Made by a program: the position numbers and the translations under genes
NCBI RefSeq assembly: GCF_011386835.1
Contig: NC_088806.1
Coordinates: 1,612,001-1,676,000 of the forward strand
Reading direction: 5' to 3'
Source: Chrysemys picta bellii
Taxonomy: Eukaryota
Length of the DNA: 64,000 nt
Notes under the pieces: generated by a model
Told to the model about the DNA's origin: nothing
Databases searched by the model: none
The model's input: only the letters and a program-made list of their open reading frames with translations
Part shown: positions 1 through 64,000 of the stretch, in pieces
Numbering within the stretch: the first letter of the stretch is position 1
How the letters are laid out: each line of letters opens with the position of its first letter

Positions 1-1356
1 ACGCTCACCCGGCGGATGGGGTACGGGTGCTCTGGACCTGGGGCCCCGCCTTCCCCTGCTGGCCTGGCCTGGCAGTCCCCTGCCCCTGGCACAACCCTCT
101 CGACTGCAGCCCCTGGGCCCGGCGGTGCCCCCTCTCGGTGGGCTTCCACCCAGTTCACACCCCGCGGGTTCTGCTTGGCCGCCATTTCCTTCATCTTCAG
201 GCACTGGGCCACCTTGTGCCCCTTTTGGCCACAGTAATTAAATTTCAGGTCCCTCAAGTCCCACGAGGAGGGTCGCCCCCCCCCCGGCAGTCCTGGGCAC
301 CCCCGAGTCGGGCTTCCTGGAGTCCCATCTTTGAGAGGTCTCTGGGTGACTCTCCTTATGAGTCCCTGATGTGGGTCTCCCCCCTACCCCCAATCTACTG
401 TCCACGAACTCATCTGCCAGCGCCCTGCACGGCGCAGATCTTTGGGCTTCCGGTCCACTAGCCACATCTTAAGGTCCGGAGGGCAGATGTCCTACAGCTG
501 CTCCAACCCCACCAGGTTATACACGTCCTCTGCGGTAGTGGCCCCTGCGCCCTTCCCCCACTTGCGGAGATATTCCCCCAGCAGGTTGGCGACCTCCTTG
601 TAAGAGACACCTGGGGTCTTGCGCACACCCCGGAATCGTTTCCTGTTCGCCTCGGGGGTCAGTTCAAACTTCAGCAGCAAAGCCTGTTTGAACAGGTCGT
701 AGTCCCCCGTCTCCACACCATCCATTTGGCTGAACGCCTGTATGGCTTTGGGACCCAGCCGGGGGGCAGACAGCGGAGCCTGTCTGCGGGGTCAATCTGG
801 TTCAGTTCACAAGCCTTCTCACAGGCTGTGAGGTCGGCATCCATATCCCCCCCCCCATCCTCGAACTGGGGCAGCAGTTTGGTGTCTAGATTCCCCACAC
901 CACTGGCGTCTCGGGGCCCTTCCCCACTTACCCCGTGTCAGGCCCTCTTGGCCCGTCTCTCGTCCATCTCCAACTCGTGCTTCCGCTGCTCTACACGGTC
1001 CGCTCGTTCTCTCTCTCTGTCCACCAGCCTCCGATCCTCCAGCTCCAGCTCCTTCACTTCCAGCTGCAGCTCCAGTCTCCGCAGCTCCTCTAGGGAGGAA
1101 CCTGACTGGGGTCTCCCTGTACTGACTGGGGAGTCAGGTCTGCCACACTCCCGGTCACTACACAGACTGCCCCCCCGGCTACTCCCCGGCTCTCCGGGCA
1201 CCCCGGGAGCCCCCCTGGGGTCTGGAGCCTGCGCCTCAGACGGGTCATTCTCTACCAGCTGAGCAATCAGCCGCTCCTCAGTGAGCCTCCCACGCTCAGC
1301 CCCCTCCCCCTGCAGAGACGGGCCGGGTCGCTCTTACGGAGCTGGTTCTAGGCCAT
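1..1356 (-). mobile_element. Decayed Ty3/Gypsy LTR retrotransposon internal region (gag, SCAN-like capsid segment, CCHC knuckle remnant); continues beyond the window start
   Basis: ATG at 1356 is followed by a premature TAG (ATG GCC TAG AAC CAG CTC CGT AAG). Frame-broken gag pieces follow: coiled-coil LEELRRLELQLEVKELELE (938-1201), LLPQFEDGG-D..L..CEKACEL, and YDLFKQALLLKFELTPEANRKRFRG (492-725). A CGQKGHKVAQC zinc-knuckle remnant lies near 200-235. It lies directly downstream of a PBS and LTR. Confidence 0.85.
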
Positions 1357-1459
1357 CTCCAGGCTGGTTCCGTTCAATACCCTCGTTCTATCGCTGGCAG
1401 CCACTCACTGCAAAGCGCCGGCGCCCGCAGCCCACGTCTACAGGGTGCATCCGCAACAT

Positions 1460-1477
1460 ATCCCACTGCTGACACCA
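1460..1477 (-). other. Primer-binding site complementary to a tRNA-Leu 3' end
   Basis: Minus strand reads TGGTGTCAGCAGTGGGAT, 3 nt inside the LTR end at 1481. It is complementary to ...ATCCCACTnCTGACACCA, typical of the tRNA-Leu 3' end. Confidence 0.8.
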
Positions 1478-1480
1478 CGT

Positions 1481-2311
1481 TGTCACGGACTCACAGATCG
1501 TGCCCACTCTTGGCCCCGTGCAGTCCGTGGGGGGTGCCCCTTTTAGTGAGACAGCCCTTCTCGGGGGTCCACTCTCTCTCAGGGTCCGGCCCCTCCACCT
1601 CCTGGATCCGCACCTCTCTGAACCTCAGCATGTCTGTCTCTGCCGTGGGCCCCCTCAGGGAGTCCCCTCGCTCTGGACCCCCCGGGGCCTCCACCCCCCG
1701 AAGGGGTTGATGCCACCCTGTTCTCTAGATCGGAGTGACTCTCAGCCAGCATAAAACAGGAGGTTTATTGAGAGTTGAACACAGCACAGGAAACTCTCAG
1801 GGCCTCAGGCCTGGCCTCCCTCAGCCCAGCACACTCTGCATCCAGGGGGGCTCTGCCTGCTCCCCCTCTCCAGCCCCGAGCCCCCCTGCTCCCAGCTGGG
1901 CATCTGAGATCCCCGGCCCCAGGCCCCGCCTCTGTCCATTGTCTTCTCTCCAGGGAAACAGGGTTGTACCCCGGGGCCTCCGCTCCTGCTTCTGTCCTCT
2001 GGCTGGAACCGGCTGGTCAGGTCACTGGGTCCTGACTCTGCAGCCCATTGTCCTCCCACTGACCAGAACCGGCTGTGTCTCCTCAGCTGGGCCTCCGGGT
2101 CACCAGGTCGCCAGGTCACCGGTCGCTGGGGTATCCATCCTCCCGGCCATCGGCTGGGTCCCCAAGTCCTCTCTCCGGTCCTCTGCAAAACACACTCCCT
2201 CTCCCCTCACCTCGTTAAACCAGTAACACCCAGGGACACTGAGTCCCACCCCCTCCGCATGCAAACCATTGAAACTCCACAGAGAACAAGAAAACCCCCC
2301 ACTTCGTCACA
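1481..2311 (-). mobile_element. 5' LTR of the Gypsy element (831 bp, TGT...ACA termini)
   Basis: Termini TGTCA...TCACA, adjacent PBS, minus-strand AATAAA at 1764-1769, and a closely related second copy at 38239-39068. Confidence 0.9.
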
Positions 2312-2799
2312 TCTCTCCCACCCCCACCAGCAGGCACAGGAGACGGGGGGGGGCCTGCAAAGTGCACGTGGGGTTGGGGGGGCTGTAACTGGTGCCTAAT
2401 TCTGTAGGCCCTACCAAAATGGCAACACTTAAACCAGCCCCGACCTCCTGGGTGGCTCCCAGCAGGGGGCGATCGCGCGCCTCTCTGATTCTGGGGGTTC
2501 CACACAGCACCAACAGGGAGCAAGAACCCCCCCCCAAGTGGGCACCCCACCCCCTCCCACCTCAGAACAGCCACCCCATTCCCCGGCCCTGCCAAAGGCC
2601 CCGCTGGATCAAAGCAGGTTTGCAATCCGCCAAAACCCCCGACCGTCGGCGTTCCTCAACGCCGCAGCCAGGCCCCTTGCTAGAGCTAACAACCGACTTG
2701 GCCGAAGTGACTCCTGCGCAGGGCCTCAGCCAGCCCGATCTCCGCCCCTGGAAAAGCCCAGGGGGGCGTTTGAAACGAAGAAGTCCAGCGGCGGGAGCT

Positions 2800-4720
2800 G
2801 GGGATTTCTTAAAGGAAATGGATTTGCTGGCGTTCTTGGGTTGAAAACTTCAAAGCTCTTTGCAAACCTCACTAATTGGGAAGGTTTTAGTTCGGAAATC
2901 TCGCTTCCCCTGGATTCGCTACGTGGCTCTCACGCCCGTCACTGCGGAAAAAACCCCAAACGCATCCGTTGGAAATACCAGGATCGGCTGCGAATGTAAA
3001 GTCAATCCGCCCTGCACAGATGCACTTGAGGACAATTATTTTTTTGTCGTTGCAACCGTTGAGGGAATTTTCATTTGCAGATGAGGCCGAGCTGCAAAAT
3101 GATTTTGACTGAAGCCCTGAATGCAAAACCTAAGCAGCCACCGCATTACGAAACGTCGGGCAAAGTTCTTTTACTTTTATTCCAACAACAAAAAAATCAA
3201 ACTGGGTTCGCCAAGTTGGCACCCGTTCCAGCCGTGCTTCTAAATCCCCTTTATTCTTTTTTGGAGAACGTATTTGCAAACAGCCCAAGCGGCTCAATCA
3301 AGCTTTGCAATGCCTCTTAATTTGAGAAAGGTTTTTGGGTCAAAGACATTGTTGCAAGGCCGTAAATCACGTTGAGGAGGGGCGAGAAACTGAGCTCCCG
3401 ACCGCTGAGAATCATTTTGCAAATCTCCAGCCCCAGAAAAGAGGGGGGCCTTTTTGAGCACGACTGGCTCCCCAACGCTCTGGGTGTAGCCCCAGGTCCA
3501 GGCTTGCAGGTGGATTGTGTCGCGTTTAAAGGATCTGGGTGGATCTCCCTTGACAAGGGCAGAGGAGATCCCAGAAAATGAACTCCCAGTGTATTTCAAA
3601 TTTTGTCCATACCCACTTTTCCCATAAAGCCCATTTGACACAAACTGCAATAGAAAGGCTTTATTATAACCAAAAAACCATCCAATTCCTGCAGCTCCAA
3701 TCTTGCAAACGAGGGACCCGCAAAATCGAACTCCCGATTCTGCAAACAAGCGCTAAATCCCGCAAAGCGAACGACCGGCCCAGCCCCGAAACCTTCCGAG
3801 AGGGGATTTAAAAACTCCCTTCCCGGCGAGCTCAGCTGGCGAAAGCCGGGAGCGAGGAAGCGGCTCGGTGGGATCCCGACGAAGGGCAAGTGGATTTAAG
3901 GCCCCAGAGCCGGAGCTATAAATTATGTGGTTTCAAACGAAACGTTTTAAAGCTTGTGCAAAAAAACCCAACCATGTGCAATTCAGAAGCACAGCGTGAA
4001 CCCCAAATTCTCCTCGCGAAAGGTGTCAAACCTAAGACCGGTGTGGGGGGGCAGCGGGGGCCCACCCACAACGCCCCATCTGCAGGGTGCATTTTGGATA
4101 TGCGAGAGGGCAAAATATTCCCCCCAATGCTGGGGCAGGGAGAACAAAAGACAGTGTGCAGATGGGGGGAGCCTTTGGGGCGTACCCCAAAAACAGGCAG
4201 GCGGGGGGCATGAAGGCACCAGAGGGTTGATGGGGTCAAAGGGGTGACTCCAATGCAGAGGGGGGTGAACCCTGCAAATAAGGAATTAACCCCCTGAAAA
4301 GTCTCCATCCCAAGGGGTGGGAAGCTGGGGAGATGCCCCCCCCCAAAAGAGGAGTAAAGAATTGGCTTCGGTGCAGAGGGATCCCCAAAACTGGGAGTGA
4401 CCTTGAAACCTCAAGCCCATGGTCAGGTTAAACTGTGTCCCCCCAGCAGATCCAAAAGACATCCGGAGCACAAGGCACCAGCCCCCCCCAAAACGTGAGT
4501 CTGTCTTTGGCTTGTTCTCCACACACACACACCCCCGAGAGCTGCACCCCAAAAACAAAGGCACTTAAAGGGGTTCACGGTCCATCGGGAGGAAACCGAC
4601 GCGCGTCGTCTGCGGAGGTATCAGGCAGCAGGCGTTCCAATGCGACCAGCTCTGGGGTGGAGCGTTGGTCCCGAGCCAGGGGAGCCCCGAAGTCACCAGG
4701 CTGCACGGACTGCAAAGGGG
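2800..4720 (-). other. Probable IRS3 3' UTR with poly(A) signals
   Basis: Non-repetitive, AT-richer sequence downstream of the putative stop. Minus-strand AATAAA at 3660-3665, 3250-3255 and 3176-3181. Confidence 0.4.
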
Positions 4721-7700
4721 TCAGCACTCTGGAAGGGAGAGTCGAGAAAGGATCGATCCTGTATTAATGCCCCTGGTTGCAGCCACTTCTGGGGTGGGGC
4801 GGCTGGTTACATGGGGACCCCTCGCCTGGCACTGAGATGTGGCCACCTCTGGGGCGAGGCGGCCGGTTACCCAGGGACCCCTCGCCCGGTGCTGAGATGC
4901 AGCCACCTCTGGGGCGGGGCGGCCAGTTACCCAGGGACCCCTCGCCCGGTGCTGAGATGCGCCCACCTCTGGGGCAGCTGGTTAGCCAGGGACCCCTCGC
5001 CAGGCAGGAAGAAAGGAACAAAACAGCTGGAAAAGAAAAGGGGAAATAATAAACCTTTCCAGCCAGTTTCTCTCCGTTTTCTTTCCCCCGTTCAGAGTGA
5101 AGGAAGCAGGCCTAGAACCGCGGGCAATGTTGGATGGGGGGGGGGGGCAGGGGGAGCGTTTCGAGGGAATCCCACAGAAAAATAGAGGTTTCTAAGGGGG
5201 AACATCTCCACGTACAGTAAGAAGAGTCCGTTTCTAGTGCAAAGCCCCAACAGTGGTGTGAGTACGTATCAAATTATTCGGGGAACGATTCACATGCCCA
5301 CTGGCGAGGGGCAGCGACACGCCAACACCCCCCAAGGAGACGGTTTCTAAGGGGTGACCCGCACAAAAAAAGAGGCAGTTTCTAGAATGGATATTGCTCA
5401 GGCAACAAAGCCTGCTTCTAACCTTCCCCCACCGTTCATAGTTAAAATAAACACCTGCATTTTGAAGGGGAAAATCTTTCCCCCGTCCCCAGAAAGGCAG
5501 TTTCTAAAAGGGAAAATCCCTGGCCTCCAAAAAAATAGTTTTTAAGGGGGAGAACTGCAGCAGTTTCTAAAGGGGACCCCCGGCCAATTAAAAAAAAAAA
5601 ACGGTTTCTAATAGGGGACCCCCCCACAGCTGTCTCCACAGGGGAGAAACCCTTAGCCAAAGCAAGAAAACGCGGTTTCTAAAGGGGACCGTACACCCCG
5701 GGAAGGCAGTTTCAAGCAAGCGCCAGGAGGTTCTGCCTTCGCCGACCGCACAGAAACAGCTGAGTTGGCCCTGGAAGATGGGGGACAAACCCCAACCCCA
5801 AGTCTTTTTGGTAAAGAAACAAGGCAGCTGCAGGCCCCCTAAGGGCAGCTTAAAGCCATGGGGCTTTTGAAACCGCCGTGAACTCATCTCCACTGTGTTT
5901 ACAAAGCCTTTGTTTCTTCTTCGAGTGCTTGCTCATATCCATTCCATTAGGTGTGTGCGCGCCGCGTGCACGATCGTCGGAAGATTTTTACCCTAGCAAC
6001 ACCGGCGGGTCGGCTGTGGAGCCCCCTAGAGTGGCGCCTTCATGGCGCTGAATATATACCCCAGCCGACCCGGCGCCCCCTCAGTTCCTTCTTACCGCCC
6101 CTGACGGTCGTTGGAACTGTGGAGCGCTGCTTAGCTGTTCTCCACTTTCCCTAGCTTTATTGTTGTATCATAGTTGTAGTTATAGTTATAGTCTTAGAGT
6201 TTGTTGTAAGTTAGTTAAGTAGTTGTAAAGTTGTTCTAAATAGTCCAGGGGGTTAAGGGGGTCGTCTCCCCCCTTTCTCCCCCGGCCGCGGGGCCGGGCT
6301 CATGCCCAACGCTCCCGGCTTCAAGCTGTGCGCCTCCTGCGCTAAACCTATGCCCACGAGCGACCCGCACGAATCTTGTCTGAAGTGCCTGGGAGAGTCA
6401 CACCAGACAGACAAGTGTAAAATCTGTAAGGCCTTTCGTCCGAGAACGAAGAAGGAGCGGGACTTTCGGCTCAGGCAACTTCTGATGGAGGCGGCTCTTA
6501 GCCCGGACGCTCCTTCCACGAGCAAGGCCCCGGCACCTAGCACCTCGGTGCGCAGTGCCCCGGCGGCACCGGCTGCGACGACCACGCGAGTGGCGTCAGA
6601 CAAGCCTCCCCGGCACCGGACCTCGTCGGCACCGCAGACACAGCAAGTGCCTCGGCGCCGGTCCTTATCCCCAGGGCATAAAAAAGCCCATAAGACGGGG
6701 ACATCAGTGCCGAAGACGCCAGCTCCCCCAGTGTCGGGGGTAGAGCCGCGTCCACCGGTGGAGCAACGGAAACAGTTGCCTCCGGCACCGTCGACTCCGG
6801 CGCCGAGGCCGTTGAGTCCGGTGCAAATAGCGTCTCCCCCCAGGCCGGCGGTGATACAGTGCCTCCCGTCGACTCCAGAGACCTTCGCGGCGGCGAGAGA
6901 CTTAATAGCTCTCACGGAGCCGGCACCGCCTCAGCCACCGGCACCGACTGCACCGTTGACTCGCCCGGTCCAGTCGAGGGGGAAACCTGCTTTGATGCGC
7001 CCACCATCACAGGGGCTGGAACCTCGGCACCGGTCCAGGTCCCGAAGCAGGTCCCCACGCCGCTCGCAGTCCCGGCGCCGAATATCGTCTCGGCACCGGT
7101 CGTACTCGCGGCCAAGATCTACTTCGCGGCACCGCTCTACGTCTCGGCACCGCTATGATCGTCGGCACCGATCAACGTCGAGACGTAGTTCTCGGCACCG
7201 CTACGGTCGGCGCTCGACGTCGAGGGGTCGCTCCCGGCACCGGGCATACTCCAGGTCCTCGTCGAGGTCCAGATCCGACTCCCGGCACCGACGAGGTCAT
7301 CGGCACCGGTCGCGGTCCCGGCACCGATCGCCGGCACCGCGCGGAGATAGATCATCTCCGGACCGGCACCGTGCGGCACCGCAGCCCACCGGGATGGTTT
7401 CATCTCTCTCGGCACCGCCATGGCCGTCTAGATCGGTGTCTCGCTCCTCGGAGGACTTGTCGAGATCGGCATACCCCCCTCAAGGGCGCGCCGATGAACA
7501 AAATTTCGGCCACTGGCAGGAGATGGCAGAGGACCAATCTCATGGACCATCTCACTGGTCGTTTTGGACCCCGTGGGCATACCACCAAGAACAAGGGGCT
7601 CCAATACCATCGACCTCTCGCTCGGGTCACTCGGTTAGAAGGGCCCCAGAATCCACCATCTCTCGGCCTCCGCCAGGAGGCATGGAGGCTTCGGTGTCCA

Positions 7701-10700
7701 CGCCACCCGACACCAGGGACCCAAGTGCAGGTGATGCCCCGGCCCAAGAGCAAGGGGATCAGGACCCCCCCTTGGATCCGGTACCACCGGAGGCATCCTC
7801 TTCCTCCTCTCCGGACGAGGCAGTGGCGGGCACTTCATGTACGGGTCCCCCTCCGATAGATCTTCGGGCTCACCAGGATCTCCTGCGTAGGATGGCCCGT
7901 AATATGGACCTGCAGGCGGAGGAGATAGTGGAGGTGCACGACCCGATCGTGAACATCCTTGGAGCAGATGCCCCATCGAGGGTGGCGTTACCTCTGATCC
8001 GCACGATCCAATCGAATGCGGATACGATATGGCAAACTCCTGCCTCCATTCCACCCACAGCGAGAGGGGTGGAAAGAAAATACTTTGTCCCCTCTAAGGA
8101 CTATGGGTACTTGTACACCCACCCCCAACCGTGCTCACTGGTGGTGGAATCAGTGAATGCACGAGAGCGCCACGGCCAGCAGGCTGCAGCGCCTAAATCA
8201 AAAGAGGCTAAGCGGCTCGACCTGTTTGGCCGTAAGGTCTACTCAGCCGGAGGGCTACAACTGAGAGCGGCGAACCAACAGGCGTTACTGAGCCGCTACA
8301 ATTTCAACTCCTGGAACTCTATGGGGAAGTTTAAGGAGTTGATTCCCCAAGAGTCCAGGGAAGAGTTTGGAGCCATGGTAGAGGAGGGCAAGAAGGTGGC
8401 TCGGACCTCCTTGCAGGCCTCCTTGGACATTGCAGACTCAGCGGCGAGGACCCTGGCTTCGGGCATCGCTATGCGCAGGATCTCCTGGCTTCAGGTTTCG
8501 GGTTTGCCTCCGGAGCTGCAGCAAACCCTACAAGATCTGCCTTTTGAGGGGCATGGATTGTTCTCGGATAAGACGGATTCCCGCCTGCAGAGCCTCAAGG
8601 ACTCGAGAACAATCATGCGCTCCCTGGGGATGCATGTTGTGGGCCCCCAGCGCAGGCCATTTAGGCCGCAACCTCAGCGCTTCTACCCCCCCCCCGCCTC
8701 GTCAGAGACAAGACTCGGCCCGGAGGCGAGGGCGAGGTGGTAGAAGAAGGTGGACCGGCCCTCAACCCGGCCAGAACCAGGGGCCACCTCGACCACCTTC
8801 AGGCCCCAGGCAGAACTTTTGAAGGTGCGGTCGAGGACGGCGCCCCAGTCATCCCCCAGGATCCAGCCCCCTCCTTTCGGGATCGCCTCTCCCACTTCCA
8901 CCGTGCTTGGTCCCTTATAACTTCGGACCGTTGGGTCCTCCGCACGGTGGAGAGGGGATACGCTATCCAGTTTTCTTCTATCCCCCCCTCCTCCCCCCCT
9001 TCCCCGTCCCTCTTCAGGGACCCTTCTCACGAGCAACTTCTTATACAGGAAGTTTCTACGCTCCTCGCTATGGGGGCCATAGAGGAGGTTCCAGTGGAAT
9101 TAAGGGGCAGGGGATTCTACTCCCGTTATTTCCTCATCCCCAAGTCCAAAGGAGGTCTGCGACCCATCTTGGACTTGCGCGGACTCAACAAATTCGTAGT
9201 AAAGTTGAAGTTCCGCATGGTCTCTCTGGGGGCCATTATCCCTTCCCTCGATCCTGGAGACTGGTTCGCCGCCCTCGACATGAAAGACGCATACTTTCAC
9301 ATTGCTATTTACACGCCTCACAGACGCTTCCTGCGATTCGTGGTAAACAGGGTGCACTACCAATTTGCAGTCCTTCCCTTCGGCCTATCCTCGGCCCCAC
9401 GGGTGTTCACGAAATGTATGGCTGTCGTGGCAGCGTACCTTCGTCGGCAAGGGATACAGGTGTTCCCGTACCTAGACGACTGGCTGGTACGCGGTCGCAC
9501 CAAAGAACAAGTTCGCGATCACGTCCACATAATAGTGCGCACATTCAACAAGTTGGGTATCCTACTCAACAAGGACAAATCCACTCTAGAACCTACCCAG
9601 AGAATAGAATTCATCGGTGCGGTTCTAGACTCCAGACGCGCACAAGCCATCCTGCCAGACAATCGCTTTTGCACCATCACGAGCCTCATCCAAGGACTCA
9701 AGGCCTTCCCAACTACCACGGTGAGGTCATGCCTTACCCTGCTGGGTCACATGGCTTCCTGCACGTACGTAACCAGGCATGCCAGACTTCGGCTTCGCCC
9801 ACTCCAGACCTGGGTGTCATCAATATACCGCCCACATCGGGACAGCCTGAATATGGTGGTCACAATCCCGAACTCGGTCCTGACCTCCCTCACATGGTGG
9901 CTAGATCACAATGTGGTTTGCGAGGGGATGCCGTTTCACGCCCCACAACCCTCTCTGCACCTGGTCACAGACGCTTCATCTCTGGGTTGGGGCGCCCATC
10001 TCAACGAGCACCATACCCAGGGCCTGTGGACTGCACCTCAGCTAGCCCTACACATCAATGTTCGGGAACTGATGGCGGTGCGCCTGGCATGCCAGGCATT
10101 TCTCAATCTCCTACGTGGCCGCTGTGTGTTAGTTCTCACCGACAACACCACGGCCATGTTTTACATCAACAAGCAAGGAGGAGCACGTTCGTCAATTCTA
10201 TGCCAAGAGGCCATTCGCCTGTGGGACTTCTGCATCGCCCACTCAATCCATCTCACGGCATCGTTCCTCCCTGGAGTCCAGAACACTTTAGCGGACCGAC
10301 TCAGCAGGTCCTTTCAAACGCACGAGTGGTCTATCCGTCCGGACATCATACATTCCGTCTTCCAGAAGTGGGGGTTTCCCCAGATAGACCTGTTTGCATC
10401 TCGAGACAACAGGAAGTGCCACGTGTTCTGCTCCCTGCAAGGTCGAGCCCCAGGCTCCCTCTCGGATGCGTTTCTCCTTACCTGGAAAGACCACCTGTTT
10501 TATGCCTTCCCTCCGTTTCCTCTGGTCCACAAGGTACTGCTCAAATTGCGCAGAGACCAGGCACAGGTGATTCTGATCGCTCCAGCGTGGCCGAGACAAC
10601 ATTGGTACACCACGCTGCTGGAACTCTCGGTTCAGACACCGATCCCGCTTCCGTTGTATCCGGATCTCATCACGCAGAACCACGGCCGGCTGCGTCACCC

Positions 10701-13700
10701 CGACCTGCAATCACTCCACCTCACGGCGTGGCTGCTCCATGGTTCACCCAGGCAGAGCAACAGTGTTCACACTCTGTCCAACAGATTCTGCTGAGCAGTA
10801 GGAAGCCTTCAACACGGACCACATACTTGGCCAAGTGGAAGCGGTTCTCCTGTTGGTGCGAGCAACGAGCCACGTCCCCATTGCACGCACCTATTCCTCT
10901 TATTTTGGAATATCTCCTCTCCCTAAAACAGCAGGGGTTGGCGATATCTTCAATTAGAGTTCACCTGGCCGCTATATCGGCCTTCCATCCAGGGGAACTC
11001 GCGTCCTCGGTATTCTCTAACCCGATGGTCGTTAGATTCCTCAAGGGCTTAGACCGGATGTACCCACAACAACGTCAGCCCGTTCCGACGTGGGACCTCA
11101 ACCTGGTTCTCTCCAAGCTCACAGGTCCTCCATTCGAGCCACTGGCCACCTGTTCACTTCTGTACCTATCCTGGAAGACAGCCTTCCTCGTAGCCATCAC
11201 CTCAGCAAGGCGCGTTTCTGAACTCAGGGCGCTTACATCCGAGCCCCCTTACACAGTTTTCCATAAGGATAAAGTGCAGCTTCGTCCACATCCTGCCTTT
11301 CTCCCTAAGGTGGTTTCTCCATTTCATATCAACCAGGATATATTTCTCCCGGTCTTTCACCCTAAACCACATGCTTCTCGCCAGGATCAACGTTTGCATT
11401 CTCTGGACGTACGCAGGGCCCTGGCCTTCTATATTGACCGCACAAGGCCCTTTAGAAAGACGACGCAACTCTTCGTTGCAGTGGCCGACCGAATGAAAGG
11501 CTCACCGGTCTCATCACAACGCCTATCCTCCTGGATCACGTCTTGCATCCGGACTTGCTACGACCTGGCAGGTGTCTCAGCACCCCACCTCACCGCTCAC
11601 TCCACGAGGGCACAAGCTTCCTCGGCGGCTTTCCTGGCGCAAGTTCCGATCCAGGACATTTGTAGAGCTGCGGTTTGGTCGTCAGTCCACACGTTTACAG
11701 AACACTATGCACTAGTGCAGCAGTCCAGGGACGATGCTGCCTTTGGATCAGCGGTTTTGCACACAGCAATGTCTCACTCCGACCCCACCACCTAAGTTGG
11801 GCTTGGGAGTCACCTAATGGAATGGATATGAGCAAGCACTCGAAGAAGAAAAGACGGTTACTCACCGTTGTAACTGTTGTTCTTCGAGATGTGTTGCTCA
11901 TATCCATTCCAAACCCGCCCTCCGTCCCCACTGTCGGAGTAGCCGGCAAGAAGGAACTGAGGGGGCGCCGGGTCGGCTGGGGTATATATTCAGCGCCATG
12001 AAGGCGCCACTCTAGGGGGCTCCACAGCCGACCCGCCGGTGTTGCTAGGGTAAAAATCTTCCGACGATCGTGCACGCGGCGCGCACACACCTAATGGAAT
12101 GGATATGAGCAACACATCTCGAAGAACAACAGTTACAACGGTGAGTAACCGTCTTTTTTGTAGAGTCGCCCCACACCCTTGGGTCGTTGAGAAGCCACCA
12201 TCCGCAGTCCCAGCCCCACTCTGTGTTTACGTAGGGTAGCCCTCAACCTCCCCCCGCCAGCTCTTGCCAGACTTTCGAGCGCTGTTTACAAGCAGGGGTA
12301 TTTTTGTAGGGTAGCTTACAAAACAAACACCTTGCGGATGTTAGTAAACAAAGGGGAAGGTTTCTGGCTACCCTGCAAAAAGAAGCTCTTTGGAAAACCA
12401 TGACCACAGCCCCCCGCCCCGAACCTGCGTCCCCCTGACCCCGTGACCCCCAGATCCGCCCCGTACCTGGCCCGTCCCTTCCGCCCCGTCGTCCCTGCAG
12501 CTCCTGGGAGCGGTGGAAGTCGATGCTGGCGTAGGCCTGGGGGCTGGGGCCACCGGCCGCCCGGGGGCTCCCATCCGGGCCGCCTCCTCCCCGGGCCAGG
12601 TCCAGGGCAACGTAGTTGAGTCCCGGCTCCTCCCAGGCGGGGATGCCCCGCTCCCTGCAGCGCCGCCTGCCGGGCTCCGCCCTCGCCGGCTGGCCCGGGC
12701 CGGGCCGGTATTCGATGCTGACGTACTCCCCGGGGCTCAGGGACACCGGCTCCTCCAAGCTCTCACTGCTGGTGGAGGAGGAGCAGGAGGAGAGGCGCCC
12801 GGGCACGGCCAGCTGGGCCCCGTGCTTGTAGGTGCGCGGCAGGGAGCGGAAGGGGCAGGGGGCCTCCCCGGGGGCGCCGGGCGGGGGGCTGCGGCGCAGG
12901 GGGGTGCTGCTGGCCGAGCGCCACAGCGGGGACATGTTCACGTACTCGGGCGCCCAGCTCCCGCTGGGGGACATGAGCATGTACCCGGCGGCTTCGCCCC
13001 GGGGCGGAGAGACGCCGCTGGGGCTCATGGGCACGTAATCCGGCTGCCCCGCGCCCGGCAGGGCTGCCCCGGGCAGCATGGCCATGTAGCCGGACTCTGG
13101 GCACCACCCTGGCTTCCTCCGCCCGGCGCCTGTGCCCAGCGCCAAGGGGGGCAGCGACGGCCGCTTGCAGCTGGGCGCCCGCCCCTCCGGGGAGCCTGCC
13201 GGCTCTGGGCTGCCCGTCGGGCGCCCCTCTCCGGGGCTGGAGGATCCGCCCTCGTCCGACGACGCCAGGGCGTAGTCCCCGTCGGGCAGGCGGCGCCCGG
13301 AGCCCGGCAGCTGGGCAGGGGGCAGGCGCCGGGCCGGCACCGAGATGGGGGCGGAGGCCTGGCCGCGGCCTCGCACCCGGCACTCCTCACTCAGCCGCTT
13401 CATGGCCTCCAGGATGGTTTCGTGGATGTGCCGGGCCACCACCAGGTCCTCCACCTGCATCCACAGCTCGCCGGGGCCCGTGGCGGCCGAGCGCCCCACC
13501 TCCAGGAAGAAGTAGTTCTCCGAATGGCCGCAACGCCGGACACTCAGCAGCTGCAGCAGTAGGCAGGGGGCCGGGGCGCCGAGCTGCACCAGCTCCACCG
13601 TGCTCTCCGCCAGGCACAGCCGGTGCACGCCCACCAGGTTCCTGGCCTGCCCCAGCCCCTTGGGGCGCAGGCTCACCTGCCACACCTCCCGGAAGGGCCA

Positions 13701-15747
13701 CGCCGCCCCGCTCCCCGGCTGCGACAGGCCTGCGGGAAGGGGAGGAGAGGGTTAAACCAGGTGGGGAATGCGGCTGGCTCTGCGGAGGGGGCAGAGATGG
13801 CACTCGGTGGGAGACAGGTTCCCCGGAGACCCCTCGCCCGGCGCTGAGACACCCCCACCTCTGGGGCGGGGCGGCCGGTTCCCAGGGACCCCTCGCCCGG
13901 CGCTGAGATGCAGCCACCTCTGGGGCGGGGCAGCCGGTTCCCAGGGACCCCTCGCCCGGCGCTGAGATGCAGCCACCTCTGGGGCGGGGCGGCCGGTTCC
14001 CCAGGGACCTCTTGCCCGGTGCTGAGATGCGCCCACCTCTGGGGCGGGGCGGCCGGTTCCCCAGGGACCTCTTGCCCGGTGCTGAGATGCGCCCACCTCT
14101 GGGGCGGGGCAGCCAGTCACACAGGGCCCCGCGTTGAGCTGTGGCAGTGGCTGGATACGAGCACAGGGCAGGTGACCGGGAAGCAGGGTGGAGGGGGGGG
14201 GAACAGGTGGGAGAACAGGACCAAGGAATAAACAGACCCAAAGATCCCAGTGCCGTGGCAACCACCCACGTCACCCTGGTGACTGACTGTTTCCATGGGG
14301 ACCCAGGGGAGGGGGGAGACAGCTATGGTGGGAAATGGCCGGGGAGAGGTAATTTCGATAGCTGGAAACAGGATTGAATATTTAATATATTTAATATTTC
14401 CTGGAATATTCCCCTGCTGGGCGCAGGGAGAGAACCCAGGAGTCCTGGCTCCCAGCGCCCCCTGCTCTAACTACCAGCCCCCGCTCCCCTCCCATAGCTG
14501 GGGAGAGAACCCAGGAGTCCTGGCTCCCAGCCCCCCCTGCTCTAACCCACCAGCCCCCACTCCCCTCCCAGAGCCAGGGAGAGAACCCAGGAGTCCGGGC
14601 CAGGTCCCTGTAGTATTGTTGGTCTCTATTGCATATGGCACTAGCTGTTCCAGGGCAAAGTTTGCTGCCTGCCCTGGGTGAATTGTCCGGGCGCTCGGCC
14701 ACGCTGGGCCCTGGGACAAAACGGGACAGATTGGCCCAATTCCTCGGCTGGCGCCTGGAACCGTATCAGGGCTTTTATCCACCCCCATCCTGCCTCTTCT
14801 GGGGCTGGACTTTGCCCATATGAGATTTCGGAAATAGAACCCAGAGCCCACCCCGCTCCCGGAATCGGGGAGAGAACCCAGGAGTCCTGGCTCCCAGACC
14901 CCCCTGCTCTAACCCACCAGCCCCCACTCCCCTCCCAGAGCCAGGGAGAGAACCCAGGCGTCCTGGCTCCCAGCCCCCCTGCTCTCTCCCTGGCTCTGGG
15001 AGGGGAGTGGGGGCTGGTGGGTCAGAGCAGGGGGGGCAGGGAGCCAGGACTCCTGGGTTCTCTCCCCGGCTCTGGGAGGGGAGTGGGGGCTGGTGGTTAG
15101 AGCAGGGGGTGCTGGGAGCCAGGACTCCTGGGTTCTCTCCCCGGCTCTGGGAGGGGAGTGGGGGCTGGTGGGTTAGAGCAGGGGGGGCTGGGAGCCAGGA
15201 CTCCTGGGTTCTCTCCCTGGCTCTGGGAGGGGAGTGGGGGCTGGTGGTTAGAGCAGGGGGTGCTGGGAGTCAGGACTCCTGGGTTCTCTCCCCAGCTGTG
15301 GGCTGCCCAATTGTATTTTTCAGTCACTCCCCCGTACCGCTGCCCACGCACCAGCCTCCCTTTGCCAGGTCGGTGGCCCCCTCGCCTGCCCTCACCCTTG
15401 GCGCGCAGCTCTGTCATGGCGCAGTACCAGGCCTCCTGCTGCTCTGGGCTCTCGGCCGCCACCCCGAAGGTGCCATCCCGGCCGTACAGCACGATGAGGT
15501 GCCGGTGCCGGGCGTCCGCCCGCTTGTTGATGTTCAGGGCACTGGCCAGGGGGAAGCTGCGTTTGGGGCGGGCGCCGCCAGCCCTGAATTTCTTCTCGCT
15601 CTCGTAGTACTCCAGGCGGGCCGGTCCCCGCTCGCTGGGCGCCCGCAGCACGAAAAACCGGCGCCGCTGGGACTTCTGCTTCCGCAGGTGCCCGCACAGA
15701 CGGACGTCGGCCACGGGCGGGTCGCCCTCACCGGCCGCCTCCTCCAT
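4721..15747 (-). CDS. IRS3: Insulin receptor substrate 3-like adaptor (PH + PTB + YxxM tail), ~540 aa
   Basis: Exon 15747-15396 encodes the PH domain (LCGHLRKQKSQRRRFFVLR...RLEYYESEKKF...NINKRADARHRHLIVLY) and ends in phase 1 at G|GTGAGG. Exon 13729-12467 (acceptor TTCCCGCAG|GC) encodes the PTB domain (FREVWQVSLRPKGLGQ...RRCGHSENYFFLEVGRSAATGPGELWMQV), then YMAM, YVPM, YMLM, YVNM, NYVAL and AYASIDF, with a candidate donor G|GTACGG. A putative last exon 4728-4721 (acceptor CTCTCCCTTCCAG|AG TGC TGA) adds 'EC*' and is less certain. The compact size, the intron between PH and PTB, and the position next to AGFG2/NYAP1 favour IRS3 over IRS1/2/4. Confidence 0.8.
4770..5000. repeat. 60-bp GC-rich dispersed minisatellite family A, ~4 units
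   Basis: Unit ~CCAGAGGTGGGCGCATCTCAGCGCCGGGCGAGGGGTCCCTGGGTAACCGGCCGCCCCGCC (here in reverse orientation). Confidence 0.85.
5913..6090 (+). repeat. DIRS left inverted terminal repeat
   Basis: Reverse complement of 11943-12100, with one visible mismatch at the inner edge (cttaccg/cttgccg). The ORF track gives identical peptides MCARRVHD...SSFLP from both ITRs. Confidence 0.95.
6302..8822 (+). CDS. DIRS gag (ORF1): N-terminal Cys/His finger, RS-rich middle, LAP2alpha-like C-terminal domain; apparent +1 indel in a C10 run at 8686-8695
   Basis: CASCAKPM..DPHESCLKCLGESH..DKCKIC finger, RSRSRS tract, then HQDLLRRMA..., WQTPASIPPTARGVERKY, LDLFGRKVYS and LPFEGHGLFS. As assembled the ORF stops at 8743. 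Removing one C extends it through a basic tail to ...RQNF-TGA at 8822. Confidence 0.9.
8737..10794 (+). CDS. DIRS pol: reverse transcriptase, RNase H and DNA adenine-methylase-like domain
   Basis: RT: GFYSRYFLIPK..GGLRPILDLR, ALDMKDAYFH, LPFGLSSAPRVFTK, PYLDDWL. RNase H: TDAS..GWGA, HINVREL.AV, TDNTT, N.LAD.LSR. MT-like: IDLFAS, YAFPPF. No internal stops. Confidence 0.95.
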   Translation: MVEEGGPALNPARTRGHLDHLQAPGRTFEGAVEDGAPVIPQDPAPSFRDRLSHFHRAWSLITSDRWVLRTVERGYAIQFSSIPPSSPPSPSLFRDPSHEQLLIQEVSTLLAMGAIEEVPVELRGRGFYSRYFLIPKSKGGLRPILDLRGLNKFVVKLKFRMVSLGAIIPSLDPGDWFAALDMKDAYFHIAIYTPHRRFLRFVVNRVHYQFAVLPFGLSSAPRVFTKCMAVVAAYLRRQGIQVFPYLDDWLVRGRTKEQVRDHVHIIVRTFNKLGILLNKDKSTLEPTQRIEFIGAVLDSRRAQAILPDNRFCTITSLIQGLKAFPTTTVRSCLTLLGHMASCTYVTRHARLRLRPLQTWVSSIYRPHRDSLNMVVTIPNSVLTSLTWWLDHNVVCEGMPFHAPQPSLHLVTDASSLGWGAHLNEHHTQGLWTAPQLALHINVRELMAVRLACQAFLNLLRGRCVLVLTDNTTAMFYINKQGGARSSILCQEAIRLWDFCIAHSIHLTASFLPGVQNTLADRLSRSFQTHEWSIRPDIIHSVFQKWGFPQIDLFASRDNRKCHVFCSLQGRAPGSLSDAFLLTWKDHLFYAFPPFPLVHKVLLKLRRDQAQVILIAPAWPRQHWYTTLLELSVQTPIPLPLYPDLITQNHGRLRHPDLQSLHLTAWLLHGSPRQSNSVHTLSNRFC
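8823..11795 (+). CDS. DIRS tyrosine recombinase ORF (YR domain from ~10740; the frame is open through the whole pol overlap)
   Basis: STRTTYLAKWKRF, ISSIRVHLAAIS, catalytic R in ITSARRVSELRAL, HSTR (H-x-x-R) and TFTEHY (Tyr). I checked codon by codon that the frame is open from 8823 to the ORF-track start at 8907. Confidence 0.93.
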   Translation, partial: RCGRGRRPSHPPGSSPLLSGSPLPLPPCLVPYNFGPLGPPHGGEGIRYPVFFYPPLLPPFPVPLQGPFSRATSYTGSFYAPRYGGHRGGSSGIKGQGILLPLFPHPQVQRRSATHLGLARTQQIRSKVEVPHGLSGGHYPFPRSWRLVRRPRHERRILSHCYLHASQTLPAIRGKQGALPICSPSLRPILGPTGVHEMYGCRGSVPSSARDTGVPVPRRLAGTRSHQRTSSRSRPHNSAHIQQVGYPTQQGQIHSRTYPENRIHRCGSRLQTRTSHPARQSLLHHHEPHPRTQGLPNYHGEVMPYPAGSHGFLHVRNQACQTSASPTPDLGVINIPPTSGQPEYGGHNPELGPDLPHMVARSQCGLRGDAVSRPTTLSAPGHRRFISGLGRPSQRAPYPGPVDCTSASPTHQCSGTDGGAPGMPGISQSPTWPLCVSSHRQHHGHVLHQQARRSTFVNSMPRGHSPVGLLHRPLNPSHGIVPPWSPEHFSGPTQQVLSNARVVYPSGHHTFRLPEVGVSPDRPVCISRQQEVPRVLLPARSSPRLPLGCVSPYLERPPVLCLPSVSSGPQGTAQIAQRPGTGDSDRSSVAETTLVHHAAGTLGSDTDPASVVSGSHHAEPRPAASPRPAITPPHGVAAPWFTQAEQQCSHSVQQILLSSRKPSTRTTYLAKWKRFSCWCEQRATSPLHAPIPLILEYLLSLKQQGLAISSIRVHLAAISAFHPGELASSVFSNPMVVRFLKGLDRMYPQQRQPVPTWDLNLVLSKLTGPPFEPLATCSLLYLSWKTAFLVAITSARRVSELRALTSEPPYTVFHKDKVQLRPHPAFLPKVVSPFHINQDIFLPVFHPKPHASRQDQRLHSLDVRRALAFYIDRTRPFRKTTQLFVAVADRMKGSPVSSQRLSSWITSCIRTCYDLAGVSAPHLTAHSTRAQASSAAFLAQVPIQDICRAAVWSSVHTFTEHYALVQQSRDDAAFGSAVLHTAMSHSDPTT
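11812..11911 (+). repeat. DIRS internal complementary region (ICR)
   Basis: CACCTAATGG...CTCGAAGAAGAAA is the reverse complement of the element 5' end. It is joined to AGACGGTTACTCACC...ATCCATTCCA, the reverse complement of the 3' end, giving the circle-junction sequence. Confidence 0.93.
11943..12156 (-). repeat. DIRS right inverted terminal repeat plus 3' extension
   Basis: Reverse complement of the left ITR, followed by a tail complementary to the ICR, ending at GTCTTT. Confidence 0.93.
13790..14115. repeat. 60-bp family A array in IRS3 intron
   Basis: ~5 units of GAGATGCGCCCACCTCTGGGGCGGGGC... Confidence 0.85.
14420..15300. repeat. ~75-bp family B minisatellite, copies in both orientations
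   Basis: Unit GGAGAGAACCCAGGAGTCCTGGCTCCCAGCCCCCCTGCTCTAACCCACCAGCCCCCACTCCCCTCCCAGAGCC; orientation flips at ~14985. Confidence 0.9.
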
Positions 15748-17414
15748 GGTGCGCCAACTCAGGGGAACAGGAGAGTTAAGGCATGCCCCCCCCGCCCTGT
15801 TTGCAACGCCACCACATCCGGCCTGCTTCGGGGGGCAGAGCTTTGGGGGTGCCTAGGGTTTGTCGCTACACCTGTCCTCTTTGGGGGGGGGCAATTCACA
15901 CACACCCCTCTTTCGCAACTACCTCTTTCGGGGTACCGAGCTTCGGGGGTGCCCAGCGTTTCACGCCACCTCTGCGCCCGGATCATCTCCTTCCCAGGAG
16001 TTCATTCCTCTCCAGTTTTGCAACCTGCTGTCTTTCAAGGGCGCCTCCCCCAAGTTTTTGCAACAGCACCAGGACTCCCTTCCGGGGGGCAGAGGTTTAG
16101 TGCCTTCGCCCCCTGGATTGGGCCTGCCGGAGACCCAGGAGCATCGAAAGGAGGCGCCGTTGCAAACTCGCTTCTCTTGCGTCCCGCATGTGTCCAAAGC
16201 CTGTGCCGAGCGCCGGGCAGCCTGGCCCCGCTTCGCCGTGATTTCACGGCCGGTCAGTTTGCAGCCAAAGTCGCCTCGCCATGCCGGAGCCAATTTTGCA
16301 CAAGCCACGGCAGCGTGCAAACAAGAGTCCCTTTGCAATCTCGAACGGCTGCAAAAAACCAATCTTCGCAGAGGTGCAGCCGCGCAGGCCCTCGCTGGCC
16401 AGCTGCAGCCTTGTTTGCACTAGGACACGAATTTCTTCTTTTGCAATCGGCTCCGGATTTGATTTTAATAGAAGTCACATGAAGAGAAGCGAAATAAATC
16501 AGCCGAGTTTTTTTTTTTTCCATGCGGTTTGCTGGCGCAAAACTGGAAGCCAGCGAAGGGGAGGGGGGAGAACAGGACTTGGAAAAATAGGAGAAAGGAG
16601 CAACGTTGCTTTTTGCAGCCGAAAGATCGCTCCGCTCTCGGCCTGGTTTCGCCCGCAAAAGTTTGGATCGGCGCCTCGCCCCCGAACACGGAGGCCGCCT
16701 GGGATCTCCCGGTTGCAAACAGCAGCGCCAGGCGACCGCACGATTCTTAACACTTTTGCACAGAAGCGGGACGGGCGTCTCGCTTTCCACGCAAACGAGG
16801 CACGGAAAAAACTCGAGCGAGGGGCTTTCTCGGCACAAAGCCACGGGCCCGGTGGAGAAACCCCCACGAAAAGCTACTGTGCGGGGAGGCGGCTGGCGCT
16901 GGCCCCTGAGCCAGAGATTGATGTAGCAAGAAGGGGGGGGACAAGTTAACGCGGAGGGGGGGTTCTTGGAGGACTTGCAGAAAAGGCAAAGGGGGGGGAC
17001 CCTTCACACAAGTGGATCCCCCCCGTGCAGAAGCAGGTGGAGCGGGCACAGAACCCGGGGGGGCCCCTCGGTGCGATCACCTCCCAGGTCAGGAGTGTGG
17101 GGGGGGGGGCTGCGATAACCCCCCCACGGGCGAGCCAGGCCGAGCTGCGAGCCCCGAGCGCGGCACAGTGCAAAGGGAGCAAATGCGCCCGGGGCTGCGG
17201 GTCTCTTCTCCGCCCGGCCCCGGCTCTCCCGGGCAGCCCGGCCCCCGCCCCCGCCGCTCCGGGCAAACACCCGCTGCCATGAGGCGGCTGCTGGACCTGA
17301 TTGATGGCTCTGCAGGCGCGGGGGAGGGGGGGATTTAAAGGGCCAGCAAAGGAGGGGGAGCTGCTGCCCACCCCCTCCCCCAACCCCTCGGGTCCTGCGT
17401 CTCCCTCACGAAGG

Positions 17415-18310
17415 GGGTAACCGGCCGCCCCGCCCCAGAGGTGGGCGCGTCTCAGCGCCGGGCGAGGGGTCTCCATGTAACCGGCTGCCCCACCCCAGAG
17501 GTGGGCGCATCTCAGCGCCGGGCGAGGGGTCCCTGGGGAACCGGCCTCCCCACCCCAGAGGTGGGCGCATCTCAGCGCCGGGCGAGGGGTCCCTGGGGAA
17601 CCGGCCGCCCTGCCCCAGAGGTGGCTGCATCTCAGCGCCGGGCGAGGGGTCCTCGCGTAACCAGCCGCCCCGCCCCAGAGGTGGGCGTATCTCAGCGCCG
17701 GGCGAGGGGTCCTTGGGTAACCGGCCGCCCTGCCCCAGAGGTGGGCGTATCTCAGCGCCGGGCGAGGGGTCCCTGTGTAACCGGCCGCCCCGCCCCAGAG
17801 GTGGGCGCATCTCAGCACCGGGCGAGGGGTCCCTGGGTAACCGGCCGCCCTGCCCCAGAGGTGGGCGCGTCTCAGCGCCGGGCGAGGGGTCCCTGTGTAA
17901 CCGGCCGCCCCGCCCCAGAGGTGGGCGCATCTCAGCACCGGGCGAGGGGTCCCCGGGGAACCGGCCGCCCCGCCCCAGAGGTGGGCGCATCTCAGCGCCG
18001 GGCGAGGGGTCCCCGGGTAACCGGCCGCCCCACCCCAGAGGTGGGCGCATCTCAGCGCCGGGCGAGGGGTCCCTGGGGAACCGGCCGCCCCGCCCCAGAG
18101 GTGGGCGCGTCTCAGCGCCGGGCGAGGGGTCCCCGTGTAACCAGCCGCCCTGCCCCAGAGGTGGGCACATCTCAGCGCCAGGCGAGGGGTCCCTGGGTAA
18201 CTGGCCGCCCCATCCCAGAGGTGGGCGCATCTCAGCACCGGGCGAGGGGTCCCTGTGTAACCGGCCGCCCCACCCCAGAGGTGGGCGCATCTCAGTGCCG
18301 GGCGAGGGGT
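17415..18310. repeat. 60-bp family A tandem array (~15 units)
   Basis: Units stack in register with the 60-nt lines of the listing; they yield spurious ORFs of 220-570 aa. Confidence 0.95.
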
Positions 18311-18679
18311 CCCCCTCCCGTTCCTGGGACCCAGCCATGCGGTTCTGGTGTCTGGCGCCTCGGCCAATGGGGAGGTAGTGTTGGGCTCTGACGGAGGAAT
18401 GTAGCCATCCCTCATCCAATCAGCTGCGGCCCTGGGGCTCCCTCCCCCCTTTAACCCCTTCCTCCCTGCTGCCCACTCTCTCTCACGCCCCCCGCACAAC
18501 CTCCTCCCAGGGCCCAGGTGCCTGGGGTGTGTGTGTGTCTCCCCACTGCACGGGGTCCCCTGGTGTCTATGGGGTGTTGGGGGGGCACTGAGTGTGGTCA
18601 CCGTGTGCGGGGGGGGGCGGGTGACTGAACAGCCATGAGTACACAATGGAGACATAAACCCAGCTCCCGCCTGCCGCTC

Positions 18680-20730
18680 CGCCGGTGCCCCTCACTCCCG
18701 ACCCGCAGCCCCTGCCAGCCCGGCCCTGCCCCCCCCCAGCTCTGCCGGTGCCCCTCACTCCCGACCCGCAGCCCCTGCCAGCCCTGCCCTGCCCCCCCCA
18801 GCCCTGCCGGTGCCCCTCACTCCCGCCCCGCAGCCCCTGCCAGCCCGGCCCTGCCCCCCCCCAGCCCTGCCGGTGCCCCTCACTCCCGCCCCGCAGCCCC
18901 TGCCAGCCCTGCCCTGCCCCCCCCAGCTCTGCCGGTGCCCCTCACTCCCGACCCGCAGCCCCTGCCAGCCCAGCCCTGCCCCCCCCAGCTCTGCCGGTGC
19001 CCCTCACTCCCGACCCGCAGCCCCTGCCAGCCCTGCCCTGCCCCCCCCAGCCCTGCCGGTGCCCCTCACTCCCGACCCGCAGCCCCTGCCAGCCCTGCCC
19101 TGCCCCCCCCCAGCTCTGCCGGTGCCCCTCACTCCCGACCCGCAGCCCCTGCCAGCCCAGCCCTGCCCCCCCCCCAGCTCTGCCGGTGCCCCTTACTCCC
19201 GACCCGCAGCCCCCCCAGCCCAGCTCTGCCGGTGCCCCTCACTCTCGACCCGCAGCCCCCCCAGCCCAGCCCTGGGCCCCCCAGCTCTGCCCGTGCCCCT
19301 CACTCCCGACCCGCAGCCCCTGCCAGCCCTGCCCTCACCCCCCCCGCTCTGCTGGTGCCCCTCACTCCCATCCCCAGTCAGGGACAGGCCTTGTGTTTCT
19401 TCAGGCCCCCTGCCCGGTGCGGGGGTGGGGGTTGGGGGCGGGTGTGTCTGTGTATCTATTGCACCAGATTCCCTGAACCCCTTATCTCAGCTCTCCAGAG
19501 TCTAACAGTCCTTGGTGTCAAGGTGCAATTTAAGGGCCTGAGGGTCAGCAATGGTGACCTGAGCCCAGCCAAGCTGGCAAGCCGGCCTCCCAGGGGCTGC
19601 GGGTCAGGAGTGAGGGGCACCGGCAGAGCTGGGGGCTGCGGGTCGGGAGTGAGGGGCACCGGCAGAGCTGGGAGGGGCAGGACTGGGCTGGTGGGGGGGC
19701 TGCGGGTCAAGAGTGAGGGGCACCCATGGGGCTCCGTGCAGCGGGAGGGCTGGCGGGGAATTGTTTATAGTAAATAACGCAGCCCAGACGGGATGGGCTG
19801 AGCCTGGCTGGGTCGCGTGAGCCGCCCCGATAGCCATCGGCCACCAAGTCCTTGAACCAGCCGTAAACAGCCGTGGAGGTCATAGGGGAGGGGGGCTGGA
19901 ATCCTAAAGCAGGTGCCGGTGCCCCTCACTCCGAACGCCCCGCCCCAGCTCTGCTCTGCCGGTGCCCCTCACTCCCGACCCGCAGCCCCCGCTAGCCCAG
20001 CCCTACCCCCCGCAATCCCTACCGGTGCCCCTCACTCCCGACCCAAAGCCCCTGCTAGCCCAGCCCTGCCCCCCACAGCTCTGCCAGTGCCCCTCACTCC
20101 CGACCCGCAGCCCCTGCCAGCCCAGCCCTGCCCCCCCCAGCTCTGCCGGTGCCCCTCACTCCCGACCCGCAACCCCCCACTAGCCCAGCCCTGCCCCCCC
20201 CAGCTCTGCCGGTGCCCCTCACTCCCCACCCGCAGCCCCTGCCAGCCCAGCCCTGCCCCCCCCCCCAGCTCTGCCGGTGCCCCTCACTCCCGACCCGCAG
20301 CCCCTGCCAGCCCGGCCCTGCCCCCCCCCCCCAGCTCTGCCGGTGCCCCTCACTCCCGACCCGCAGCCCCTGCTAGCCCTGTCCTGTCGGTGCCCCTCAC
20401 TCCCGACCCGCAGCCCCTGCCAGCCCAGCTCTGCCCCCCCAAGCTCTGCCAGTGCCCCTCACTCCTGACCCACAGCCCCTGCTAGCCCAGACCTGCCCCC
20501 CCCAGCTCTGTGGGTGCCCCTCACTCCTGACCTGCAGCCCCTGCCAGCCCAGCCCTGCCCGTCCCCAGCTCTGCTCTGCCGGCGCCCCTCACTCCCGACC
20601 CGCAGCCCCTGCTAGCCCAGCCCTGTCGGTGCCCCTCACTCCCGACCCGCAGCCCCTGCTAGCCCAGCCCTGCCCCCCCCCAGCTCTGCCGGTGCCCCTC
20701 ACTCCCGACCTGGAATCCCTGCTAGCCCAG
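18680..20730. repeat. ~60-bp family C minisatellite arrays (short inverted block at ~19590-19720)
   Basis: Unit CCGGTGCCCCTCACTCCCGACCCGCAGCCCCTGCCAGCCCAGCCCTGCCCCCCCCAGCTCTG. Confidence 0.9.
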
Positions 20731-21057
20731 CCCCGAGTCCCGCCCGGCCCCGGCTCTCCGGGTTCACGGCAGGTCTTGACGCCGGTTTCCCAGAATGAGG
20801 TTTATTCTTAGCTCCCAGCGAGATAAACAATTCGGGGCGACGTATTCCCGGAGCCGCCCCCTCCCCTTCCCACAATCCCCTGACCCCCCCCCAGACATCA
20901 GCGGTGACCTCACAAGGGCTCTGCCCTGGCACCACTGCCCCCCCCCACTGGTGAGCCTCTCTCTGCCCCCCAGCACTGCCCCCAATGCTACTTTCCTGCT
21001 CCCCCCAGCCCCAAGGACCCCCCTTACACCCTCCAGCCTGGCAGCCCCCCAGAGGGC

Positions 21058-22557
21058 ATGTCTGCAGCCAGGCCGCCCCTCGCCACCCTCCTCCTAGTGG
21101 CCCTGAATGTGGGGCTCTACCTTCGCCCCCTGGGGTCCCCCGAAAACACCTGCCTCAGCGTGCAGGGGGTCTGGGCTCTGGGCGAGTGGCAGCGCCTCCT
21201 GCTAGCTCCCTTCCACCACCTGGGCTGGGGCCACCTGGGGCTGAACATGGGGGCATTGCTGTGGCTGGGGGCAGGGCTGGAGGGGAGGGTGGGCAGCGCC
21301 CGAGCGGGCTGGATCCTGGGGGGCATGACGCTGCTGGGGGGGCTGGTCCATCTCGGGCTGAACGCGGGGCTGGCGGCCGTCCTGCGAGATCCCTGGCGCC
21401 GGGAACACTGCGCCGTGGGCTTCTCAGGTAGGGAGCCTAGGCCCAGCTGGGTTGGGACCCAGGAGTCCTGGCTCCCAGCCCCCCCCTCCCCCGCTCTAAC
21501 CCACCAGCCCCCACTCCCAGAGCCGGGGAGAGAACCCAGGCGTCCTGCTTTACCTATCCGATCCGTCCCCCCCCCTTTTGCAGGGGTCATCTTCTCTCTG
21601 GAAGCCATGGAGGGTCTCCTAGCGCCTGTCACCATAGTAACCCTGGGCAGCGTCACCATAACCACCAAATGGCTCTGCCTGGCAGAGTGCTTCACCGTGA
21701 CCCTCCTGTACCCCAGGTGGGCGCTAGGGGGCGCCATGGGGCAAAGAGCAGGATGGAGGGTTCAGCAGCGGGTGGGGCAGAGGGCGCTGTGGGGCAGGGC
21801 AGGGGGTCGGGGAGGAGGTGCTGTGGTGCAGGGTGCAGGGCAGGGGGCTCTGTGGGGCAGGGCAGGGGGCTGTGAGGCAGGGGTCACGGCGGGGCAGGAG
21901 GCAGGGCAGAGGGCGCTGTGGGGCAGGGCAGGGGGTGGGGGAGGCGGTGCTGTGGGGCAGGGTGCAGGGCACGGGGCTCTGTGGGGCAGGGCAGGGGGCT
22001 GTGAGGCAGGGGTTGCTGTGGGACAGGGGGTGGGGCAGAGGGCGCTGTGGGGCAGGAGGCGGGGCAGGGGTCACGGCGGGGCAGGAGGCAGGGCAGAGGG
22101 CGCTGTGGGGCAGGGCAGGGGGTGGGGGAGGAGGTGCTGTGGGGCAAGGCAGGGGGAGCTGTGGGCAGGGTAGGGGTTGCTGTGGGACAGGGGGTGGGGC
22201 AGAGGGCGCTGTAGGGGCTGCAGGCAGGGCAGAGGGTGCTGTGGGGCAGGGTGCGGGGTAGGGGTTGCTGTGGGGCAGGGGGTGGGGTAGAGGGCGCTGT
22301 AGGGGCTGCAGGCAGGGCAGAGGGTGCTGTGGGGCAGGGTGCGGGGCAGGGGTTGCTGTGGGTCAGGGGGTGGGGTAGAGGACGCTGTGGGGCAAGGCAG
22401 GGGATTTGTGGGGCAGGGGCACTGCACTGCCCCACTGTAACCCCCACCTCTTCTCCGCAGCAGCTCCTTGACAGGCCACCTGTCTGGAATGCTGGTGGGC
22501 GTGGCTCTGGCGGCCACGCCCCTCGGCTTGGCCACGCCCCTCTCCATTCACTTATGA
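21058..22557 (+). CDS. Rhomboid intramembrane serine protease, RHBDD1/RHBDL4-like paralog, ~198-199 aa
   Basis: Exon 21058-21427 encodes PP.ATL.LVALNV, CLSV, WQRLLLAPFHH, HLGLNM, LEGRVGS and CAVGFS, ending G|GTAGGG. Exon 21584-21716 (TTTTGCAG|GG; 133 nt) encodes GVIFSLEAM...WLCLAE...LYP and ends AG|GTGGGC. Exon 22461/22464-22557 (NAGNAG acceptor) encodes SSLTGHLSGMLVGVAL...IHL-TGA. All phases are compatible. GFSG Ser and GHxxG His are present. Confidence 0.88.
21770..22420. repeat. G-rich minisatellite in rhomboid intron 2
   Basis: Repeated GGGCAGAGGGCGCTGTGGGGCAGG. Confidence 0.8.
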
Positions 22558-23149
22558 TGGGACCACGACTACAATGGCAGAACCGTCCCCACCCCACCGC
22601 CAGGGGGCGCCTGAATCCAAACCCACCCGTGAGTGACAGCACCGCTGGGAGCCCTGTTGGGGCAGGAGGTGGGGCAGGGCAGAGGGCGCTGTGGGGCAGG
22701 AGGTGGGGGGGGGTGGTGGTGGTGGTGGTGGGTTAGAGCAACGGGGGGCTGGGAGCTCGGACGCCTGGGTTCTCTCCCCGGCTCTGGGAGGGGAGTGGGG
22801 GCTGGTGAGTACAGCAGGGGGGACTGGGAGCCAGGACTCCTGGGTTCTCTGGGAGGGGAGGGGTGTGTGTATCTGTGACGCTGGGTGGCCCAGCAGGCCC
22901 CTTGCCCAGCCTGGGGGGGCCCGGTGCAGCAGAGGCTGGAGGGGAGCAGGTGCCCCCCACATCGAACAGCCCGTCTCTCTGTCCCCACAGGCCCAGCCAG
23001 AGCCGTCGGAGCTGCCAGCCCCCCAGCCCAGCCCCACGGCACCTGTTTGGTTCCCAGACCTGTTTTGTCAACCTGGGTCTGGTGCTGTTTGTAGGTAAAC
23101 ACGCCCGGCCTGCGACTGAGAGCCCCTCTGTTTCCACTGCACACAGCGG

Positions 23150-23450
23150 GTGCCTGCCCCACCCCAGGGCGGGGACTGGCTGGCTCAGGGGGGCAGGGGC
23201 CTGTCCCCTCTAGGGGGCTCCGGCTCCCACCCAGCCCCAGGGCGGGGACTGGCTGGCTCAGGGGGGTGGGGAATGGGGCAGGGGCCTGTCCCCTCTAGGG
23301 GGCGCCGGCTCCCCCCCGGCCCCAGGGTGGGGACTGGCTGGCTCAGGGGGCTGGGGAATGGGGCAGGGGCCTGTCCCCTCTAGGGGGTGCCGGCTCCCCC
23401 CCGGCCCCAGGGCAGGGACTGGCGGGCTCAGGGGGCTGGGGAATGGGCTG
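23150..23450. repeat. ~84-bp family D minisatellite
   Basis: GGGGCCTGTCCCCTCTAGGGGGCGCCGGCTCCCACCCAGCCCCAGGG...; the same family occurs at 46750-47400 in reverse orientation. Confidence 0.8.
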
Positions 23451-26202
23451 TCGCACGAGAGAGTGATCCCATGCGTGTGGGAGAGAGCCGGGCAGAGCAA
23501 ACATCCCCTGTCGCCCCCTGACCCGGGGGCACCGTGTGACACGCCCTGGCGCCACCTGCAGGCAGGGCAGCAATGCCCCGTGTGGCCACATGCATCGGTG
23601 TCGTGCAATGAACCACCAAGCGCGTGAGCGGTTGCTGGTGCCAGGCCCAGGGGCGGGCGTGGGGAAAGCAGTGGGGACCCGCTGGCATCACTCAGATAAG
23701 GCCAGAGCGCCTGAGATCAGGGTGCAAAGCGTGCTGATTGGCTGAGGGGGCCTGGGAGAGCACAAGAGAAAGCTCAAGTGGGCGTGTGGGAGGGGAAGTG
23801 TGTGAGAGTGCACTAGTATGCGAGGGCCAAGGCACAGGGAGAGCTTGCGAGAGGTGACGGGCACATGGGGCGGAGGAGACGTGCGAGGCATTGCAAACCT
23901 CCAGAGGCACATGCGGGCAAGAGCATTTGTGCACGCTGAGTCGTGCAAGGGGAGAGAGCAGCAGCCAGGATCACCAGAGAACGTGCGAGAGACGTGCAGT
24001 GGCAGCAGGCAGGGCTGGTGCAGAAGCACAAGATTGCAGCAGCGCTTGTGTAGGATCACAAGACACAGCAGGACACACCCTCACAAGCACCTGTGAGATG
24101 CAAGCTGCATGCGCACAACTGACCCTAAACACACGCAAGGGTAGGAGTGGGGGAGATGCTAAGCACGTGCCCACCCTGTCATGAAGCAAGGACATTTGTA
24201 TGCACGCTCCCACACGCACAGGATTGCACGCGCTTGTGAGTGCATCAGTGCTCACATTCTTGGGGCCTAACAGCGCACGAGCGCATTAGCAGGCAAGCTC
24301 ATTGCAGGCCACACAACTACAGGCATGTGTGAGATCACAAGCACACTGCATTCACAATCACAGGCGGCCACACAGGGTCAGAAGGGCATGCACGGGGTCA
24401 CAAGCATGCTGCACGCAACATCACAAGTGCACATGCTGGATCACAAGCGCACTGCATGCAAAAGCAGAGGCGGATGCACAGGGTCACAAGCGCACTGCAT
24501 GCAAAATCACAAGCGCACATGCCAGATCACAAGCGCATGATCACAAGCGCAACCGCCTGCGAAATCACAAGCGCACGCACAGAGTCTCAAATGGGGCCCA
24601 GCGCATTAGCGGGCCGCCCTCAGCCCGCCAGGCGCCGCTGGATTGGGAGCCACAGCCAGGGCGCCTGGGCAGGGGGCACAGAAGTGGGGGGTGCCAGGAG
24701 GGCTGGCAGGGGGCTCGGGTCCCCCCCCCACAGAGGACGGCAGCCACAAAGGTCCAATATAGATTTTATAGAGCGATCTCGAGAGAACCATTTCCAGCGC
24801 CAAAAACATCTCTATATATTAAAAAGATCATTCACTTTTCTCTCAGAAAAATACTGCCAGCGTGGCCCCTTGTTCCGGGGGGGGACAGGGGACAAAGCAT
24901 GGCCCCCCCACAACCAGGAGGGGGTGTGAAGCTGAGCGAGGGGATATTTGTCCAAAGCAGCAGTGGGGGGTGATCTCCCACGGGGGGGGGGGGGAATGCC
25001 CATTGGCAGCAGCATTTGGGGGCGTCCTGGGGATGGAGGGGCAGGAACAAGATCCCAAGAGGAGAGGAAACTGACAAAGAAATTAGCAAATGGTGGGGCA
25101 GGAGGGAGCCAGGACGCCGGGGTTCTCTCCCCGGCTCTGGGAGGGGAGTGGGGGCTGGTGGGTCAGAGCAGGAGGGGCTGGGAGCCAGGACGCCTGGGTT
25201 CTCTCCCCGGCTCTGGGAGGGGAGTGGGGGCTGGTGGATTAGAGCGGGGGGGCTGTGAGCCAGGACTCCTGGGTTCTCTCCCCAGCGCTTGCAGCAGAGG
25301 GGGGCTGCCCTCGGTGCAGGCCTGGTGTAGATCGGGGTCCCCCTCCCCGCTGAGTGCACGCCGTCAGGGGGGCAGTCCATGCTGGGGATGCTGTTTTGGG
25401 GCTGGAATCTGGGGCGCCCAGGGGCTACGGCTAGCCCCCCAATAGGGGAGGGGGGCAGTAATTCGAGGGCCAGCAGCCCGTGAGGCAGAGCCGGGGGGGC
25501 TGAAGGCCGGGCCAGGTTCCTCCATCCCTGTCTCGGGAGTAGGGGGGCTGGAATGCAGGAGGCTGCGACGAAGCAACTGGCCAAGGATGGGGTGACAGCA
25601 GGGGGGAGGGGTAGTGAGGAGCCAGGACTCCTGGGTTCCACCCCACGAGGAGGGGCCGGGGCTGCACTGTTAGTGGGTCTGGGTGGGGAGAATCTCACTC
25701 AGGCAGAGCCTAGACCGGGGTGGGGTCAGAGCGGCTCAGAAGGGGACAGCCCAGCCCCCCAGGGCTCCCAGCCCCCCAGAGCAGAGCCCCCAGGGCTCCC
25801 AGCCCCTCTTGCTTGGGAGGAGAAGCAGAGAGGGCTCCTCTTCCCAGCATGCATTGCTGCCCCACCTCCAGCTCCCCTAGGGTTCCCCTCTGGACCACAA
25901 GGCCCGGCAGAATCCCAAACCCCGCTTAAGAGCCAGCTAACCCCCGACCCACATTCCCGCCCCCTCCACTTTCCCAGCATGCCCTGCTGAAAAATCCCCA
26001 CCGAGACTAGAAGTCCCAGAATGCCTCGGTGCTGGGCCCAGAACTGCTCTCCTCGGGGCCGGTTCCCTTAGAAGCCATTGCAGTAGTTAAAGCACGTGTT
26101 CCAGCCCATCCCCACGGCGTCAGGGCTGCACAGCCAGAAGCCGGCGCGGGGCGGGTGTGGGGATGGGCACTTCCAGCCCAGAGCAGCCGTCCGGGCACCT
26201 CG

Positions 26203-29200
26203 CTATAAGAAGGGGTTGGTGGCTGGATGCTTGATGACGAAGGGCGGGGACGGAGCTGCCGTCTGGGGGGACAAAGGGGGGTTAGGGAGACTGGGCACAG
26301 GCGGCAGCAGACAGACGGATGGCTGTAACTGCTCACACAGTCAGACACCAATGCCCATCGGATCCCCGACTCGTACCCCACAACCAGCCCAGACCCCAGG
26401 TCCAAGGCTGCTTGTCAGCCGGGCCCCACAGAGAGGGAGTGGGGCACCGCCCATGGGTGAATGGAGTCGACACAGGGGCCGAGGAATGCAGAAACCAGCA
26501 AGGAGGGCGCCACACTGTGTGGATGATGGGACAGATCTGATCTGAGTGACTGGGTGAGTCAGCAGAGCGGCTCTGCCCTAGGGAAACGATGCTGGGACCT
26601 GGCGCTCCAGCTTCGCTGTGGGGCTGTAGCCGGAACCCCCTGGAAAGCAGGGGAAGACGCCAAACGCCGGGAGGGCCCCACTGCAACCCGACCGGCTGGG
26701 AATGGGATGGTCCTCACCATGAAGGGATTGGTGGAGATCCCGACCGGCTGCCCCAACTGGGCTGCAGCAAACCCATCAAAACTGGAACCTGCAGGGGGAG
26801 AGACGAGCTGGCAGAGAACCCAGGAGTCCTGGCTCCCAGCCCCCCCTGCTCTGACCCACCAGCCCCTGATCCCCTCCCAGAGCTGGGGAGAGAACCCAGC
26901 CCCCCCACTCTAACCCACCAGCCCCCACTCCCGTCCCAGAGCCGGGGAGAGAACCCAGGCATCCTGGCTCCCAGCCCCCCCCGCTCTAACCACCAACCCC
27001 ACTCCCGTCCCAGCACCGGGGAGAGAACCCAGGCGTCCAGGGCGGGGGCTCACCTGGCACAGTGCCGTTGGGCTGGAAGGGGTTGGTGTTGGGCCGGGCG
27101 GGCGGGGCGGCAGGCGGGGCGAAGGGGTTGGCGTAGGCTGGAAGAGAGGGTGGCACGGGAGAGGTGGCTCATTGCTACTGGCTGCCGACGGGCGTTAGAG
27201 CCCCCCCGGGCCAAAGCAAAAGCCACCTACCCCCGTAGGCGGGCACGGGGCCGGGCGGGGGCAGGGCCGCCGGCTGGCTCAGGCTCCCGAAGAGGCTGCG
27301 GAGGAGAGAGACGGTGTTAGCCAATCAGAGTGGGCCACCCACAATGCACCTGGTTTCCCCACGGTCCTGAGCCAGGGGCCGACCAGTCTCCTGGGGTCCC
27401 CCGGCCCAGGGGCCACCGGGGGTGTGTGTGTGTGTGTCTCCGGAGAGGGAGTTAATACCTGCTGGGTGCTCCGCCCATGTCCGGGATCCCACTGCTAGGG
27501 TGGCTGGAGGGGGAGGCGCCGAAGCCGCTCACCTGAGCACCCCCTGCTGGCACAGAAGGGAACAGCGCAGTCACCCCCGCCAAGGCGCACACCCTCCCTC
27601 TGGGAGTCGGGGCAGTGGGTGCAGGTTGCCCCCAGGCTGACCCGGCCCCACTTCACCCATCACCTGGGAGAGGCCAGGGAGCAGCGCCGGCTCCCCCGGT
27701 GCCCATGCCAGGCACCGCTGCACTCTTCAGGGGAACATTATTTCTATATTCACTCCCAACTAAACTCAAATTGATTTTCCCTGTCCTGAGCCTGCAGCCA
27801 ACTCCACATGCTGGGGAGAGAACCCAGGAGTCCAGGCTCCCGGCCCCACCGCTCTAACCCACCAGCCCCCACTGCCCTCCCAGAGCTGGGCAGAGAACCC
27901 AGGAGTCCTGGCTCCTAAGTCCCATATCCCAAGGGAGAAGCAAACCACGATCATTATCTCACCAAAGCTGTAACCGCCTGGGACTGTCCGACTGGCTGGA
28001 AACAGGAAGCAGAAAGCAAAGGATTAAAGCAAGAGAGATCCCAGGGGAGCCCCACCCTCCTCCCAGCTAGGGGGACCCCAGGACTTGGGAGCAGGGAATG
28101 GGGACAGTCCCCCAGAAATACCCACCCAAAGAGGGGCAGCAGGGGAAGATCCCCACATGGGGCAACCATTCACCCGCACATTCCCAGCTGAGATAGACTA
28201 ATGGTTGGCCCATTCTCATGAGCCGGGGAGAGAACCCAGGAGTCCTGGCCGCACCCCTGCTCTAACCACTAGACTGCGTGTCGCTGCTCTCTGATGCAGC
28301 GTTCACGTCAAGGAAGGCCCGGGCAGCGGGCGGGGCAGGGGGAGCGTTACCTGCGGCTGTCGGCTGCGTGTGGAATGGCACCGACGCCCCTCCAAATGCC
28401 GACGCTACTGGGCTGCACCCAAAGGCATCAAAATTGGCAAAGGCAGCATGGGCTGGAGTCTGGCCTGGGAAGGACACAAGAGGTCAGCCAGCTCCCAGCC
28501 TGCACTACCCAGTATCATCAGGTGGGGGCCTCGCTAGCTCAGAGCTCTATGGTCAGCCAGCTCCCAGCCTGCACTACCCAGTATGACCACGTGGGGGCCT
28601 CGCTAGCTCAGTGCTCTATGGTCAGCCAGCTCCCAGCCTGCACTACCCAGTATGACCACGTGGGGGCCTCGCTAGCTCAGTGCTCTATGGTCAGCCAGCT
28701 CCCAGCCTGCACTACCCAGTATCACCACATGGGGGCCTCGCTAGCTCAGCGCTCTATGGTCAGCCATCTCCCAGCCTGCACTACCCAGTATCACCACATG
28801 GGGGCCTCGCTAGCTCAGAGCTCTATGGTCAGCCAGCTCCCAGCCTGCACTACCCAGTATGACCACGTGGGGGCCTCGCTAGCTCAGTGCTCTATGGTCA
28901 GCCAGCTCCCAGCCTGCACTACCCAGTATCACCACGTGGGGGCCTCGCTAGCTCAGCGCTCTATGGTCAGCCAGCTCCCAGCCTGCACTACCCAGTATCA
29001 CCACGTGGGGGCCTCGCTAGCTCAGCGCTCTATGGTCAGCCAGCTCCCAGCCTGCACTACCCAGTATCACCATGTGGGGGCCTCGCTAGCTCAGAGCTCT
29101 AATTGCCCAACTCCCAGACTGTACTATCGAGCATCACGTGTCTCTCTAGCCGAGAGCTCTATGGTGCCTCCCAGCTTGCACTACCCAGTATCACCACATG

Positions 29201-32200
29201 GAGGCGCCGCTCTAGCTGCTCACATTAGCGCTGTATGGCTGGCGCGGGCAGGGAGCAGCTGGTCCTGTGGCTCCGCTGCCCCCCATACTTACCCGGGAAG
29301 GCAGGGAACATGGCGAAGGCGGGGGCCGGCTGGGGGGCGGCGAAAGGGTCCCCGCCTATATCCGCCAGGAGGTCCGTGCTGGCTTTCTTGGCCGGCTGGG
29401 AGGTGCGCTGGTGCGGCAGGCGGGGCTGGCCCAAGCTCTGAGAGACACAACTGGTAACAGGCCTGGGGCCATGGCGTCCTGGCTCCCACCTCCGCCCCGC
29501 CCGCTCTAACCACCAGACCAGAGCCGGGGAGAGAACCCAGGAGTCCTGGCTCTCAGCTCCCCCGCTTTAACCACCAGCTCCCACTCCCCTCCCGGCACCG
29601 GGGAGAGAACCCAGGAGTCCTGGCTCCCAACCCCCCCCGTTCTAACCCACCAGCTCCCACTCCCCTCCCAGCGCCGGGGAGAGAACCCAGGAGTCCTGGC
29701 TCCCAACCCCCCCCGTTCTAACCCACCAGCTCCCACTCCCCTCCCAGCGCTGGGGATAGAACCCAGGAGTCCTGGCTCCCAGCCCCCCCTGTTCTAACCC
29801 ACCAGCCCCCACTCCCCTCCCAGCGCCAGGGAGAGAACCCAGGAGTCCTGGCTCCCAGCCCCCCCTGTTCTAACCCACCAGCTCCCACTCCCCTCCCAGA
29901 GTTGGGGAGAGAACCCAGGAGTCCTGGCTTACCCGGCTGGATCCGGCAGCTGTGAGGAGCGCTCCTGAGTCCCCTAGAAGGGTCTGCTGGGGCTTCACCT
30001 CTGGGGTGGAGCTCTGGCTGGCCAGGGAGGTGGCTCCCCTGGCTTGATCCGACGAGACGTACCTGCAGGGGGAGCCAGAAAGACATATTGCCAGCACCAG
30101 CCACAGAGACAGCCACACCCGCTACCACGGTCAGAGAACCTTGGGGGCCTACAAAAATAGGATGACATCAGGATTGGAGCAGCCAGGACTCCTGGGTTCT
30201 CTTCCCGGCTCTCGGGTACGTCAAGGAGCAGGAACTGTGTCCCTCCACTGCACCCATGGGAGGGGCTGAAGAAGGGTGAGGCCCAGTTTGCGGGGAACCA
30301 GGGACAGCCCCCTCCCCTCCCGACCCCACTCGTCCGCCACTCCGCTTTTACCATCGCTTCTTCTCATATTTCTCCTGCAAGAACTCCTTCACTTTCTGCG
30401 GGTCCCTGGAGTCTGGGAGCAGCGACGTGCGGGGATCAAAGGAGCCCAGCCAAACCTTCCGGCAGGCCTAGAGCCAGCAAGGCTTTGTTAGACAAAGGAG
30501 GCAGAGCCAGGACTCCTGGGTTCTCTCCCCAGCTCTGGGAGGGGAGTGGGGGCTGGTGGGTTACAGCAGGGGGGGCTGGGAGCCAGGACTCCTGGGTTCT
30601 CTCCCCGGCTCTGGGAGGGGAGTGGGGCTGGTGGGTTAGAGCAGGGGGGGCTGGGAGCCAGGACTCCTGGGTTCTCTCCCCAGCTCTGGGAGGGGAGTGG
30701 GGGCTGGTGGGTTAGAGCAGGGAGGGCTGGGAGCCAGGACTCCTGGGTTCTCTCCCCAGCTCTGGGAGGGGCGTGGGGGCTGGTGGGTTAGAGCAGGGAG
30801 GGCTGGGAACCAGGACTCCTGGGTTCTCTCCCCAGCTCTGGGAGGGGAGGGGGGGCTGGTGGGTTAGAGCAGGAGGGGCTGGGAGCCAGGACTCCTGGGT
30901 TCTCTCCCCAGCACTGGGAGGGGAGTGGGGGCTGGTGGGTTAGAGCAGGGGGGGCTGGGAGCCAGGACTCCTGGGTTCTCTCCCCAGCACTGGGAGGGGA
31001 GTGGGGGCTGGTGGGTTAGAGCAGGGGGGACTGGGAGCCAGGACTCCTGGGTTCTCTCCCCGGCTCTGGGAGGGGCGTGGGGGCTGGTGGCTTACAGAAG
31101 GGGGCCTGGGAGCCAGGACTCCTGGGTTCTATGTGCAGTGAGCTCTCAGCTCGGCACTGGCGTAACACAGAAAATCAAGGCCCGTCCCTGGCCTCTCACC
31201 TCATTGCCGTGGGCCTGCAGGAACAGCACCTCGGGCTCGGTGAAGGTGGTCATGGAAATGGATTTGACGCGGTGCGGGGGGTTCAGGCCCCGGCTGTAAC
31301 AGAGACAAGGATTACGGCTCTGCCTTTCCCGCCGGCCCGAGGGGCCAGCAGGGCTCTGGGACTGGGAGGACCTGGCCAGACGCCCCCTCCCTGAGCCGGG
31401 GACAGAACCCAGGCGTCCTGGTTTCCAGGCCACGCGCTCAAGGAGAATCAGGCCGAGGCCTGGGAAGTCCCAAGGCGCCCCGTGCCCCGGTCCTGCCCCC
31501 CTCGGCAGCGCCCGCATTGCCCACTGCGTTAGGAGCCATTCAGCAGGTGAGCTGCAGCGCGGGGGCTGGGGGCGCCAGGGCGCCAGCGTGAGACCCCCCC
31601 ATGGAGAAGGCAGGAGGATCGCCCCCAGCAGGAGCCCCCCCGCCCCCCTGTGAGGTGGGATCAGACTGGCGCTGAGCTGAGGGTGGGACACGAAGCCCCG
31701 CCCCCTCCCAGCGCCCACAAACTGCCCGTGCAAACGAAGCCCCGCCCCCAATCAACCCGCGAACACGAAGCCCCGCCCCCACTGACAGCGGCCCCGAGCA
31801 GCGCGCGCGCGCGTAGCCCCGCCCCCTGCCCGTAGCCCCGCCCCCACTGACAGCGGCCCCGAGCAGCGCGCGCGCGAAGCCCCGCCCCCACTCAGAGCGC
31901 GCCCGAGCAGCCCGGCGCGCGCAGCCCCGCCCCCTACCAGTAGCCCCGCCCCCACTCACAGCGCGCCCGAGCAGCCCGCGCGCGAAGCCCCGCCCCCACT
32001 GACAGCACGCCCGAGCAGCCCCGCCCCCAGTCACAGCGCGCCCGAGCAGCCCGCGCGCGAAGCCCCGCCCCCACTGACAGCGCGCCCGAGCAGCCCGCGC
32101 GCGAAGCCCCGCCCCCACTGACAGCGCGCCCGAGCAGCCCCGCCCCCTGCCCGTAGCCCCGCCCCCACTCACAGCGCGCCCGAAGCCCCGCCCCCTGCCC

Positions 32201-32506
32201 GTAGCCCCGCCCCCACTCACAGCGCGCCCGAGCAGCCCGCGCGCGCAGCCCCGCCCCCACTCACAGCGCGCCCGAAGCCCCGCCCCCTGCCCGTAGCCCC
32301 GCCCCCACTCACAGCGCGCCGGAGCAGCCCGTGCACACGAAGCTGCCCAGCGTGATGTCCACGTAGGTGACGCCGCGCTGGCCGCACTCGAAGCAGAGGC
32401 GATTGCCGGGCCCGGAGCCCACCAGGTCCCTGACGCGGCGGGACCAGACCTCGGACTCCGCGTCTCGCGGGGCGCCGGGCTTCCTGCCTCCGGACCCGGC
32501 CGCCAT
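26203..32506 (-). CDS. AGFG2: ArfGAP with FG repeats 2, 11 coding exons, 386 aa
   Basis: Exons 32506-32313, 31293-31200, 30467-30352, 30062-29933, 29437-29293, 28464-28351, 27546-27459, 27295-27231, 27137-27054, 26788-26718 and 26262-26203; all GT-AG, total 1161 nt in frame. Zinc finger CFEC-x16-CTGC-x4-R, RGLNPPHRVKSISMTTFT, DPQKVKEFLQEKYEKKRWY, KKASTDLLADIGGDPF, four NPF motifs and C-terminus TNPFL*. Confidence 0.95.
28485..29200. repeat. 69-bp tandem array (~10 units) in AGFG2 intron 5
   Basis: Unit GGTCAGCCAGCTCCCAGCCTGCACTACCCAGTATCACCACGTGGGGGCCTCGCTAGCTCAGCGCTCTAT. Confidence 0.95.
29520..29930 (+). repeat. Family B array in AGFG2 intron 4
   Basis: ~6 units in the GAGAACCCAGGAGTCC orientation. 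Confidence 0.9.
30505..31130 (-). repeat. Family B array in AGFG2 intron 2 (opposite orientation)
   Basis: ~8 units in the GGACTCCTGGGTTCTCTC orientation. Confidence 0.9.
31780..32325 (-). repeat. 44-48-bp GC-rich array built from the AGFG2 exon 1 end plus splice donor
   Basis: Minus-strand unit GGGCTGCTCGGGCGCGCT|GTGAGTGGGGGCGGGGC copies the real exon 1/intron 1 junction. Confidence 0.85.
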
Positions 32507-32549
32507 CAGCCCCCGCCCCTCCCGCCTGCTGTCAGCGGGGCCGCGCCGC

Positions 32550-32960
32550 CCGAGCGCACTGCGCAGGCGCCAGCTCTCCTCTTCCGCGCCAAGGGCGTGC
32601 GCAGCCGTCCCAGCCCCCGGTTCCGTTAGTCGCCAGTGCGCCTGCGCCGCGAATCCGCCCTCACTGGTTCGCCACAGCGCACGCTGTACCGCCCCGTTCG
32701 ACTGCGCCTGCGTTTGACGGGTGGGGCGGCACGTGCCGCCATCTTGCTTTGCTATTGCGCCTGCGCCACTTCCCGCGCGCTCCTCTTCTGCGCATGCCCC
32801 AGAGGAGGCCTTCCCGTTCCCTCACTTTTTTTAAGGCGCATGCGCCAACTTCTGAGGCGCGAAGCAGCCCTCACCCTGCCACTTAGCGGCGGGGCACGCG
32901 GCCGCAACGACGTGCGCGCGCATCACCAACCGCCCCCGCGCCCGTTCCAACCGCCGTTCC
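32550..32960. promoter_or_regulatory. AGFG2 CpG-island promoter with six NRF1-like motifs
   Basis: TGCGCAGGCGCC (32560), TGCGCCTGCGCC (32637, 32756), TGCGCCTGCGTT (32703), TGCGCATGCCCC (32789) and the palindrome GGCGCATGCGCC (32835); very CpG-dense; lies just upstream of the ATG. Confidence 0.7.
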
Positions 32961-33079
32961 CGCCAAAACAGCCCCCCAGCCCGCCCCCCAGCAACCCAGA
33001 GGCTCCCAGCGCCGCCCCCCAGAGCTTCCCACCCGAGCCCCCGGGGCCTCCCCCCAGTGGGGTCCCCCGCCCCCCCCAG

Positions 33080-33765
33080 AGACCCAGGGCCCCCAGCCCT
33101 GCCCCCCAGATCCCCCCCAGCCCCTACCCCCTAGAGATCCAGAGCCCCCCCCACCAAGGCCCCCCGAAAGGGGGGCCCAGCCCTTCCCCCCAGGGGCCCC
33201 CCACCAGGGCCCCCAGCCCTGCCCCCCAGATCCCACCCCTCTTGGGCCCCCAGCCCCTCCTCCCTAGAGATCCAGGGCCCCCAGCCCTGCCCCCCAGAGC
33301 CACCCCACTGGGGCATGCAGCCCCTCCTCCCTAGAGATCCAGGGCCCCCAGCCCTGCCCCCCAGAGCCACCCCACTGGGGCATGCAGCCCCTCCTCCCTA
33401 GAGATCCAGGGCCCCCAGCCCTGCCCCCCAGAGCCACCCCACTGGGGCATGCAGCCCCTCCTCCCTAGAGATCCAGGGCCCCCAGCCCTGCCCCCCAGAG
33501 CCACCCCACTGGGGCATGCAGCCCCTCCTCCCTAGAGATCCAGGGCCCCCAGCCCTGCCCCCCAGAGCCACCCCACTGGGGCATGCAGCCCCTCCTCCCC
33601 AGAGATCCAGGGCCCCCAGCCATGTCCCCCAGAGCCACCCCACCGGGGCATGCAGCCCCTCCTCCCTAGAGATCCAGGGCCCCCAGCCCTGCCCCCCAGA
33701 GCCACCCCACTGGGGCATGCAGCCCCTCCTCCCTAGAGATCCAGGGCCCCCAGCCATGTCCCCCA
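33080..33765. repeat. 67-bp tandem array
   Basis: Unit CCCCTCCTCCCTAGAGATCCAGGGCCCCCAGCCCTGCCCCCCAGAGCCACCCCACTGGGGCATGCAG; period measured at 33265/33332/33399. Confidence 0.9.
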
Positions 33766-34037
33766 CCGGGACCCAGGCCCGGTGCTGGATGCGTTTGCGA
33801 CAGTGCTGGGAAGCCTGGCCTGTGTCCCCCGTCGCGCTCGGAGCAGTACGGAGACGTAAGTTGTCTGGAGCGATGCTCCGCAGACTGATTTCACACCTGG
33901 AGCTCCTGGATCCTTCTTCGCTTTCTGCCCCCAATCAACTGCTGTAGAGGGTTGTAGGTTTATAACGCACAGCCAGACTTCTGCCTCCCCCCAGAGGTGG
34001 CTGCACGCTAGCACTGTCCATCTATAAACAGCTGTTG

Positions 34038-34160
34038 TAGGGTGACCAGACAGCAAGTGTGAAAAATCGGGACGGGGGTGGGGGGTAATAGGAGCCTATA
34101 TAAAAAAAAGTCCCAAAAATCGGGACAGTCCCTATAAAATTGGGACATCTGGTCACTCTA
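34038..34160. mobile_element. hAT-type MITE (TAGGGTGACCAG termini)
   Basis: TIRs TAGGGTGACCAGA...TCTGGTCACTCTA; same family as 40650-40781; TSD not clear. Confidence 0.75.
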
Positions 34161-35399
34161 GTTGTACCTCACCCCAGAGGCCGCCGCACCTCAGCGCTAG
34201 GCGACGGATCCCTGTATAAACCGCCTCCCCACCCCAGAGACAGTTGCATCTCAGCACGAATGAAGGGATCTCCATATAACCAGCTGCCCTGCCCCAGAGG
34301 TGGGTGCATCTCTCGTATCGATGTATAACCAGCCCTCTCCCCCCCCCCCCCCGGGTTGGTGCTTTATCTCAGCACAGGGCAAGGGGTTCTTATTTATAAA
34401 GCATCTCTGGGGTTGTTTTTCAATCCAAACCTGCCTTGGAAGTGTAAGAGATTCGTTGGGAAAACCACAATCAGCCCGGCAGTTTTCTTTGGAGACGGAA
34501 AGACACCAAGGCGGACTGAACGCTTCACACGTTTGCGGCGTTAGATCTTGCAGCCCCAAATTTGCAAGGGGGTGGAGTAGGCGTGGTGGAAACATGCGAA
34601 CCCTGCTAATGAGCCTGTTTGAAGGGGATTCTTGCCAAAAGTGTGCCCGCTCCTTGTTTCACTCGCTTGCTGTCATTCTGGGCTCCAGTCCCATCTGGGA
34701 TATTGCGTCCTGCTCTGGGCAAAAGCAATGGACACTTCTGGAGTCCAGAGAAGAAGAAGAAGCAATGATTACAGTCAGTGACTGGTTGGTTAATTAATGC
34801 TCCCATTTATAGCCTTGGGCCCGGTGTGCAGATTAGCCTGACGCGAGTACCTCAGTTCCCAGAGCAGTGGAAAGATCAAGCCTACGATCAGTGTCAGCCA
34901 AAGGGGGGGGGGTGCAGGGAAACTGAGGTGGGATGGAAGGGATCCCCCCAGTTTGTTCTGCCTGAGCCAGCCACCGTGGGTCCTCCAGTGCGCTGTCCTC
35001 ACCCATTTACATGTGTATCTGTCTCCCCACCCCCACGCGTCTGATTGAAATTCATCGCCAGGCTGCTAGTCCACGTCTCTCCAGGCAGTGTTCTTGGGAA
35101 AATGAGGCGTTCTGGGGAGTGAGGGAAGGCGTGTGATTGAAACACGCTGGGCTGGTGGCGTGTTGGAGGGACATCCCCGTGAAACCGTGACTTCCCCGCG
35201 AACGGCACTCATGTCATAGCACAAGAGCTGCCCTGGGCTCCGCTCCCGTGCACGCCTGCAGCCCTTGCTCACGTGCGGCAGTGCTGTTAACCCCAGCTGC
35301 TTGGGCCGAGGTGAACTATCCTGCGCCTAAGACACACAGCGATCACGCTGTTAAAAGCGCACCTTCTTCTGCAGGGAAGACCAAACCTATATAACTGGA

Positions 35400-35605
35400 C
35401 AGGCCTAACAGTCCCCAGAACTGGAGAGATGGATACTAGAACACTGCATTTGGTTCTGGTGTCCCTGTTTTAAATAGGATGTTAAAAACTCAGAGTGCGT
35501 GGTAGAAACAAGCCACCAAAAAGTTATTCAAGATCAGGAGGAAATGCCTTCGACCCAAGGAGCTCGATCTGTTTAGCTTATCAAAAAGAATGAGAAGTGA
35601 CTGTG
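35400..35605 (+). mobile_element. CR1 LINE ORF2 3' fragment
   Basis: AAGGAGCTCGATCTGTTTAGCTTATCAAAAAGAATGAGAAGTGAC resembles the CR1 ORF2 C-terminal region; degenerate. Confidence 0.5.
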
Positions 35606-35607
35606 GT

Positions 35608-36225
35608 GTCTAGCAACTACACACCACACCACAGAAACACCAACCCAGGAACCAATCCCTGTAGCAAACCTCATTGCCTACTCTGTCCCCATATCTACTC
35701 TGGCGACACCATCAGAGGACCCAACCACATCAGCCACACCATCAAGGGCTCATTCACCTGCATGTCTACTAATGTGATATGTGCCAGCAATGCCCCTCTG
35801 GCCAAACCGGACAGTCCCTACGTAAAAGAATAAATGGACACAAATCCGACATCAGGAATGGGAAGATACAGAAGCCAGTAAGTGAACACTTCAATCTCCC
35901 TGGACATTCTATAACAGTTTTAAAACTAACTTCAGAAACAGACTTCGAAGAGAAACTGCAGGACTAAAATTCATTTGCAAATGTAACCCCATTAATTTGG
36001 GTTTGACTAGGGACTGGGAGTGGCTGGCTCACTACAAAAGCAGATTTACCTCTCCTCTTCATGTGTCAGTATCTAATGCCTGCAGCTGTAACTTTCACTC
36101 CATGCATCCGAAGAAGTGAGGTTTTTACCCACGAAAGCTTATGCCCAAATAAATCTGTTAGTCTTTAAGGTGCCACTGGATTCCTTGTTGTGTTTGTGGA
36201 TACAGACTAACAGGGCTACCCCCGA
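35608..36225 (+). mobile_element. Penelope-like element fragment (GIY-YIG endonuclease plus 3' repeat)
   Basis: SHTIKGSFTC.STNVI, CQQCPS, GQTGQSLRKRINGHKSDIRN, KPVSEHFNLPGHS; 3' tail CACGAAAGCTTATGCCCAAATAAATCTGTTAGTCTTTAAGGTGCCAC. Confidence 0.85.
36104..36144 (+). ncRNA. Minimal type I hammerhead ribozyme, degenerate core (CCGAAGA)
   Basis: GCAT-CCGAAGA-A-GTGAGG...CCCAC-GAAAGCTT-ATGC; U4-to-C change in the core and a mismatch in stem II. Confidence 0.55.
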
Positions 36226-36233
36226 TACTTGTG

Positions 36234-36686
36234 GTGGATACGGATTCGTCTCCCCATACAGTGATCAGATCCAGTACCTCCCGTACGGTCCATGCTGGAG
36301 CTCTTTTTCGATTCTGGGACTGCATGGTCACCTGTGCTGATCAGCGCTCCACGCTGGGCAAACAGGAAACGAAATTCAAAAGTTCGCGGGGCTTTTCCTG
36401 TCTACCTGGCCAGTGCATCCGAGTTCAGATTGCTGTCCAGAGCGGTCACAATGGTGCACTGTGGGATAGCTCCCGGAGGCCAATACCGTCGAATTGCATC
36501 CATGCTAACCCTAATTTGAACCGGCAATGTCGATTTCAGTGCTACTCCCCTCGTTGGGGAGGAGTACAGAAATCAATTTTAAGAGTCCTTTATGTCGACA
36601 AAAATGGCTTCGTTGTGTGAACGGGTGCAGGGTTAATTCAATGTAATGCTGCTAAATTCGACCTAAACTCGTAGTGTAGACCAGGC
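36234..36686 (-). mobile_element. Probable PIF/Harbinger-type MITE (one end GGCCTGGTCTACAC)
   Basis: The end ...GTAGTGTAGACCAGGCC and the internal GTCGAC/AGCGCTCC pattern resemble the abundant turtle GTCTACAC MITEs; the other end looks truncated. Confidence 0.5.
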
Positions 36687-36699
36687 CTAAGTATCTTCA

Positions 36700-36940
36700 T
36701 GGGGAGAAAATACCAGGTGCTAACAAGCTGTTCAGTCTAGTGGAGAAGGACAGAACAAGACCCAGTGGCTGGGAGTTCAAGCCAGACATGTTCCAGTGAG
36801 AGACGAGGCACGTTCCAGTGAGAGACGAGGCACCCGTTTTTAACAATGGACCAACCCCCCAGGGGGGCAGCAGGGGAATCACCATCTCTGGATGGCTTCC
36901 CATCCAGACTGGAGCTTTTCTGGAAGATGCTTTAGTCCGG
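36700..36940 (+). mobile_element. CR1 LINE 3' fragment, degenerate
   Basis: CTGTTCAGTCTAGTGGAGAAGG.CAGAACAAGA...TTTTTAACA...CCATCTCTGGA...CCAGACTGGA..TTTCTGGAAGATG resembles the CR1 3' end. Confidence 0.5.
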
Positions 36941-37046
36941 CAGGAGTGACTGAGCTGAATCCAGGGTGAAGTGGAGGTCAGGGTAGGTGATCGGATAGAG
37001 GAACTAATGTTGGCTGAGACAGATTTGGGAAGGGGACACACACATG

Positions 37047-37082
<36 letters not shown>

Positions 37083-37159
37083 GATGCTGATTCATGAATT
37101 CGACGGCTTTGGAACGAACCTCCTGTCTGGATTTTTAAATCGCCAGTGACGGGAAAACA

Positions 37160-37510
37160 TTACAAACCCTAAACTTTATTTCCCCAATACTACTTTCTCC
37201 CTGTTACTTACACCTTCTTGTCAACTGTCTGTAACGGGCCACTCTCTTACCACTTCAAAAGTTATTTCTCCTCCCTTGGTATCCTGCTGTTAATTGATTT
37301 ATCTCGTTAGACGACCTCACACTTGGTAAAGCAACCTACATCCTTTCATGTATTTATACCTGCTCCTGTATCTTTTACTTCATACATCTGATGAAGTGGG
37401 TTCTAGCCCACGAAAGCTTATGCCCAAATAAATTTGTTAGTCTCTAAGGTGCCACAAGGACTCCTCAGTATTTTTGCTGATACAGACTAACACGGCGACC
37501 ACTGAAACTG
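37160..37510 (+). mobile_element. Penelope-like 3' (pseudo-LTR) fragment
   Basis: CACCTTCTTGTCAACTGT...CTGATGAAGTGGG...CACGAAAGCTTATGCCCAAATAAATTTGTTAGTCTCTAAGGTGCCACAAG...CAGACTAACACGGC; parallels 36060-36225. Confidence 0.8.
37385..37422 (+). ncRNA. Minimal type I hammerhead ribozyme with intact core
   Basis: CAT-CTGATGA-A-GTGGG(TTCTAG)CCCAC-GAA-AGCT-T-ATG: stem I CAT/ATG, 5-bp stem II, palindromic loop-less stem III (AGCT), CUU cleavage triplet. Confidence 0.75.
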
Positions 37511-38169
37511 GGAAACCCTCTGCCGCTCCTGGGAAGTTGTTCCCGCGGGTCGTTCCTCGCCCTGGTAAAAACAGGCATGTCTTTTCCGGTCTGAATTTGG
37601 TCCGCCTTGGCGCCCTCAGAAAGACGCTGGGTCCCGAAATCAGAGCGGTTGTGTTTCCAGTGGGAGAGAAGGAAGTGCAGAGGGCTGAAGTATTCAAATG
37701 CCTGCCCTCAACCTGCGGCCCCTTTGCCAAAGTGCAGCACAAGCCAGGCTGCCTCTGGGGGCTTCTTTTCTCTCTCCTGCTTTCAGCGCTGATTACCATC
37801 AAAGCCAGCCCTCCATTCAGCTCAGCAGGGCTCTGCCTGGGGACATACCTTGTGCTGAGTAGGCATATATGGAAATGAGCGGGTTATTAGGAAGGGGTGG
37901 GGCTCGCATGGCTCTTTGTTGAGGTGGCCTGGGTGAAACCCTGGGAGTCTAGTCAGATTGCAGCTCCAGACTTGAGCCTGCAGCGCACGTTTTACCCCAG
38001 CACATGGGATTGGGCTCAAAACTGGATGATTTCATGGGCCCGTCCGGCCTTAGGCGCTAGGAATCCCCTGGGGAAAGGAACACACACACTAATCAAAGCC
38101 ATAGCCAGGCCTGGGGCCCAGGCAGGAGTCTACCTCTCCCTGGCTTCCAGGGGCCAGCGGGGTAAGCAC

Positions 38170-39120
38170 GGTGACCAGATGTCCCGTTTTTAAAGGGACA
38201 GTCCTGTTTTGGGGGCCTTTTTCTTATATAGGAGCCTGTGTCACGGACTCACAGATCGTGCCCACTCTTGGCCCCGTGCGGTCCGTGGGGGGTGCCCCTT
38301 TTAGTGAGACAGCCCTTCTCGGGGGTCCACTCTCTCTCGGGGTCAGGCCCCTCCACCTCCTGGAGCCGCACCTCTCGGAGCCTTAGCATGTCTGTCTCTG
38401 CTGTGGGCCCCCTCAGGGAGTCCACTCGCTCTGGACCCCGGGGCCTCCACCCCCAAAGGGGTTGATGCAACCCTGTTCTCTAGACCAGAGTGACTCTCAG
38501 CCAGCGTAACACAGGAGGGTTTATTGAGAGTTGAACCCAGCCCAGGAAACTCTCAGGGCCTCAGGCCTGGCCTCCCTCAGCCCAGCACACCCCAGTCTCT
38601 CTGCATCCAGGTGGGCTCTGCCTGCTCCCCCTCTCCAGCCCCCAGCCCCCCTGCTCCCAGCTGAGCATCTGAGATCCCCGGCCCCAGGCCCCGCCTCTGT
38701 CCATTGTCTTCTCTCCAGGGAAACAGGGTTGTAAACCGGGGCCTCCGCTCCTGCTTCTGTCCTCTGGCTGGAACCGGCTGGTTAGGTCACTGGGTCCTCT
38801 CCCCGCAGCCCATTGTCCGCCCACTGGCCAGAACCGGCTGTGTCTCCTCAGCTGGGCCTCCGGGTCACCAGGTCGCCGGTCGCTGGGGTATCCATCCTCC
38901 CGGCCATCGGCTGGGTCCCCACGTCCTCTCTCCGGTCCTCTGCAAAACACACTCCCTCTCCCCTCCCCTCGTTAAACCAGTAACACCCAGGGAAACTGAG
39001 TCCCACCCCCGCCGCATGCAAACCATTGAAACTCCACCGAGAACAAGAAAACCCCCCACTTCGTCACAGCTGTTACCCCTCACCCCCTGTCCCGTTTTTT
39101 CACAGTTGCTATCTGGTAAC
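38170..39120. mobile_element. hAT MITE split by a solo LTR
   Basis: GGTGACCAGATGTCCCG...TATAGGAGCCTG | LTR | GCTGTTACCC...TTGCTATCTGGTAAC; the two halves join to match the MITE at 34038 and 40650. Confidence 0.75.
38239..39068 (-). mobile_element. Solo Gypsy LTR, same family as 1481-2311
   Basis: TGTCA...TCACA termini, colinear with the first LTR, no PBS or internal sequence, 4-bp TSD CCTG/GCTG (one mismatch). Confidence 0.92.
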
Positions 39121-40649
39121 AGGAGCCGAAAACGAGACGATCACAAGTTAAAGTGACTCAGAGCTGCGCCAAGCAATGGTCACATGAGCAGCCTGGCCAG
39201 TGCTCCAAGGGGCAGGCTCCCCCCCAACCTGTGCTCCTCCTTCCCCCGACATTCAGGGTGCGAAACTGCCCCCCCCTCCCTCCCGCATCTCTCCCAGGAG
39301 ATAGTGTAAGCCTTTCGAATACGTTGGTTCCTCTAATTTGCCTGCTTGGATCAGAGTTGAGCTAGCTAATGGTGCTAGCCCAATCTGTAAGTTTCAGCGC
39401 CAGGGTCCTGTTGAAACACTGAAAGGATCGTTGTTAGACTTCAGAGTCAACGGGCCATTGAGATGGCTGGGGTCTCTCTGGGCCGGTAGGAGGGGAAAGA
39501 TGCTGTAAGCCACTTACACGCCACTTCTCATGTTCCCCTGTGGGGGACACAGAATTTCTGCCCACCTTGCAGAGTGCAGGCATGGCTGCGTCAGTCACAC
39601 TGCGGGCAGCTCCCTCCTCTGAGACAGATGAGCTCAGGCTCTCTGCACAGTCAGGCAGCATCACTTAGTCAGTTACGCTCAGGGCAGCCCCACATGTGTT
39701 GCTCAGGACTGGCTCGGGGTTCCGCCCTGGCCCAGCCCATCAGCCTCCCTGCCTTGAATGAAAGAAACGCCAGTCCACATCCAGAGAGGCTAGTTCGCTG
39801 CTTTCTCTTTTAATAGTGCACAGAATCACTTTACAAAAGAAATCCCCCTTCCCCAAAAATAAAGAATCCTAAATACAGAGGCAGTTCAACACTTGGGATC
39901 TTGGTTTTTTGGCAACACGTTTGTGTGTTTGTTTTTGGAGTGACCCTACTTTAAATCCATTGTCCTTGTCCTTTGTTCTACAGCCCCGGGAGCTTCCTCA
40001 GCAGAGCCCATGCCCTGGCCCGGTGGCAAAGCGACTTGCCTTGACTGGCTGGAAAGAAAGGTAATTTGAGGAACAATCCTTCACTTGTCTCTGGATCCCA
40101 AAGCGCCGCAGGGACAGCTGTCCGGCCTCGCCATTGCTGCGGTGCGGCGAGAGGGGAAACCAAGGCACCAAGAGATGAAGCGACCTGCTCGGGGTTGCAC
40201 AGTGAAGCAGGGGTGGAGCTGGGATAGAACCAAGGAGTCCTGACTCCCCGTCTCCATTGCTGTAAGCACCAGACCATACTTCTCACCCCACCCCAGAGCT
40301 GGGGACAAAACCCAGGAATCCCAACTCCGAGCACCCCCCTGATCTAACCACTAGTTATCACTTCCCTCCCAGAGCTAGGGATAGAACCTAGGAGTCCAGA
40401 GTATGACCACGCCCGCCCCCCCCCCCCCGCTCCAGAAATGCAAAAAGAAACTAAGAAGCCACCTCTCCACAAAGCTGCCAAAATCACCTCCAAATCGATT
40501 GGCTTTTGTTTGTGTAGCTGCCTGCATGTGGCGAGATAAGGAGTCCCTCCATCTTAATAGAGGATATAACACTCGTGTGTGGGGCAGGGGGTTATGGTAC
40601 CACAAATCCTCGCCTTGTCCTTTGGGATAGGAATGGAGTGAGGGCAGAC

Positions 40650-40781
40650 TAGGGTGACCAGATGTCCTGCTTTTATAGGGACAGTCCCAATTTTTGGGGT
40701 CTTTTTCTTATATAGGCTCCTAGTACCCCCCCCCCCCCACCTCCTGTCCCCATTTTCCACATTTGCTGTCTGGTCGCCCTA
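40650..40781. mobile_element. hAT MITE with perfect 8-bp TSD
   Basis: TIR TAGGGTGACCAGA...TCTGGTCGCCCTA; TSD GGGCAGAC at 40642-40649 and 40782-40789. Confidence 0.92.
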
Positions 40782-41108
40782 GGGCAGACATAAGGCCCCG
40801 AGGCAGAATTTTCGTTCTGTGGGAAATGTGGTCATTTTGAAATCCCTTTTCCTTCCAGATCAGAATGAAAAGCAAAGACTTTCTAACTTCCCTGCTAAGT
40901 GAAGCTTGAGGAAATCATTGCATTATGCTAAATGTTTGTTTCAATTTTGACTTTTGATTTTTTTCACATTATAATTTACGCCATAGAAGAATAAAACATC
41001 TCTATAATTACAATTTAGATCATCGAAGATGAAACATTTCATTTCAACCTGACAGTTTCAGAGTTAGATAATTTCGAAGATAATCATGATGCTGGTATTT
41101 ATGATATA

Positions 41109-41277
41109 CACTGGACCCTCGCTAGAACGCGCGTCTATATAGCGTGAATTCGCATATAACGCAGTCGCGGCCATGGATCCCAAATTTAATTAATTGCAAT
41201 TCATTTTAATGCAGTCCCCACTATAACGCGGTACCACACATGGATCCCAAATCCCGCCTTCTAGCCAGGGTCCCGTG
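41109..41277. mobile_element. Tc1/mariner (pogo/Tigger-like) MITE with TA TSD
   Basis: Imperfect TIRs CACTGGACCCTCGCTAGAACGCG and reverse complement CACGGGACCCTGGCTAGAAGGCG; TA on both sides. Confidence 0.8.
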
Positions 41278-44088
41278 TATTTGTAATCAGTCTAAAATTG
41301 AAAAAAGCCAGAATGTATCATAAATAATAGTATTTTAGAATGGAAATTGATAGTTCAATCTCAAATTGAAAAAAGTCTGATTGAAAACATGTTTGTTTAA
41401 GATTTGCTCATAAATTATATGTAAGCTTGGGAGAATTTGTTAATAATTTTGACAGATAATATCTTTATTTTTAGGCATTTTTATATATTATTGGTTTAAA
41501 TGTTCACAATTGCACAAAATTATGGATTTTTTTTTTCAATTTTTATTGCTCTAAATTTTCACAGTTGCGAGAAATTATGGAGGGTCAGACAATAATTAAT
41601 GACAGTAGAGGCTGAGATTCAAAAAGTTAAAGCTTTATAACTGTTAAAACGTAAATTGTCAACATCATGTGAAAATATACAAAGTAAATACCCTTCAACT
41701 CGAATAAGTTCTCAAGTCACATTTTTCTCACTTTGTCTATCTGTAAACGTTGACTATCATTGATGGAAATATTTTTTCCTTGGTTTGTTTGTGGCTGGTG
41801 AAATCCATGTTGACCAACATTTACCAATAAATATCAAATCCTTATTTATAATACCTATTATAATCTAAAATAAAAAAAACATTGTGTTTGAAGTTTGGCC
41901 TTTTTGTTTAAATATTATAATTTATAATATATCATAAATAGCATTATATATAATTATACTCTGTATGAGCTAAAAATTTGATTGAAACAAGTTTCTAATG
42001 ATCTGATGGTTATATGTAAACACAAAAAGTCAAAATTGAAACAGTGTTCTTATTTTAGCTGAAGAATTTAAAAAAAATGTGAGGTTATATTTTTATTTAT
42101 AATATATAATAATCATATCGGTCTAGTTACTAATATCATCTACATTTTTAAAAATCTGTCTAGCTAAAGTAGAAACATTGATTTTGAGTTTATTTTGACA
42201 GATGATGATCATGTATAATCTAAGCTGAAATAAAACAATTTGAAGTGAAAACTCCAAAGGTTGCGCTGAAAAGAAATGTCGGCCAACCAGACGCCTGCTT
42301 GTGGGAAGTTGCCATTTGCACCAAACAGCATTTTTGGATGGAAAAAACAGTCCCTTGGGCAACCGCTGTGCAGGTCGGCCGGGAAGGGGCGTGGAGCAGC
42401 CCCGGGGCTAGATTTTTTTGGTGCCTACCTGCTATGCTAGGAAACAAGGTGAGTGCTCTGGTGTGTGGGGAGGTGGCTGTGCATTTCACATGTGTTAGCA
42501 GCTCAAACCCCAATCCCAAGACTCCGTCCCGGGCCCGGATGACTGCTAGCACATGTTCTGCGTTCGGAGCCACCCATGTGTTCAGAACACCGCGTCCTAG
42601 TGAAAACGTGGCCAGAGTGTGAAGCGCCTCATGGGCTGGGAGGATCAATGGGGCCAGCCTCCATGTCCTGCTGTCTGCGTGTGTCAAAGCAAAGCCGCGT
42701 GCACATGTTGGCTACCGGGGCTAGCGAAGAGTGCTGCCCCGTGTGCCGAATGGGCGGAGAGCGGGAGATCTGGCCATGTGGGCCTTGCAACCAGAGCGGC
42801 ATGGCTGAGGCCTGTCTGGGGGAAGCGGAGGCACAGAGGGGTGAAAGTGGCTTGCCTGAGGTCACACACTGCGTCAGGGACAAAGCTGGGCATAGAACCC
42901 AGGAGTCCTAGCTCCTAGCCCCCCTGCTCTAACCCACCAGACCCCATTGCCTTCCCAGAGCCGGGGAGAGAACCCAGGAGTCCTGGCTCCCAGCCCCCCT
43001 GCTCTAACCACCAGCCCCCACTCCCTTCTCAGAGCCGGGGAGAGAACCCAGGAGTCCTGGCTCCCAGCCCCCCCTGCTCTAACTCACCAGCCCCCACTCC
43101 CCTCCCAGAGCCGGGGAGAGAACCCAGGAGTCCTGGTTCCCAGCCTCCCCTGCTGTAACCACCTCCCAGCCGTCCACTACAGAGCAGTGAATCCAGCTGC
43201 ATTTAAAATAACCCTCTGCTTTCCATCTTCTCTGAAACCGCGTCTGGAAGAGAGACCAACCCCGTTCTAAACCGGCGAACCCCGAATTGAAACCGGAACC
43301 TCCCCCCCCCGCCCCTCCCGGGAGAATCATTTGCCTTTGAAATAGATCAGGGCAGAAAGGAAGGGGCAGAGGCTGCTTTATGCTTTATTTCTCTATATAA
43401 ATTACCCCCCCAAGCCCCGCCCCAGCATAAATATTTTGCAAAGCAGTTTCATCATCTCCTTACACTTGAGACAGCCTCCCATCCCCTGGTGAGTTAATTA
43501 AATACGTAGAGGGGGCGGGAGAACCAGGCGTCCTGGCGGTTGGGGTCCGGAGAGCGCGCCAGCATCCCAAGTCGGTCCTGCCGTCTGTCTAAAAACACTA
43601 ATGGGACTTGGCGGCTGAGGAGAAGGACTGTACCCACTGTGGGGCCAGAGGGGAGACATTGAGGAGTCAGTGGGGCAGCCGGGGGGGGGGGGGGGTCAGT
43701 TTTGTTCTGTAACCCCCCCCATCTGTCAAACCTGGCCACCCCAGTCTTGTCCCTCTTCCCTCCAGAAAGGCAGCGGTGTGGGTGCGCCTGGCACCGGTAA
43801 CACCTTGTTGTGACCCTCACCCTAGATCCGGTCCAGGGGCAGCGGAAAGGGGGCGATGGTCCATCACCGCTGGGCGTCCTCCCCCCTTTACCTCCGATCC
43901 AGGCCTCGCTCGCAGTCCGGCATCCCCGGCCCAGCCGACCGGCTCTTTCCAGCTGGGGGCGCCATGGGATGGCCCCCACAGGAGACCGGAGGGGTCAAAG
44001 GCCAGCAATTCACCCCCTCCGCCCCACCCCGGCCGCAGGGGCCTGCTGTCCCTGGCTGGCCCAAGGCAGTGCGGCCGTGGCCCCGGCG

Positions 44089-50898
<6,810 letters not shown>

Positions 50899-51094
50899 CT
50901 TCCCTCGGCCCAGGTCCGGGGGCGCGCGGGGAGCCCACCAGGGGGCGCTGCTGGGGGCAGTGACAGAGAGTTAGAGAGGGAGGGGATGGGGCCCTTTCCC
51001 CGCTGGGAGGTAGTGGTGAGCGGGGGAGCCAGGATGCCTGGGTTCTCTCCCCAACCAGACACAGACAAGCCAGACCCACCACTCTGATCCCCCT

Positions 51095-53620
51095 GGCCCC
51101 CGGGTTCTATGCCCCCTACACCCGCAGGCCACAACTCCCCAGACTCCTGGGTTCTATGCCCCCTACACCCGCAGGCCAGAACCCCCCTGGCCCCCTGGTT
51201 CTATGCCCCCTACACCCGCAGGCCACAACCCCCCGGACTCCTGGGTTCTATGCCCCCTACACCCGCAGCCCAGAACCCCGCGGACTCCTGGGTTCTATGC
51301 CCCCTACACCCGCAGGCTAGAACCCCCCCGGCCCCCTGGGTTCTATCCCCCCTACACCTGCAGGCCAGAACCCCCCGAACTACTGGGTTCTATGCCCCCA
51401 ATACCCGCAGGCCAGAACCCCCCTGGCCCCCTGGTTCTATGCCCCCTACACCCGCAGGCCACAACCCCCCGGACTCCTGGGTTCTATCCCCCCTACACCC
51501 GCAGGCCACAACTCCCCAGACTCCTGGATTCTATGCCCCCTACACCCGCAGGCCAGAACCCCCCTGGCCCCCTGGTTCTATGCCCCCTACACCCGCAGGC
51601 CACAACCCCACGGACTCCTGGGTTCTATGCCCCCTACACCCGCAGGCCACAACCCCCCGGACTCCTGGGTTCTATGCCCCCTACACCCGCAGCCCAGAAC
51701 CCCCCGGACTCCTGGGTTCTATGCCCCCTACACCCGCAGGCTAGAACCCCCCTGGCCCCCTGGGTTCTATCCCCCCTACACCTGCAGGCCAGAACCCCCT
51801 GAACTACTGGGTTCTATGCCCCCTACACCCGCAGGCCACAACCCCCCGGACTCCTGGGTTCTATGCCCCCTACACCCGCAGGCCAGAACCCCCCGGCTCT
51901 CTGGGTTCTATGCCCCCTACACCCGCAGGCTAGAACCCCCCCGGCCCCCTGGGTTCTATCCCCCCTACACCTGCAGGCCAGAACCCCCCGAACTACTGGG
52001 TTCTATGCCCCCAATACCCGCAGGCCAGAACCCCCCTGGCCCCCTGGTTCTATGCCCCCTACACCCGCAGGCCACAACCCCCCGGACTCCTGGGTTCTAT
52101 CCCCCCTACACCCGCAGGCCACAACTCCCCAGACTCCTGGATTCTATGCCCCCTACACCCGCAGGCCAGAACCCCCCTGGCCCCCTGGTTCTATGCCCCC
52201 TACACCCGCAGGCCACAACCCCACGGACTCCTGGGTTCTATGCCCCCTACACCCGCAGGCCACAACCCCCCGGACTCCTGGGTTCTATGCCCCCTACACC
52301 CGCAGCCCAGAACCCCCCGGACTCCTGGGTTCTATGCCCCCTACACCCGCAGGCTAGAACCCCCCTGGCCCCCTGGGTTCTATCCCCCCTACACCTGCAG
52401 GCCAGAACCCCCTGAACTACTGGGTTCTATGCCCCCTACACCCGCAGGCCAGAACCCCCCGGACTCCTGGGTTCTATGCCCCCTACACCCGCAGGCCAGA
52501 ACCCCCCCGGCTCCCTGGGTTCTATGCCCCCTACACCCGCAGGCCAGAACCCCCCGGAATCCTGGGTTCTATGCCCCCTACACCCGCAGGCCAGAACCCC
52601 CCGGACTCCTGGGTTCTATCCCCCCCTACACTCGCAGGCCAGAACCCCCTGGACTCCTGGGTTCTATGCCCCCTACACCCGCAGGCCAGAACCCCCCGGA
52701 CTCCTGGGTTCTATCCCCCCTACACCCGCAGGCCAGAACCCCCCCGGACTCCTGGGTTCTATTCCCCCTACACCTGCAGGCCAGAACCCCCCCGGCCTCC
52801 TAGGTTCTATGCCCCCTACAGCCGCAGGCCAGAACCCCCCGGACTCCTGGGTTCTATCTCCCCTACACCCGCAGGCCAGAACCTCCCCGCCCCGGACTCC
52901 TGGGTTCTATCCCCCCCACACCCGCAGGCCAGAACCCCCCCCCCGGACTCCTGGGTTCTATGCCCCCTACACCCACAGGCCAGAACCCCCCCCCCGGCCT
53001 CCTGGGTTCTATGCCCCCCACACCCACAGGCCAACCCCCCTGGACTCCTGGGTTCTATCCCCCCTACACCCGCAGGCCAGAACCCCCCGGACTCCTGGGT
53101 TCTATCCCCCCCTACACCCGCAGGCCAGAACCCCCCCAGACTCCTGGGTTCTATTCCCCCCCCACCCGCAGGCCAGAGCCCCCCAGACTCCTGGGTTCTA
53201 TCCCCCCACACACCCACAGGCCAGAACCCCCCAGACTCCTGGGTTCTATCCCCCTTACACCCACATGCCAGAGCCCCCCGCCCGGACTCCTGGGTTCTAT
53301 CCCCCCCCACACCCGCAGGCCAGAACCTCGCGGACTCCTGGGTTCTATCCCCCCCTACACCCGCAGGCCAGAACCCCCCGGACTCCTGGGTTCTATCCCC
53401 CCCTACACCCGCAGGCCAGAACCCCCCGGACTCCTGTCTTCTATCTCCCCCACACCCGCAGGCCAGAACCCCCCGGACTCCTGTCTTCTATCTCCCCCAC
53501 ACCCGCAGGCCAGAACCCCCCCGGCTCCCTGGGTTCTATCCCCCCCCCACACCCGCAGGCCAGAACCCCCCGGACTCCTGGGTTCTATGCCCACCACACC
53601 CGCAGGCCAGAACCCCCGTC
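51095..53620. repeat. ~47-bp minisatellite with a ~613-bp block duplication
   Basis: Unit GGACTCCTGGGTTCTATGCCCCCTACACCCGCAGGCCAGAACCCCCC shares GGACTCCTGGGTTCT with family B. Identical translated blocks start at 51627 and 52240. Confidence 0.9.
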
Positions 53621-53984
53621 TGAACTGTCGGACTCCTGCTACCCCTGGCGGGGGGTGGTGCATTTGGGGTGATGTGGAGGGCGGAAGGGTTGGTGTGGGT
53701 TGGCAGAACGTGACAGGGAGCGGAGGGGGGAGACCCACGGCACCTGGGGTGAGCGTGGCTCCTGCGCGGCCCGGGGACGAGTTATCCGGGGGGGCAGGAG
53801 TGGGGGGCGGGGGGCATGTCTGGCCAGTGCCGATGCGGGTCCCCCGGCGCTGCTCCGGGCTGAGCTCAGGGGGGTCTCCGGTCCATGCTCGGCGTCGGGT
53901 GCTGCCCCGGCAGATCAGGGATCCTCTACGGGCCTGGGGGAGAGAGGGGGGTCACAGGGGCCTGGGGTCCCATCCCCTGCCCCA

Positions 53985-55250
53985 TGGCCCCCAACAATTG
54001 CCCCGTGCCCCTCAGTGACCCCCATCCCCTGCCCCACAGCCCCCAACAATCACCCCGTGCCCCTCGGTGACCCCCAGCGCCCCATCCCCTGACCCACAGC
54101 CCCCAACAATTGCCCCGTGTCCCTCAGTTACCCCCAGTGCCCCATCACCTGCCCCACAGCCCCCAACAATCACCCCCTGCACCCCAACACCTGTCCCACA
54201 GCCCCCAACAATCGCCCCATGCCCCTCGGTGACCCCCAGCACCTGCCCCATGGCGCCCAACAATCGCCCCGTGCCCCTCGGTGACCCCCAGTGCCCCATC
54301 TCCTGCCCCACAGCCCCCAACAATCAACCCCAGCGCCCCATCCCCTGCCCCACAGCCCCCAACAATCGCCCCGTACCCCTCAGTGACCCCCAGTGCCCCA
54401 TCACCTGCCCCACAGCCCCCAACAATTGCCCCGTGCCTCTCGGTGACCCCCATCCTCTGCCCCACAGCCCACAACAATCACCCCGTGCCCCTCGGTGACC
54501 CCCAGCGCCCCATCCCCTGCCCCACAGCCCCCAACAATTGCCCCGTGTCCCTCAGTTACCCCCAGTGCCCTATCACCTGCCCCACAACAATCCCCCCTGC
54601 ACCCCAGCACCTGCCCCACAGCCCCCCAACAATCGCCCCGTGCCCCTCGGTGACCCCCATCCTCTGCCTCACAGCCGCCAACAATCACCCCGTGCCCCTC
54701 GGTGACCCCCAGTGCCCCATCCCCTGCTCCACAGCCCCCAACAATCGCCCCGTGCCCCTCGGTGACCCCCATCCCCTGCCCCACAGCCCCCAACAATCAC
54801 CCTGTACCCCTCGGTGACCCCCAGCATCCCATCCCCTGCCCCACAGCCCCCAACAATCACCCCCTACCCATCGGTGACCCCCAGCGCCCCATCCCCTGCC
54901 CCACAGCCCCCAACAATCGCCCTGTGTCCCTCAGTGACCCCCAGCACTCCATCACGTGCCCCACAACCCCCAACAATCGCCCCGTGCCCCTCAGTGCCCC
55001 AAAGTGCCCCAGCACCTGCCCAACAGCCCCCAACAATCGCCCTGTGTCCCTCAGTGACCCCCATCCCCTGCCCCACAGCCCCGAACAATCACCCCGTGCC
55101 CCTCAGTGACCCCCAGCGCCCCATCCCCTTCCCCACAGCCCCCAACAATTGCCCCGTGCCTCTCGGTGACCCCCATCCTCTGCCCCACAGCCCACAACAA
55201 TCACCCCGTGCCCCTCGGTGACCCCCAGCGTCCCATCCCCTGCCCCACAA
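53985..55250. repeat. C-rich minisatellite (CCCCACAGCCCCCAACAATCGCCCCGTGCCCCTCGGTGACCCC)
   Basis: Repeated units visible throughout the interval. Confidence 0.9.
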
Positions 55251-55329
55251 CCCTGCCCCCATCCCCGTGATCATGGCTGGAGCCCCTTGCTGGAGCCCAG
55301 TGCGCACCCCCAGCCCCACAGTTTCCCCT

Positions 55330-58050
55330 CCCTCCCAATCTCCCCCTCCCTATCTACCCCTTTGCAACCCCCCACATCTGCCACCCCACCCCTCCCAGGC
55401 CGCATCCATCCCAAACGTCCCCTTCCCCTCTCCTCCCAACCCCTCCCCGCATCCCTTCATCCATCCATCCCTCCCCTTCCCAGCCCCAGCCCCCCACATC
55501 CTCCCATCCCTCCCCTCCCAACCCCTCCCCTCATCCCTCCATCCCTCCCCTTCCCAGCCCCAGCCCCCCACATCCTCCCATCCCTCCCCTCCCAACCCCT
55601 TCCCTCATCCCTCCATCCCTCCCCTTCCCAGCCCCAGCCCTCCCAGCCCCCCACATCCTCCCATCCCTCACCTCCCAACCCCTCCCCGCATCCCTCCATC
55701 CCTCCCCTTCCCAGCCCCAGCCCTCCCAGCCCCCCATATCCTCCCCTCCCAACCCCTCCCCGCATCCCTCCATCCCTCCCCTTCCCAGCCCCAGCCCCCC
55801 ACATCCTCCCCTCCCAACTCCTCCCCGCATCCCTCCATCCCTCCCCTTCCCAGCCCCAGCCCTCCCAGCCCCCCACATCCTCCCATCCCTCCCCTCCCAA
55901 CCCCTCACCTCATCCCTCCATCCCTCCCCTTCCCAGACCCAGCCCTCCCAGCCCCCCACATCCTCCCATCCCTCCCCTCCCAACCCCTCACCTCATCCCT
56001 CCATCCCTCCCCTTCCCAGCCCCAGCCCTCCCAGCCCCCCACATCCTCCCATCCCTCCCCTCCCAACCCCTCCCCGCATCCCTCCATCCCTCCCCTTCCC
56101 AGCCCCAGCCCTCCCAGCCCCCCACATCCTCCCCTCCCAACTCCTCCCCGCATCCCTCCATCCCTCCCCTTCCCAGCCCCAGCCCTCCCAGCCCCCCACA
56201 TCCTCCCATCCCTCCCCTCCCAACCCCTCACCTCATCCCTCCATCCCTCCCCTTCCCAGCCCCAGCCCTCCCAGCCCCCCACATCCTCCCATCCCTCCCC
56301 TCCCAACCCCTTCCCTCATCCCTCCATCCCTCCCCTTCCCAGCCCCAGCCCTCCCAGCCCCCCACATCCTCCCATCCCTCACCTCCCAACCCCTCCCCAC
56401 ATCCCTCCATCCCTCCCCTTCCCAGCCCCAGCCCTCCCAGCCCCCCATATCCTCCCCTCCCAACCCCTCCCCGCATCCCTCCATCCCTCCCCTTCCCAGA
56501 CCCAGCGCTCCCAGCCCCCCACATCCTCCCATCCCTCCCCTCCCAACCCCTCCCCACATCCCTCCATCCCTCCCCTTCCCAGCCCCCCACATCCTCCCAT
56601 CCCTCCCCTCCCAACCCCTCCCCACATCCCACCATCCCTCCCCTTCCCAGACCCAGCGCTCCCAACCCCCCACATCCTCCCATCCCTCCCCTCCCAACCC
56701 CTCCCCACATCCCACCATCCCTCCCCTTCCCAGCCCCAGCGCTCCCAGCCCCCCACATCCTCCCATCCCTCCCCTCCCAACCCCTCCACTCACCCCTCCA
56801 TCCCTCCCCTTCCCAGCCCCCCACATCCTCTCATCCCTCACCTCCCAACCCCTCCCCGCATCCCTCCATCCATCCTTCCCTCCATCCCTCCCCTTCCCAG
56901 CCCCAGCCCTCCCAGCCCCCCACATCCTCCCATCCCTCACCTCCCAACCCCTCCCCGCATCCCTCCATCCATCCTTCCCTCCATCCCTCCCCTTCCCAGC
57001 CCCCCAGGCCCCCCTTCCCAGCCCCAGCGCTCCCAGCCCCCCACATCCTCCCATCCCTCCCCTCCAAACCCCTCCCCACATCCCTCCATCCATCCTTCCC
57101 TCCATCCCTGCCCTTCCCAGACCCCCAGGTCCCCCTTCCCAGCCCCAGCGCTCCCAGCCCCCCACATCCTCCCCTCCCAGACCACCACATCCTCCCATCC
57201 CTCCCCTCTGAACCCCTCCCCGCATCCCTCCATCCCTCCCCTTCCCAGCCCCCCAGACTCCCCTTCCCAGCCCCAGCGCTCCCAGCCCCCCACATCCTCC
57301 CAACCCCTCCAGCCCTCCCCTTCCCAGGCCCCCAGCCCCAGCGCTCCCAGCCCCCCACATCCTCCCAGAACTCCCCTCCCAGCCCTCCACATCCTCCCAG
57401 AACTCCCCTCCCAGCCCTCCACATCCAGCCCCCCAGACCCCCTTCCCAACCCCAGTCCTCCCAACCCCCCACATCCTCCCATCCCTCCCCTCCCAGCCCT
57501 CCACATCCTCCCAGACCTCCCCTCCCAGTCCTCCACATCCAGCCCCCCAGACCCCCTTCCCAACCCCAGTCCTCCCAACCCCCCACATCCTCCCATCCCT
57601 CCCCTCCCAGCCCTCCACATCCTCCCAGACCTCCCCTCCCAGTCCTCCACATCCAGCCCCCCAGACCCTCTTCCCAATCCCAGTCCTCCCAACCCCCCAC
57701 ATCCTCCCATCCCTCCCCTCCCAGCCCTCCACATCCTCCCAGACCTCCCCTCCCAGTCCTCCACATCCAGCCCCCCAGACCCCGTTCCCAACCCCAGTCC
57801 TCCCAACCCCCCACATCCTCCCATCCCTCCCCTCCCAGCCCTCCACATCCTCCCAGACCTCCCCTCCCAGTCCTCCACATCCAGCCCCCCAGACCCTCTT
57901 CCCAATCCCAGTCCTCCCAACCCCCTACATCCTCCCATCCCTCCACATCCAGCCCCCCGACCTCCCTTCCCAGCCCAGCACTCCCAACCCCCCCACATCC
58001 ACCCTGCCCTCCCCTCCCAACCGCCCACATCCTCCCATCCCTCCCCTCCC
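55330..58050. repeat. ~2.7-kb extremely C-rich (G-rich on minus strand) low-complexity array
   Basis: CCCCCACATCCTCCCATCCCTCCCCTCCCAACCCCTCCCCGCATCCCTCCATCCCTCCCCTTCCCAGCCCCAG units. Confidence 0.95.
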
Positions 58051-58089
58051 AACCCCCCCAGCGCCCCGTTTCCATCGCTCCCGCCTCAC

Positions 58090-58270
58090 CCCCCCGCAGG
58101 TCCCCCCGGCCCCGCCCGCCCCCCGGTACCTGCCCGGCCCGGCTCCCCCGGCTCCGCTAGCCCCATCCCGCTGCCGCTGACGCAGCGTCCAAGACACGCG
58201 GCGCCTCCCCCCGAGCCGAGCAGCCGGGGATGGAGAAACGAGGGGGGGGAGACAGCGGCGCCCCTCACCC
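58090..58270 (-). promoter_or_regulatory. Probable NYAP1 promoter / non-coding first exon
   Basis: CpG-rich, non-repetitive island with a candidate donor GGGCAG|GTACCG near 58128; divergent from TSC22D4, as in mammals. Confidence 0.45.
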
Positions 58271-58714
58271 CTCACATACAGCCCCCCCCGCCGGTGCCCC
58301 CCACTCCCGACCTGCAGCCCCCCCCCCGCCGGTGCCCCTCACTCCCGACCTGCAAACCCCCCCCCCCACACCCTGCAGGTTCCTCTCACTCCTGACCTGC
58401 AGCCCCCCCACACCCTTCTGGTGCCCCTCACTCCCGACCTGCAACCCCCCCCCTCGCCCCGCCGGTGCCCCTCATTCCTGACCTTCAACCCCCCCCCCCC
58501 CGCCCTGCCGGTGCCCCTCAATCTTCCCCCCACCATGGGCTGCTGGCTGAACTGTATTCGAACCCCGCCCAGCGATCTCCTGAGCCTGTAAAGTGCCCGG
58601 GGGGGGGGGGGGGGGGGATCATATGTCCTTAGTGCCTGGAACATGGAAAGGGCATTTCCCGACCCATGGACTAAGCATCTGAGGCTGCTGTCAGAGCTCA
58701 TACATCACCCAGCA

Positions 58715-59535
58715 CCGGGCGCAGATGCATCCACCTCTGGGGTGGGGCGGCTGGTTACCCGGGGACCCGTCGCCCGGCGCTGAGACGCGCCCACCTCTGG
58801 GGCGGGGCGGCCGGTTACCCAGGGACCCCTCGCCCGGCGCTGAGATGCGCCCAGCTCTGGGGCGGGGCAGCCGGTTACCCAGGGACCCCTCGCCTGGCGC
58901 GGAGACGCGCCCACCTCTGGGGCGGGGCGGCTGGTTACCCAGGGACCCCTCGCCCGGCGCGGAGATGCGCCCACCTCTGGGGCGGGGCAGCCGGTTACCC
59001 GGGGACCCCTCACCCTGCGCGGAGATGCAGCCACCTCTGGGGAGGGGCGGCCGGTTACCCAGGGACCCCCTCGCCTGGCGCTGAGACGCGCCCACCTCTG
59101 GGGCGGGGCGGCCGGTTACCCAGGGACCCCTCGCCCGGCGCGGAGATGTGCCCACCTCTGGGGCGGGGCGGCTGGTTACCCGGGGACCCCTCGCCCGGCG
59201 CGGAGATGCAGCCACCTCTGGGGCGGGGCGGCCGGTTACCCAGGGACCCCTCACCTGGCGCTGAGACGCGCCCACCTCTGGGGCGGGGCGGGGCGGCCGG
59301 TTACCCAGGGACCCCTCGCCTGGCGCGGAGACGCGCCCACCTCTGGGGCGGGGCGGCTGGTTACCCGGGGACCCCTCGCCCGGCGCGGAGATGCAGCCAC
59401 CTCTGGGGCGGGGCGGCCAGTTACCCGGGGACCCCTCACTTGGTGCGGAGATGCGCCCACCTCTGGGGCAGGGCGGCTGGTTACCCGGGGACCCCTCGCC
59501 CGGCACGGAGATGCAGCCACCTCTGGGGCGGGGTG
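58715..59535. repeat. 60-bp family A array (~13 units)
   Basis: GAGATGCGCCCACCTCTGGGGCGGGGCGGCCGGTTACCCAGGGACCCCTCGCCCGGCG units. Confidence 0.9.
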
Positions 59536-59739
59536 GCAGGTTATATAGCTCAATGCCTGAGCAACCCATGCCAGTCTCCCTCCCCATCCCCAGATACCCC
59601 CGTTACCTCTGCTGGGCCCTGGGCTGCCTTGAGTGTCAGCCATGGGGCCACCCAGCTTATGTCCCCAGGAGGGAATTTCTGAAGAGGGTGAAGTGAGCAG
59701 CTCATAAGCCCCTCCCTTCTCGGGGCTGGCAGCCCGGGG

Positions 59740-60210
59740 GCATGGTGGGGAGCTGCCTCCAGTCTGTGTCCCCCCCCATGGAGTGCAGGATGGACCCCTC
59801 CAGTCTGTGTCCCCCCCCCCCCGCATGGAGGGCAGGATGGACCCCTCCGGTCTGTGTCCCCGTCCCCCATGGAGGGCAGGATGGACCCCTCCGGTCTGTG
59901 TCCCCGTCCCCCATGGAGGGCAGGATGGACCCCTCCAGTCTGTGTCCCCCCCCATGGAGGGCAGGATGGACCCCTCCAGTCTGTCCCCCCCCCATGGAGT
60001 GCAGGATGGACCCCTCCAGTCTGTGTCCCCCCCCCCCCATGGAGTGCAGGATGGACCCCTCCGGTCTCTGCCCCCCCCATGGAGTGCAGGATGGACCCCT
60101 CCGGTCTGTGTCCCCCCCCTCATGGAGGGCAGGATGGACCCCTCCGGTCTCTGCCCCCCCCCCCCATGGAGGGCAGGATGGACCCCTCCGGTCTGTGTCC
60201 CCCCCCCCCC
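59740..60210. repeat. ~42-bp minisatellite
   Basis: ATGGAGGGCAGGATGGACCCCTCCGGTCTGTGTCCCCCCCC units. Confidence 0.9.
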
Positions 60211-61244
60211 ATGGCCGCAGGGGCTGAGCTGGGGTAGATCAGCCTGTCTCGCCAGGGCTCCCCGAGTGACAGGCAGCTCCAGCCCCCACTGGCCCCCCGG
60301 GGGCGCCTGTCCGTGGTGCAGGTGGGGCTGGTTCGAGCCAATGGGGGTGGGTGGGGGTGAGAGAGCTGGGCTGCCCCCTGGTGGCGTGTGTGTGTGTCTG
60401 TGTACTGACCCCCGCTGGTTACCCCCTCACAGCCCAGCCTCTTTACCCCCCCGGCTGACCATGGCAGCCAGAAAACCTAACCCCCTCCCCAAGAGATGGG
60501 TCAGGAGCATTGGGTCATTTGGCACCCAAGTAATCAAGCCATTGATGAAAGAGCTCGCTTCTGGGGTGGTGAGCTGCCGCGGGGAAGGGGTTAATGGGAC
60601 GTGAGTGGGGCAGGGTGGCAAAGAAGGGGTTAACTGGGCGGGAGTGGAGGCGAGGAGGAGGGGAAGGAGCTAATGGGGCAGGGCGTTGCGGCGGGGAAGG
60701 GGTTAACGCGGCGGGCTGTAGCGAGCATTCGGGCGGGGGGAGGAGGGGGCGGCGCTGGGGGGCGGGGCCGGGGGCGGGGCTTGGGGGGAGCTGTCAGCTG
60801 GTCGGGGTGGGGGTTGGACTTCCTGGAGCGGGGACTTGTCAACAGGCGGTGGGTCTGGCCCGAGTCGAGTCGGAGCGGGGCGGGCGCCCCCAGGGCAGGG
60901 AAGAGAGAACCCAGCCCCCCCCCCCCCCCGAGACGTACCCCCCCTTCCCCTGATCCTGCCCCTTGGGGCACTTCCCCACCCTGCCCCCAACTTCAGGGAA
61001 CTTTCCAGTCCTGCCCCCTCCGTGGTGGGCGGCCGGGATGCCCGGAGCCCCCCAGTACTGCCCCGTGACCTTTGACCTGCCCTGTGACCTTTGATCTGCA
61101 GGTGAGCTACAATCAGGGGGGCACCGTAGCCCTCCATTTGCTGCGCCACCCGCGGGGATGTCGCCGCCCCCGCCTCCGTGTCTGGCCGGAGACCCCGGCA
61201 TGGGCCCGGTGTGGCCCCGGCCCCGGTGAGCCGGCGCAGGGACC

Positions 61245-62369
61245 ATGAGTGGCGCCCGGAAGAAAAGCAGCTTCCAGATCACCAGCATCACCAGCGAGTT
61301 CGAGCCGCCGGCGGCGCCGCCCGCCCTGGAGCCGCCCGAGGACACGGCCGCGCCGCGCAACGGGCCGCCCGGTGCTGCCTCCCGCTTCCGCCTGGTGAAG
61401 CTGGACCAGGGCCCGGGCGAGCCCTTCAAACGGGGCCGCTGGACCTGCCTGGAGTTCTACGACCATGACCCTGAGCACCAGGCTGTGGGGCGGCTCCTGG
61501 GCGCCCCCCGGCACCCACAGTCCCTCGACTCCCGCCTGGAGCTGGCTGGGCTGCTGCCCAAGCCCCACGGCTACTTCAGCCCCCCGCCACCGCTGCGTGG
61601 GCACGGCCACTCCCAGGGCACGGCCCATCCCGGCGAGCACTTGCCCCACTCGCTGGGGGGCGGGGAGAGGACGCCTGGGGGCAGAGCTCACAGCCATGGG
61701 GCCGCCGCGGAGCCGAGCCTGGGGGTCGAAGAGCTGCTGCTACCCCACAGCCTCGCCCAGCGCATCCGGAGGGAGATGGAGGAGCGGCACAAGGTAAGTG
61801 GGCCCGGACACCTGGGTTCCGTCGGGGACGGGAGTGCCACGGGGTAACCCCACTAGCCGGGGTTGGAGGTGACCACAGGGGGGATGGCGAGTGGCTGGGG
61901 AGGGAGGGGGTGACTGTGGTGGGGCAGCCCCTTGGGAGCCATCTCACCCCTCTTCCAAAGACCTGCTCGGGGTAGCGTTGGCCTGCGGAACTCCCTGCCA
62001 CTGGATGCTGGCAGGGCTGAGGTTTATTGGGGGTGGGTGGGTGAGGACCACCCTCTCCTGTGCCATAATGTGGTGAGGTGCATTGTGGGAATTTCTGAGC
62101 CCTGACCCCCACCTCCCCAGCTGCTAACTCTCCCCCTCCGTGTCCCCATCTCACCCCATAGCCAGACAGTGCCCCACCCCGGAGGGGACAGGCCACATCT
62201 CTAACTCTGGCTCTCCTCCCCAGGTGCCACCCCGAGGCTCCCGCCCCTCATCCCCAGCCCCCCCGTTCTTCCGGGAAGGGAGCCCTGTCCGGAGGGGGTC
62301 AGACCCCTTTGGAGGCCTGGCCCGCTCCATGTTCGCTATGGGGGGCCACCAGGACAGCGATGATGAAAG
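61245..62369 (+). CDS. TSC22D4: TSC22 domain family member 4, first two coding exons (partial)
   Basis: Exon 61245-61793 encodes [16 protein letters not shown] and [28 protein letters not shown] and ends AAG|GTAAGT. Exon 62224-62369 encodes ...[22 protein letters not shown] and ends AG|GTGAGG. The TSC-box and leucine-zipper exons are not seen before the gap. Confidence 0.92.
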
Positions 62370-62839
62370 GTGAGGCGGGATTTCCTGTCCGCTGCGCCTG
62401 GTGGAGGGCGGGACTTCCTGGTTTGCCGAGGAGTGGGTTTGGGGCGGGGGGAGGGGGCTGCAGTGCTGAGGCCGACGGGGAGCAGGCCGGGGGCAGCCGT
62501 GCTCAGTGGAAGAGGAAGGAAGCCGAGGGGGGGAAGTTGCATTTGAACGGCTGGCAGCGGATGTGACGCAGTAGTGCCTCCCGGATCCGGGGTGGGGGGA
62601 CATCGGGGAGGGATCCCGGCAGCAGAGGAGGGGGGTGCAAGGTGGGGGTAGGGAAGCAGATCAGGGAGACCCTACAACAACAAACCTCTTCACGGGTTAC
62701 GCCTTCCTTTTGGGAAACCCTACAATAACGAGCGAGTGCTCCCAAAGCCCCCTGACACCACCAAGGCGGCCTGTACAGGCCTGCAGCCTCTGAGAGACCC
62801 TACAATAACAAACTGTCCCCAGTGCTTCCAGCAGACCCG

Positions 62840-63443
62840 GGAGTGAGGGGCACCGGCAGGGCTGGGCTAGCAGGGGCTGCGGGTCGGGAGTGAGGGGCAC
62901 CGGCAGGGCTGGGCTAGCAGGGGCTGCGGGTCGGGAGTGAGGGGCACCGGCAGGGCTGGCTAGCAGGGGCTGCGGGTCGGGAGTGAGGGGCACCGGCAGG
63001 GCTGGGCTAGCAGGGGCTGCGGGTCGGGAGTGAGGGGCACCGGCAGGGCTGGGCTAGCAGGGGCTGCGGGTCGGGAGTGAGGGGCACCGGCAGGGCTGGC
63101 TGGCAGGGGTTGTGGGTCGGGAGTGAGGGGCACCGGCAGGGCTGGGGGGGGCAGGGGCTGTGGGTCGGGAGTGAGGGGCACCGGCAGAGCTGGGGGGGGC
63201 AGGGGCTGTGGGTCGGGAGTGAGGGGCACCGGCAGAGCTGGGGGGGGCAGGGGCTGTGGGTCGGGAGTGAGGGCACCGGCAGGGCTGGGCTAGCAGGGGT
63301 TGTGGGTCGGGAGTGAGGGGCACCGGCAGGGCTGGGCTAGCAGGGGTTGTGGGTCGGGAGTGAGGGGCACCGGCAGGGCTGGGCTAGCAGGGGCTGTGGG
63401 TCGGGAGTGAGGGGCACCGGCAGAGCTGGGGGGGGCAGGGGCT
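62840..63443. repeat. Family C array running into the assembly gap
   Basis: GGGTCGGGAGTGAGGGGCACCGGCAGGGCTGGGCTAGCAGGGG units. Confidence 0.9.
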
Positions 63444-63943
63444 NNNNNNNNNNNNNNNNNNNNNNNNNNNNNNNNNNNNNNNNNNNNNNNNNNNNNNNNN
63501 NNNNNNNNNNNNNNNNNNNNNNNNNNNNNNNNNNNNNNNNNNNNNNNNNNNNNNNNNNNNNNNNNNNNNNNNNNNNNNNNNNNNNNNNNNNNNNNNNNNN
63601 NNNNNNNNNNNNNNNNNNNNNNNNNNNNNNNNNNNNNNNNNNNNNNNNNNNNNNNNNNNNNNNNNNNNNNNNNNNNNNNNNNNNNNNNNNNNNNNNNNNN
63701 NNNNNNNNNNNNNNNNNNNNNNNNNNNNNNNNNNNNNNNNNNNNNNNNNNNNNNNNNNNNNNNNNNNNNNNNNNNNNNNNNNNNNNNNNNNNNNNNNNNN
63801 NNNNNNNNNNNNNNNNNNNNNNNNNNNNNNNNNNNNNNNNNNNNNNNNNNNNNNNNNNNNNNNNNNNNNNNNNNNNNNNNNNNNNNNNNNNNNNNNNNNN
63901 NNNNNNNNNNNNNNNNNNNNNNNNNNNNNNNNNNNNNNNNNNN
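63444..63943. other. Assembly gap (500 N)
   Basis: A run of exactly 500 N, so a placeholder size. Confidence 0.99.
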
Positions 63944-64000
63944 GGGCCTGTGCCCCAGGGGCTCATGGGAATGTGGGGGGGGGCTGTGCCCCGGGGGCTC

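Follow-up and report, generated by a model that had tools for sequence, protein, structure and literature searches.

The IRS3 gene at the locus

The window analysed in the current study is a stretch of 64,000 nucleotides from the painted turtle, Chrysemys picta bellii (contig NC_088806.1, positions 1,612,001 to 1,676,000 of assembly GCF_011386835.1), in which the genes NYAP1, AGFG2 and IRS3 follow one another in this order (Table 1). The coding sequence of IRS3 starts with the ATG at 15747 and comprises 1623 nt in three exons, specifying a protein of 540 aa; the last exon contributes the remainder of a Glu codon, a Cys codon and the stop. The gene is intact in its reading frame, all four splice sites, all sequence motifs and its polyadenylation signal. 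An uninterrupted PH exon and an uninterrupted PTB-plus-tail exon, connected by compatible phase-1 splicing and giving a product of approximately 540 aa, had been described in the initial annotation, and each of these elements was located in its predicted place.

Table 1. Features of the IRS3 gene and its surroundings; positions are those of the window.
Feature	Position	Strand	Remarks
NYAP1-type gene exons	46889-49535	-	PF15439 NYAP_N, E 2e-48 and 7e-30
ArfGAP zinc-finger exon, AGFG2-type gene	32315-32470	-	PF01412, E 1e-9; upstream of IRS3, same strand
Probable 5' UTR	15748-16940	-	contiguous with exon 1; unbroken alignment of related-turtle transcript contig
Coding exon 1	15747-15396	-	352 nt; ATG + 117 codons + 1 base, phase 1; PH domain
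PH domain match	15699-15415	-	PF00169, E 1e-6, above gathering score
Intron 1	15395-13730	-	GT...AG, phase 1, splits Gly codon (AAG G/gt...ag/GC); donor GT 15395-15394, acceptor AG 13731-13730
Coding exon 2	13729-12467	-	1263 nt, phase 1 at both ends; IRS-type PTB and tyrosine-rich tail
PTB domain match	13670-13392	-	PF02174 (IRS-type), E 2e-17
Four YxxM (YMAM, YVPM, YMLM, YVNM)	13088-12933	-	predicted to dock the SH2 domains of PI 3-kinase p85
EYVSIEY motif	12728-12708	-	conserved in turtles, lizards, Xenopus and mammals
NYVAL within LNYVALDL	12617-12603	-	predicted SHP2-type site; motif alignment
YASI within YASIDFH	12533-12522	-	predicted SHP2-type site at the C-terminus; kept in all IRS proteins
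Intron 2	12466-4729	-	GT...AG, phase 1; enlarged by transposon insertion; donor GT 12466-12465, acceptor AG 4730-4729
DIRS-like retrotransposon in intron 2	5916-12154	+	antisense to IRS3; not part of the gene
Coding part of exon 3	4728-4721	-	8 bases AGTGCTGA (AG TGC TGA)
3' UTR	4720-3612	-	related-turtle transcript contig aligns down to 3612
AATAAA	3665-3660	-	within 3' UTR

The transposable element in intron 2 was recognised by its reverse transcriptase and RNase H matches, weak Dam-like and weak tyrosine-recombinase matches, and inverted terminal repeats of 169 nt that are 99% alike; the orthologous site in Trachemys is free of it. A 60-bp tandem array was also noted inside intron 1 (about 13809-14130).

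Transcripts of a related turtle (run SRR27880532) encode a protein which is 87% identical to that of the painted turtle and, over its N-terminal half, approximately 90% identical to fragments from Terrapene, Gopherus and Chelonoidis. Both splice junctions are present in an intron-free contig from this run, from which introns 1 and 2 have thus been removed, and the same contig follows window positions 16940 to 15395 without interruption (74-90% identity). Each exon was searched by itself, and their join was checked through the occurrence of both exon translations within existing database proteins: exon 1, the Gly of the split codon, exon 2 and the terminal Glu-Cys together constitute the 540-aa RefSeq protein XP_023958433.1 of Chrysemys picta bellii. 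The three-exon splicing that had been proposed, including the last exon of only 8 bases, is confirmed by the spliced contig and agrees exactly with this record. The features of the gene are far beyond what chance would produce. The translation of each exon is found, identical in every residue, in RefSeq and UniProt entries for this species.

The same databases hold further models for the gene. RefSeq lists several predicted isoforms, some with four exons owing to an added repeat-derived exon, while Ensembl predicts a read-through form of 621 aa. RefSeq currently names the protein ‘insulin receptor substrate 1-like’ and UniProt names it ‘Insulin receptor substrate 1’, so that the mislabelling by automated pipelines which had been foreseen has indeed occurred.

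Domain architecture and predicted signalling role

The protein carries the features of the IRS adaptor family, namely an N-terminal PH domain, an IRS-type PTB domain directly following it, several YxxM motifs and C-terminal SHP2-type sites. Besides their Pfam matches, the PH exon matches the human IRS1 structure 1qqg (E 1e-34), and the PTB domain matches the human IRS1 structure 1irs (E 7e-45) without gaps over 109 residues. In this alignment the RRCGHSE and EVGRSA stretches, with their two arginines, are identical to IRS1; we take these residues to be those which hold the receptor phosphotyrosine, corresponding to Arg212 and Arg227 of IRS1.

The four YxxM motifs and the two SHP2-type sites (NYVAL and YASI) claimed for the tail were all found. 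Each of the four YxxM motifs occupies a conserved position in Xenopus, in turtles and squamates and in mouse Irs3, and the positions of EYVSI, NYxxLDL and YASIDF are likewise conserved from Xenopus to mouse. The NYVAL site has an Ala in emydids where all other species have an Asp.

By analogy with known IRS proteins, the PH domain would bring IRS3 to the membrane, while the PTB domain would bind the phosphorylated NPxY of the activated insulin or IGF-1 receptor, which may then phosphorylate the tyrosines of the tail. The four YxxM sites, for which p85 binding is deduced from the characterised members of the family, would in turn recruit this subunit of PI 3-kinase, and NYVAL and YASI may recruit SHP2.

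Orthology, gene order and selection

The phylogeny of PH and PTB against vertebrate IRS1-4, which had been put forward as a check, was performed with IQ-TREE on the PH-to-PTB segments of 58 natural proteins, the turtle rows of which are 97-98% identical to the exons of the window. The protein groups with IRS3 and not with IRS2 or IRS4. Turtles, squamates and mammals, the latter including mouse Irs3 (NP_034701), form an amniote clade (node values 100/99) within which the published garter-snake Irs3 is also placed; the tetrapod IRS3 clade (100/96) extends to the fish proteins named Irs3 in the 2017 survey discussed below (95/90), and IRS1, IRS2 and IRS4 constitute a separate group (97/91). The long mammalian branch nests inside the turtles rather than beside all sauropsids, which is probably an artefact of branch length or composition and makes the fine order within amniotes unreliable. 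In trees of the PH or PTB domain by itself, whose deep nodes are poorly resolved, the exons of the window sit with their turtle orthologues, and in the PTB tree the mammals, with their long branch, are pulled to the outgroup. When mammalian Irs3 was employed as a reverse query, turtles gave the best non-mammalian matches. The best 120 matches in a word search with a lizard Irs3 query were all of Irs3 type, with none of IRS1, IRS2 or IRS4 among them, and for this reason a large representative search was used, with names obtained from cluster look-ups.

The position of the first intron points the same way. Mouse Irs3 has a phase-1 intron in a Gly codon (ATG G/gt...ag/GT), and this Gly codon is likewise split by a phase-1 intron in Emydura (CAG G/gt...ag/GC); the matches to exon 1 extend to residue 117 in gar and to residue 109 in Xenopus, these being the limits of the matches. 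The statement that rodent Irs3 is short and has an intron between PH and PTB holds for the mouse, where the protein is 495 aa and the phase-1 intron follows the PH domain. The PH and PTB domains of IRS1, IRS2 and IRS4 are presumably not separated by an intron. The length of the turtle protein falls within the approximately 500-700 aa of amniote IRS3 (mouse 495, garter snake 662).

Gene order provides a third line of evidence. The final exons of the ArfGap gene in Emydura correspond by alignment to about 26.3-27.0 kb of the window, and the order in that species is AGFG2-type gene, IRS3 and LRCH4, the last of which directly follows IRS3 and lies outside the present window. In the mouse the order is Irs3, Sap25 and Lrch4, and the neighbours of mammalian Irs3 are given as Lrch4 and Agfg2 (Al-Salam & Irwin 2017, PMC5482937). 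Tree, intron and gene order thus support the orthology to IRS3 that had been suggested.

The proposed comparison of dN/dS across turtles was also carried out, and the values of 0.30 (0.20-0.44) and 0.37 (0.28-0.48), with upper 95% limits below 0.5, indicate purifying selection. Stop codons are absent from the gene in four turtle lineages. Against Trachemys, where the first 9197 bases of the locus are N and include the PH exon so that the comparison covers exon 2, dN/dS is 0.31.

Two other readings of the gene were considered and rejected. The database names, together with the strong matches of PH and PTB to human IRS1 structures, would favour a short derivative of IRS1 (or of IRS2 or IRS4), either a lineage-specific paralogue or a truncated copy, yet IRS1 was the only family member among the solved structures found, and this identity is contradicted by the separation of the two groups in the tree, the intron common to mouse Irs3, the gene order of the Irs3 locus and the presence in the same clade of the 662-aa garter-snake protein, which is the Irs3 of the 2017 survey; we regard it as hardly credible. 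It is also very improbable that the open frame conceals a young pseudogene, silent or decaying in the painted turtle and perhaps disturbed by the 6.2-kb DIRS insertion. That insertion is recent and is absent from Trachemys, and with it intron 2 measures 7.7 kb as opposed to about 1.5 kb; however, the element lies within the intron in antisense orientation, gar and Xenopus join their terminal micro-exon over about 25 kb and 10 kb of intron, respectively, RefSeq has several predicted isoform models for the species, and the intact frame, splice sites, motifs and polyadenylation signal together with the exon 2 dN/dS against Trachemys speak against decay. We conclude, with a probability of roughly 0.93, that the gene is an intact, protein-coding painted turtle orthologue of IRS3, which is under purifying selection and has three coding exons.

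The terminal micro-exon and comparison with known IRS proteins

The 8-base terminal micro-exon was found again in Emydura, Xenopus laevis and spotted gar, where it is spliced over about 25 kb of intron in gar and about 10 kb in Xenopus. All three transcript contigs of the related turtle encode an end of the form ...DGPEC; an E/G/D-C ending is kept in Pelusios, Emydura and Pelodiscus, and a ...TEC ending occurs in frogs, a salamander, caecilians, gar, bichir, salmon and sharks; among the shark and ray proteins there are also ones with an ...EDC end. The arrangement of a PH exon, a PTB-plus-tail exon and an 8-base Glu-Cys-stop exon is interpreted as the ancestral Irs3 structure of bony vertebrates, of which mammals have kept the first intron and lost the micro-exon ending. 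The micro-exon accounts for certain automatic models that continue past the exon 2 donor or in other ways lack or change the true C-terminus.

Those models raise the question of whether the gene is indeed IRS3 but has a main product with a different end, either through read-through to the stop at 12243, as in the 621-aa Ensembl form, or through an extra repeat-derived exon near 4945-5028, as in the 560-aa RefSeq isoform X1. Both exist in the databases for Chrysemys picta bellii, and the frame remains open for 74 codons beyond the exon 2 donor. Against this, the related-turtle contigs uniformly end in ...DGPEC, the ending is conserved among turtles and, as ...TEC, among amphibians, fishes and sharks, the micro-exon as such recurs in gar and Xenopus, and the extra exon sits in a 60-bp tandem array which varies between species. 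A read-through or four-exon form as the main product was rejected on the grounds of the contigs and the conserved ending, and we consider it unlikely; the three-exon form with the micro-exon is preferred.

Tentatively, the micro-exon and the ...(K/R)DGTEC-COOH terminus which it completes might have served a function in Irs3 since early times, such as docking or modification at the C-terminus. On this view the element persisted in sharks, gar, amphibians and turtles, the last of which have it as DGPEC, and squamates and mammals lost it in separate events; we rate this as less probable than the contrary. If true, turtle IRS3 would retain an interaction absent from rodent Irs3, the sole member studied at the bench, and those elasmobranch proteins that end in this way would count as orthologues of Irs3; the 2017 survey reported no Irs3 in its one cartilaginous fish (PMC5482937).

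IRS3 in reptiles is already known. Al-Salam and Irwin (2017, PMC5482937) reported the gene in every reptile that they examined, including the turtle Pelodiscus sinensis (XM_006114651), the garter snake (662 aa) and the anole (ENSACAG00000008078), and its loss in primates and birds. In view of that report the remaining point is an error of database naming, to which the conserved micro-exon is a small addition concerning Irs3 evolution, and the importance beyond curation is small. The retention of all four IRS genes by a chelonian is confirmed. The misnaming nevertheless keeps IRS3 out of sight in comparative work on insulin signalling, such as that on turtle metabolism, anoxia tolerance or longevity, and the present evidence suffices to rename the record from IRS1-like to IRS3: XP_023958433.1 is identical in sequence to the model described here and differs from it in name only.

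Mouse Irs3 (pp60/IRS-3 of rodent adipocytes) resembles the turtle protein in having a PH domain, an IRS-type PTB domain and a short tail, and it shares the clade, the phase-1 Gly-codon intron after PH and the chromosomal neighbourhood; its four YxxM motifs, EYxSI, LNYxDLDL and YASI align with those of the turtle. Mammalian PH and PTB domains are, in contrast, much more diverged (branch 0.75; approximately 34% identity over exon 2), and mouse Irs3 ends at YASIKF within exon 2, without a terminal micro-exon. The turtle protein exceeds mouse Irs3 by 45 residues and includes the sequence DYALASSD, which is absent in mammals. The reptile Irs3 of the 2017 survey is the same gene, as the Thamnophis and Pelodiscus proteins fall in the same clade and among the best matches, although the turtle sequence in that work was partial and the painted turtle was not treated (PMC5482937). 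Squamate Irs3 proteins are about 100-190 residues longer than that of the turtle and have lost the ...EC ending. IRS1, IRS2 and IRS4 have the same domain order and kinds of docking motif, and PTB identity to human IRS1 is high, but these proteins are of 1000-1400 aa as opposed to 540 and form a separate clade, and IRS1 ends in ...REE/KEE where turtle IRS3 ends in ...EC. Human IRS3P is a pseudogene at 7q22.1, a region that synteny pairs with that of IRS1 at 2q36 (PMC3769281), and is described as having a stop codon and deletions (PMC5482937); in contrast to this disrupted human gene, the turtle copy, at what the literature indicates to be the orthologous locus, is intact.

Gene model and transcript support

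The PH exon and PTB-plus-tail exon proposed for the minus strand at 15747-4721 by the initial annotation were present at those positions, and a local check of the sequence verified the dinucleotides at all four splice sites and gave a coding sequence of 1623 nt with a product of 540 aa, where approximately 540 had been estimated. The RefSeq protein XP_023958433.1 (540 aa, Chrysemys picta bellii), found by cluster look-up, corresponds exactly to exon 1, G, exon 2 and EC.

Coordinates of IRS3 exons, repeats and a neighbouring gene (window positions unless otherwise indicated)
Feature	Position	Strand	Remarks
Coding exon 1	15747-15396	-	ATG at 15747, 117 codons plus one base, then GT donor
Coding exon 2	13729-12467	-	preceded by AG at 13731-13730; ends one base into a codon, then GT
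Coding exon 3	4728-4721	-	AG at 4730-4729, then eight bases AGTGCTGA completing a Glu codon, followed by Cys and stop
AATAAA of IRS3	3665-3660		found in the local check
Irs3 8-base terminal coding exon (Glu/Gly-Cys-stop)	window 4721-4728; locus L003 about 13583-13591; gene-range ends in loci L006 and L007
DIRS-like retrotransposon, 6.2 kb	5916-12154	+	in IRS3 intron 2, antisense to the gene
60-bp tandem repeat arrays, one family	4783-5005, 13809-14130, 17415-18313, 48601-48810, 49978-50679, 58707-59543	both
Rhomboid-domain gene	21058-22557	+	Pfam Rhomboid match at E 2e-11; situated between IRS3 and the AGFG2-type gene

The exons were searched separately and not as a joined model. A word search with exon 2 returned a Trachemys protein, 98% identical and named "insulin receptor substrate 1-like", together with an unnamed 509-aa protein from a Logan assembly with a ...DGPEC end. 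An uninterrupted frame for the latter lies on a 3.7-kb contig of run SRR27880532. Since the alignment of this contig to the window falls into three blocks (16940-15395, 13730-12467 and 4732-3612), and since it reads GGGCCAG followed by AGTGCTGA at its second junction and ends shortly past AATAAA, it represents mRNA assembled from a related turtle, in which both of the junctions originally proposed are seen. Two more contigs encode proteins that are 99% identical. Expression of the gene in Chrysemys picta bellii itself is suggested by the existing RefSeq models and the transcript of its relative. A different gene model is found in Ensembl/UniProt, where A0A8C3I181 (621 aa) reads past the exon 2 donor to a stop at 12243, ending ...QELAGGG; the sequence beyond the donor is open for 74 further codons (12243-12466, minus strand), and this read-through form is probably a mis-annotation.

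Phylogeny, domains and constraint

Members of the Irs3 clade are named IRS1-like, IRS1-B, IRS2-like or "uncharacterized" in the databases, much as the initial annotation had anticipated in warning of IRS1/2-like mislabelling by automated pipelines, and these names are no guide to identity. A phylogeny of 58 PH-to-PTB segments was built with IQ-TREE and rooted on invertebrate proteins. Mouse Irs3 (NP_034701), obtained by a search with a mammalian member as query, served as one anchor, while IRS1 (Trogon, Ambystoma), IRS2 (Equus, Hemicordylus, Ambystoma) and IRS4 (Rhinatrema) anchors, as well as lamprey, hagfish and invertebrate proteins, came from a representative search and cluster look-ups. 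These also yielded a cyprinid cluster, which includes a 1051-aa zebrafish protein, the length of which is that reported for Irs4b (PMC5482937). The turtle sequences grouped with those of squamates and mammals, mouse Irs3 among them, in an amniote clade (100/99) within a tetrapod clade (100/96), to which lungfish, coelacanth and ray-finned fish were added at 95/90, and IRS1, IRS2, IRS4 and the cyclostome proteins formed a separate clade (97/91), thereby placing the turtle proteins with IRS3 as had been proposed. The 662-aa garter-snake protein in the amniote clade agrees exactly in length with the garter-snake Irs3 of Table 2 in PMC5482937. The long mammalian branch falls within the turtles, which we take to be an artefact. 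In single-domain trees the exons of the window group with turtle orthologues, and deep nodes are poorly separated.

Shark and ray IRS proteins of about 885-954 aa were listed for Mobula (P0095), Heptranchias (P0097), Narcine (P0130) and Rhinoraja (P0163). They are among the best matches to a lizard Irs3 query and lie at a basal three-way split in the 58-segment tree; those of Heptranchias and Rhinoraja end ...YASIDFHKSEELRSHK..EDC and that of Narcine ...TDC, which is Irs3-like, and the Mobula model ends otherwise. The 2017 survey reported no Irs3 in the single cartilaginous fish that it included (PMC5482937).

Exon 1 encodes a PH domain and exon 2 an IRS-type PTB domain, both above the curated Pfam thresholds, and solved human IRS1 PH-PTB structures match the exons with E values of 1e-34 and 7e-45. 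The PTB domain aligns with that of human IRS1 without gaps, retaining both RRCGH and EVGRS. All four YxxM motifs, together with NYVAL and YASI, were located where they had first been noticed, and from Xenopus to mouse the tail can be aligned one motif after another (YMAM, YVPM, YMLM, YVNM, EYVSI, LNYxxLDL, YASIDF). At 12603-12617 (minus strand) the otherwise invariant LNY(I/V)DLDL is LNY(V/I)ALDL in emydids and the turtle of run SRR27880532, an Asp to Ala change at the +2 position of the site. By analogy with the IRS family, the PH domain would carry turtle IRS3 to the membrane and the PTB domain would bind the phosphorylated NPxY of an activated insulin or IGF-1 receptor, upon which tail tyrosines may become phosphorylated, the YxxM sites recruiting PI 3-kinase via p85 and the two C-terminal sites SHP2. 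In rodents Irs3 is enriched in adipocytes and, by itself, dispensable, according to literature cited in PMC5482937.

The frame of exons 1 and 2 is uninterrupted in painted turtle, the side-necked turtle Emydura and the turtle of run SRR27880532; Trachemys exon 2 is also open, its exon 1 falling in a masked stretch of locus L002. This masked stretch and an N run at 63444-63943 of the window were kept unfilled. The dN/dS comparison across turtles that had been suggested as a check gave pairwise values of 0.26-0.46, and codon bootstrapping yielded 0.30 (0.20-0.44) for painted turtle versus the SRR27880532 turtle and 0.37 (0.28-0.48) for painted turtle versus Emydura, with all replicates at or below 0.55.

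Repeats and open frames in the window

The DIRS-like element carries three long frames, of 813, 685 and 962 aa, in which RT and RNase H are matched, and Dam-like and tyrosine-recombinase sequences weakly so. Its 169-nt inverted terminal repeats agree at 99%, and its ends are complementary to short stretches in its interior. The orthologous Trachemys site lacks the element, and its insertion is therefore recent. Arrays of the 60-bp repeat occur in both IRS3 introns; further RefSeq isoforms add an exon derived from the intron 2 array, present as an extra coding exon (...AVLFLSSCLARGPWLTSCPR...) in the X1 isoforms of painted turtle, Trachemys and Malaclemys. Very long, extremely proline/serine-rich frames of up to 1042 aa lie at 51100-58400 (plus strand), where the DNA is tandemly repeated and strongly skewed towards C (GC skew down to -0.85), and in an array of its own at 44300-45730, about 1.4 kb long, several frames are open on both strands; all of these frames are only putatively coding.

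Terminal exon and comparison with known Irs3 genes

The finding of an intact painted turtle IRS3 is correct and already known, because reptile Irs3 has been reported (both Ensembl reptiles and five of five NCBI reptiles examined, including the turtle Pelodiscus sinensis; PMC5482937) and RefSeq holds a painted turtle model. The same study describes Irs3 as lost from both primates and birds and as shortened in tetrapods (Al-Salam & Irwin, BMC Evol Biol 2017). What is added here is the database naming error and a small point concerning the terminal micro-exon, of which no mention was found in the portions of PMC5482937 consulted.

This 8-base last exon, the boldest proposal of the initial annotation, was borne out. 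The gene ranges of Xenopus laevis and spotted gar Irs3 end with CAG followed by AATGTTGA, the same 8-base coding exon, after introns of about 10 kb and about 25 kb, respectively, and in Emydura it reads CAG followed by GGTGCTGA; the exon is therefore an old and conserved feature of Irs3. Among the collected C-termini, a ...YASIDFxxSxELR...(K/R)DGTEC end is retained in frogs, a salamander, caecilians, gar, bichir and salmon, with shorter forms in zebrafish, sharks and rays and DGPEC, RPGC or GPDC in turtles. The ...DGTEC terminus is preserved in most non-mammalian Irs3 proteins and lost in squamates and mammals, whose ends differ from it, as do those of IRS1, IRS2 and IRS4.

Moving rightwards from IRS3, the window contains first the rhomboid gene and then an ArfGAP gene of AGFG2 type, which shares the strand of IRS3; a NYAP1-type gene comes next, followed by an ORF (61245-61847, plus strand) that had no Pfam match and is a candidate first coding exon of TSC22D4. 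TSC22D4 adjoins NYAP1 in mammals. Mammalian Irs3 is flanked by Lrch4 and Agfg2 with Nyap1 nearby, and the IRS1 region holds Rhbdd1 and Nyap2 (PMC5482937); the position of the rhomboid gene is consistent with this pairing of the two regions. The human pseudogene lies at 7q22.1 (PMC3769281). The ArfGAP gene, IRS3 and LRCH4 stand in succession in Emydura. In the mouse, Sap25 and Lrch4 come after Irs3. The intron, gene order and tail motifs are three independent lines that agree with the tree: mouse Irs3 has a single intron of about 345 bases, in phase 1 within a Gly codon and some 15-20 residues ahead of the FxxVW with which the PTB domain starts, and the turtle gene of the window and Emydura match it in phase, codon and position.

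What the first reader, a model, noticed from the sequence alone, without database searches (positions are those of the whole stretch)
8811..10794. One UUU-UGA stop as a three-way translational switch: Gag, Gag-YR (readthrough), Gag-Pol (+1 shift)
Seen: the corrected gag frame ends CAG AAC TTT TGA (8811-8822). The same frame is then open for 990 codons to the end of the recombinase (8823-11795). The +1 frame reads TTT GAA GGT... directly into RT/RH/MT, which has no ATG until ~9069, close to the start of the RT core. Nearly 2 kb is therefore dual-coding with no stop in either frame. Established: +1 frameshifts occur at a slippery P-site codon before UGA (prfB CUU-UGA, antizyme UCC-UGA), and DIRS ORFs are known to overlap. 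Inference: termination, readthrough and +1 slippage at this one site could set the stoichiometry of all three proteins. I do not know of this being demonstrated for vertebrate DIRS.
Basis: partly seen in the sequence, partly recalled or inferred. Interest (0 to 1): 0.8.

Follow-up and report, generated by a model that had tools for sequence, protein, structure and literature searches.

The report
Conserved gag-stop recoding site in DIRS
A turtle DIRS1-like retrotransposon ends its gag gene at a deeply conserved NUU-UGA site where pol continues in the +1 frame and the recombinase frame continues in frame without a stop for about 990 codons, so one stop codon probably feeds all three proteins, although this copy is itself out of frame and no translation data exist.

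Summary
The window holds one complete DIRS1-like retrotransposon (5913-12157) of a turtle, close to Chrysemys picta.

**Observation: mostly right.**
- CAG AAC TTT TGA is at 8811-8822.
- The same frame is then open for 990 codons, to the recombinase stop at 11795.
- The +1 frame reads FEGAVEDG... into RT/RNase H/MT and ends at 10794.
- This copy's own gag (ATG 6302 to TAG 8743) is in a different frame. The frame changes at a C10 run (8686-8695) whose length varies among copies.

**Interpretation: partly supported by comparison, untested by experiment.**
- Nine loci from eight other turtle, lizard and metagenome sources keep an invariant TTTGA at the gag stop (TTT, GTT or CTT, then TGA).
- In all of them pol starts in the +1 frame, and seven of nine have no upstream ATG in that frame.
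- In four lineages with only 45-67% pol identity, the gag frame has 0 stops across about 640 overlapping codons. Synonymous shuffles expect 12-21 (0 of 5000 shuffles each).
- That overlapping product is not conserved as a protein; it is only kept open.
- A gecko lineage instead has pol in frame after TGA-CTA and lacks the long overlap.

**Weak points.**
- The base after UGA is usually A or U, a poor readthrough context.
- No supported 3' RNA structure was found.
- There is no ribosome or peptide evidence.

The long pol/recombinase overlap itself is already published.

The parts
5913..6097 (+). Left inverted terminal repeat of the DIRS1-like element
   Evidence: Self-BLAST: 5914-6097 matches 12129-11944 inverted at 97.3%.
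6302..8743 (+). gag ORF as it stands in this copy (813 aa, frame mod 3 = 2). It ends at TAG 8741-8743 with the aberrant tail ASSETRLGPEARARW.
   Evidence: Homologues are turtle DIRS gag proteins. No Pfam hit for this copy; relatives give weak LAP2alpha hits.
8686..8695 (+). C10 homopolymer where this copy's gag leaves the frame that leads to TTT TGA. Its length is hypervariable among copies.
   Evidence: Other C. picta copies read ARARW*, or ...QNF*, or run straight into pol, depending on run length. L006 has C13. Contigs with one or two letters fewer are seen in several runs (table 4).
8697..8819 (+). Ancestral gag tail in frame mod 3 = 0 (PRQRQDSARRRGRGGRRRWTGPQPGQNQGPPRPPSGPRQNF), overlapped by the open upstream part of the pol frame (8665 onward)
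   Evidence: Matches the tails of P0183, P0187 and P0002. The three differences from L006 in this stretch are all synonymous in this frame (read).
8817..8823 (+). Proposed recoding site TTT TGA A. The TTTGA core (8818-8822) is invariant in all nine junctions.
8818..10794 (+). pol (RT / RNase H / methyltransferase) in the +1 frame: 658 codons from the junction to the stop TGA 10792-10794
   Evidence: Pfam RVT_1 1.3e-21, RT_RNaseH 3e-4, Dam 8e-3. First ATG at codon 85.
8823..10794 (+). Overlapping, stop-free continuation of the gag frame. It encodes a P/S/G/R-rich product of about 657 aa that is not conserved as a protein.
   Evidence: 0 stops against 16.8 expected. Substitutions follow the pol codon positions. 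Identity between lineages is 22-35%.
10797..11795 (+). Tyrosine recombinase domain, the non-overlapping 3' part of the gag-frame ORF
   Evidence: Weak Phage_integrase hit at residues 866-966 of the 990-aa ORF. 47-51% identical to the L003 and L010 recombinases.
11811..11911 (+). Internal complementary region. 11811-11851 is complementary to the left end and 11849-11911 to the right end, with a 3-bp overlap.
11944..12157 (+). Right inverted terminal repeat plus right extension

Best explanation
The site is the gag-terminal recoding signal of a deep lineage of DIRS1-like tyrosine-recombinase retrotransposons. Its core is N-UUU-GA: the last gag codon is NUU (UUU here), followed by UGA.

Proposed mechanism:
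- Most ribosomes terminate and make Gag.
- While UGA waits in the A site, some P-site tRNAs slip +1 from NUU onto UUU. GAA or GAU is then decoded, giving Gag-Pol (inferred).
- Ribosomes that instead decode UGA stay in the gag frame. They translate about 650 codons of an unconstrained linker laid over pol and reach the recombinase domain, giving Gag-linker-YR (inferred).

What is shown:
- The sequence motif is conserved.
- Pol has no start codon of its own.
- Selection keeps the gag frame stop-free across all of pol in four diverged lineages.

Not shown: any of the three translation outcomes.

The copy in the window cannot run this scheme as it stands. A length change in a hypervariable C run puts its gag in another frame, ending at 8743.
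For: 1. Gag tails of nine turtle families are poorly conserved, yet the terminal Phe is invariant. Of 39 representative gag homologues that reach the end of the profile, 25 end in F, V, I or L, the residues that NUU codons encode.
2. DNA at nine junctions reads TTT TGA (window, L001, L002, L003, L007, L008, L009), GTT TGA (L005) and CTT TGA (L010). TTTGA is the only invariant block in the gag-tail and junction region, before the conserved pol domain starts.
3. The +1 frame reads F-E/D and then the conserved pol N-domain (F.DRLS.F..W..IT.D.WVL). The first pol-frame ATG lies beyond that domain (codons 85-136), and seven of nine loci have no ATG in the open stretch upstream.
4. Stops in the gag frame across pol: 0 observed against 16.8, 20.9, 15.9 and 12.4 expected in the window, L003, L001 and L010, with 0 of 5000 shuffles each. 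The control frame matches expectation.
5. In the window, L003 and L010 the frame is open from the gag UGA to the recombinase stop (990, 977 and 973 codons).
6. The first ATG in that frame is at codon 198, 283, 31 or 190, so it is not conserved.
7. The overlap product is not constrained as a protein: its own third positions vary least. This fits a stretch that only has to be translated through.
8. UUU UGA is a listed +1 shift site (PMC3500957, Table 2), and UUU_U occurs in some prfB genes (PMC5009743).
9. A gecko relative has gag-TGA-CTA-pol in one frame, so stop-codon recoding at the gag end recurs in the superfamily.
Against: - There are no ribosome-profiling, reporter or peptide data.
- The base after UGA is A (six loci), U (two) or C (one), so it is mostly not the readthrough-favouring C or CUAG context.
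- The small hairpin just 3' of UGA in cryptodire families is no better than shuffled controls (65 of 500), is absent in L003 and L005, and fold z-scores are unremarkable. Rfam finds nothing.
- A readthrough product would carry a linker of about 650 aa of apparently arbitrary sequence, which is unusual.
- The gecko lineage must reach the recombinase frame (-1 relative to pol) from within the last 212 pol codons. A second entry route therefore exists and could also serve here.
- In this subfamily some genomic copies are direct gag-pol fusions through C-run length.
- Older DIRS papers that may discuss frames (Goodwin and Poulter 2001, 2004; Poulter and Goodwin 2005) could not be read.
Confidence: 0.5

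Rival explanations
1. Only the +1 frameshift is real. Gag-Pol is made at NUU-UGA, but the recombinase is reached another way: a second shift (-1) out of pol, non-AUG or internal initiation in the overlap, or reinitiation after termination at the gag UGA. It is not reached by decoding the stop.
For: - The recombinase frame is -1 relative to pol both here and in the gecko L004, where it cannot be entered from the gag stop.
- The pol stop abuts the start of the conserved recombinase domain in all lineages.
- The context after UGA is poor for readthrough.
Against: - No X_XXY_YYZ heptamer is conserved in the pol frame. The window has only C runs near 8982-8994.
- Entry late in the overlap would not require about 640 stop-free codons reaching back exactly to the gag stop in four lineages.
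- ATG positions in that frame are not conserved, and 197-282 codons upstream of the first ATG are still open in the window and L003.
Confidence: 0.3
2. There is no ribosomal recoding at the stop. Pol and the recombinase come from RNA or DNA variants: spliced or subgenomic transcripts, or, in this subfamily, length slippage of the C run (by polymerase or reverse transcriptase) that puts gag into the pol frame or the tail frame.
For: - Annotated C. picta copies fall into all three frames after the C run, and three are continuous gag-pol ORFs: P0003, P0188 and P0189.
- Run-length variants appear in DNA and RNA-type runs: one letter fewer in 6.5% of depth in X15, 36% in X6 and 9% in X20.
Against: - The C run is absent from the other families, which keep the same TTTGA junction and open frames.
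- No recurrent splice-like joints appear in the RNA-type runs; the joints listed are single contigs (table 5).
- Splicing would not select for a stop-free overlap.
- An RNA-type contig runs colinearly over 8712-9506 without gaps (table 8).
Confidence: 0.12
3. The double open frame is a chance or compositional by-product of GC-rich sequence in a decaying copy, and the TTT TGA is incidental.
For: The element is GC-rich, and this copy's gag is frame-broken.
Against: - Synonymous shuffles that keep composition and protein never give fewer than 4-7 stops.
- The other alternative frame carries the expected number of stops.
- The pattern recurs in four lineages at 45-67% pol identity.
- Differences between copies are strongly biased to third positions, so the lineages evolved under purifying selection.
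Confidence: 0.02

Closest known systems
DIRS1-like retrotransposons with 'long ORF overlap' (Piednoel et al. 2011, PMC3266345; e.g. AcDIRS2, XtDIRS2/3, TnDIRS)
   Same: - Inverted terminal repeats and an internal complementary region with a 3-bp junction.
- Genes for gag, RT/RH/MT and YR.
- A long pol/YR overlap, with the catalytic recombinase domain in the non-overlapping 3' end.
   Different: That paper records the overlap as present or absent and proposes no way of translating it. Three points are not in the papers I could read:
- the overlap starts exactly at the gag UGA;
- the junction core TTTGA is invariant;
- selection is only for openness.
Stop-codon-dependent +1 frameshifting: bacterial prfB (CUU UGA C) and eukaryotic antizyme (UCC UGA U)
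   Same: A shift-prone P-site codon sits directly before a slowly decoded UGA. L010 carries exactly CUU UGA C, and UUU UGA is a listed +1 site (PMC3500957) that occurs in a minority of prfB genes (PMC5009743).
   Different: - There is no Shine-Dalgarno-type stimulator, which would not apply in eukaryotes.
- No antizyme-like pseudoknot is supported.
- The site serves gag-pol expression, not autoregulation.
- The zero frame also continues as a long coding frame.
Ty1 (CUU AGG C) and Ty3 (GCG AGU U) gag-pol +1 frameshifting
   Same: A retroelement gag-pol fusion is made by a +1 shift at a single heptamer without a large overlap requirement.
   Different: The yeast sites pause on a rare sense codon, not on a stop, and no third reading frame is served.
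Gammaretrovirus (MuLV) gag-pol readthrough; the gecko DIRS lineage L004 (TTC TGA CTA)
   Same: Part of the ribosomes decode an in-frame stop at the end of gag to extend Gag.
   Different: MuLV uses UAG plus a spaced pseudoknot and extends into pol. Here the extension would be a linker plus recombinase, and no stimulator was found. The gecko lineage has the favourable UGA-CUA context that the window lineage lacks.
Arterivirus (PRRSV) nsp2 site giving three products by -2 and -1 shifts at one slippery sequence (from my own knowledge, not checked here)
   Same: One site distributes ribosomes among three outcomes.
   Different: It works by protein-stimulated -2/-1 shifts on a sense-codon site, not by the choice of termination, +1 shift or readthrough at a stop.

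Membership tests
DIRS1-like retrotransposon (order DIRS) | Inverted terminal repeats | tested here: met
   5914-6097 against 11944-12129, inverted, 97.3%.
DIRS1-like retrotransposon (order DIRS) | Internal complementary region matching both termini, with a short circular junction | tested here: met
   11811-11851 is complementary to 5913-5953 and 11849-11911 to 12095-12157, both at 100%, with a 3-bp overlap.
DIRS1-like retrotransposon (order DIRS) | gag, RT/RNase H/methyltransferase and tyrosine recombinase genes | tested here: met
   RVT_1 1.3e-21. RT_RNaseH, Dam and Phage_integrase match below Pfam cut-offs. Gag homologues are turtle and lizard DIRS gag proteins. The recombinase is 47-51% identical to those of L003 and L010.
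DIRS1-like retrotransposon (order DIRS) | Long pol/YR ORF overlap (present in about half of described families) | tested here: met
   8823-10794 is open in both frames.
Programmed +1 ribosomal frameshift site of the stop-dependent type (prfB / antizyme-like) | A P-site codon whose tRNA can re-pair in the +1 frame, directly before a stop codon | tested here: met
   UUU, GUU or CUU followed by UGA. The +1 codon is UUU in nine of nine loci.
Programmed +1 ribosomal frameshift site of the stop-dependent type (prfB / antizyme-like) | Site conserved beyond what the coding sequence requires, across diverged relatives | tested here: met
   TTTGA is invariant while the gag tail and the first 20 or so pol codons vary.
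Programmed +1 ribosomal frameshift site of the stop-dependent type (prfB / antizyme-like) | Downstream ORF lacks its own initiation codon and carries essential domains | tested here: met
   Seven of nine loci have no pol-frame ATG before the conserved N-domain; L010 has one at -7.
Programmed +1 ribosomal frameshift site of the stop-dependent type (prfB / antizyme-like) | Stimulatory element (3' pseudoknot or stem, or a 5' element) | tested here: inconclusive
   An 8-bp hairpin 1-4 nt after UGA in cryptodire families is 84% paired but not above shuffles (65 of 500), and it is absent in L003 and L005. No Rfam match.
Programmed +1 ribosomal frameshift site of the stop-dependent type (prfB / antizyme-like) | Trans-frame protein product demonstrated | not testable with these tools
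   Only contig-level RNA data were available.
Programmed stop-codon readthrough | Leaky stop (UGA) with a long in-frame ORF downstream that is kept open by selection | tested here: met
   UGA in nine of nine loci. 0 stops against 12-21 expected in four lineages.
Programmed stop-codon readthrough | Favourable 3' context (C at +4, CUAG, CARYYA) or a spaced 3' structure | tested here: not met
   The +4 base is A in six loci, U in two and C in one. No supported structure. The gecko L004, with pol in frame, does have UGA-CUA.
Programmed stop-codon readthrough | Protein-level conservation of the extension next to the stop | tested here: not met
   The overlap product is 22-35% identical between lineages, and its third codon positions are the least variable. 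Only the distal recombinase domain is conserved.

The most novel reading that the evidence does not exclude
In a deep lineage of vertebrate DIRS1-like elements (cryptodire, pleurodire and trionychian turtles, a cordylid lizard and, by protein evidence only, perhaps coelacanth), one NUU-UGA codon pair is a three-way switch.
- Termination gives Gag.
- A +1 slip gives Gag-Pol.
- UGA decoding gives Gag fused, through an overprinted spacer of about 650 aa that is free of sequence constraint, to the tyrosine recombinase.

The whole pol gene would then double as a 'translate-through' linker, kept open only so that ribosomes can reach the recombinase.
Probability: 0.4. Interest if true: 0.75.

Novelty: new variant of a known kind. 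Interest (0 to 1): 0.62.

Why it matters
How DIRS elements translate pol and the recombinase from one full-length RNA is not explained in the literature I could search. Reviews only note 'overlapping ORFs', and the large recoding review (PMC5009743) does not mention DIRS in the part held (the first 300,000 of 449,034 characters).

The comparison made here turns that gap into a sharp, cheap test. A cassette of about 200 nt around an invariant TTTGA should give measurable +1 and in-frame signals.

If the model is confirmed, three things would follow:
- It would add a vertebrate example of stop-dependent +1 frameshifting outside antizyme.
- It would be a case where termination, frameshifting and readthrough compete at one codon.
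- It would be an extreme example of an overlapping frame kept open by selection without being conserved as a protein.

The finding also matters for annotation. Turtle gag ORFs are currently named 'serine/arginine repetitive matrix protein 2-like' and are fused into host gene models.

Tried and rejected
- **Chance openness:** rejected by synonymous-codon shuffles.
- **AUG initiation of the recombinase frame:** the first ATG is at codon 198, 283, 31 or 190, so it is not conserved.
- **AUG initiation of pol:** seven of nine loci have no ATG upstream of the conserved N-domain.
- **Classical -1 slippery heptamer from pol into the recombinase frame:** none is conserved.
- **3' stimulatory RNA:**
  - Single-sequence folds give z-scores of -1.7 to +2.0.
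  - The alignment fold gives one 8-bp hairpin, and its pairing is not above controls.
  - Rfam gives nothing relevant.
- **Independent protein constraint on the overlap frame:** not found. Substitutions follow the pol codon positions. Third-position divergence is lower in the 300-nt bin around the junction. That bin includes true gag-tail/pol dual coding and possible recombination between lineages, so I draw nothing from it.
- **Splicing:** the contigs laid on 6200-12100 show no recurrent joints in RNA-type runs. Contigs cannot exclude rare isoforms, and all runs were contigs, so RNA ends, strand and level could not be read.
- **Failed look-ups:** no DNA on record for P0005 (Gopherus) or P0144 (Latimeria). 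Goodwin and Poulter 2001 is not held.
- **Literature:** searches for DIRS with frameshift or readthrough found no paper that proposes a mechanism.
- **Earlier scan notes on DIRS in this genome** concern insertions and termini, not translation.

Full report
**What is in the window.**
Self-comparison shows one complete DIRS1-like element at about 5913-12157.
- Inverted terminal repeats lie at 5914-6097 and 11944-12129 and are 97.3% identical.
- An internal complementary region at 11811-11911 has two halves that are perfectly complementary to the two termini and overlap by 3 bp.
- Pfam finds RVT_1 (1.3e-21), with sub-threshold RT_RNaseH and Dam matches, in the frame-1 ORF. It finds a weak Phage_integrase match at the 3' end of the frame-0 ORF.
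- Gag homologues are all from turtles, and the nearest (99%) is from Chrysemys picta bellii.

**Checking the observation.**
- CAG AAC TTT TGA is at 8811-8822.
- The same frame (position mod 3 = 0) is open from 8823 to the stop ending at 11795, which is 990 codons. Only the last 330 or so encode the recombinase domain.
- The +1 frame is open from 8665 to the TGA at 10792-10794. From 8818 it reads FEGAVEDGAPV... into RT/RH/MT.
- Its first ATG after the junction is at codon 85, about 9070.
- So 1972 nt are stop-free in two frames.
- Synonymous-codon shuffles of pol predict 16.8-17.3 stops in the recombinase frame, and none is seen after the UGA (0 of 20000 and 0 of 5000 shuffles). The other alternative frame has 26 stops against 28.6 expected.

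One part of the observation does not hold for this copy. Its gag ORF (ATG 6302) is in frame 2 and stops at TAG 8741-8743 with the tail ...FYPPPASSETRLGPEARARW. It never reaches TTT TGA. The frames part at a C10 run at 8686-8695.

Yes, by comparison with other copies and families.
- Gag proteins of many turtle DIRS families (53-95% identical) end ...QNF...PSF...PGF...PDF...QEF...GQF...PAF or ...QAF.
- In a nine-sequence alignment the tail is poorly conserved, but the terminal Phe is invariant.
- Within the young C. picta subfamily the C run is hypervariable:
  - some annotated copies read ARARW* like the window (P0001, P0184-P0186);
  - some read ...RQRQDSARRRGRGGRRRWTGPQPGQNQGPPRPPSGPRQNF* (P0183, P0187, P0002);
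  - three are continuous gag-pol ORFs in the pol frame (P0003, P0188, P0189).
- Contigs with one or two fewer letters at 8686 occur in several runs. In X15, a DNA run, the version with one letter fewer holds 6.5% of the depth.
- The three differences between the window and L006 in 8697-8819 are all synonymous in frame 0 (read). Frame 0 is therefore the frame under selection there.

**Conservation of the site.**
I fetched DNA for nine other loci.

| Junction | Loci |
|---|---|
| TTT TGA AGG | window; L007 (C. picta); L008 (Macrochelys); L009 (Gopherus) |
| TTT TGA AGC | L001 (a second C. picta family) |
| TTT TGA TGG | L002 (Emydura) |
| TTT TGA TTA | L003 (the lizard Hemicordylus) |
| GTT TGA AGG | L005 (Carettochelys) |
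| CTT TGA CTC | L010 (a metagenome contig, host unknown) |

- In the eight-sequence alignment, TTTGA is the only invariant block in the gag-tail and junction region, before the conserved pol domain begins.
- In every case the +1 frame reads F-E/D. After about 20 variable residues comes the conserved pol N-domain, F.DRLS.F..W..IT.D.WVL..V..GY.
- Of 39 representative gag homologues that reach the end of the profile, 12 end in F, 9 in V, 2 in I and 2 in L. These are the residues with NUU codons.
- The V-ending group is trionychian turtles. Latimeria gag copies also end in V, but I have no DNA for them.

**The open gag frame.**
- In the window, L003 and L010 the gag frame continues from the UGA to the recombinase stop without a single stop (990, 977 and 973 codons).
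- In L001 it is open for 673 codons, past the end of pol.
- Shuffle tests give 0 observed against 16.8, 20.9, 15.9 and 12.4 expected, with 0 of 5000 shuffles each. The control frame is as expected.
- These four lineages share only 45-67% pol identity. The overlap products are 22-35% identical and rich in P, S, G and R.
- Between copies, substitutions in the overlap follow the pol codon positions. The overlap frame's own third position varies least.
- The overlap frame is therefore kept open but is not conserved as a protein.
- Its first ATG is at codon 198, 283, 31 or 190, so it is not conserved.
- No classical -1 heptamer is conserved in the pol frame.
- The simplest reading is that ribosomes enter this frame at its 5' end, which is the gag stop.

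**A contrasting lineage.**
- In the gecko Eublepharis (L004), gag ends GTC TTC TGA CTA and pol follows in the same frame. This is a readthrough arrangement with the favourable UGA-CUA context.
- There the recombinase frame carries 19 stops across pol and is open only over the last 212 pol codons.
- This shows that recoding at the gag stop recurs in the superfamily, and that the long overlap goes with pol being in +1.
- It also shows that the recombinase frame can be reached by some other route.

**Mechanism proposed.**
- **Established knowledge.** +1 shifts occur when a shift-prone codon sits in the P site and a stop codon is slowly decoded in the A site, as in prfB (CUU UGA C) and antizyme (UCC UGA U). 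UUU UGA is listed among +1 sites (PMC3500957, Table 2). UUU_U occurs in a minority of prfB genes (PMC5009743).
- **Inference for this site.** tRNA-Phe (or Val or Leu) slips from NUU to UUU, GAA or GAU is read next, and Gag-Pol results.
- **Further inference.** Ribosomes that decode UGA continue in the gag frame to the recombinase.
- **My odds.** About 0.7 for the +1 step, about 0.4-0.5 for readthrough, and 0.5 for the statement as a whole.

**Weak points.**
- The base after UGA is A in six loci, U in two and C in one.
- The only candidate 3' structure is an 8-bp hairpin just after UGA in cryptodire families. It is not better than controls and is missing in L003 and L005.
- Rfam finds nothing.
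- The RNA evidence consists of contigs only. They show that the region is present and colinear in RNA-type runs and show no recurrent splice joints, but they cannot exclude rare isoforms.

**What is known.**
- The long pol/YR overlap, with the catalytic domain in the non-overlapping 3' end, is described for about half of 28 DIRS1-like elements, including Anolis, Xenopus and Tetraodon (PMC3266345).
- Reviews of Dictyostelium DIRS-1 and the Xenopus survey only say that the ORFs overlap.
- Full-text searches found no paper that proposes a frameshift or readthrough mechanism for DIRS.
- The large recoding review does not mention DIRS or UUU UGA in the part held.
- The early Goodwin and Poulter papers are not held, so an earlier remark on frames cannot be excluded.

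**Verdict.**
Deep conservation strengthens it, and the +1 half is better supported than the readthrough half.
- It is a new variant of known recoding mechanisms rather than a new kind.

Noticed in passing
window 8686-8695; proteins P0001, P0003, P0183-P0189; L006 about 8380-8400: The poly-C run near the end of gag differs in length among young C. picta copies and spreads them over all three frames: a short gag tail, the full gag tail, or a continuous gag-pol ORF. The run is absent from other families. It may reflect slippage by reverse transcriptase or polymerase at each cycle.
   Followed up: partly
L004 10300-13236 (Eublepharis macularius): A gecko DIRS lineage has gag and pol in one frame separated by TGA CTA, the classical leaky context. 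Its recombinase ORF overlaps only the last 212 pol codons, in the -1 frame.
   Followed up: partly
L010 2240-2255 (ENA assembly ERZ27259973, contig k141_35284): An apparently intact 5.6-kb DIRS element on a metagenome contig of unknown host has CTT TGA C at the gag stop, the same heptamer as the bacterial prfB shift site. Its nearest named gag relatives are from the lizard Phrynocephalus, at 37% identity.
   Followed up: partly
window 6302-11795 against L006 and L007: Differences between copies are strongly biased to third positions (for example 15/7/84 in gag against L006), so copies descend from lineages that evolved under purifying selection. L007 is far more diverged in gag (third positions 36%) than in pol and YR (15-17%), which suggests recombination between DIRS lineages.
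   Followed up: partly
proteins P0001, P0005, P0007, P0010, P0012, P0014, P0022-P0025 and others: Public annotations name DIRS gag ORFs 'serine/arginine repetitive matrix protein 2-like'. They also fuse gag or pol pieces into host gene models such as Semaphorin-5A, BMPR1A, NOS3 and NEDD4 in Chelonia mydas.
   Followed up: no
window 6302-7600: The N-terminal half of gag starts with a Cys/His-rich motif (CASCAKPMPTSDPHESCLKCLGESHQTDKCKIC), followed by a long Arg/Ser-rich low-complexity region. No Pfam family matches.
   Followed up: no
window 8700-9000: Third-position divergence from other families is lower here (0.32-0.35 against L008 and L009; 0.49 on 39 sites against L001) than in neighbouring bins (0.4-0.6). 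The bin spans the gag-tail/pol overlap and the junction. It could reflect dual coding or an RNA element.
   Followed up: partly
I did not examine this.
   Followed up: no

What the first reader, a model, noticed from the sequence alone, without database searches (positions are those of the whole stretch)
21058..22557. A second RHBDD1/RHBDL4-type rhomboid protease, apparently an ohnolog lost in mammals
Seen: a three-exon, in-frame gene head-to-head with IRS3, retaining rhomboid hallmarks: L1 WQR, HxxxN (HLGLNM), catalytic GFSG and GHLSG. The first intron splits GFS|G and the middle exon is 133 nt, which as I recall matches human RHBDD1. Established: mammals have a single RHBDD1 (ER-associated degradation protease) next to IRS1, and I know of no rhomboid at 7q22.1. 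Inference: an uncharacterised, probably catalytically competent vertebrate rhomboid. It may carry only an automated 'rhomboid-related protein 4-like' label.
Basis: partly seen in the sequence, partly recalled or inferred. Interest (0 to 1): 0.9.

Follow-up and report, generated by a model that had tools for sequence, protein, structure and literature searches.

The report
Second, tail-less RHBDL4-type rhomboid protease gene
The painted turtle carries, next to IRS3, an expressed and conserved second copy of the ER-quality-control protease RHBDL4/RHBDD1; it keeps every catalytic residue but has lost the ubiquitin- and p97-binding tail, it is shared with lizards, snakes, a caecilian, the coelacanth and probably sharks, and I found no copy in mammals or birds.

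Summary
Exons 21058-21427, 21584-21716 and 22461-22557 (+) encode a 199-aa rhomboid with WQR, HxxxN, GFSG and GHLSG. This is exactly the NCBI model 'rhomboid-related protein 4-like isoform X2' of Chrysemys picta bellii.

- **Expression:** spliced contigs from public runs show both coding junctions, plus an extra 3'UTR intron.
- **Separate canonical gene:** RHBDD1 lies on another contig beside IRS1. It has the same GFS|G exon break, the same 133-nt exon 2 and the same intron phases.
- **Synteny:** the window gene sits between IRS3 and AGFG2, with NYAP1 beyond. The IRS-rhomboid-ArfGap order holds in a sea turtle and two geckos; two iguanian lizards show the rhomboid-ArfGap part.
- **Orthologs:** turtles, squamates, a caecilian and the coelacanth form one clade (99/95). 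Elasmobranch '4-like' genes join it only weakly, and AU tests cannot date the duplication before the shark/bony-vertebrate split.
- **Paralogon:** NYAP-IRS(-rhomboid) blocks on three contigs favour a 2R ohnolog.
- **Selection:** dN/dS is 0.20-0.32 in two pairs and 0.62 (not significant) in a third. The catalytic residues are invariant, and AlphaFold2 gives a GlpG-like fold (pLDDT 91).
- **Tail:** every 'like' protein lacks the ubiquitin-interacting motif. The reptile proteins end 13-22 residues after GHxxG.

The gene is tandemly duplicated in this assembly. It is auto-annotated, and I found no paper describing it. I class it as a new member of a known kind, of moderate interest.

The parts
20957..21057 (+). 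5' UTR; this is the lowest coordinate reached by a transcript contig
   Evidence: X8 contig record 23 starts at 20957, X5 at 20995 and X1 at 21021. No in-frame start codon lies upstream of 21058 after the preceding stop.
21058..21427 (+). Coding exon 1 (370 nt). It encodes TM1, the L1 loop with WQR, TM2 with HxxxN, TM3, and the start of TM4 up to GFS|G.
   Evidence: The exon is also 370 nt in Lepidochelys.
21428..21583 (+). Intron 1 (156 nt, phase 1). It is a multiple of three with no stop codon. Its retention gives the 251-aa isoform X1. It contains a fragment of a highly repeated element.
   Evidence: The X8 junction and the X1/X5 contigs that run from exon into intron are, which also shows repeat-level depth at 21456-21539.
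21584..21716 (+). Coding exon 2 (133 nt). It encodes the rest of TM4, the L4 hairpin and TM5.
   Evidence: It has the same length and phases as exon 2 of the canonical turtle RHBDD1.
21717..22460 (+). Intron 2 (744 nt, phase 2), filled by a G-rich minisatellite. It is only about 246 nt in the upstream gene copy.
   Evidence: the junction skips 744 nt; TRF arrays 21775-22402; exon coordinates of copy A.
22461..22628 (+). Exon 3. The coding part is 22461-22557 and encodes TM6 with GHLSG plus a 22-residue tail. The stop codon TGA is at 22555-22557, followed by 3' UTR. An alternative acceptor lies at 22464.
22629..22990 (+). 3' UTR intron (GT..AG). The alternative junction in run X1 is 22666/22989. 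The stop codon lies 71 nt upstream of this junction.
   Evidence: Joints 22628/22991 in X5 and X8, and 22666/22989 in X1.
22991..23191 (+). Last (3' UTR) exon, at least to 23191
   Evidence: Contig pieces X1 record 4, X5 record 10 and X8 record 28.
12243..15736 (-). IRS3-type gene, divergent (head-to-head) neighbour. PTB domain at 13392-13670, PH-domain exon at about 15379-15736.
   Evidence: Pfam IRS E 2.2e-17, genome scan, tblastx to the gecko IRS gene.
17415..20733 (.). Tandem-repeat arrays that fill most of the IRS3-rhomboid intergenic region: 60-bp x15 at 17415-18313, and 62/125-bp arrays at 18676-20733.
26203..29398 (-). 3' exons of the AGFG2-type ArfGAP gene, the convergent downstream neighbour
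   Evidence: Collinear tblastx hits to the ArfGap gene of gecko locus L034. The same neighbour is seen in L036-L039.
45729..49325 (-). NYAP1-type gene (NYAP_N and NYAP_C domains)
   Evidence: Pfam. The genome scan hits C16:1659912-1660574 and 1661086-1661325 correspond to window 47912-48574 and 49086-49325.

Best explanation
**What it is.** This is a real, transcribed, protein-coding paralog of RHBDL4/RHBDD1. I call it RHBDD1-like here. It encodes a minimal six-transmembrane rhomboid core of 199 aa.

**Origin.** It arose by duplication of the IRS-rhomboid gene pair. This happened at the latest in the common ancestor of coelacanth and tetrapods. The most likely event is the vertebrate 2R whole-genome duplication that produced IRS1/IRS3, NYAP2/NYAP1 and AGFG1/AGFG2. 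The gene has stayed between IRS3 and AGFG2 in reptiles. It is not found in mammals, birds or ray-finned fishes.

**What changed.** The lineage lost the cytosolic C-terminal tail that in RHBDL4 carries the ubiquitin-interacting motif and the p97/VCP-binding motif. In reptiles it also lost the N-terminal, arginine-rich ~25 residues. It kept the Ser-His dyad, the HxxxN oxyanion residues and the L1 WxR motif under purifying selection.

**Inferred mechanism.** It still cuts substrates inside or next to the membrane as a serine intramembrane protease. It does so uncoupled from ubiquitin recognition and from p97-driven extraction, so it would be a clipping enzyme rather than an ERAD dislocation factor.

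**Shown:** gene structure, splicing, paralogy, synteny, constraint, fold and loss of the tail.

**Inferred:** catalytic activity, substrates, location in the cell and the 2R timing.
For: **Gene model and identity.**

**Rhomboid domain.** Pfam above cut-off.

**Transcripts.** Spliced contigs carry both coding junctions in run X8 and a 3'UTR junction in X1, X5 and X8.

**Separate canonical RHBDD1.** It lies on C9 with at least 6 coding exons and a UIM/VBM tail, next to IRS1. Intron positions and phases match, and exon 2 is 133 nt in both genes.

**Synteny.**
- IRS(-) / Rhomboid(+) / ArfGap(-) in Heteronotia, Paroedura and Lepidochelys. In Lepidochelys the upstream 534-aa gene has no Pfam hit on record and is presumed to be IRS3.
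- Rhomboid / ArfGap in Sceloporus and Phrynosoma.
- The window holds IRS3, AGFG2 and NYAP1.
- The three NYAP loci each lie near an IRS gene.

**Trees.**
- Coelacanth + caecilian + turtles + squamates form a clade at 99/95.
- With 63 more outgroup sequences, the canonical gnathostome clade has SH-aLRT 97 and excludes all 'like' genes. The 'like' clade including sharks has 81.

**Selection.** dN/dS is 0.32 (p 0.001), 0.20 (p 2e-9), 0.31 and 0.46 in four pairs, and the 370/133/97-nt exon lengths are kept between turtles.

**Catalytic residues.** W44, R46, H59, N63, G121, S123, H174 and G177 are invariant in 12 reptile sequences. R46, H59, N63, G121, S123, H174 and G177 are also invariant in the 67-sequence alignment, where W44 is kept in at least 90%.

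**Fold.** AlphaFold2 gives pLDDT 91.4 and pTM 0.85 with six long helices. Foldseek's best PDB matches are GlpG, probability 1.0 and TM 0.57-0.68.

**Tail.** No UIM was found in any of the 21 'like' proteins. My strict pattern caught it in about half of the canonical sequences and in the lamprey and both invertebrate outgroups, and alignments show it in canonical Emys, a cichlid and the other teleosts checked. The role of the UIM and VBM in RHBDL4 is described in PMC9437926.
Against: - No activity, substrate or localisation data exist.
- The lineage evolves 1.5-3 times faster than canonical RHBDD1 (branch lengths).
- One pair, Sceloporus vs Phrynosoma, has dN/dS 0.62, not significantly below 1.
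- The stop codon lies 71 nt upstream of a 3'UTR splice junction, so the mRNA could be a target of nonsense-mediated decay.
- In the runs of organism A, only contigs that run from exon into intron were recovered for introns 1 and 2.
- AU tests do not reject a duplication confined to bony vertebrates plus a separate one in sharks (p 0.375 to 0.44).
- Synteny of the shark, skate and caecilian genes could not be seen within the 10-kb flanks.
- The IRS-rhomboid pair is inverted relative to NYAP between C9 and C16.
Confidence: 0.75

Rival explanations
1. It is a pseudoprotease or regulator. The protein is made but no longer cleaves substrates. It would act like derlins or iRhoms, or as a partner or competitor of RHBDL4, for example by binding substrates or erlins without coupling to p97.
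For: It has lost the UIM/VBM tail and the N-terminal segment. It evolves faster than canonical RHBDD1. Foldseek also finds derlin and iRhom structures, at lower rank. A sardine RHBDL4-type paralog has lost its Ser and His, which shows that such decay does occur in this family.
Against: Every catalytic and oxyanion residue is invariant across turtles, squamates, caecilian, coelacanth and sharks (Latimeria has GFSA but keeps the Ser), despite only 36-57% overall identity. Known pseudoproteases of the superfamily lack these residues (established knowledge).
Confidence: 0.15
2. It comes from a later, small-scale duplication of the 5' part of RHBDD1, not a whole-genome ohnolog. The copy arose in the lobe-finned lineage, landed by chance next to IRS3, and sharks duplicated RHBDD1 independently.
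For: AU tests do not reject trees that hold bony-vertebrate 'like' and canonical genes together (p 0.375 and 0.437) or shark 'like' and canonical genes together (p 0.379). Long branches could attract the two 'like' clades to each other. The elephant shark has neither IRS3 (PMC5482937) nor a 'like' hit.
Against: A chance landing would have to recreate the same divergent pairing with an IRS gene inside the matching NYAP/AGFG paralogon. The maximum-likelihood trees place both 'like' clades outside a canonical gnathostome clade with SH-aLRT 97. Both 'like' clades share loss of the UIM.
Confidence: 0.2
3. It is a decaying or non-functional transcript. The locus is transcribed, but the mRNA is mostly intron-retaining or degraded by nonsense-mediated decay, and the protein has no role.
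For: In organism A only contigs that run from exon into intron were recovered for introns 1 and 2. A 3'UTR intron lies 71-109 nt after the stop codon. NCBI models an intron-retaining isoform.
Against: The reading frame, its length and its exon sizes are kept across turtles and squamates. dN/dS is 0.2-0.3 with significant binomial tests. The fully spliced form is present at high contig depth in run X8. Both tandem copies in this genome are intact.
Confidence: 0.07

Closest known systems
RHBDL4 / RHBDD1 (ER rhomboid protease of ER-associated degradation)
   Same: It belongs to the same vertebrate clade and is 36-38% identical over the six-TM core. It has the same WQR, HxxxN, GFSG and GHxxG motifs. 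Intron positions and phases match, including the 133-nt exon 2. It has the same divergent pairing with an IRS gene.
   Different: It has no cytosolic tail, so no ubiquitin-interacting motif and no p97/VCP-binding motif. It lacks the N-terminal ~25 residues, including the MQRRRRG start of the canonical turtle protein. It has 199 aa against 314, and 3 coding exons over 1.5 kb against at least 6 over ~79 kb. It evolves 1.5-3 times faster. I found no member in mammals, birds or ray-finned fishes.
E. coli / H. influenzae GlpG (minimal six-TM rhomboid protease, solved structures)
   Same: It is a bare six-helix catalytic core of similar size, about 180-200 aa. GlpG is the best structural match (Foldseek probability 1.0, TM 0.57-0.68), and a profile hit to GlpG chains gives E 7e-6.
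   Different: Sequence identity is only about 20%. It is a vertebrate gene of the RHBDL4 clade, and it has no N-terminal cytoplasmic domain.
Teleost 'rhomboid-related protein 4-like' genes (cichlids, Sardina, Lepidogalaxias)
   Same: They carry the same automatic label, and they are second RHBDL4-type genes in a vertebrate genome.
   Different: They fall inside the canonical RHBDD1 clade. The cichlid copy keeps both the UIM and the VBM; the sardine and Lepidogalaxias copies keep the VBM. The tilapia gene has an SLC35F-family neighbour and no IRS or ArfGap gene within 10 kb. They are therefore not orthologs of the IRS3-linked gene.

Membership tests
Rhomboid intramembrane serine proteases (MEROPS S54, Pfam PF01694) | Significant match to the rhomboid domain profile | tested here: met
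   PF01694 gives E 1.9e-17 and 64.3 bits against a cut-off of 22.6, covering residues 42-187.
Rhomboid intramembrane serine proteases (MEROPS S54, Pfam PF01694) | Six-transmembrane-helix core fold as in GlpG | tested here: met
   The AlphaFold2 model has pLDDT 91.4 and pTM 0.85, with helices at 8-22, 57-78, 80-109, 123-136, 151-165 and 171-186. The top 33 Foldseek PDB hits are GlpG.
Rhomboid intramembrane serine proteases (MEROPS S54, Pfam PF01694) | Catalytic Ser in GxSG on TM4 and catalytic His on TM6 | tested here: met
   GFS123G and GH174LSG are present. S123 and H174 are invariant in 67 aligned RHBDL4-type sequences and in 12 reptile orthologs.
Rhomboid intramembrane serine proteases (MEROPS S54, Pfam PF01694) | TM2 HxxxN oxyanion-hole residues and the L1 WR motif | tested here: met
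   H59, N63 and R46 are invariant in the 67-sequence alignment, and W44 is kept in at least 90% of it.
Rhomboid intramembrane serine proteases (MEROPS S54, Pfam PF01694) | Proteolytic activity | not testable with these tools
   This needs a cleavage assay or an activity-based probe with a Ser-to-Ala control.
RHBDL4/RHBDD1 subfamily | Phylogenetic placement within the vertebrate RHBDL4 clade | tested here: met
   The vertebrate clade of lamprey, 'like' and canonical genes has SH-aLRT 97 against 50 invertebrate and other RHBDL4-type sequences. All nearest named hits are RHBDL4 or 4-like.
RHBDL4/RHBDD1 subfamily | Shared gene structure (intron positions and phases) | tested here: met
   The GFS|G phase-1 intron, the 133-nt exon 2 and the phase-2 intron before the GHxxG exon occur in both turtle genes.
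RHBDL4/RHBDD1 subfamily | C-terminal ubiquitin-interacting motif | tested here: not met
   The protein ends 22 residues after GHLSG. No UIM was found in any of the 21 'like' proteins. A UIM is present in canonical vertebrate proteins, the lamprey and the invertebrate outgroups wherever the pattern or an alignment was checked.
RHBDL4/RHBDD1 subfamily | C-terminal p97/VCP-binding motif | tested here: not met
   The canonical Emys protein ends ...EEEVRRQRINRFERW, and the window protein has no counterpart. My regular expression for the VBM matched nothing, so this rests on the alignments.
RHBDL4/RHBDD1 subfamily | ER localisation and a role in ERAD | not testable with these tools
   No localisation data exist. 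The loss of the arginine-rich N-terminus is noted only as a lead.
2R ohnolog pair with RHBDD1 | Both genes lie in paralogous chromosome blocks that share other ohnolog pairs | tested here: met
   C9 carries RHBDD1, IRS1 and a NYAP gene (35.26-36.18 Mb). C16 carries IRS3, the rhomboid, AGFG2 and NYAP1. C1 carries IRS2 and a NYAP gene. The mouse neighbourhoods Nyap2-Irs1-Rhbdd1 and Irs3-Agfg2-Nyap1 are listed in PMC5482937.
2R ohnolog pair with RHBDD1 | The duplication node predates the cartilaginous/bony vertebrate split | tested here: inconclusive
   The maximum-likelihood trees say yes (canonical clade 77/73, SH-aLRT 97). The AU tests do not reject the alternative (p 0.375-0.437).
2R ohnolog pair with RHBDD1 | Syntenic position of the cartilaginous-fish and coelacanth members | not testable with these tools
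   No neighbours were seen within 10 kb, or no DNA was served, for Carcharodon, Hemiscyllium, Leucoraja and Rhinatrema. Latimeria is not on record.

The most novel reading that the evidence does not exclude
Vertebrates ancestrally had a sixth catalytically active rhomboid protease: a 2R ohnolog of RHBDL4 that shed its ubiquitin/p97 coupling early. It persists as a free-standing intramembrane clipping enzyme in elasmobranchs, coelacanth, caecilians, turtles and squamates, and it was lost independently in mammals, birds and ray-finned fishes. That would make it a natural 'tail-less RHBDL4' experiment, separating the proteolytic role of RHBDL4 from its dislocation role.
Probability: 0.45. Interest if true: 0.6.

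Novelty: new member of a known kind. Interest (0 to 1): 0.5.

Why it matters
RHBDL4 is usually treated as a single-copy vertebrate gene. Its function is explained by coupling intramembrane cleavage to ubiquitin recognition and p97 extraction.

This finding is a conserved paralog that keeps the catalytic core and has lost that coupling. It would have three uses:
- It extends the catalogue of vertebrate rhomboid proteases.
- It gives a natural separation-of-function variant for testing what the RHBDL4 core does on its own.
- It adds a gene to the IRS1/IRS3 paralogon, whose retention and loss pattern can be compared with that of IRS3 (absent from birds and a pseudogene in humans).

It has no direct bearing on human biology, because I found no mammalian copy.

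Tried and rejected
- **Shark, skate and caecilian synteny.** The look-up of encoding contigs showed no neighbouring gene within 10 kb, or served no DNA. The Latimeria protein is not on record.
- **Skate flanks.** tblastx of the skate flanks against the window's IRS3 and AGFG2 regions gave one 40-bit hit. On translation it is low-complexity repeat, so I rejected it.
- **AU tests.** Two trees were tested to date the duplication, and both were inconclusive.
- **IRS1 identity.** The protein-atlas search could not tell IRS1 from IRS2 for the C9 gene. I call it IRS1 from its RHBDD1 neighbour and from its N-terminal sequence as I remember IRS1.
- **Motif patterns.** My pattern for the p97-binding motif matched nothing, even in canonical proteins. 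My first Ser/His patterns missed the Anolis variants GLSG and GHFSG. I used alignments instead.
- **Teleost '4-like' genes.** I considered them as possible orthologs and rejected this. They sit in the canonical clade, keep tail motifs and have a different neighbour.
- **Literature.** Searches for '4-like', for RHBDL4 with 'ohnolog', and for Irs3 with Rhbdd1 found no description of this gene.
- **Not attempted.** Relics in mammalian AGFG2-IRS3 intervals could not be searched, because no mammalian genome collection is offered and human look-ups are excluded. The tissue of expression is unknown because run metadata are coded.
Full report

Yes. The sequence at 21058-22557 holds three exons with canonical GT..AG borders: 21058-21427, 21584-21716 and 22461-22557. 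They join to a 600-nt reading frame of 199 codons plus TGA. A NAGNAG acceptor at 22464 is also in frame.

The protein carries W44-Q-R46, H59-xxx-N63, G-F-S123-G and G-H174-L-S-G. Pfam's Rhomboid model matches above its curated cut-off, at E 4.4e-11 on exon 1 alone and 1.9e-17 on the spliced protein.

The word-indexed protein search returned the same 199-aa sequence as 'rhomboid-related protein 4-like isoform X2 [Chrysemys picta bellii]'. It also returned a 251-aa isoform X1 that retains the 156-nt, stop-free intron 1. The window is therefore painted turtle. It corresponds to contig C16:1612001-1676000 of the assembly.

**2. Is it expressed?**

I laid contigs of four public runs on 20700-23200. 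The runs are listed as 'RNA?', which is a guess by the tool.

- Run X8 (organism B) has contigs that skip exactly 21428-21583 and 21717-22460 with GT..AG ends.
- X5 and X8 skip 22629-22990, and X1 skips 22667-22988. This is an extra intron in the 3' UTR.
- These spliced forms show that the runs hold RNA and that the locus is transcribed and processed.
- In organism A (X1, X6) the contigs match the window letter for letter in exon 1. However, they run from exon 1 into intron 1, and from intron 1 through exon 2 into intron 2. Only unspliced or intron-retaining forms were therefore recovered there for the coding introns.
- Contigs cannot give expression levels or tissues.
- The stop codon (22555-22557) lies 71 nt before the 22628/22991 junction. 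That is beyond the usual 50-55-nt limit for nonsense-mediated decay (established knowledge). This is a caveat, not a finding.

**3. Is it a second gene, or a moved RHBDD1?**

It is a second gene.

- A six-frame scan of the whole assembly with PF01694 found the window's exon 1 and a near-copy 39 kb upstream. It also found, on contig C9, an exon that ends at the same profile position.
- That C9 exon reads MIMQRRRRGVDVGLILLL...DWQRLLLAPVHHADDWHLYFNM...CAVGFSG.
- The Emys RHBDL4 protein (P0247, 314 aa) maps to six stretches over C9:35261593-35340388 on the - strand, at 62-97% identity.
- The canonical gene breaks at GFS|G in phase 1, and its second coding exon is 133 nt. Its next intron is phase 2, immediately before the exon that encodes TSFAGHLAG. 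These are exactly the features of the window gene.

A scan with the IRS PTB model found a 1229-aa open frame at C9:35412797 on the + strand, 73 kb from the RHBDD1 start and divergent to it. Its N-terminus, MASPTDNNEGFFSDVRKVGYLRKPKSMHKRFFVLRAASE..., is IRS1-like as I remember IRS1. The atlas search only confirmed 'IRS family'.

In the window, an IRS gene lies on the - strand, with its PTB domain at 13392-13670 and its PH exon near 15379-15736. It is divergent to the rhomboid gene. Both rhomboid genes are therefore paired head-to-head with an IRS gene.

**4. Surroundings and paralogon**

- Downstream of the rhomboid gene, collinear tblastx matches to a gecko ArfGap gene mark AGFG2-type exons on the - strand at 26.2-29.4 kb.
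- NYAP_N and NYAP_C domains mark a NYAP1-type gene on the - strand at 45.7-49.3 kb.
- Genome-wide, NYAP_N hits occur at only three places, each near an IRS gene:
  - C1:248.70 Mb, with an IRS2-like gene at 248.26 Mb;
  - C9:36.16-36.18 Mb, with IRS1 at 35.41 Mb and RHBDD1 at 35.26-35.34 Mb;
  - C16:1.66 Mb, which is the window.
- The IRS-family paper lists Nyap2, Irs1 and Rhbdd1 as neighbours in mouse, and Irs3, Agfg2 and Nyap1 as neighbours (PMC5482937). It does not mention a rhomboid next to Irs3.
- The IRS-rhomboid pair is inverted relative to NYAP between C9 and C16.

**5. Relatives**

An exhaustive phmmer search of 1.84 billion cluster representatives gave 988 hits. A profile search of the 5.8-billion-protein collection followed. 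Together they show short (186-199 aa) or medium (250-347 aa) '4-like' proteins in these groups (names):

- turtles (Lepidochelys, Pelodiscus);
- many squamates (geckos, lacertids, iguanians, a cordylid, Naja);
- the caecilian Rhinatrema;
- the coelacanth;
- nine elasmobranchs.

The same species also have a canonical 300-320-aa RHBDL4. No '4-like' of this type came from mammals, birds, crocodilians, anurans, lungfish, chimaera or ray-finned fishes.

Teleost proteins with the same label are different. Those from cichlids, Sardina and Lepidogalaxias sit inside the canonical clade. The cichlid copy keeps the UIM and the VBM, and the other two keep the VBM. The tilapia gene has an SLC35F-family neighbour.

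**6. Synteny elsewhere**

- Heteronotia: IRS(-) / Rhomboid(+) / ArfGap(-).
- Paroedura: IRS(-) / Rhomboid(+) / ArfGap(-).
- Lepidochelys: the same gene order, although the upstream 534-aa gene has no Pfam hit on record and is presumed to be IRS3.
- Sceloporus and Phrynosoma: Rhomboid(+) / ArfGap(-).
- For shark, skate and caecilian, nothing lies within the 10-kb flanks or no DNA was served.

**7. Phylogeny**

A 51-sequence IQ-TREE analysis (LG+C20) gave these results:

- The coelacanth + caecilian + turtle + squamate 'like' clade has support 99/95.
- The elasmobranch 'like' clade has 100/100.
- All 'like' genes together form one clade at only 55/85.
- All canonical gnathostome genes form one clade at 77/73.

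With 63 further RHBDL4-type representatives as outgroups:

- the vertebrate clade has SH-aLRT 97;
- the canonical gnathostome clade has 97 and excludes every 'like' gene;
- the combined 'like' clade has 81.

AU tests do not reject trees in which bony-vertebrate 'like' and canonical genes are held together (p 0.375 and 0.437). They also do not reject shark 'like' plus shark canonical genes held together (p 0.379).

The paralog is therefore at least as old as the coelacanth-tetrapod ancestor. A pre-gnathostome origin is the best tree and fits the paralogon, but sequence alone does not prove it. 'Like' branches are long. The turtle-to-gecko path is 1.32 against about 0.54 for canonical RHBDD1.

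**8. Constraint**

Exon sizes are 370/133/97 nt in both turtles. They are 358/136-139/82-94 nt in four squamates.

Nei-Gojobori dN/dS values:

| Pair | dN/dS | Binomial p |
|---|---|---|
| Chrysemys vs Lepidochelys | 0.32 | 0.001 |
| Heteronotia vs Paroedura | 0.20 | 2e-9 |
| Heteronotia vs Sceloporus | 0.31 | not computed |
| Chrysemys vs Heteronotia | 0.46 | not computed |
| Sceloporus vs Phrynosoma | 0.62 | not significant |

W44, R46, H59, N63, G121, S123, G124, G173, H174 and G177 are invariant in 12 reptile sequences. R46, H59, N63, G121, S123, H174 and G177 are also invariant in 67 RHBDL4-type sequences.

**9. Fold**

AlphaFold2 with the 67-sequence alignment gives mean pLDDT 91.4 and pTM 0.85. 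There are six long helices, and S123 sits at the start of helix 123-136. Foldseek against the PDB returns GlpG structures first, with probability 1.0 and TM 0.57-0.68. iRhom and derlin structures follow.

**10. What is missing**

Canonical proteins, the lamprey protein and the invertebrate outgroups carry an EEEQLxxAxxxS-type ubiquitin-interacting motif. Canonical vertebrate proteins end in an EEVRRxRLxRF-type motif. In RHBDL4 these elements bind ubiquitin and p97 (PMC9437926).

None of the 21 'like' proteins has the UIM. The reptile proteins stop 13-22 residues after GHxxG. Reptile proteins also start at the equivalent of canonical residue ~25, so they lack the MQRRRRG... segment.

**11. Mechanism**

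Shown: a constrained, expressed, six-helix rhomboid core with an intact active site and no cytosolic tail.

Inferred: it is an active intramembrane serine protease that clips membrane or luminal substrates without reading ubiquitin and without recruiting p97. Its products would not be handed directly to the dislocation machinery as RHBDL4's are. Where it works is open. The loss of the arginine-rich N-terminus is only a lead that its localisation may differ from the ER.

I put about 0.6 on catalytic activity, 0.7 on a 2R origin and over 0.9 on it being an ancient, functional paralog.

**12. Novelty**

The gene models exist under an automatic name. Full-text searches found no paper that describes them. 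A 2025 review of vertebrate rhomboids holds none of the words paralog, ohnolog or reptile. I class the gene as a new member of a known kind, with a notable domain loss.

**13. Also seen**

The whole IRS3-rhomboid-partial-AGFG2 unit is tandemly duplicated. C16:1579406-1605084 matches window 3-32761 at 94-98.7% identity. The upstream rhomboid copy is intact. It has two synonymous and two non-synonymous differences (N30K, R82Q) and one 6-bp in-frame insertion.

Noticed in passing
window 3-32761 and G000:C16:1579406-1605084 (loci L030, L027, L031): There is a tandem segmental duplication with a period of about 32.6 kb and 94-98.7% identity. It carries a second IRS3-type gene (PTB at C16:1586825-1587103, - strand), a second intact rhomboid gene (exons C16:1594103-1594472, 1594636-1594768 and 1595015-1595117) and the 3' part of AGFG2. 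Whether it is a true duplication or an assembly artefact was not tested with reads.
   Followed up: partly
window 5915-12155: A ~6.2-kb insert is present in the window copy and absent from the upstream copy of the duplication. It holds long ORFs at 6302-8743 and 8907-11795. The second has a weak tyrosine-recombinase (Phage_integrase) match, E 0.006 and below the cut-off, which suggests a DIRS-like retroelement.
   Followed up: no
window 21456-21539 and 22716-22883: Contig depth here is in the thousands to tens of thousands in three of the four runs, and in the hundreds to about 1,350 in X8. These are fragments of a very abundant, transcribed interspersed repeat, one inside intron 1 and one inside the 3'UTR intron.
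   Followed up: no
window 21147, 21256, 21298: Transcripts of organism B (runs X5, X8) carry G, C and A at these sites. These are the same letters as the upstream gene copy A, not the window copy. The duplication may therefore predate the split of the two turtle species, or the window copy carries the derived changes.
   Followed up: no
window 17415-20733 and 21775-22402: GC-rich minisatellites fill the IRS3-rhomboid intergenic region (60-bp x15, and 62/125-bp arrays) and intron 2. Intron 2 is 744 nt here but only about 246 nt in copy A and 133 nt in Lepidochelys.
   Followed up: partly
proteins P0072 (Sardina), P0050 (cichlids), P0040 (Lepidogalaxias): Teleosts have their own extra RHBDL4-type genes, which retain the VBM tail. 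The sardine copy has GFNG and TPLSG in place of GFSG and GHLAG, so it looks like a pseudoprotease derived from RHBDL4.
   Followed up: partly
proteins P0187 (Latimeria) and P0218 (Anolis): These show motif variants within the 'like' lineage: GFSA in the coelacanth, and GLSG with GHFSG in Anolis. The catalytic Ser and His are kept in both.
   Followed up: no
   Followed up: no
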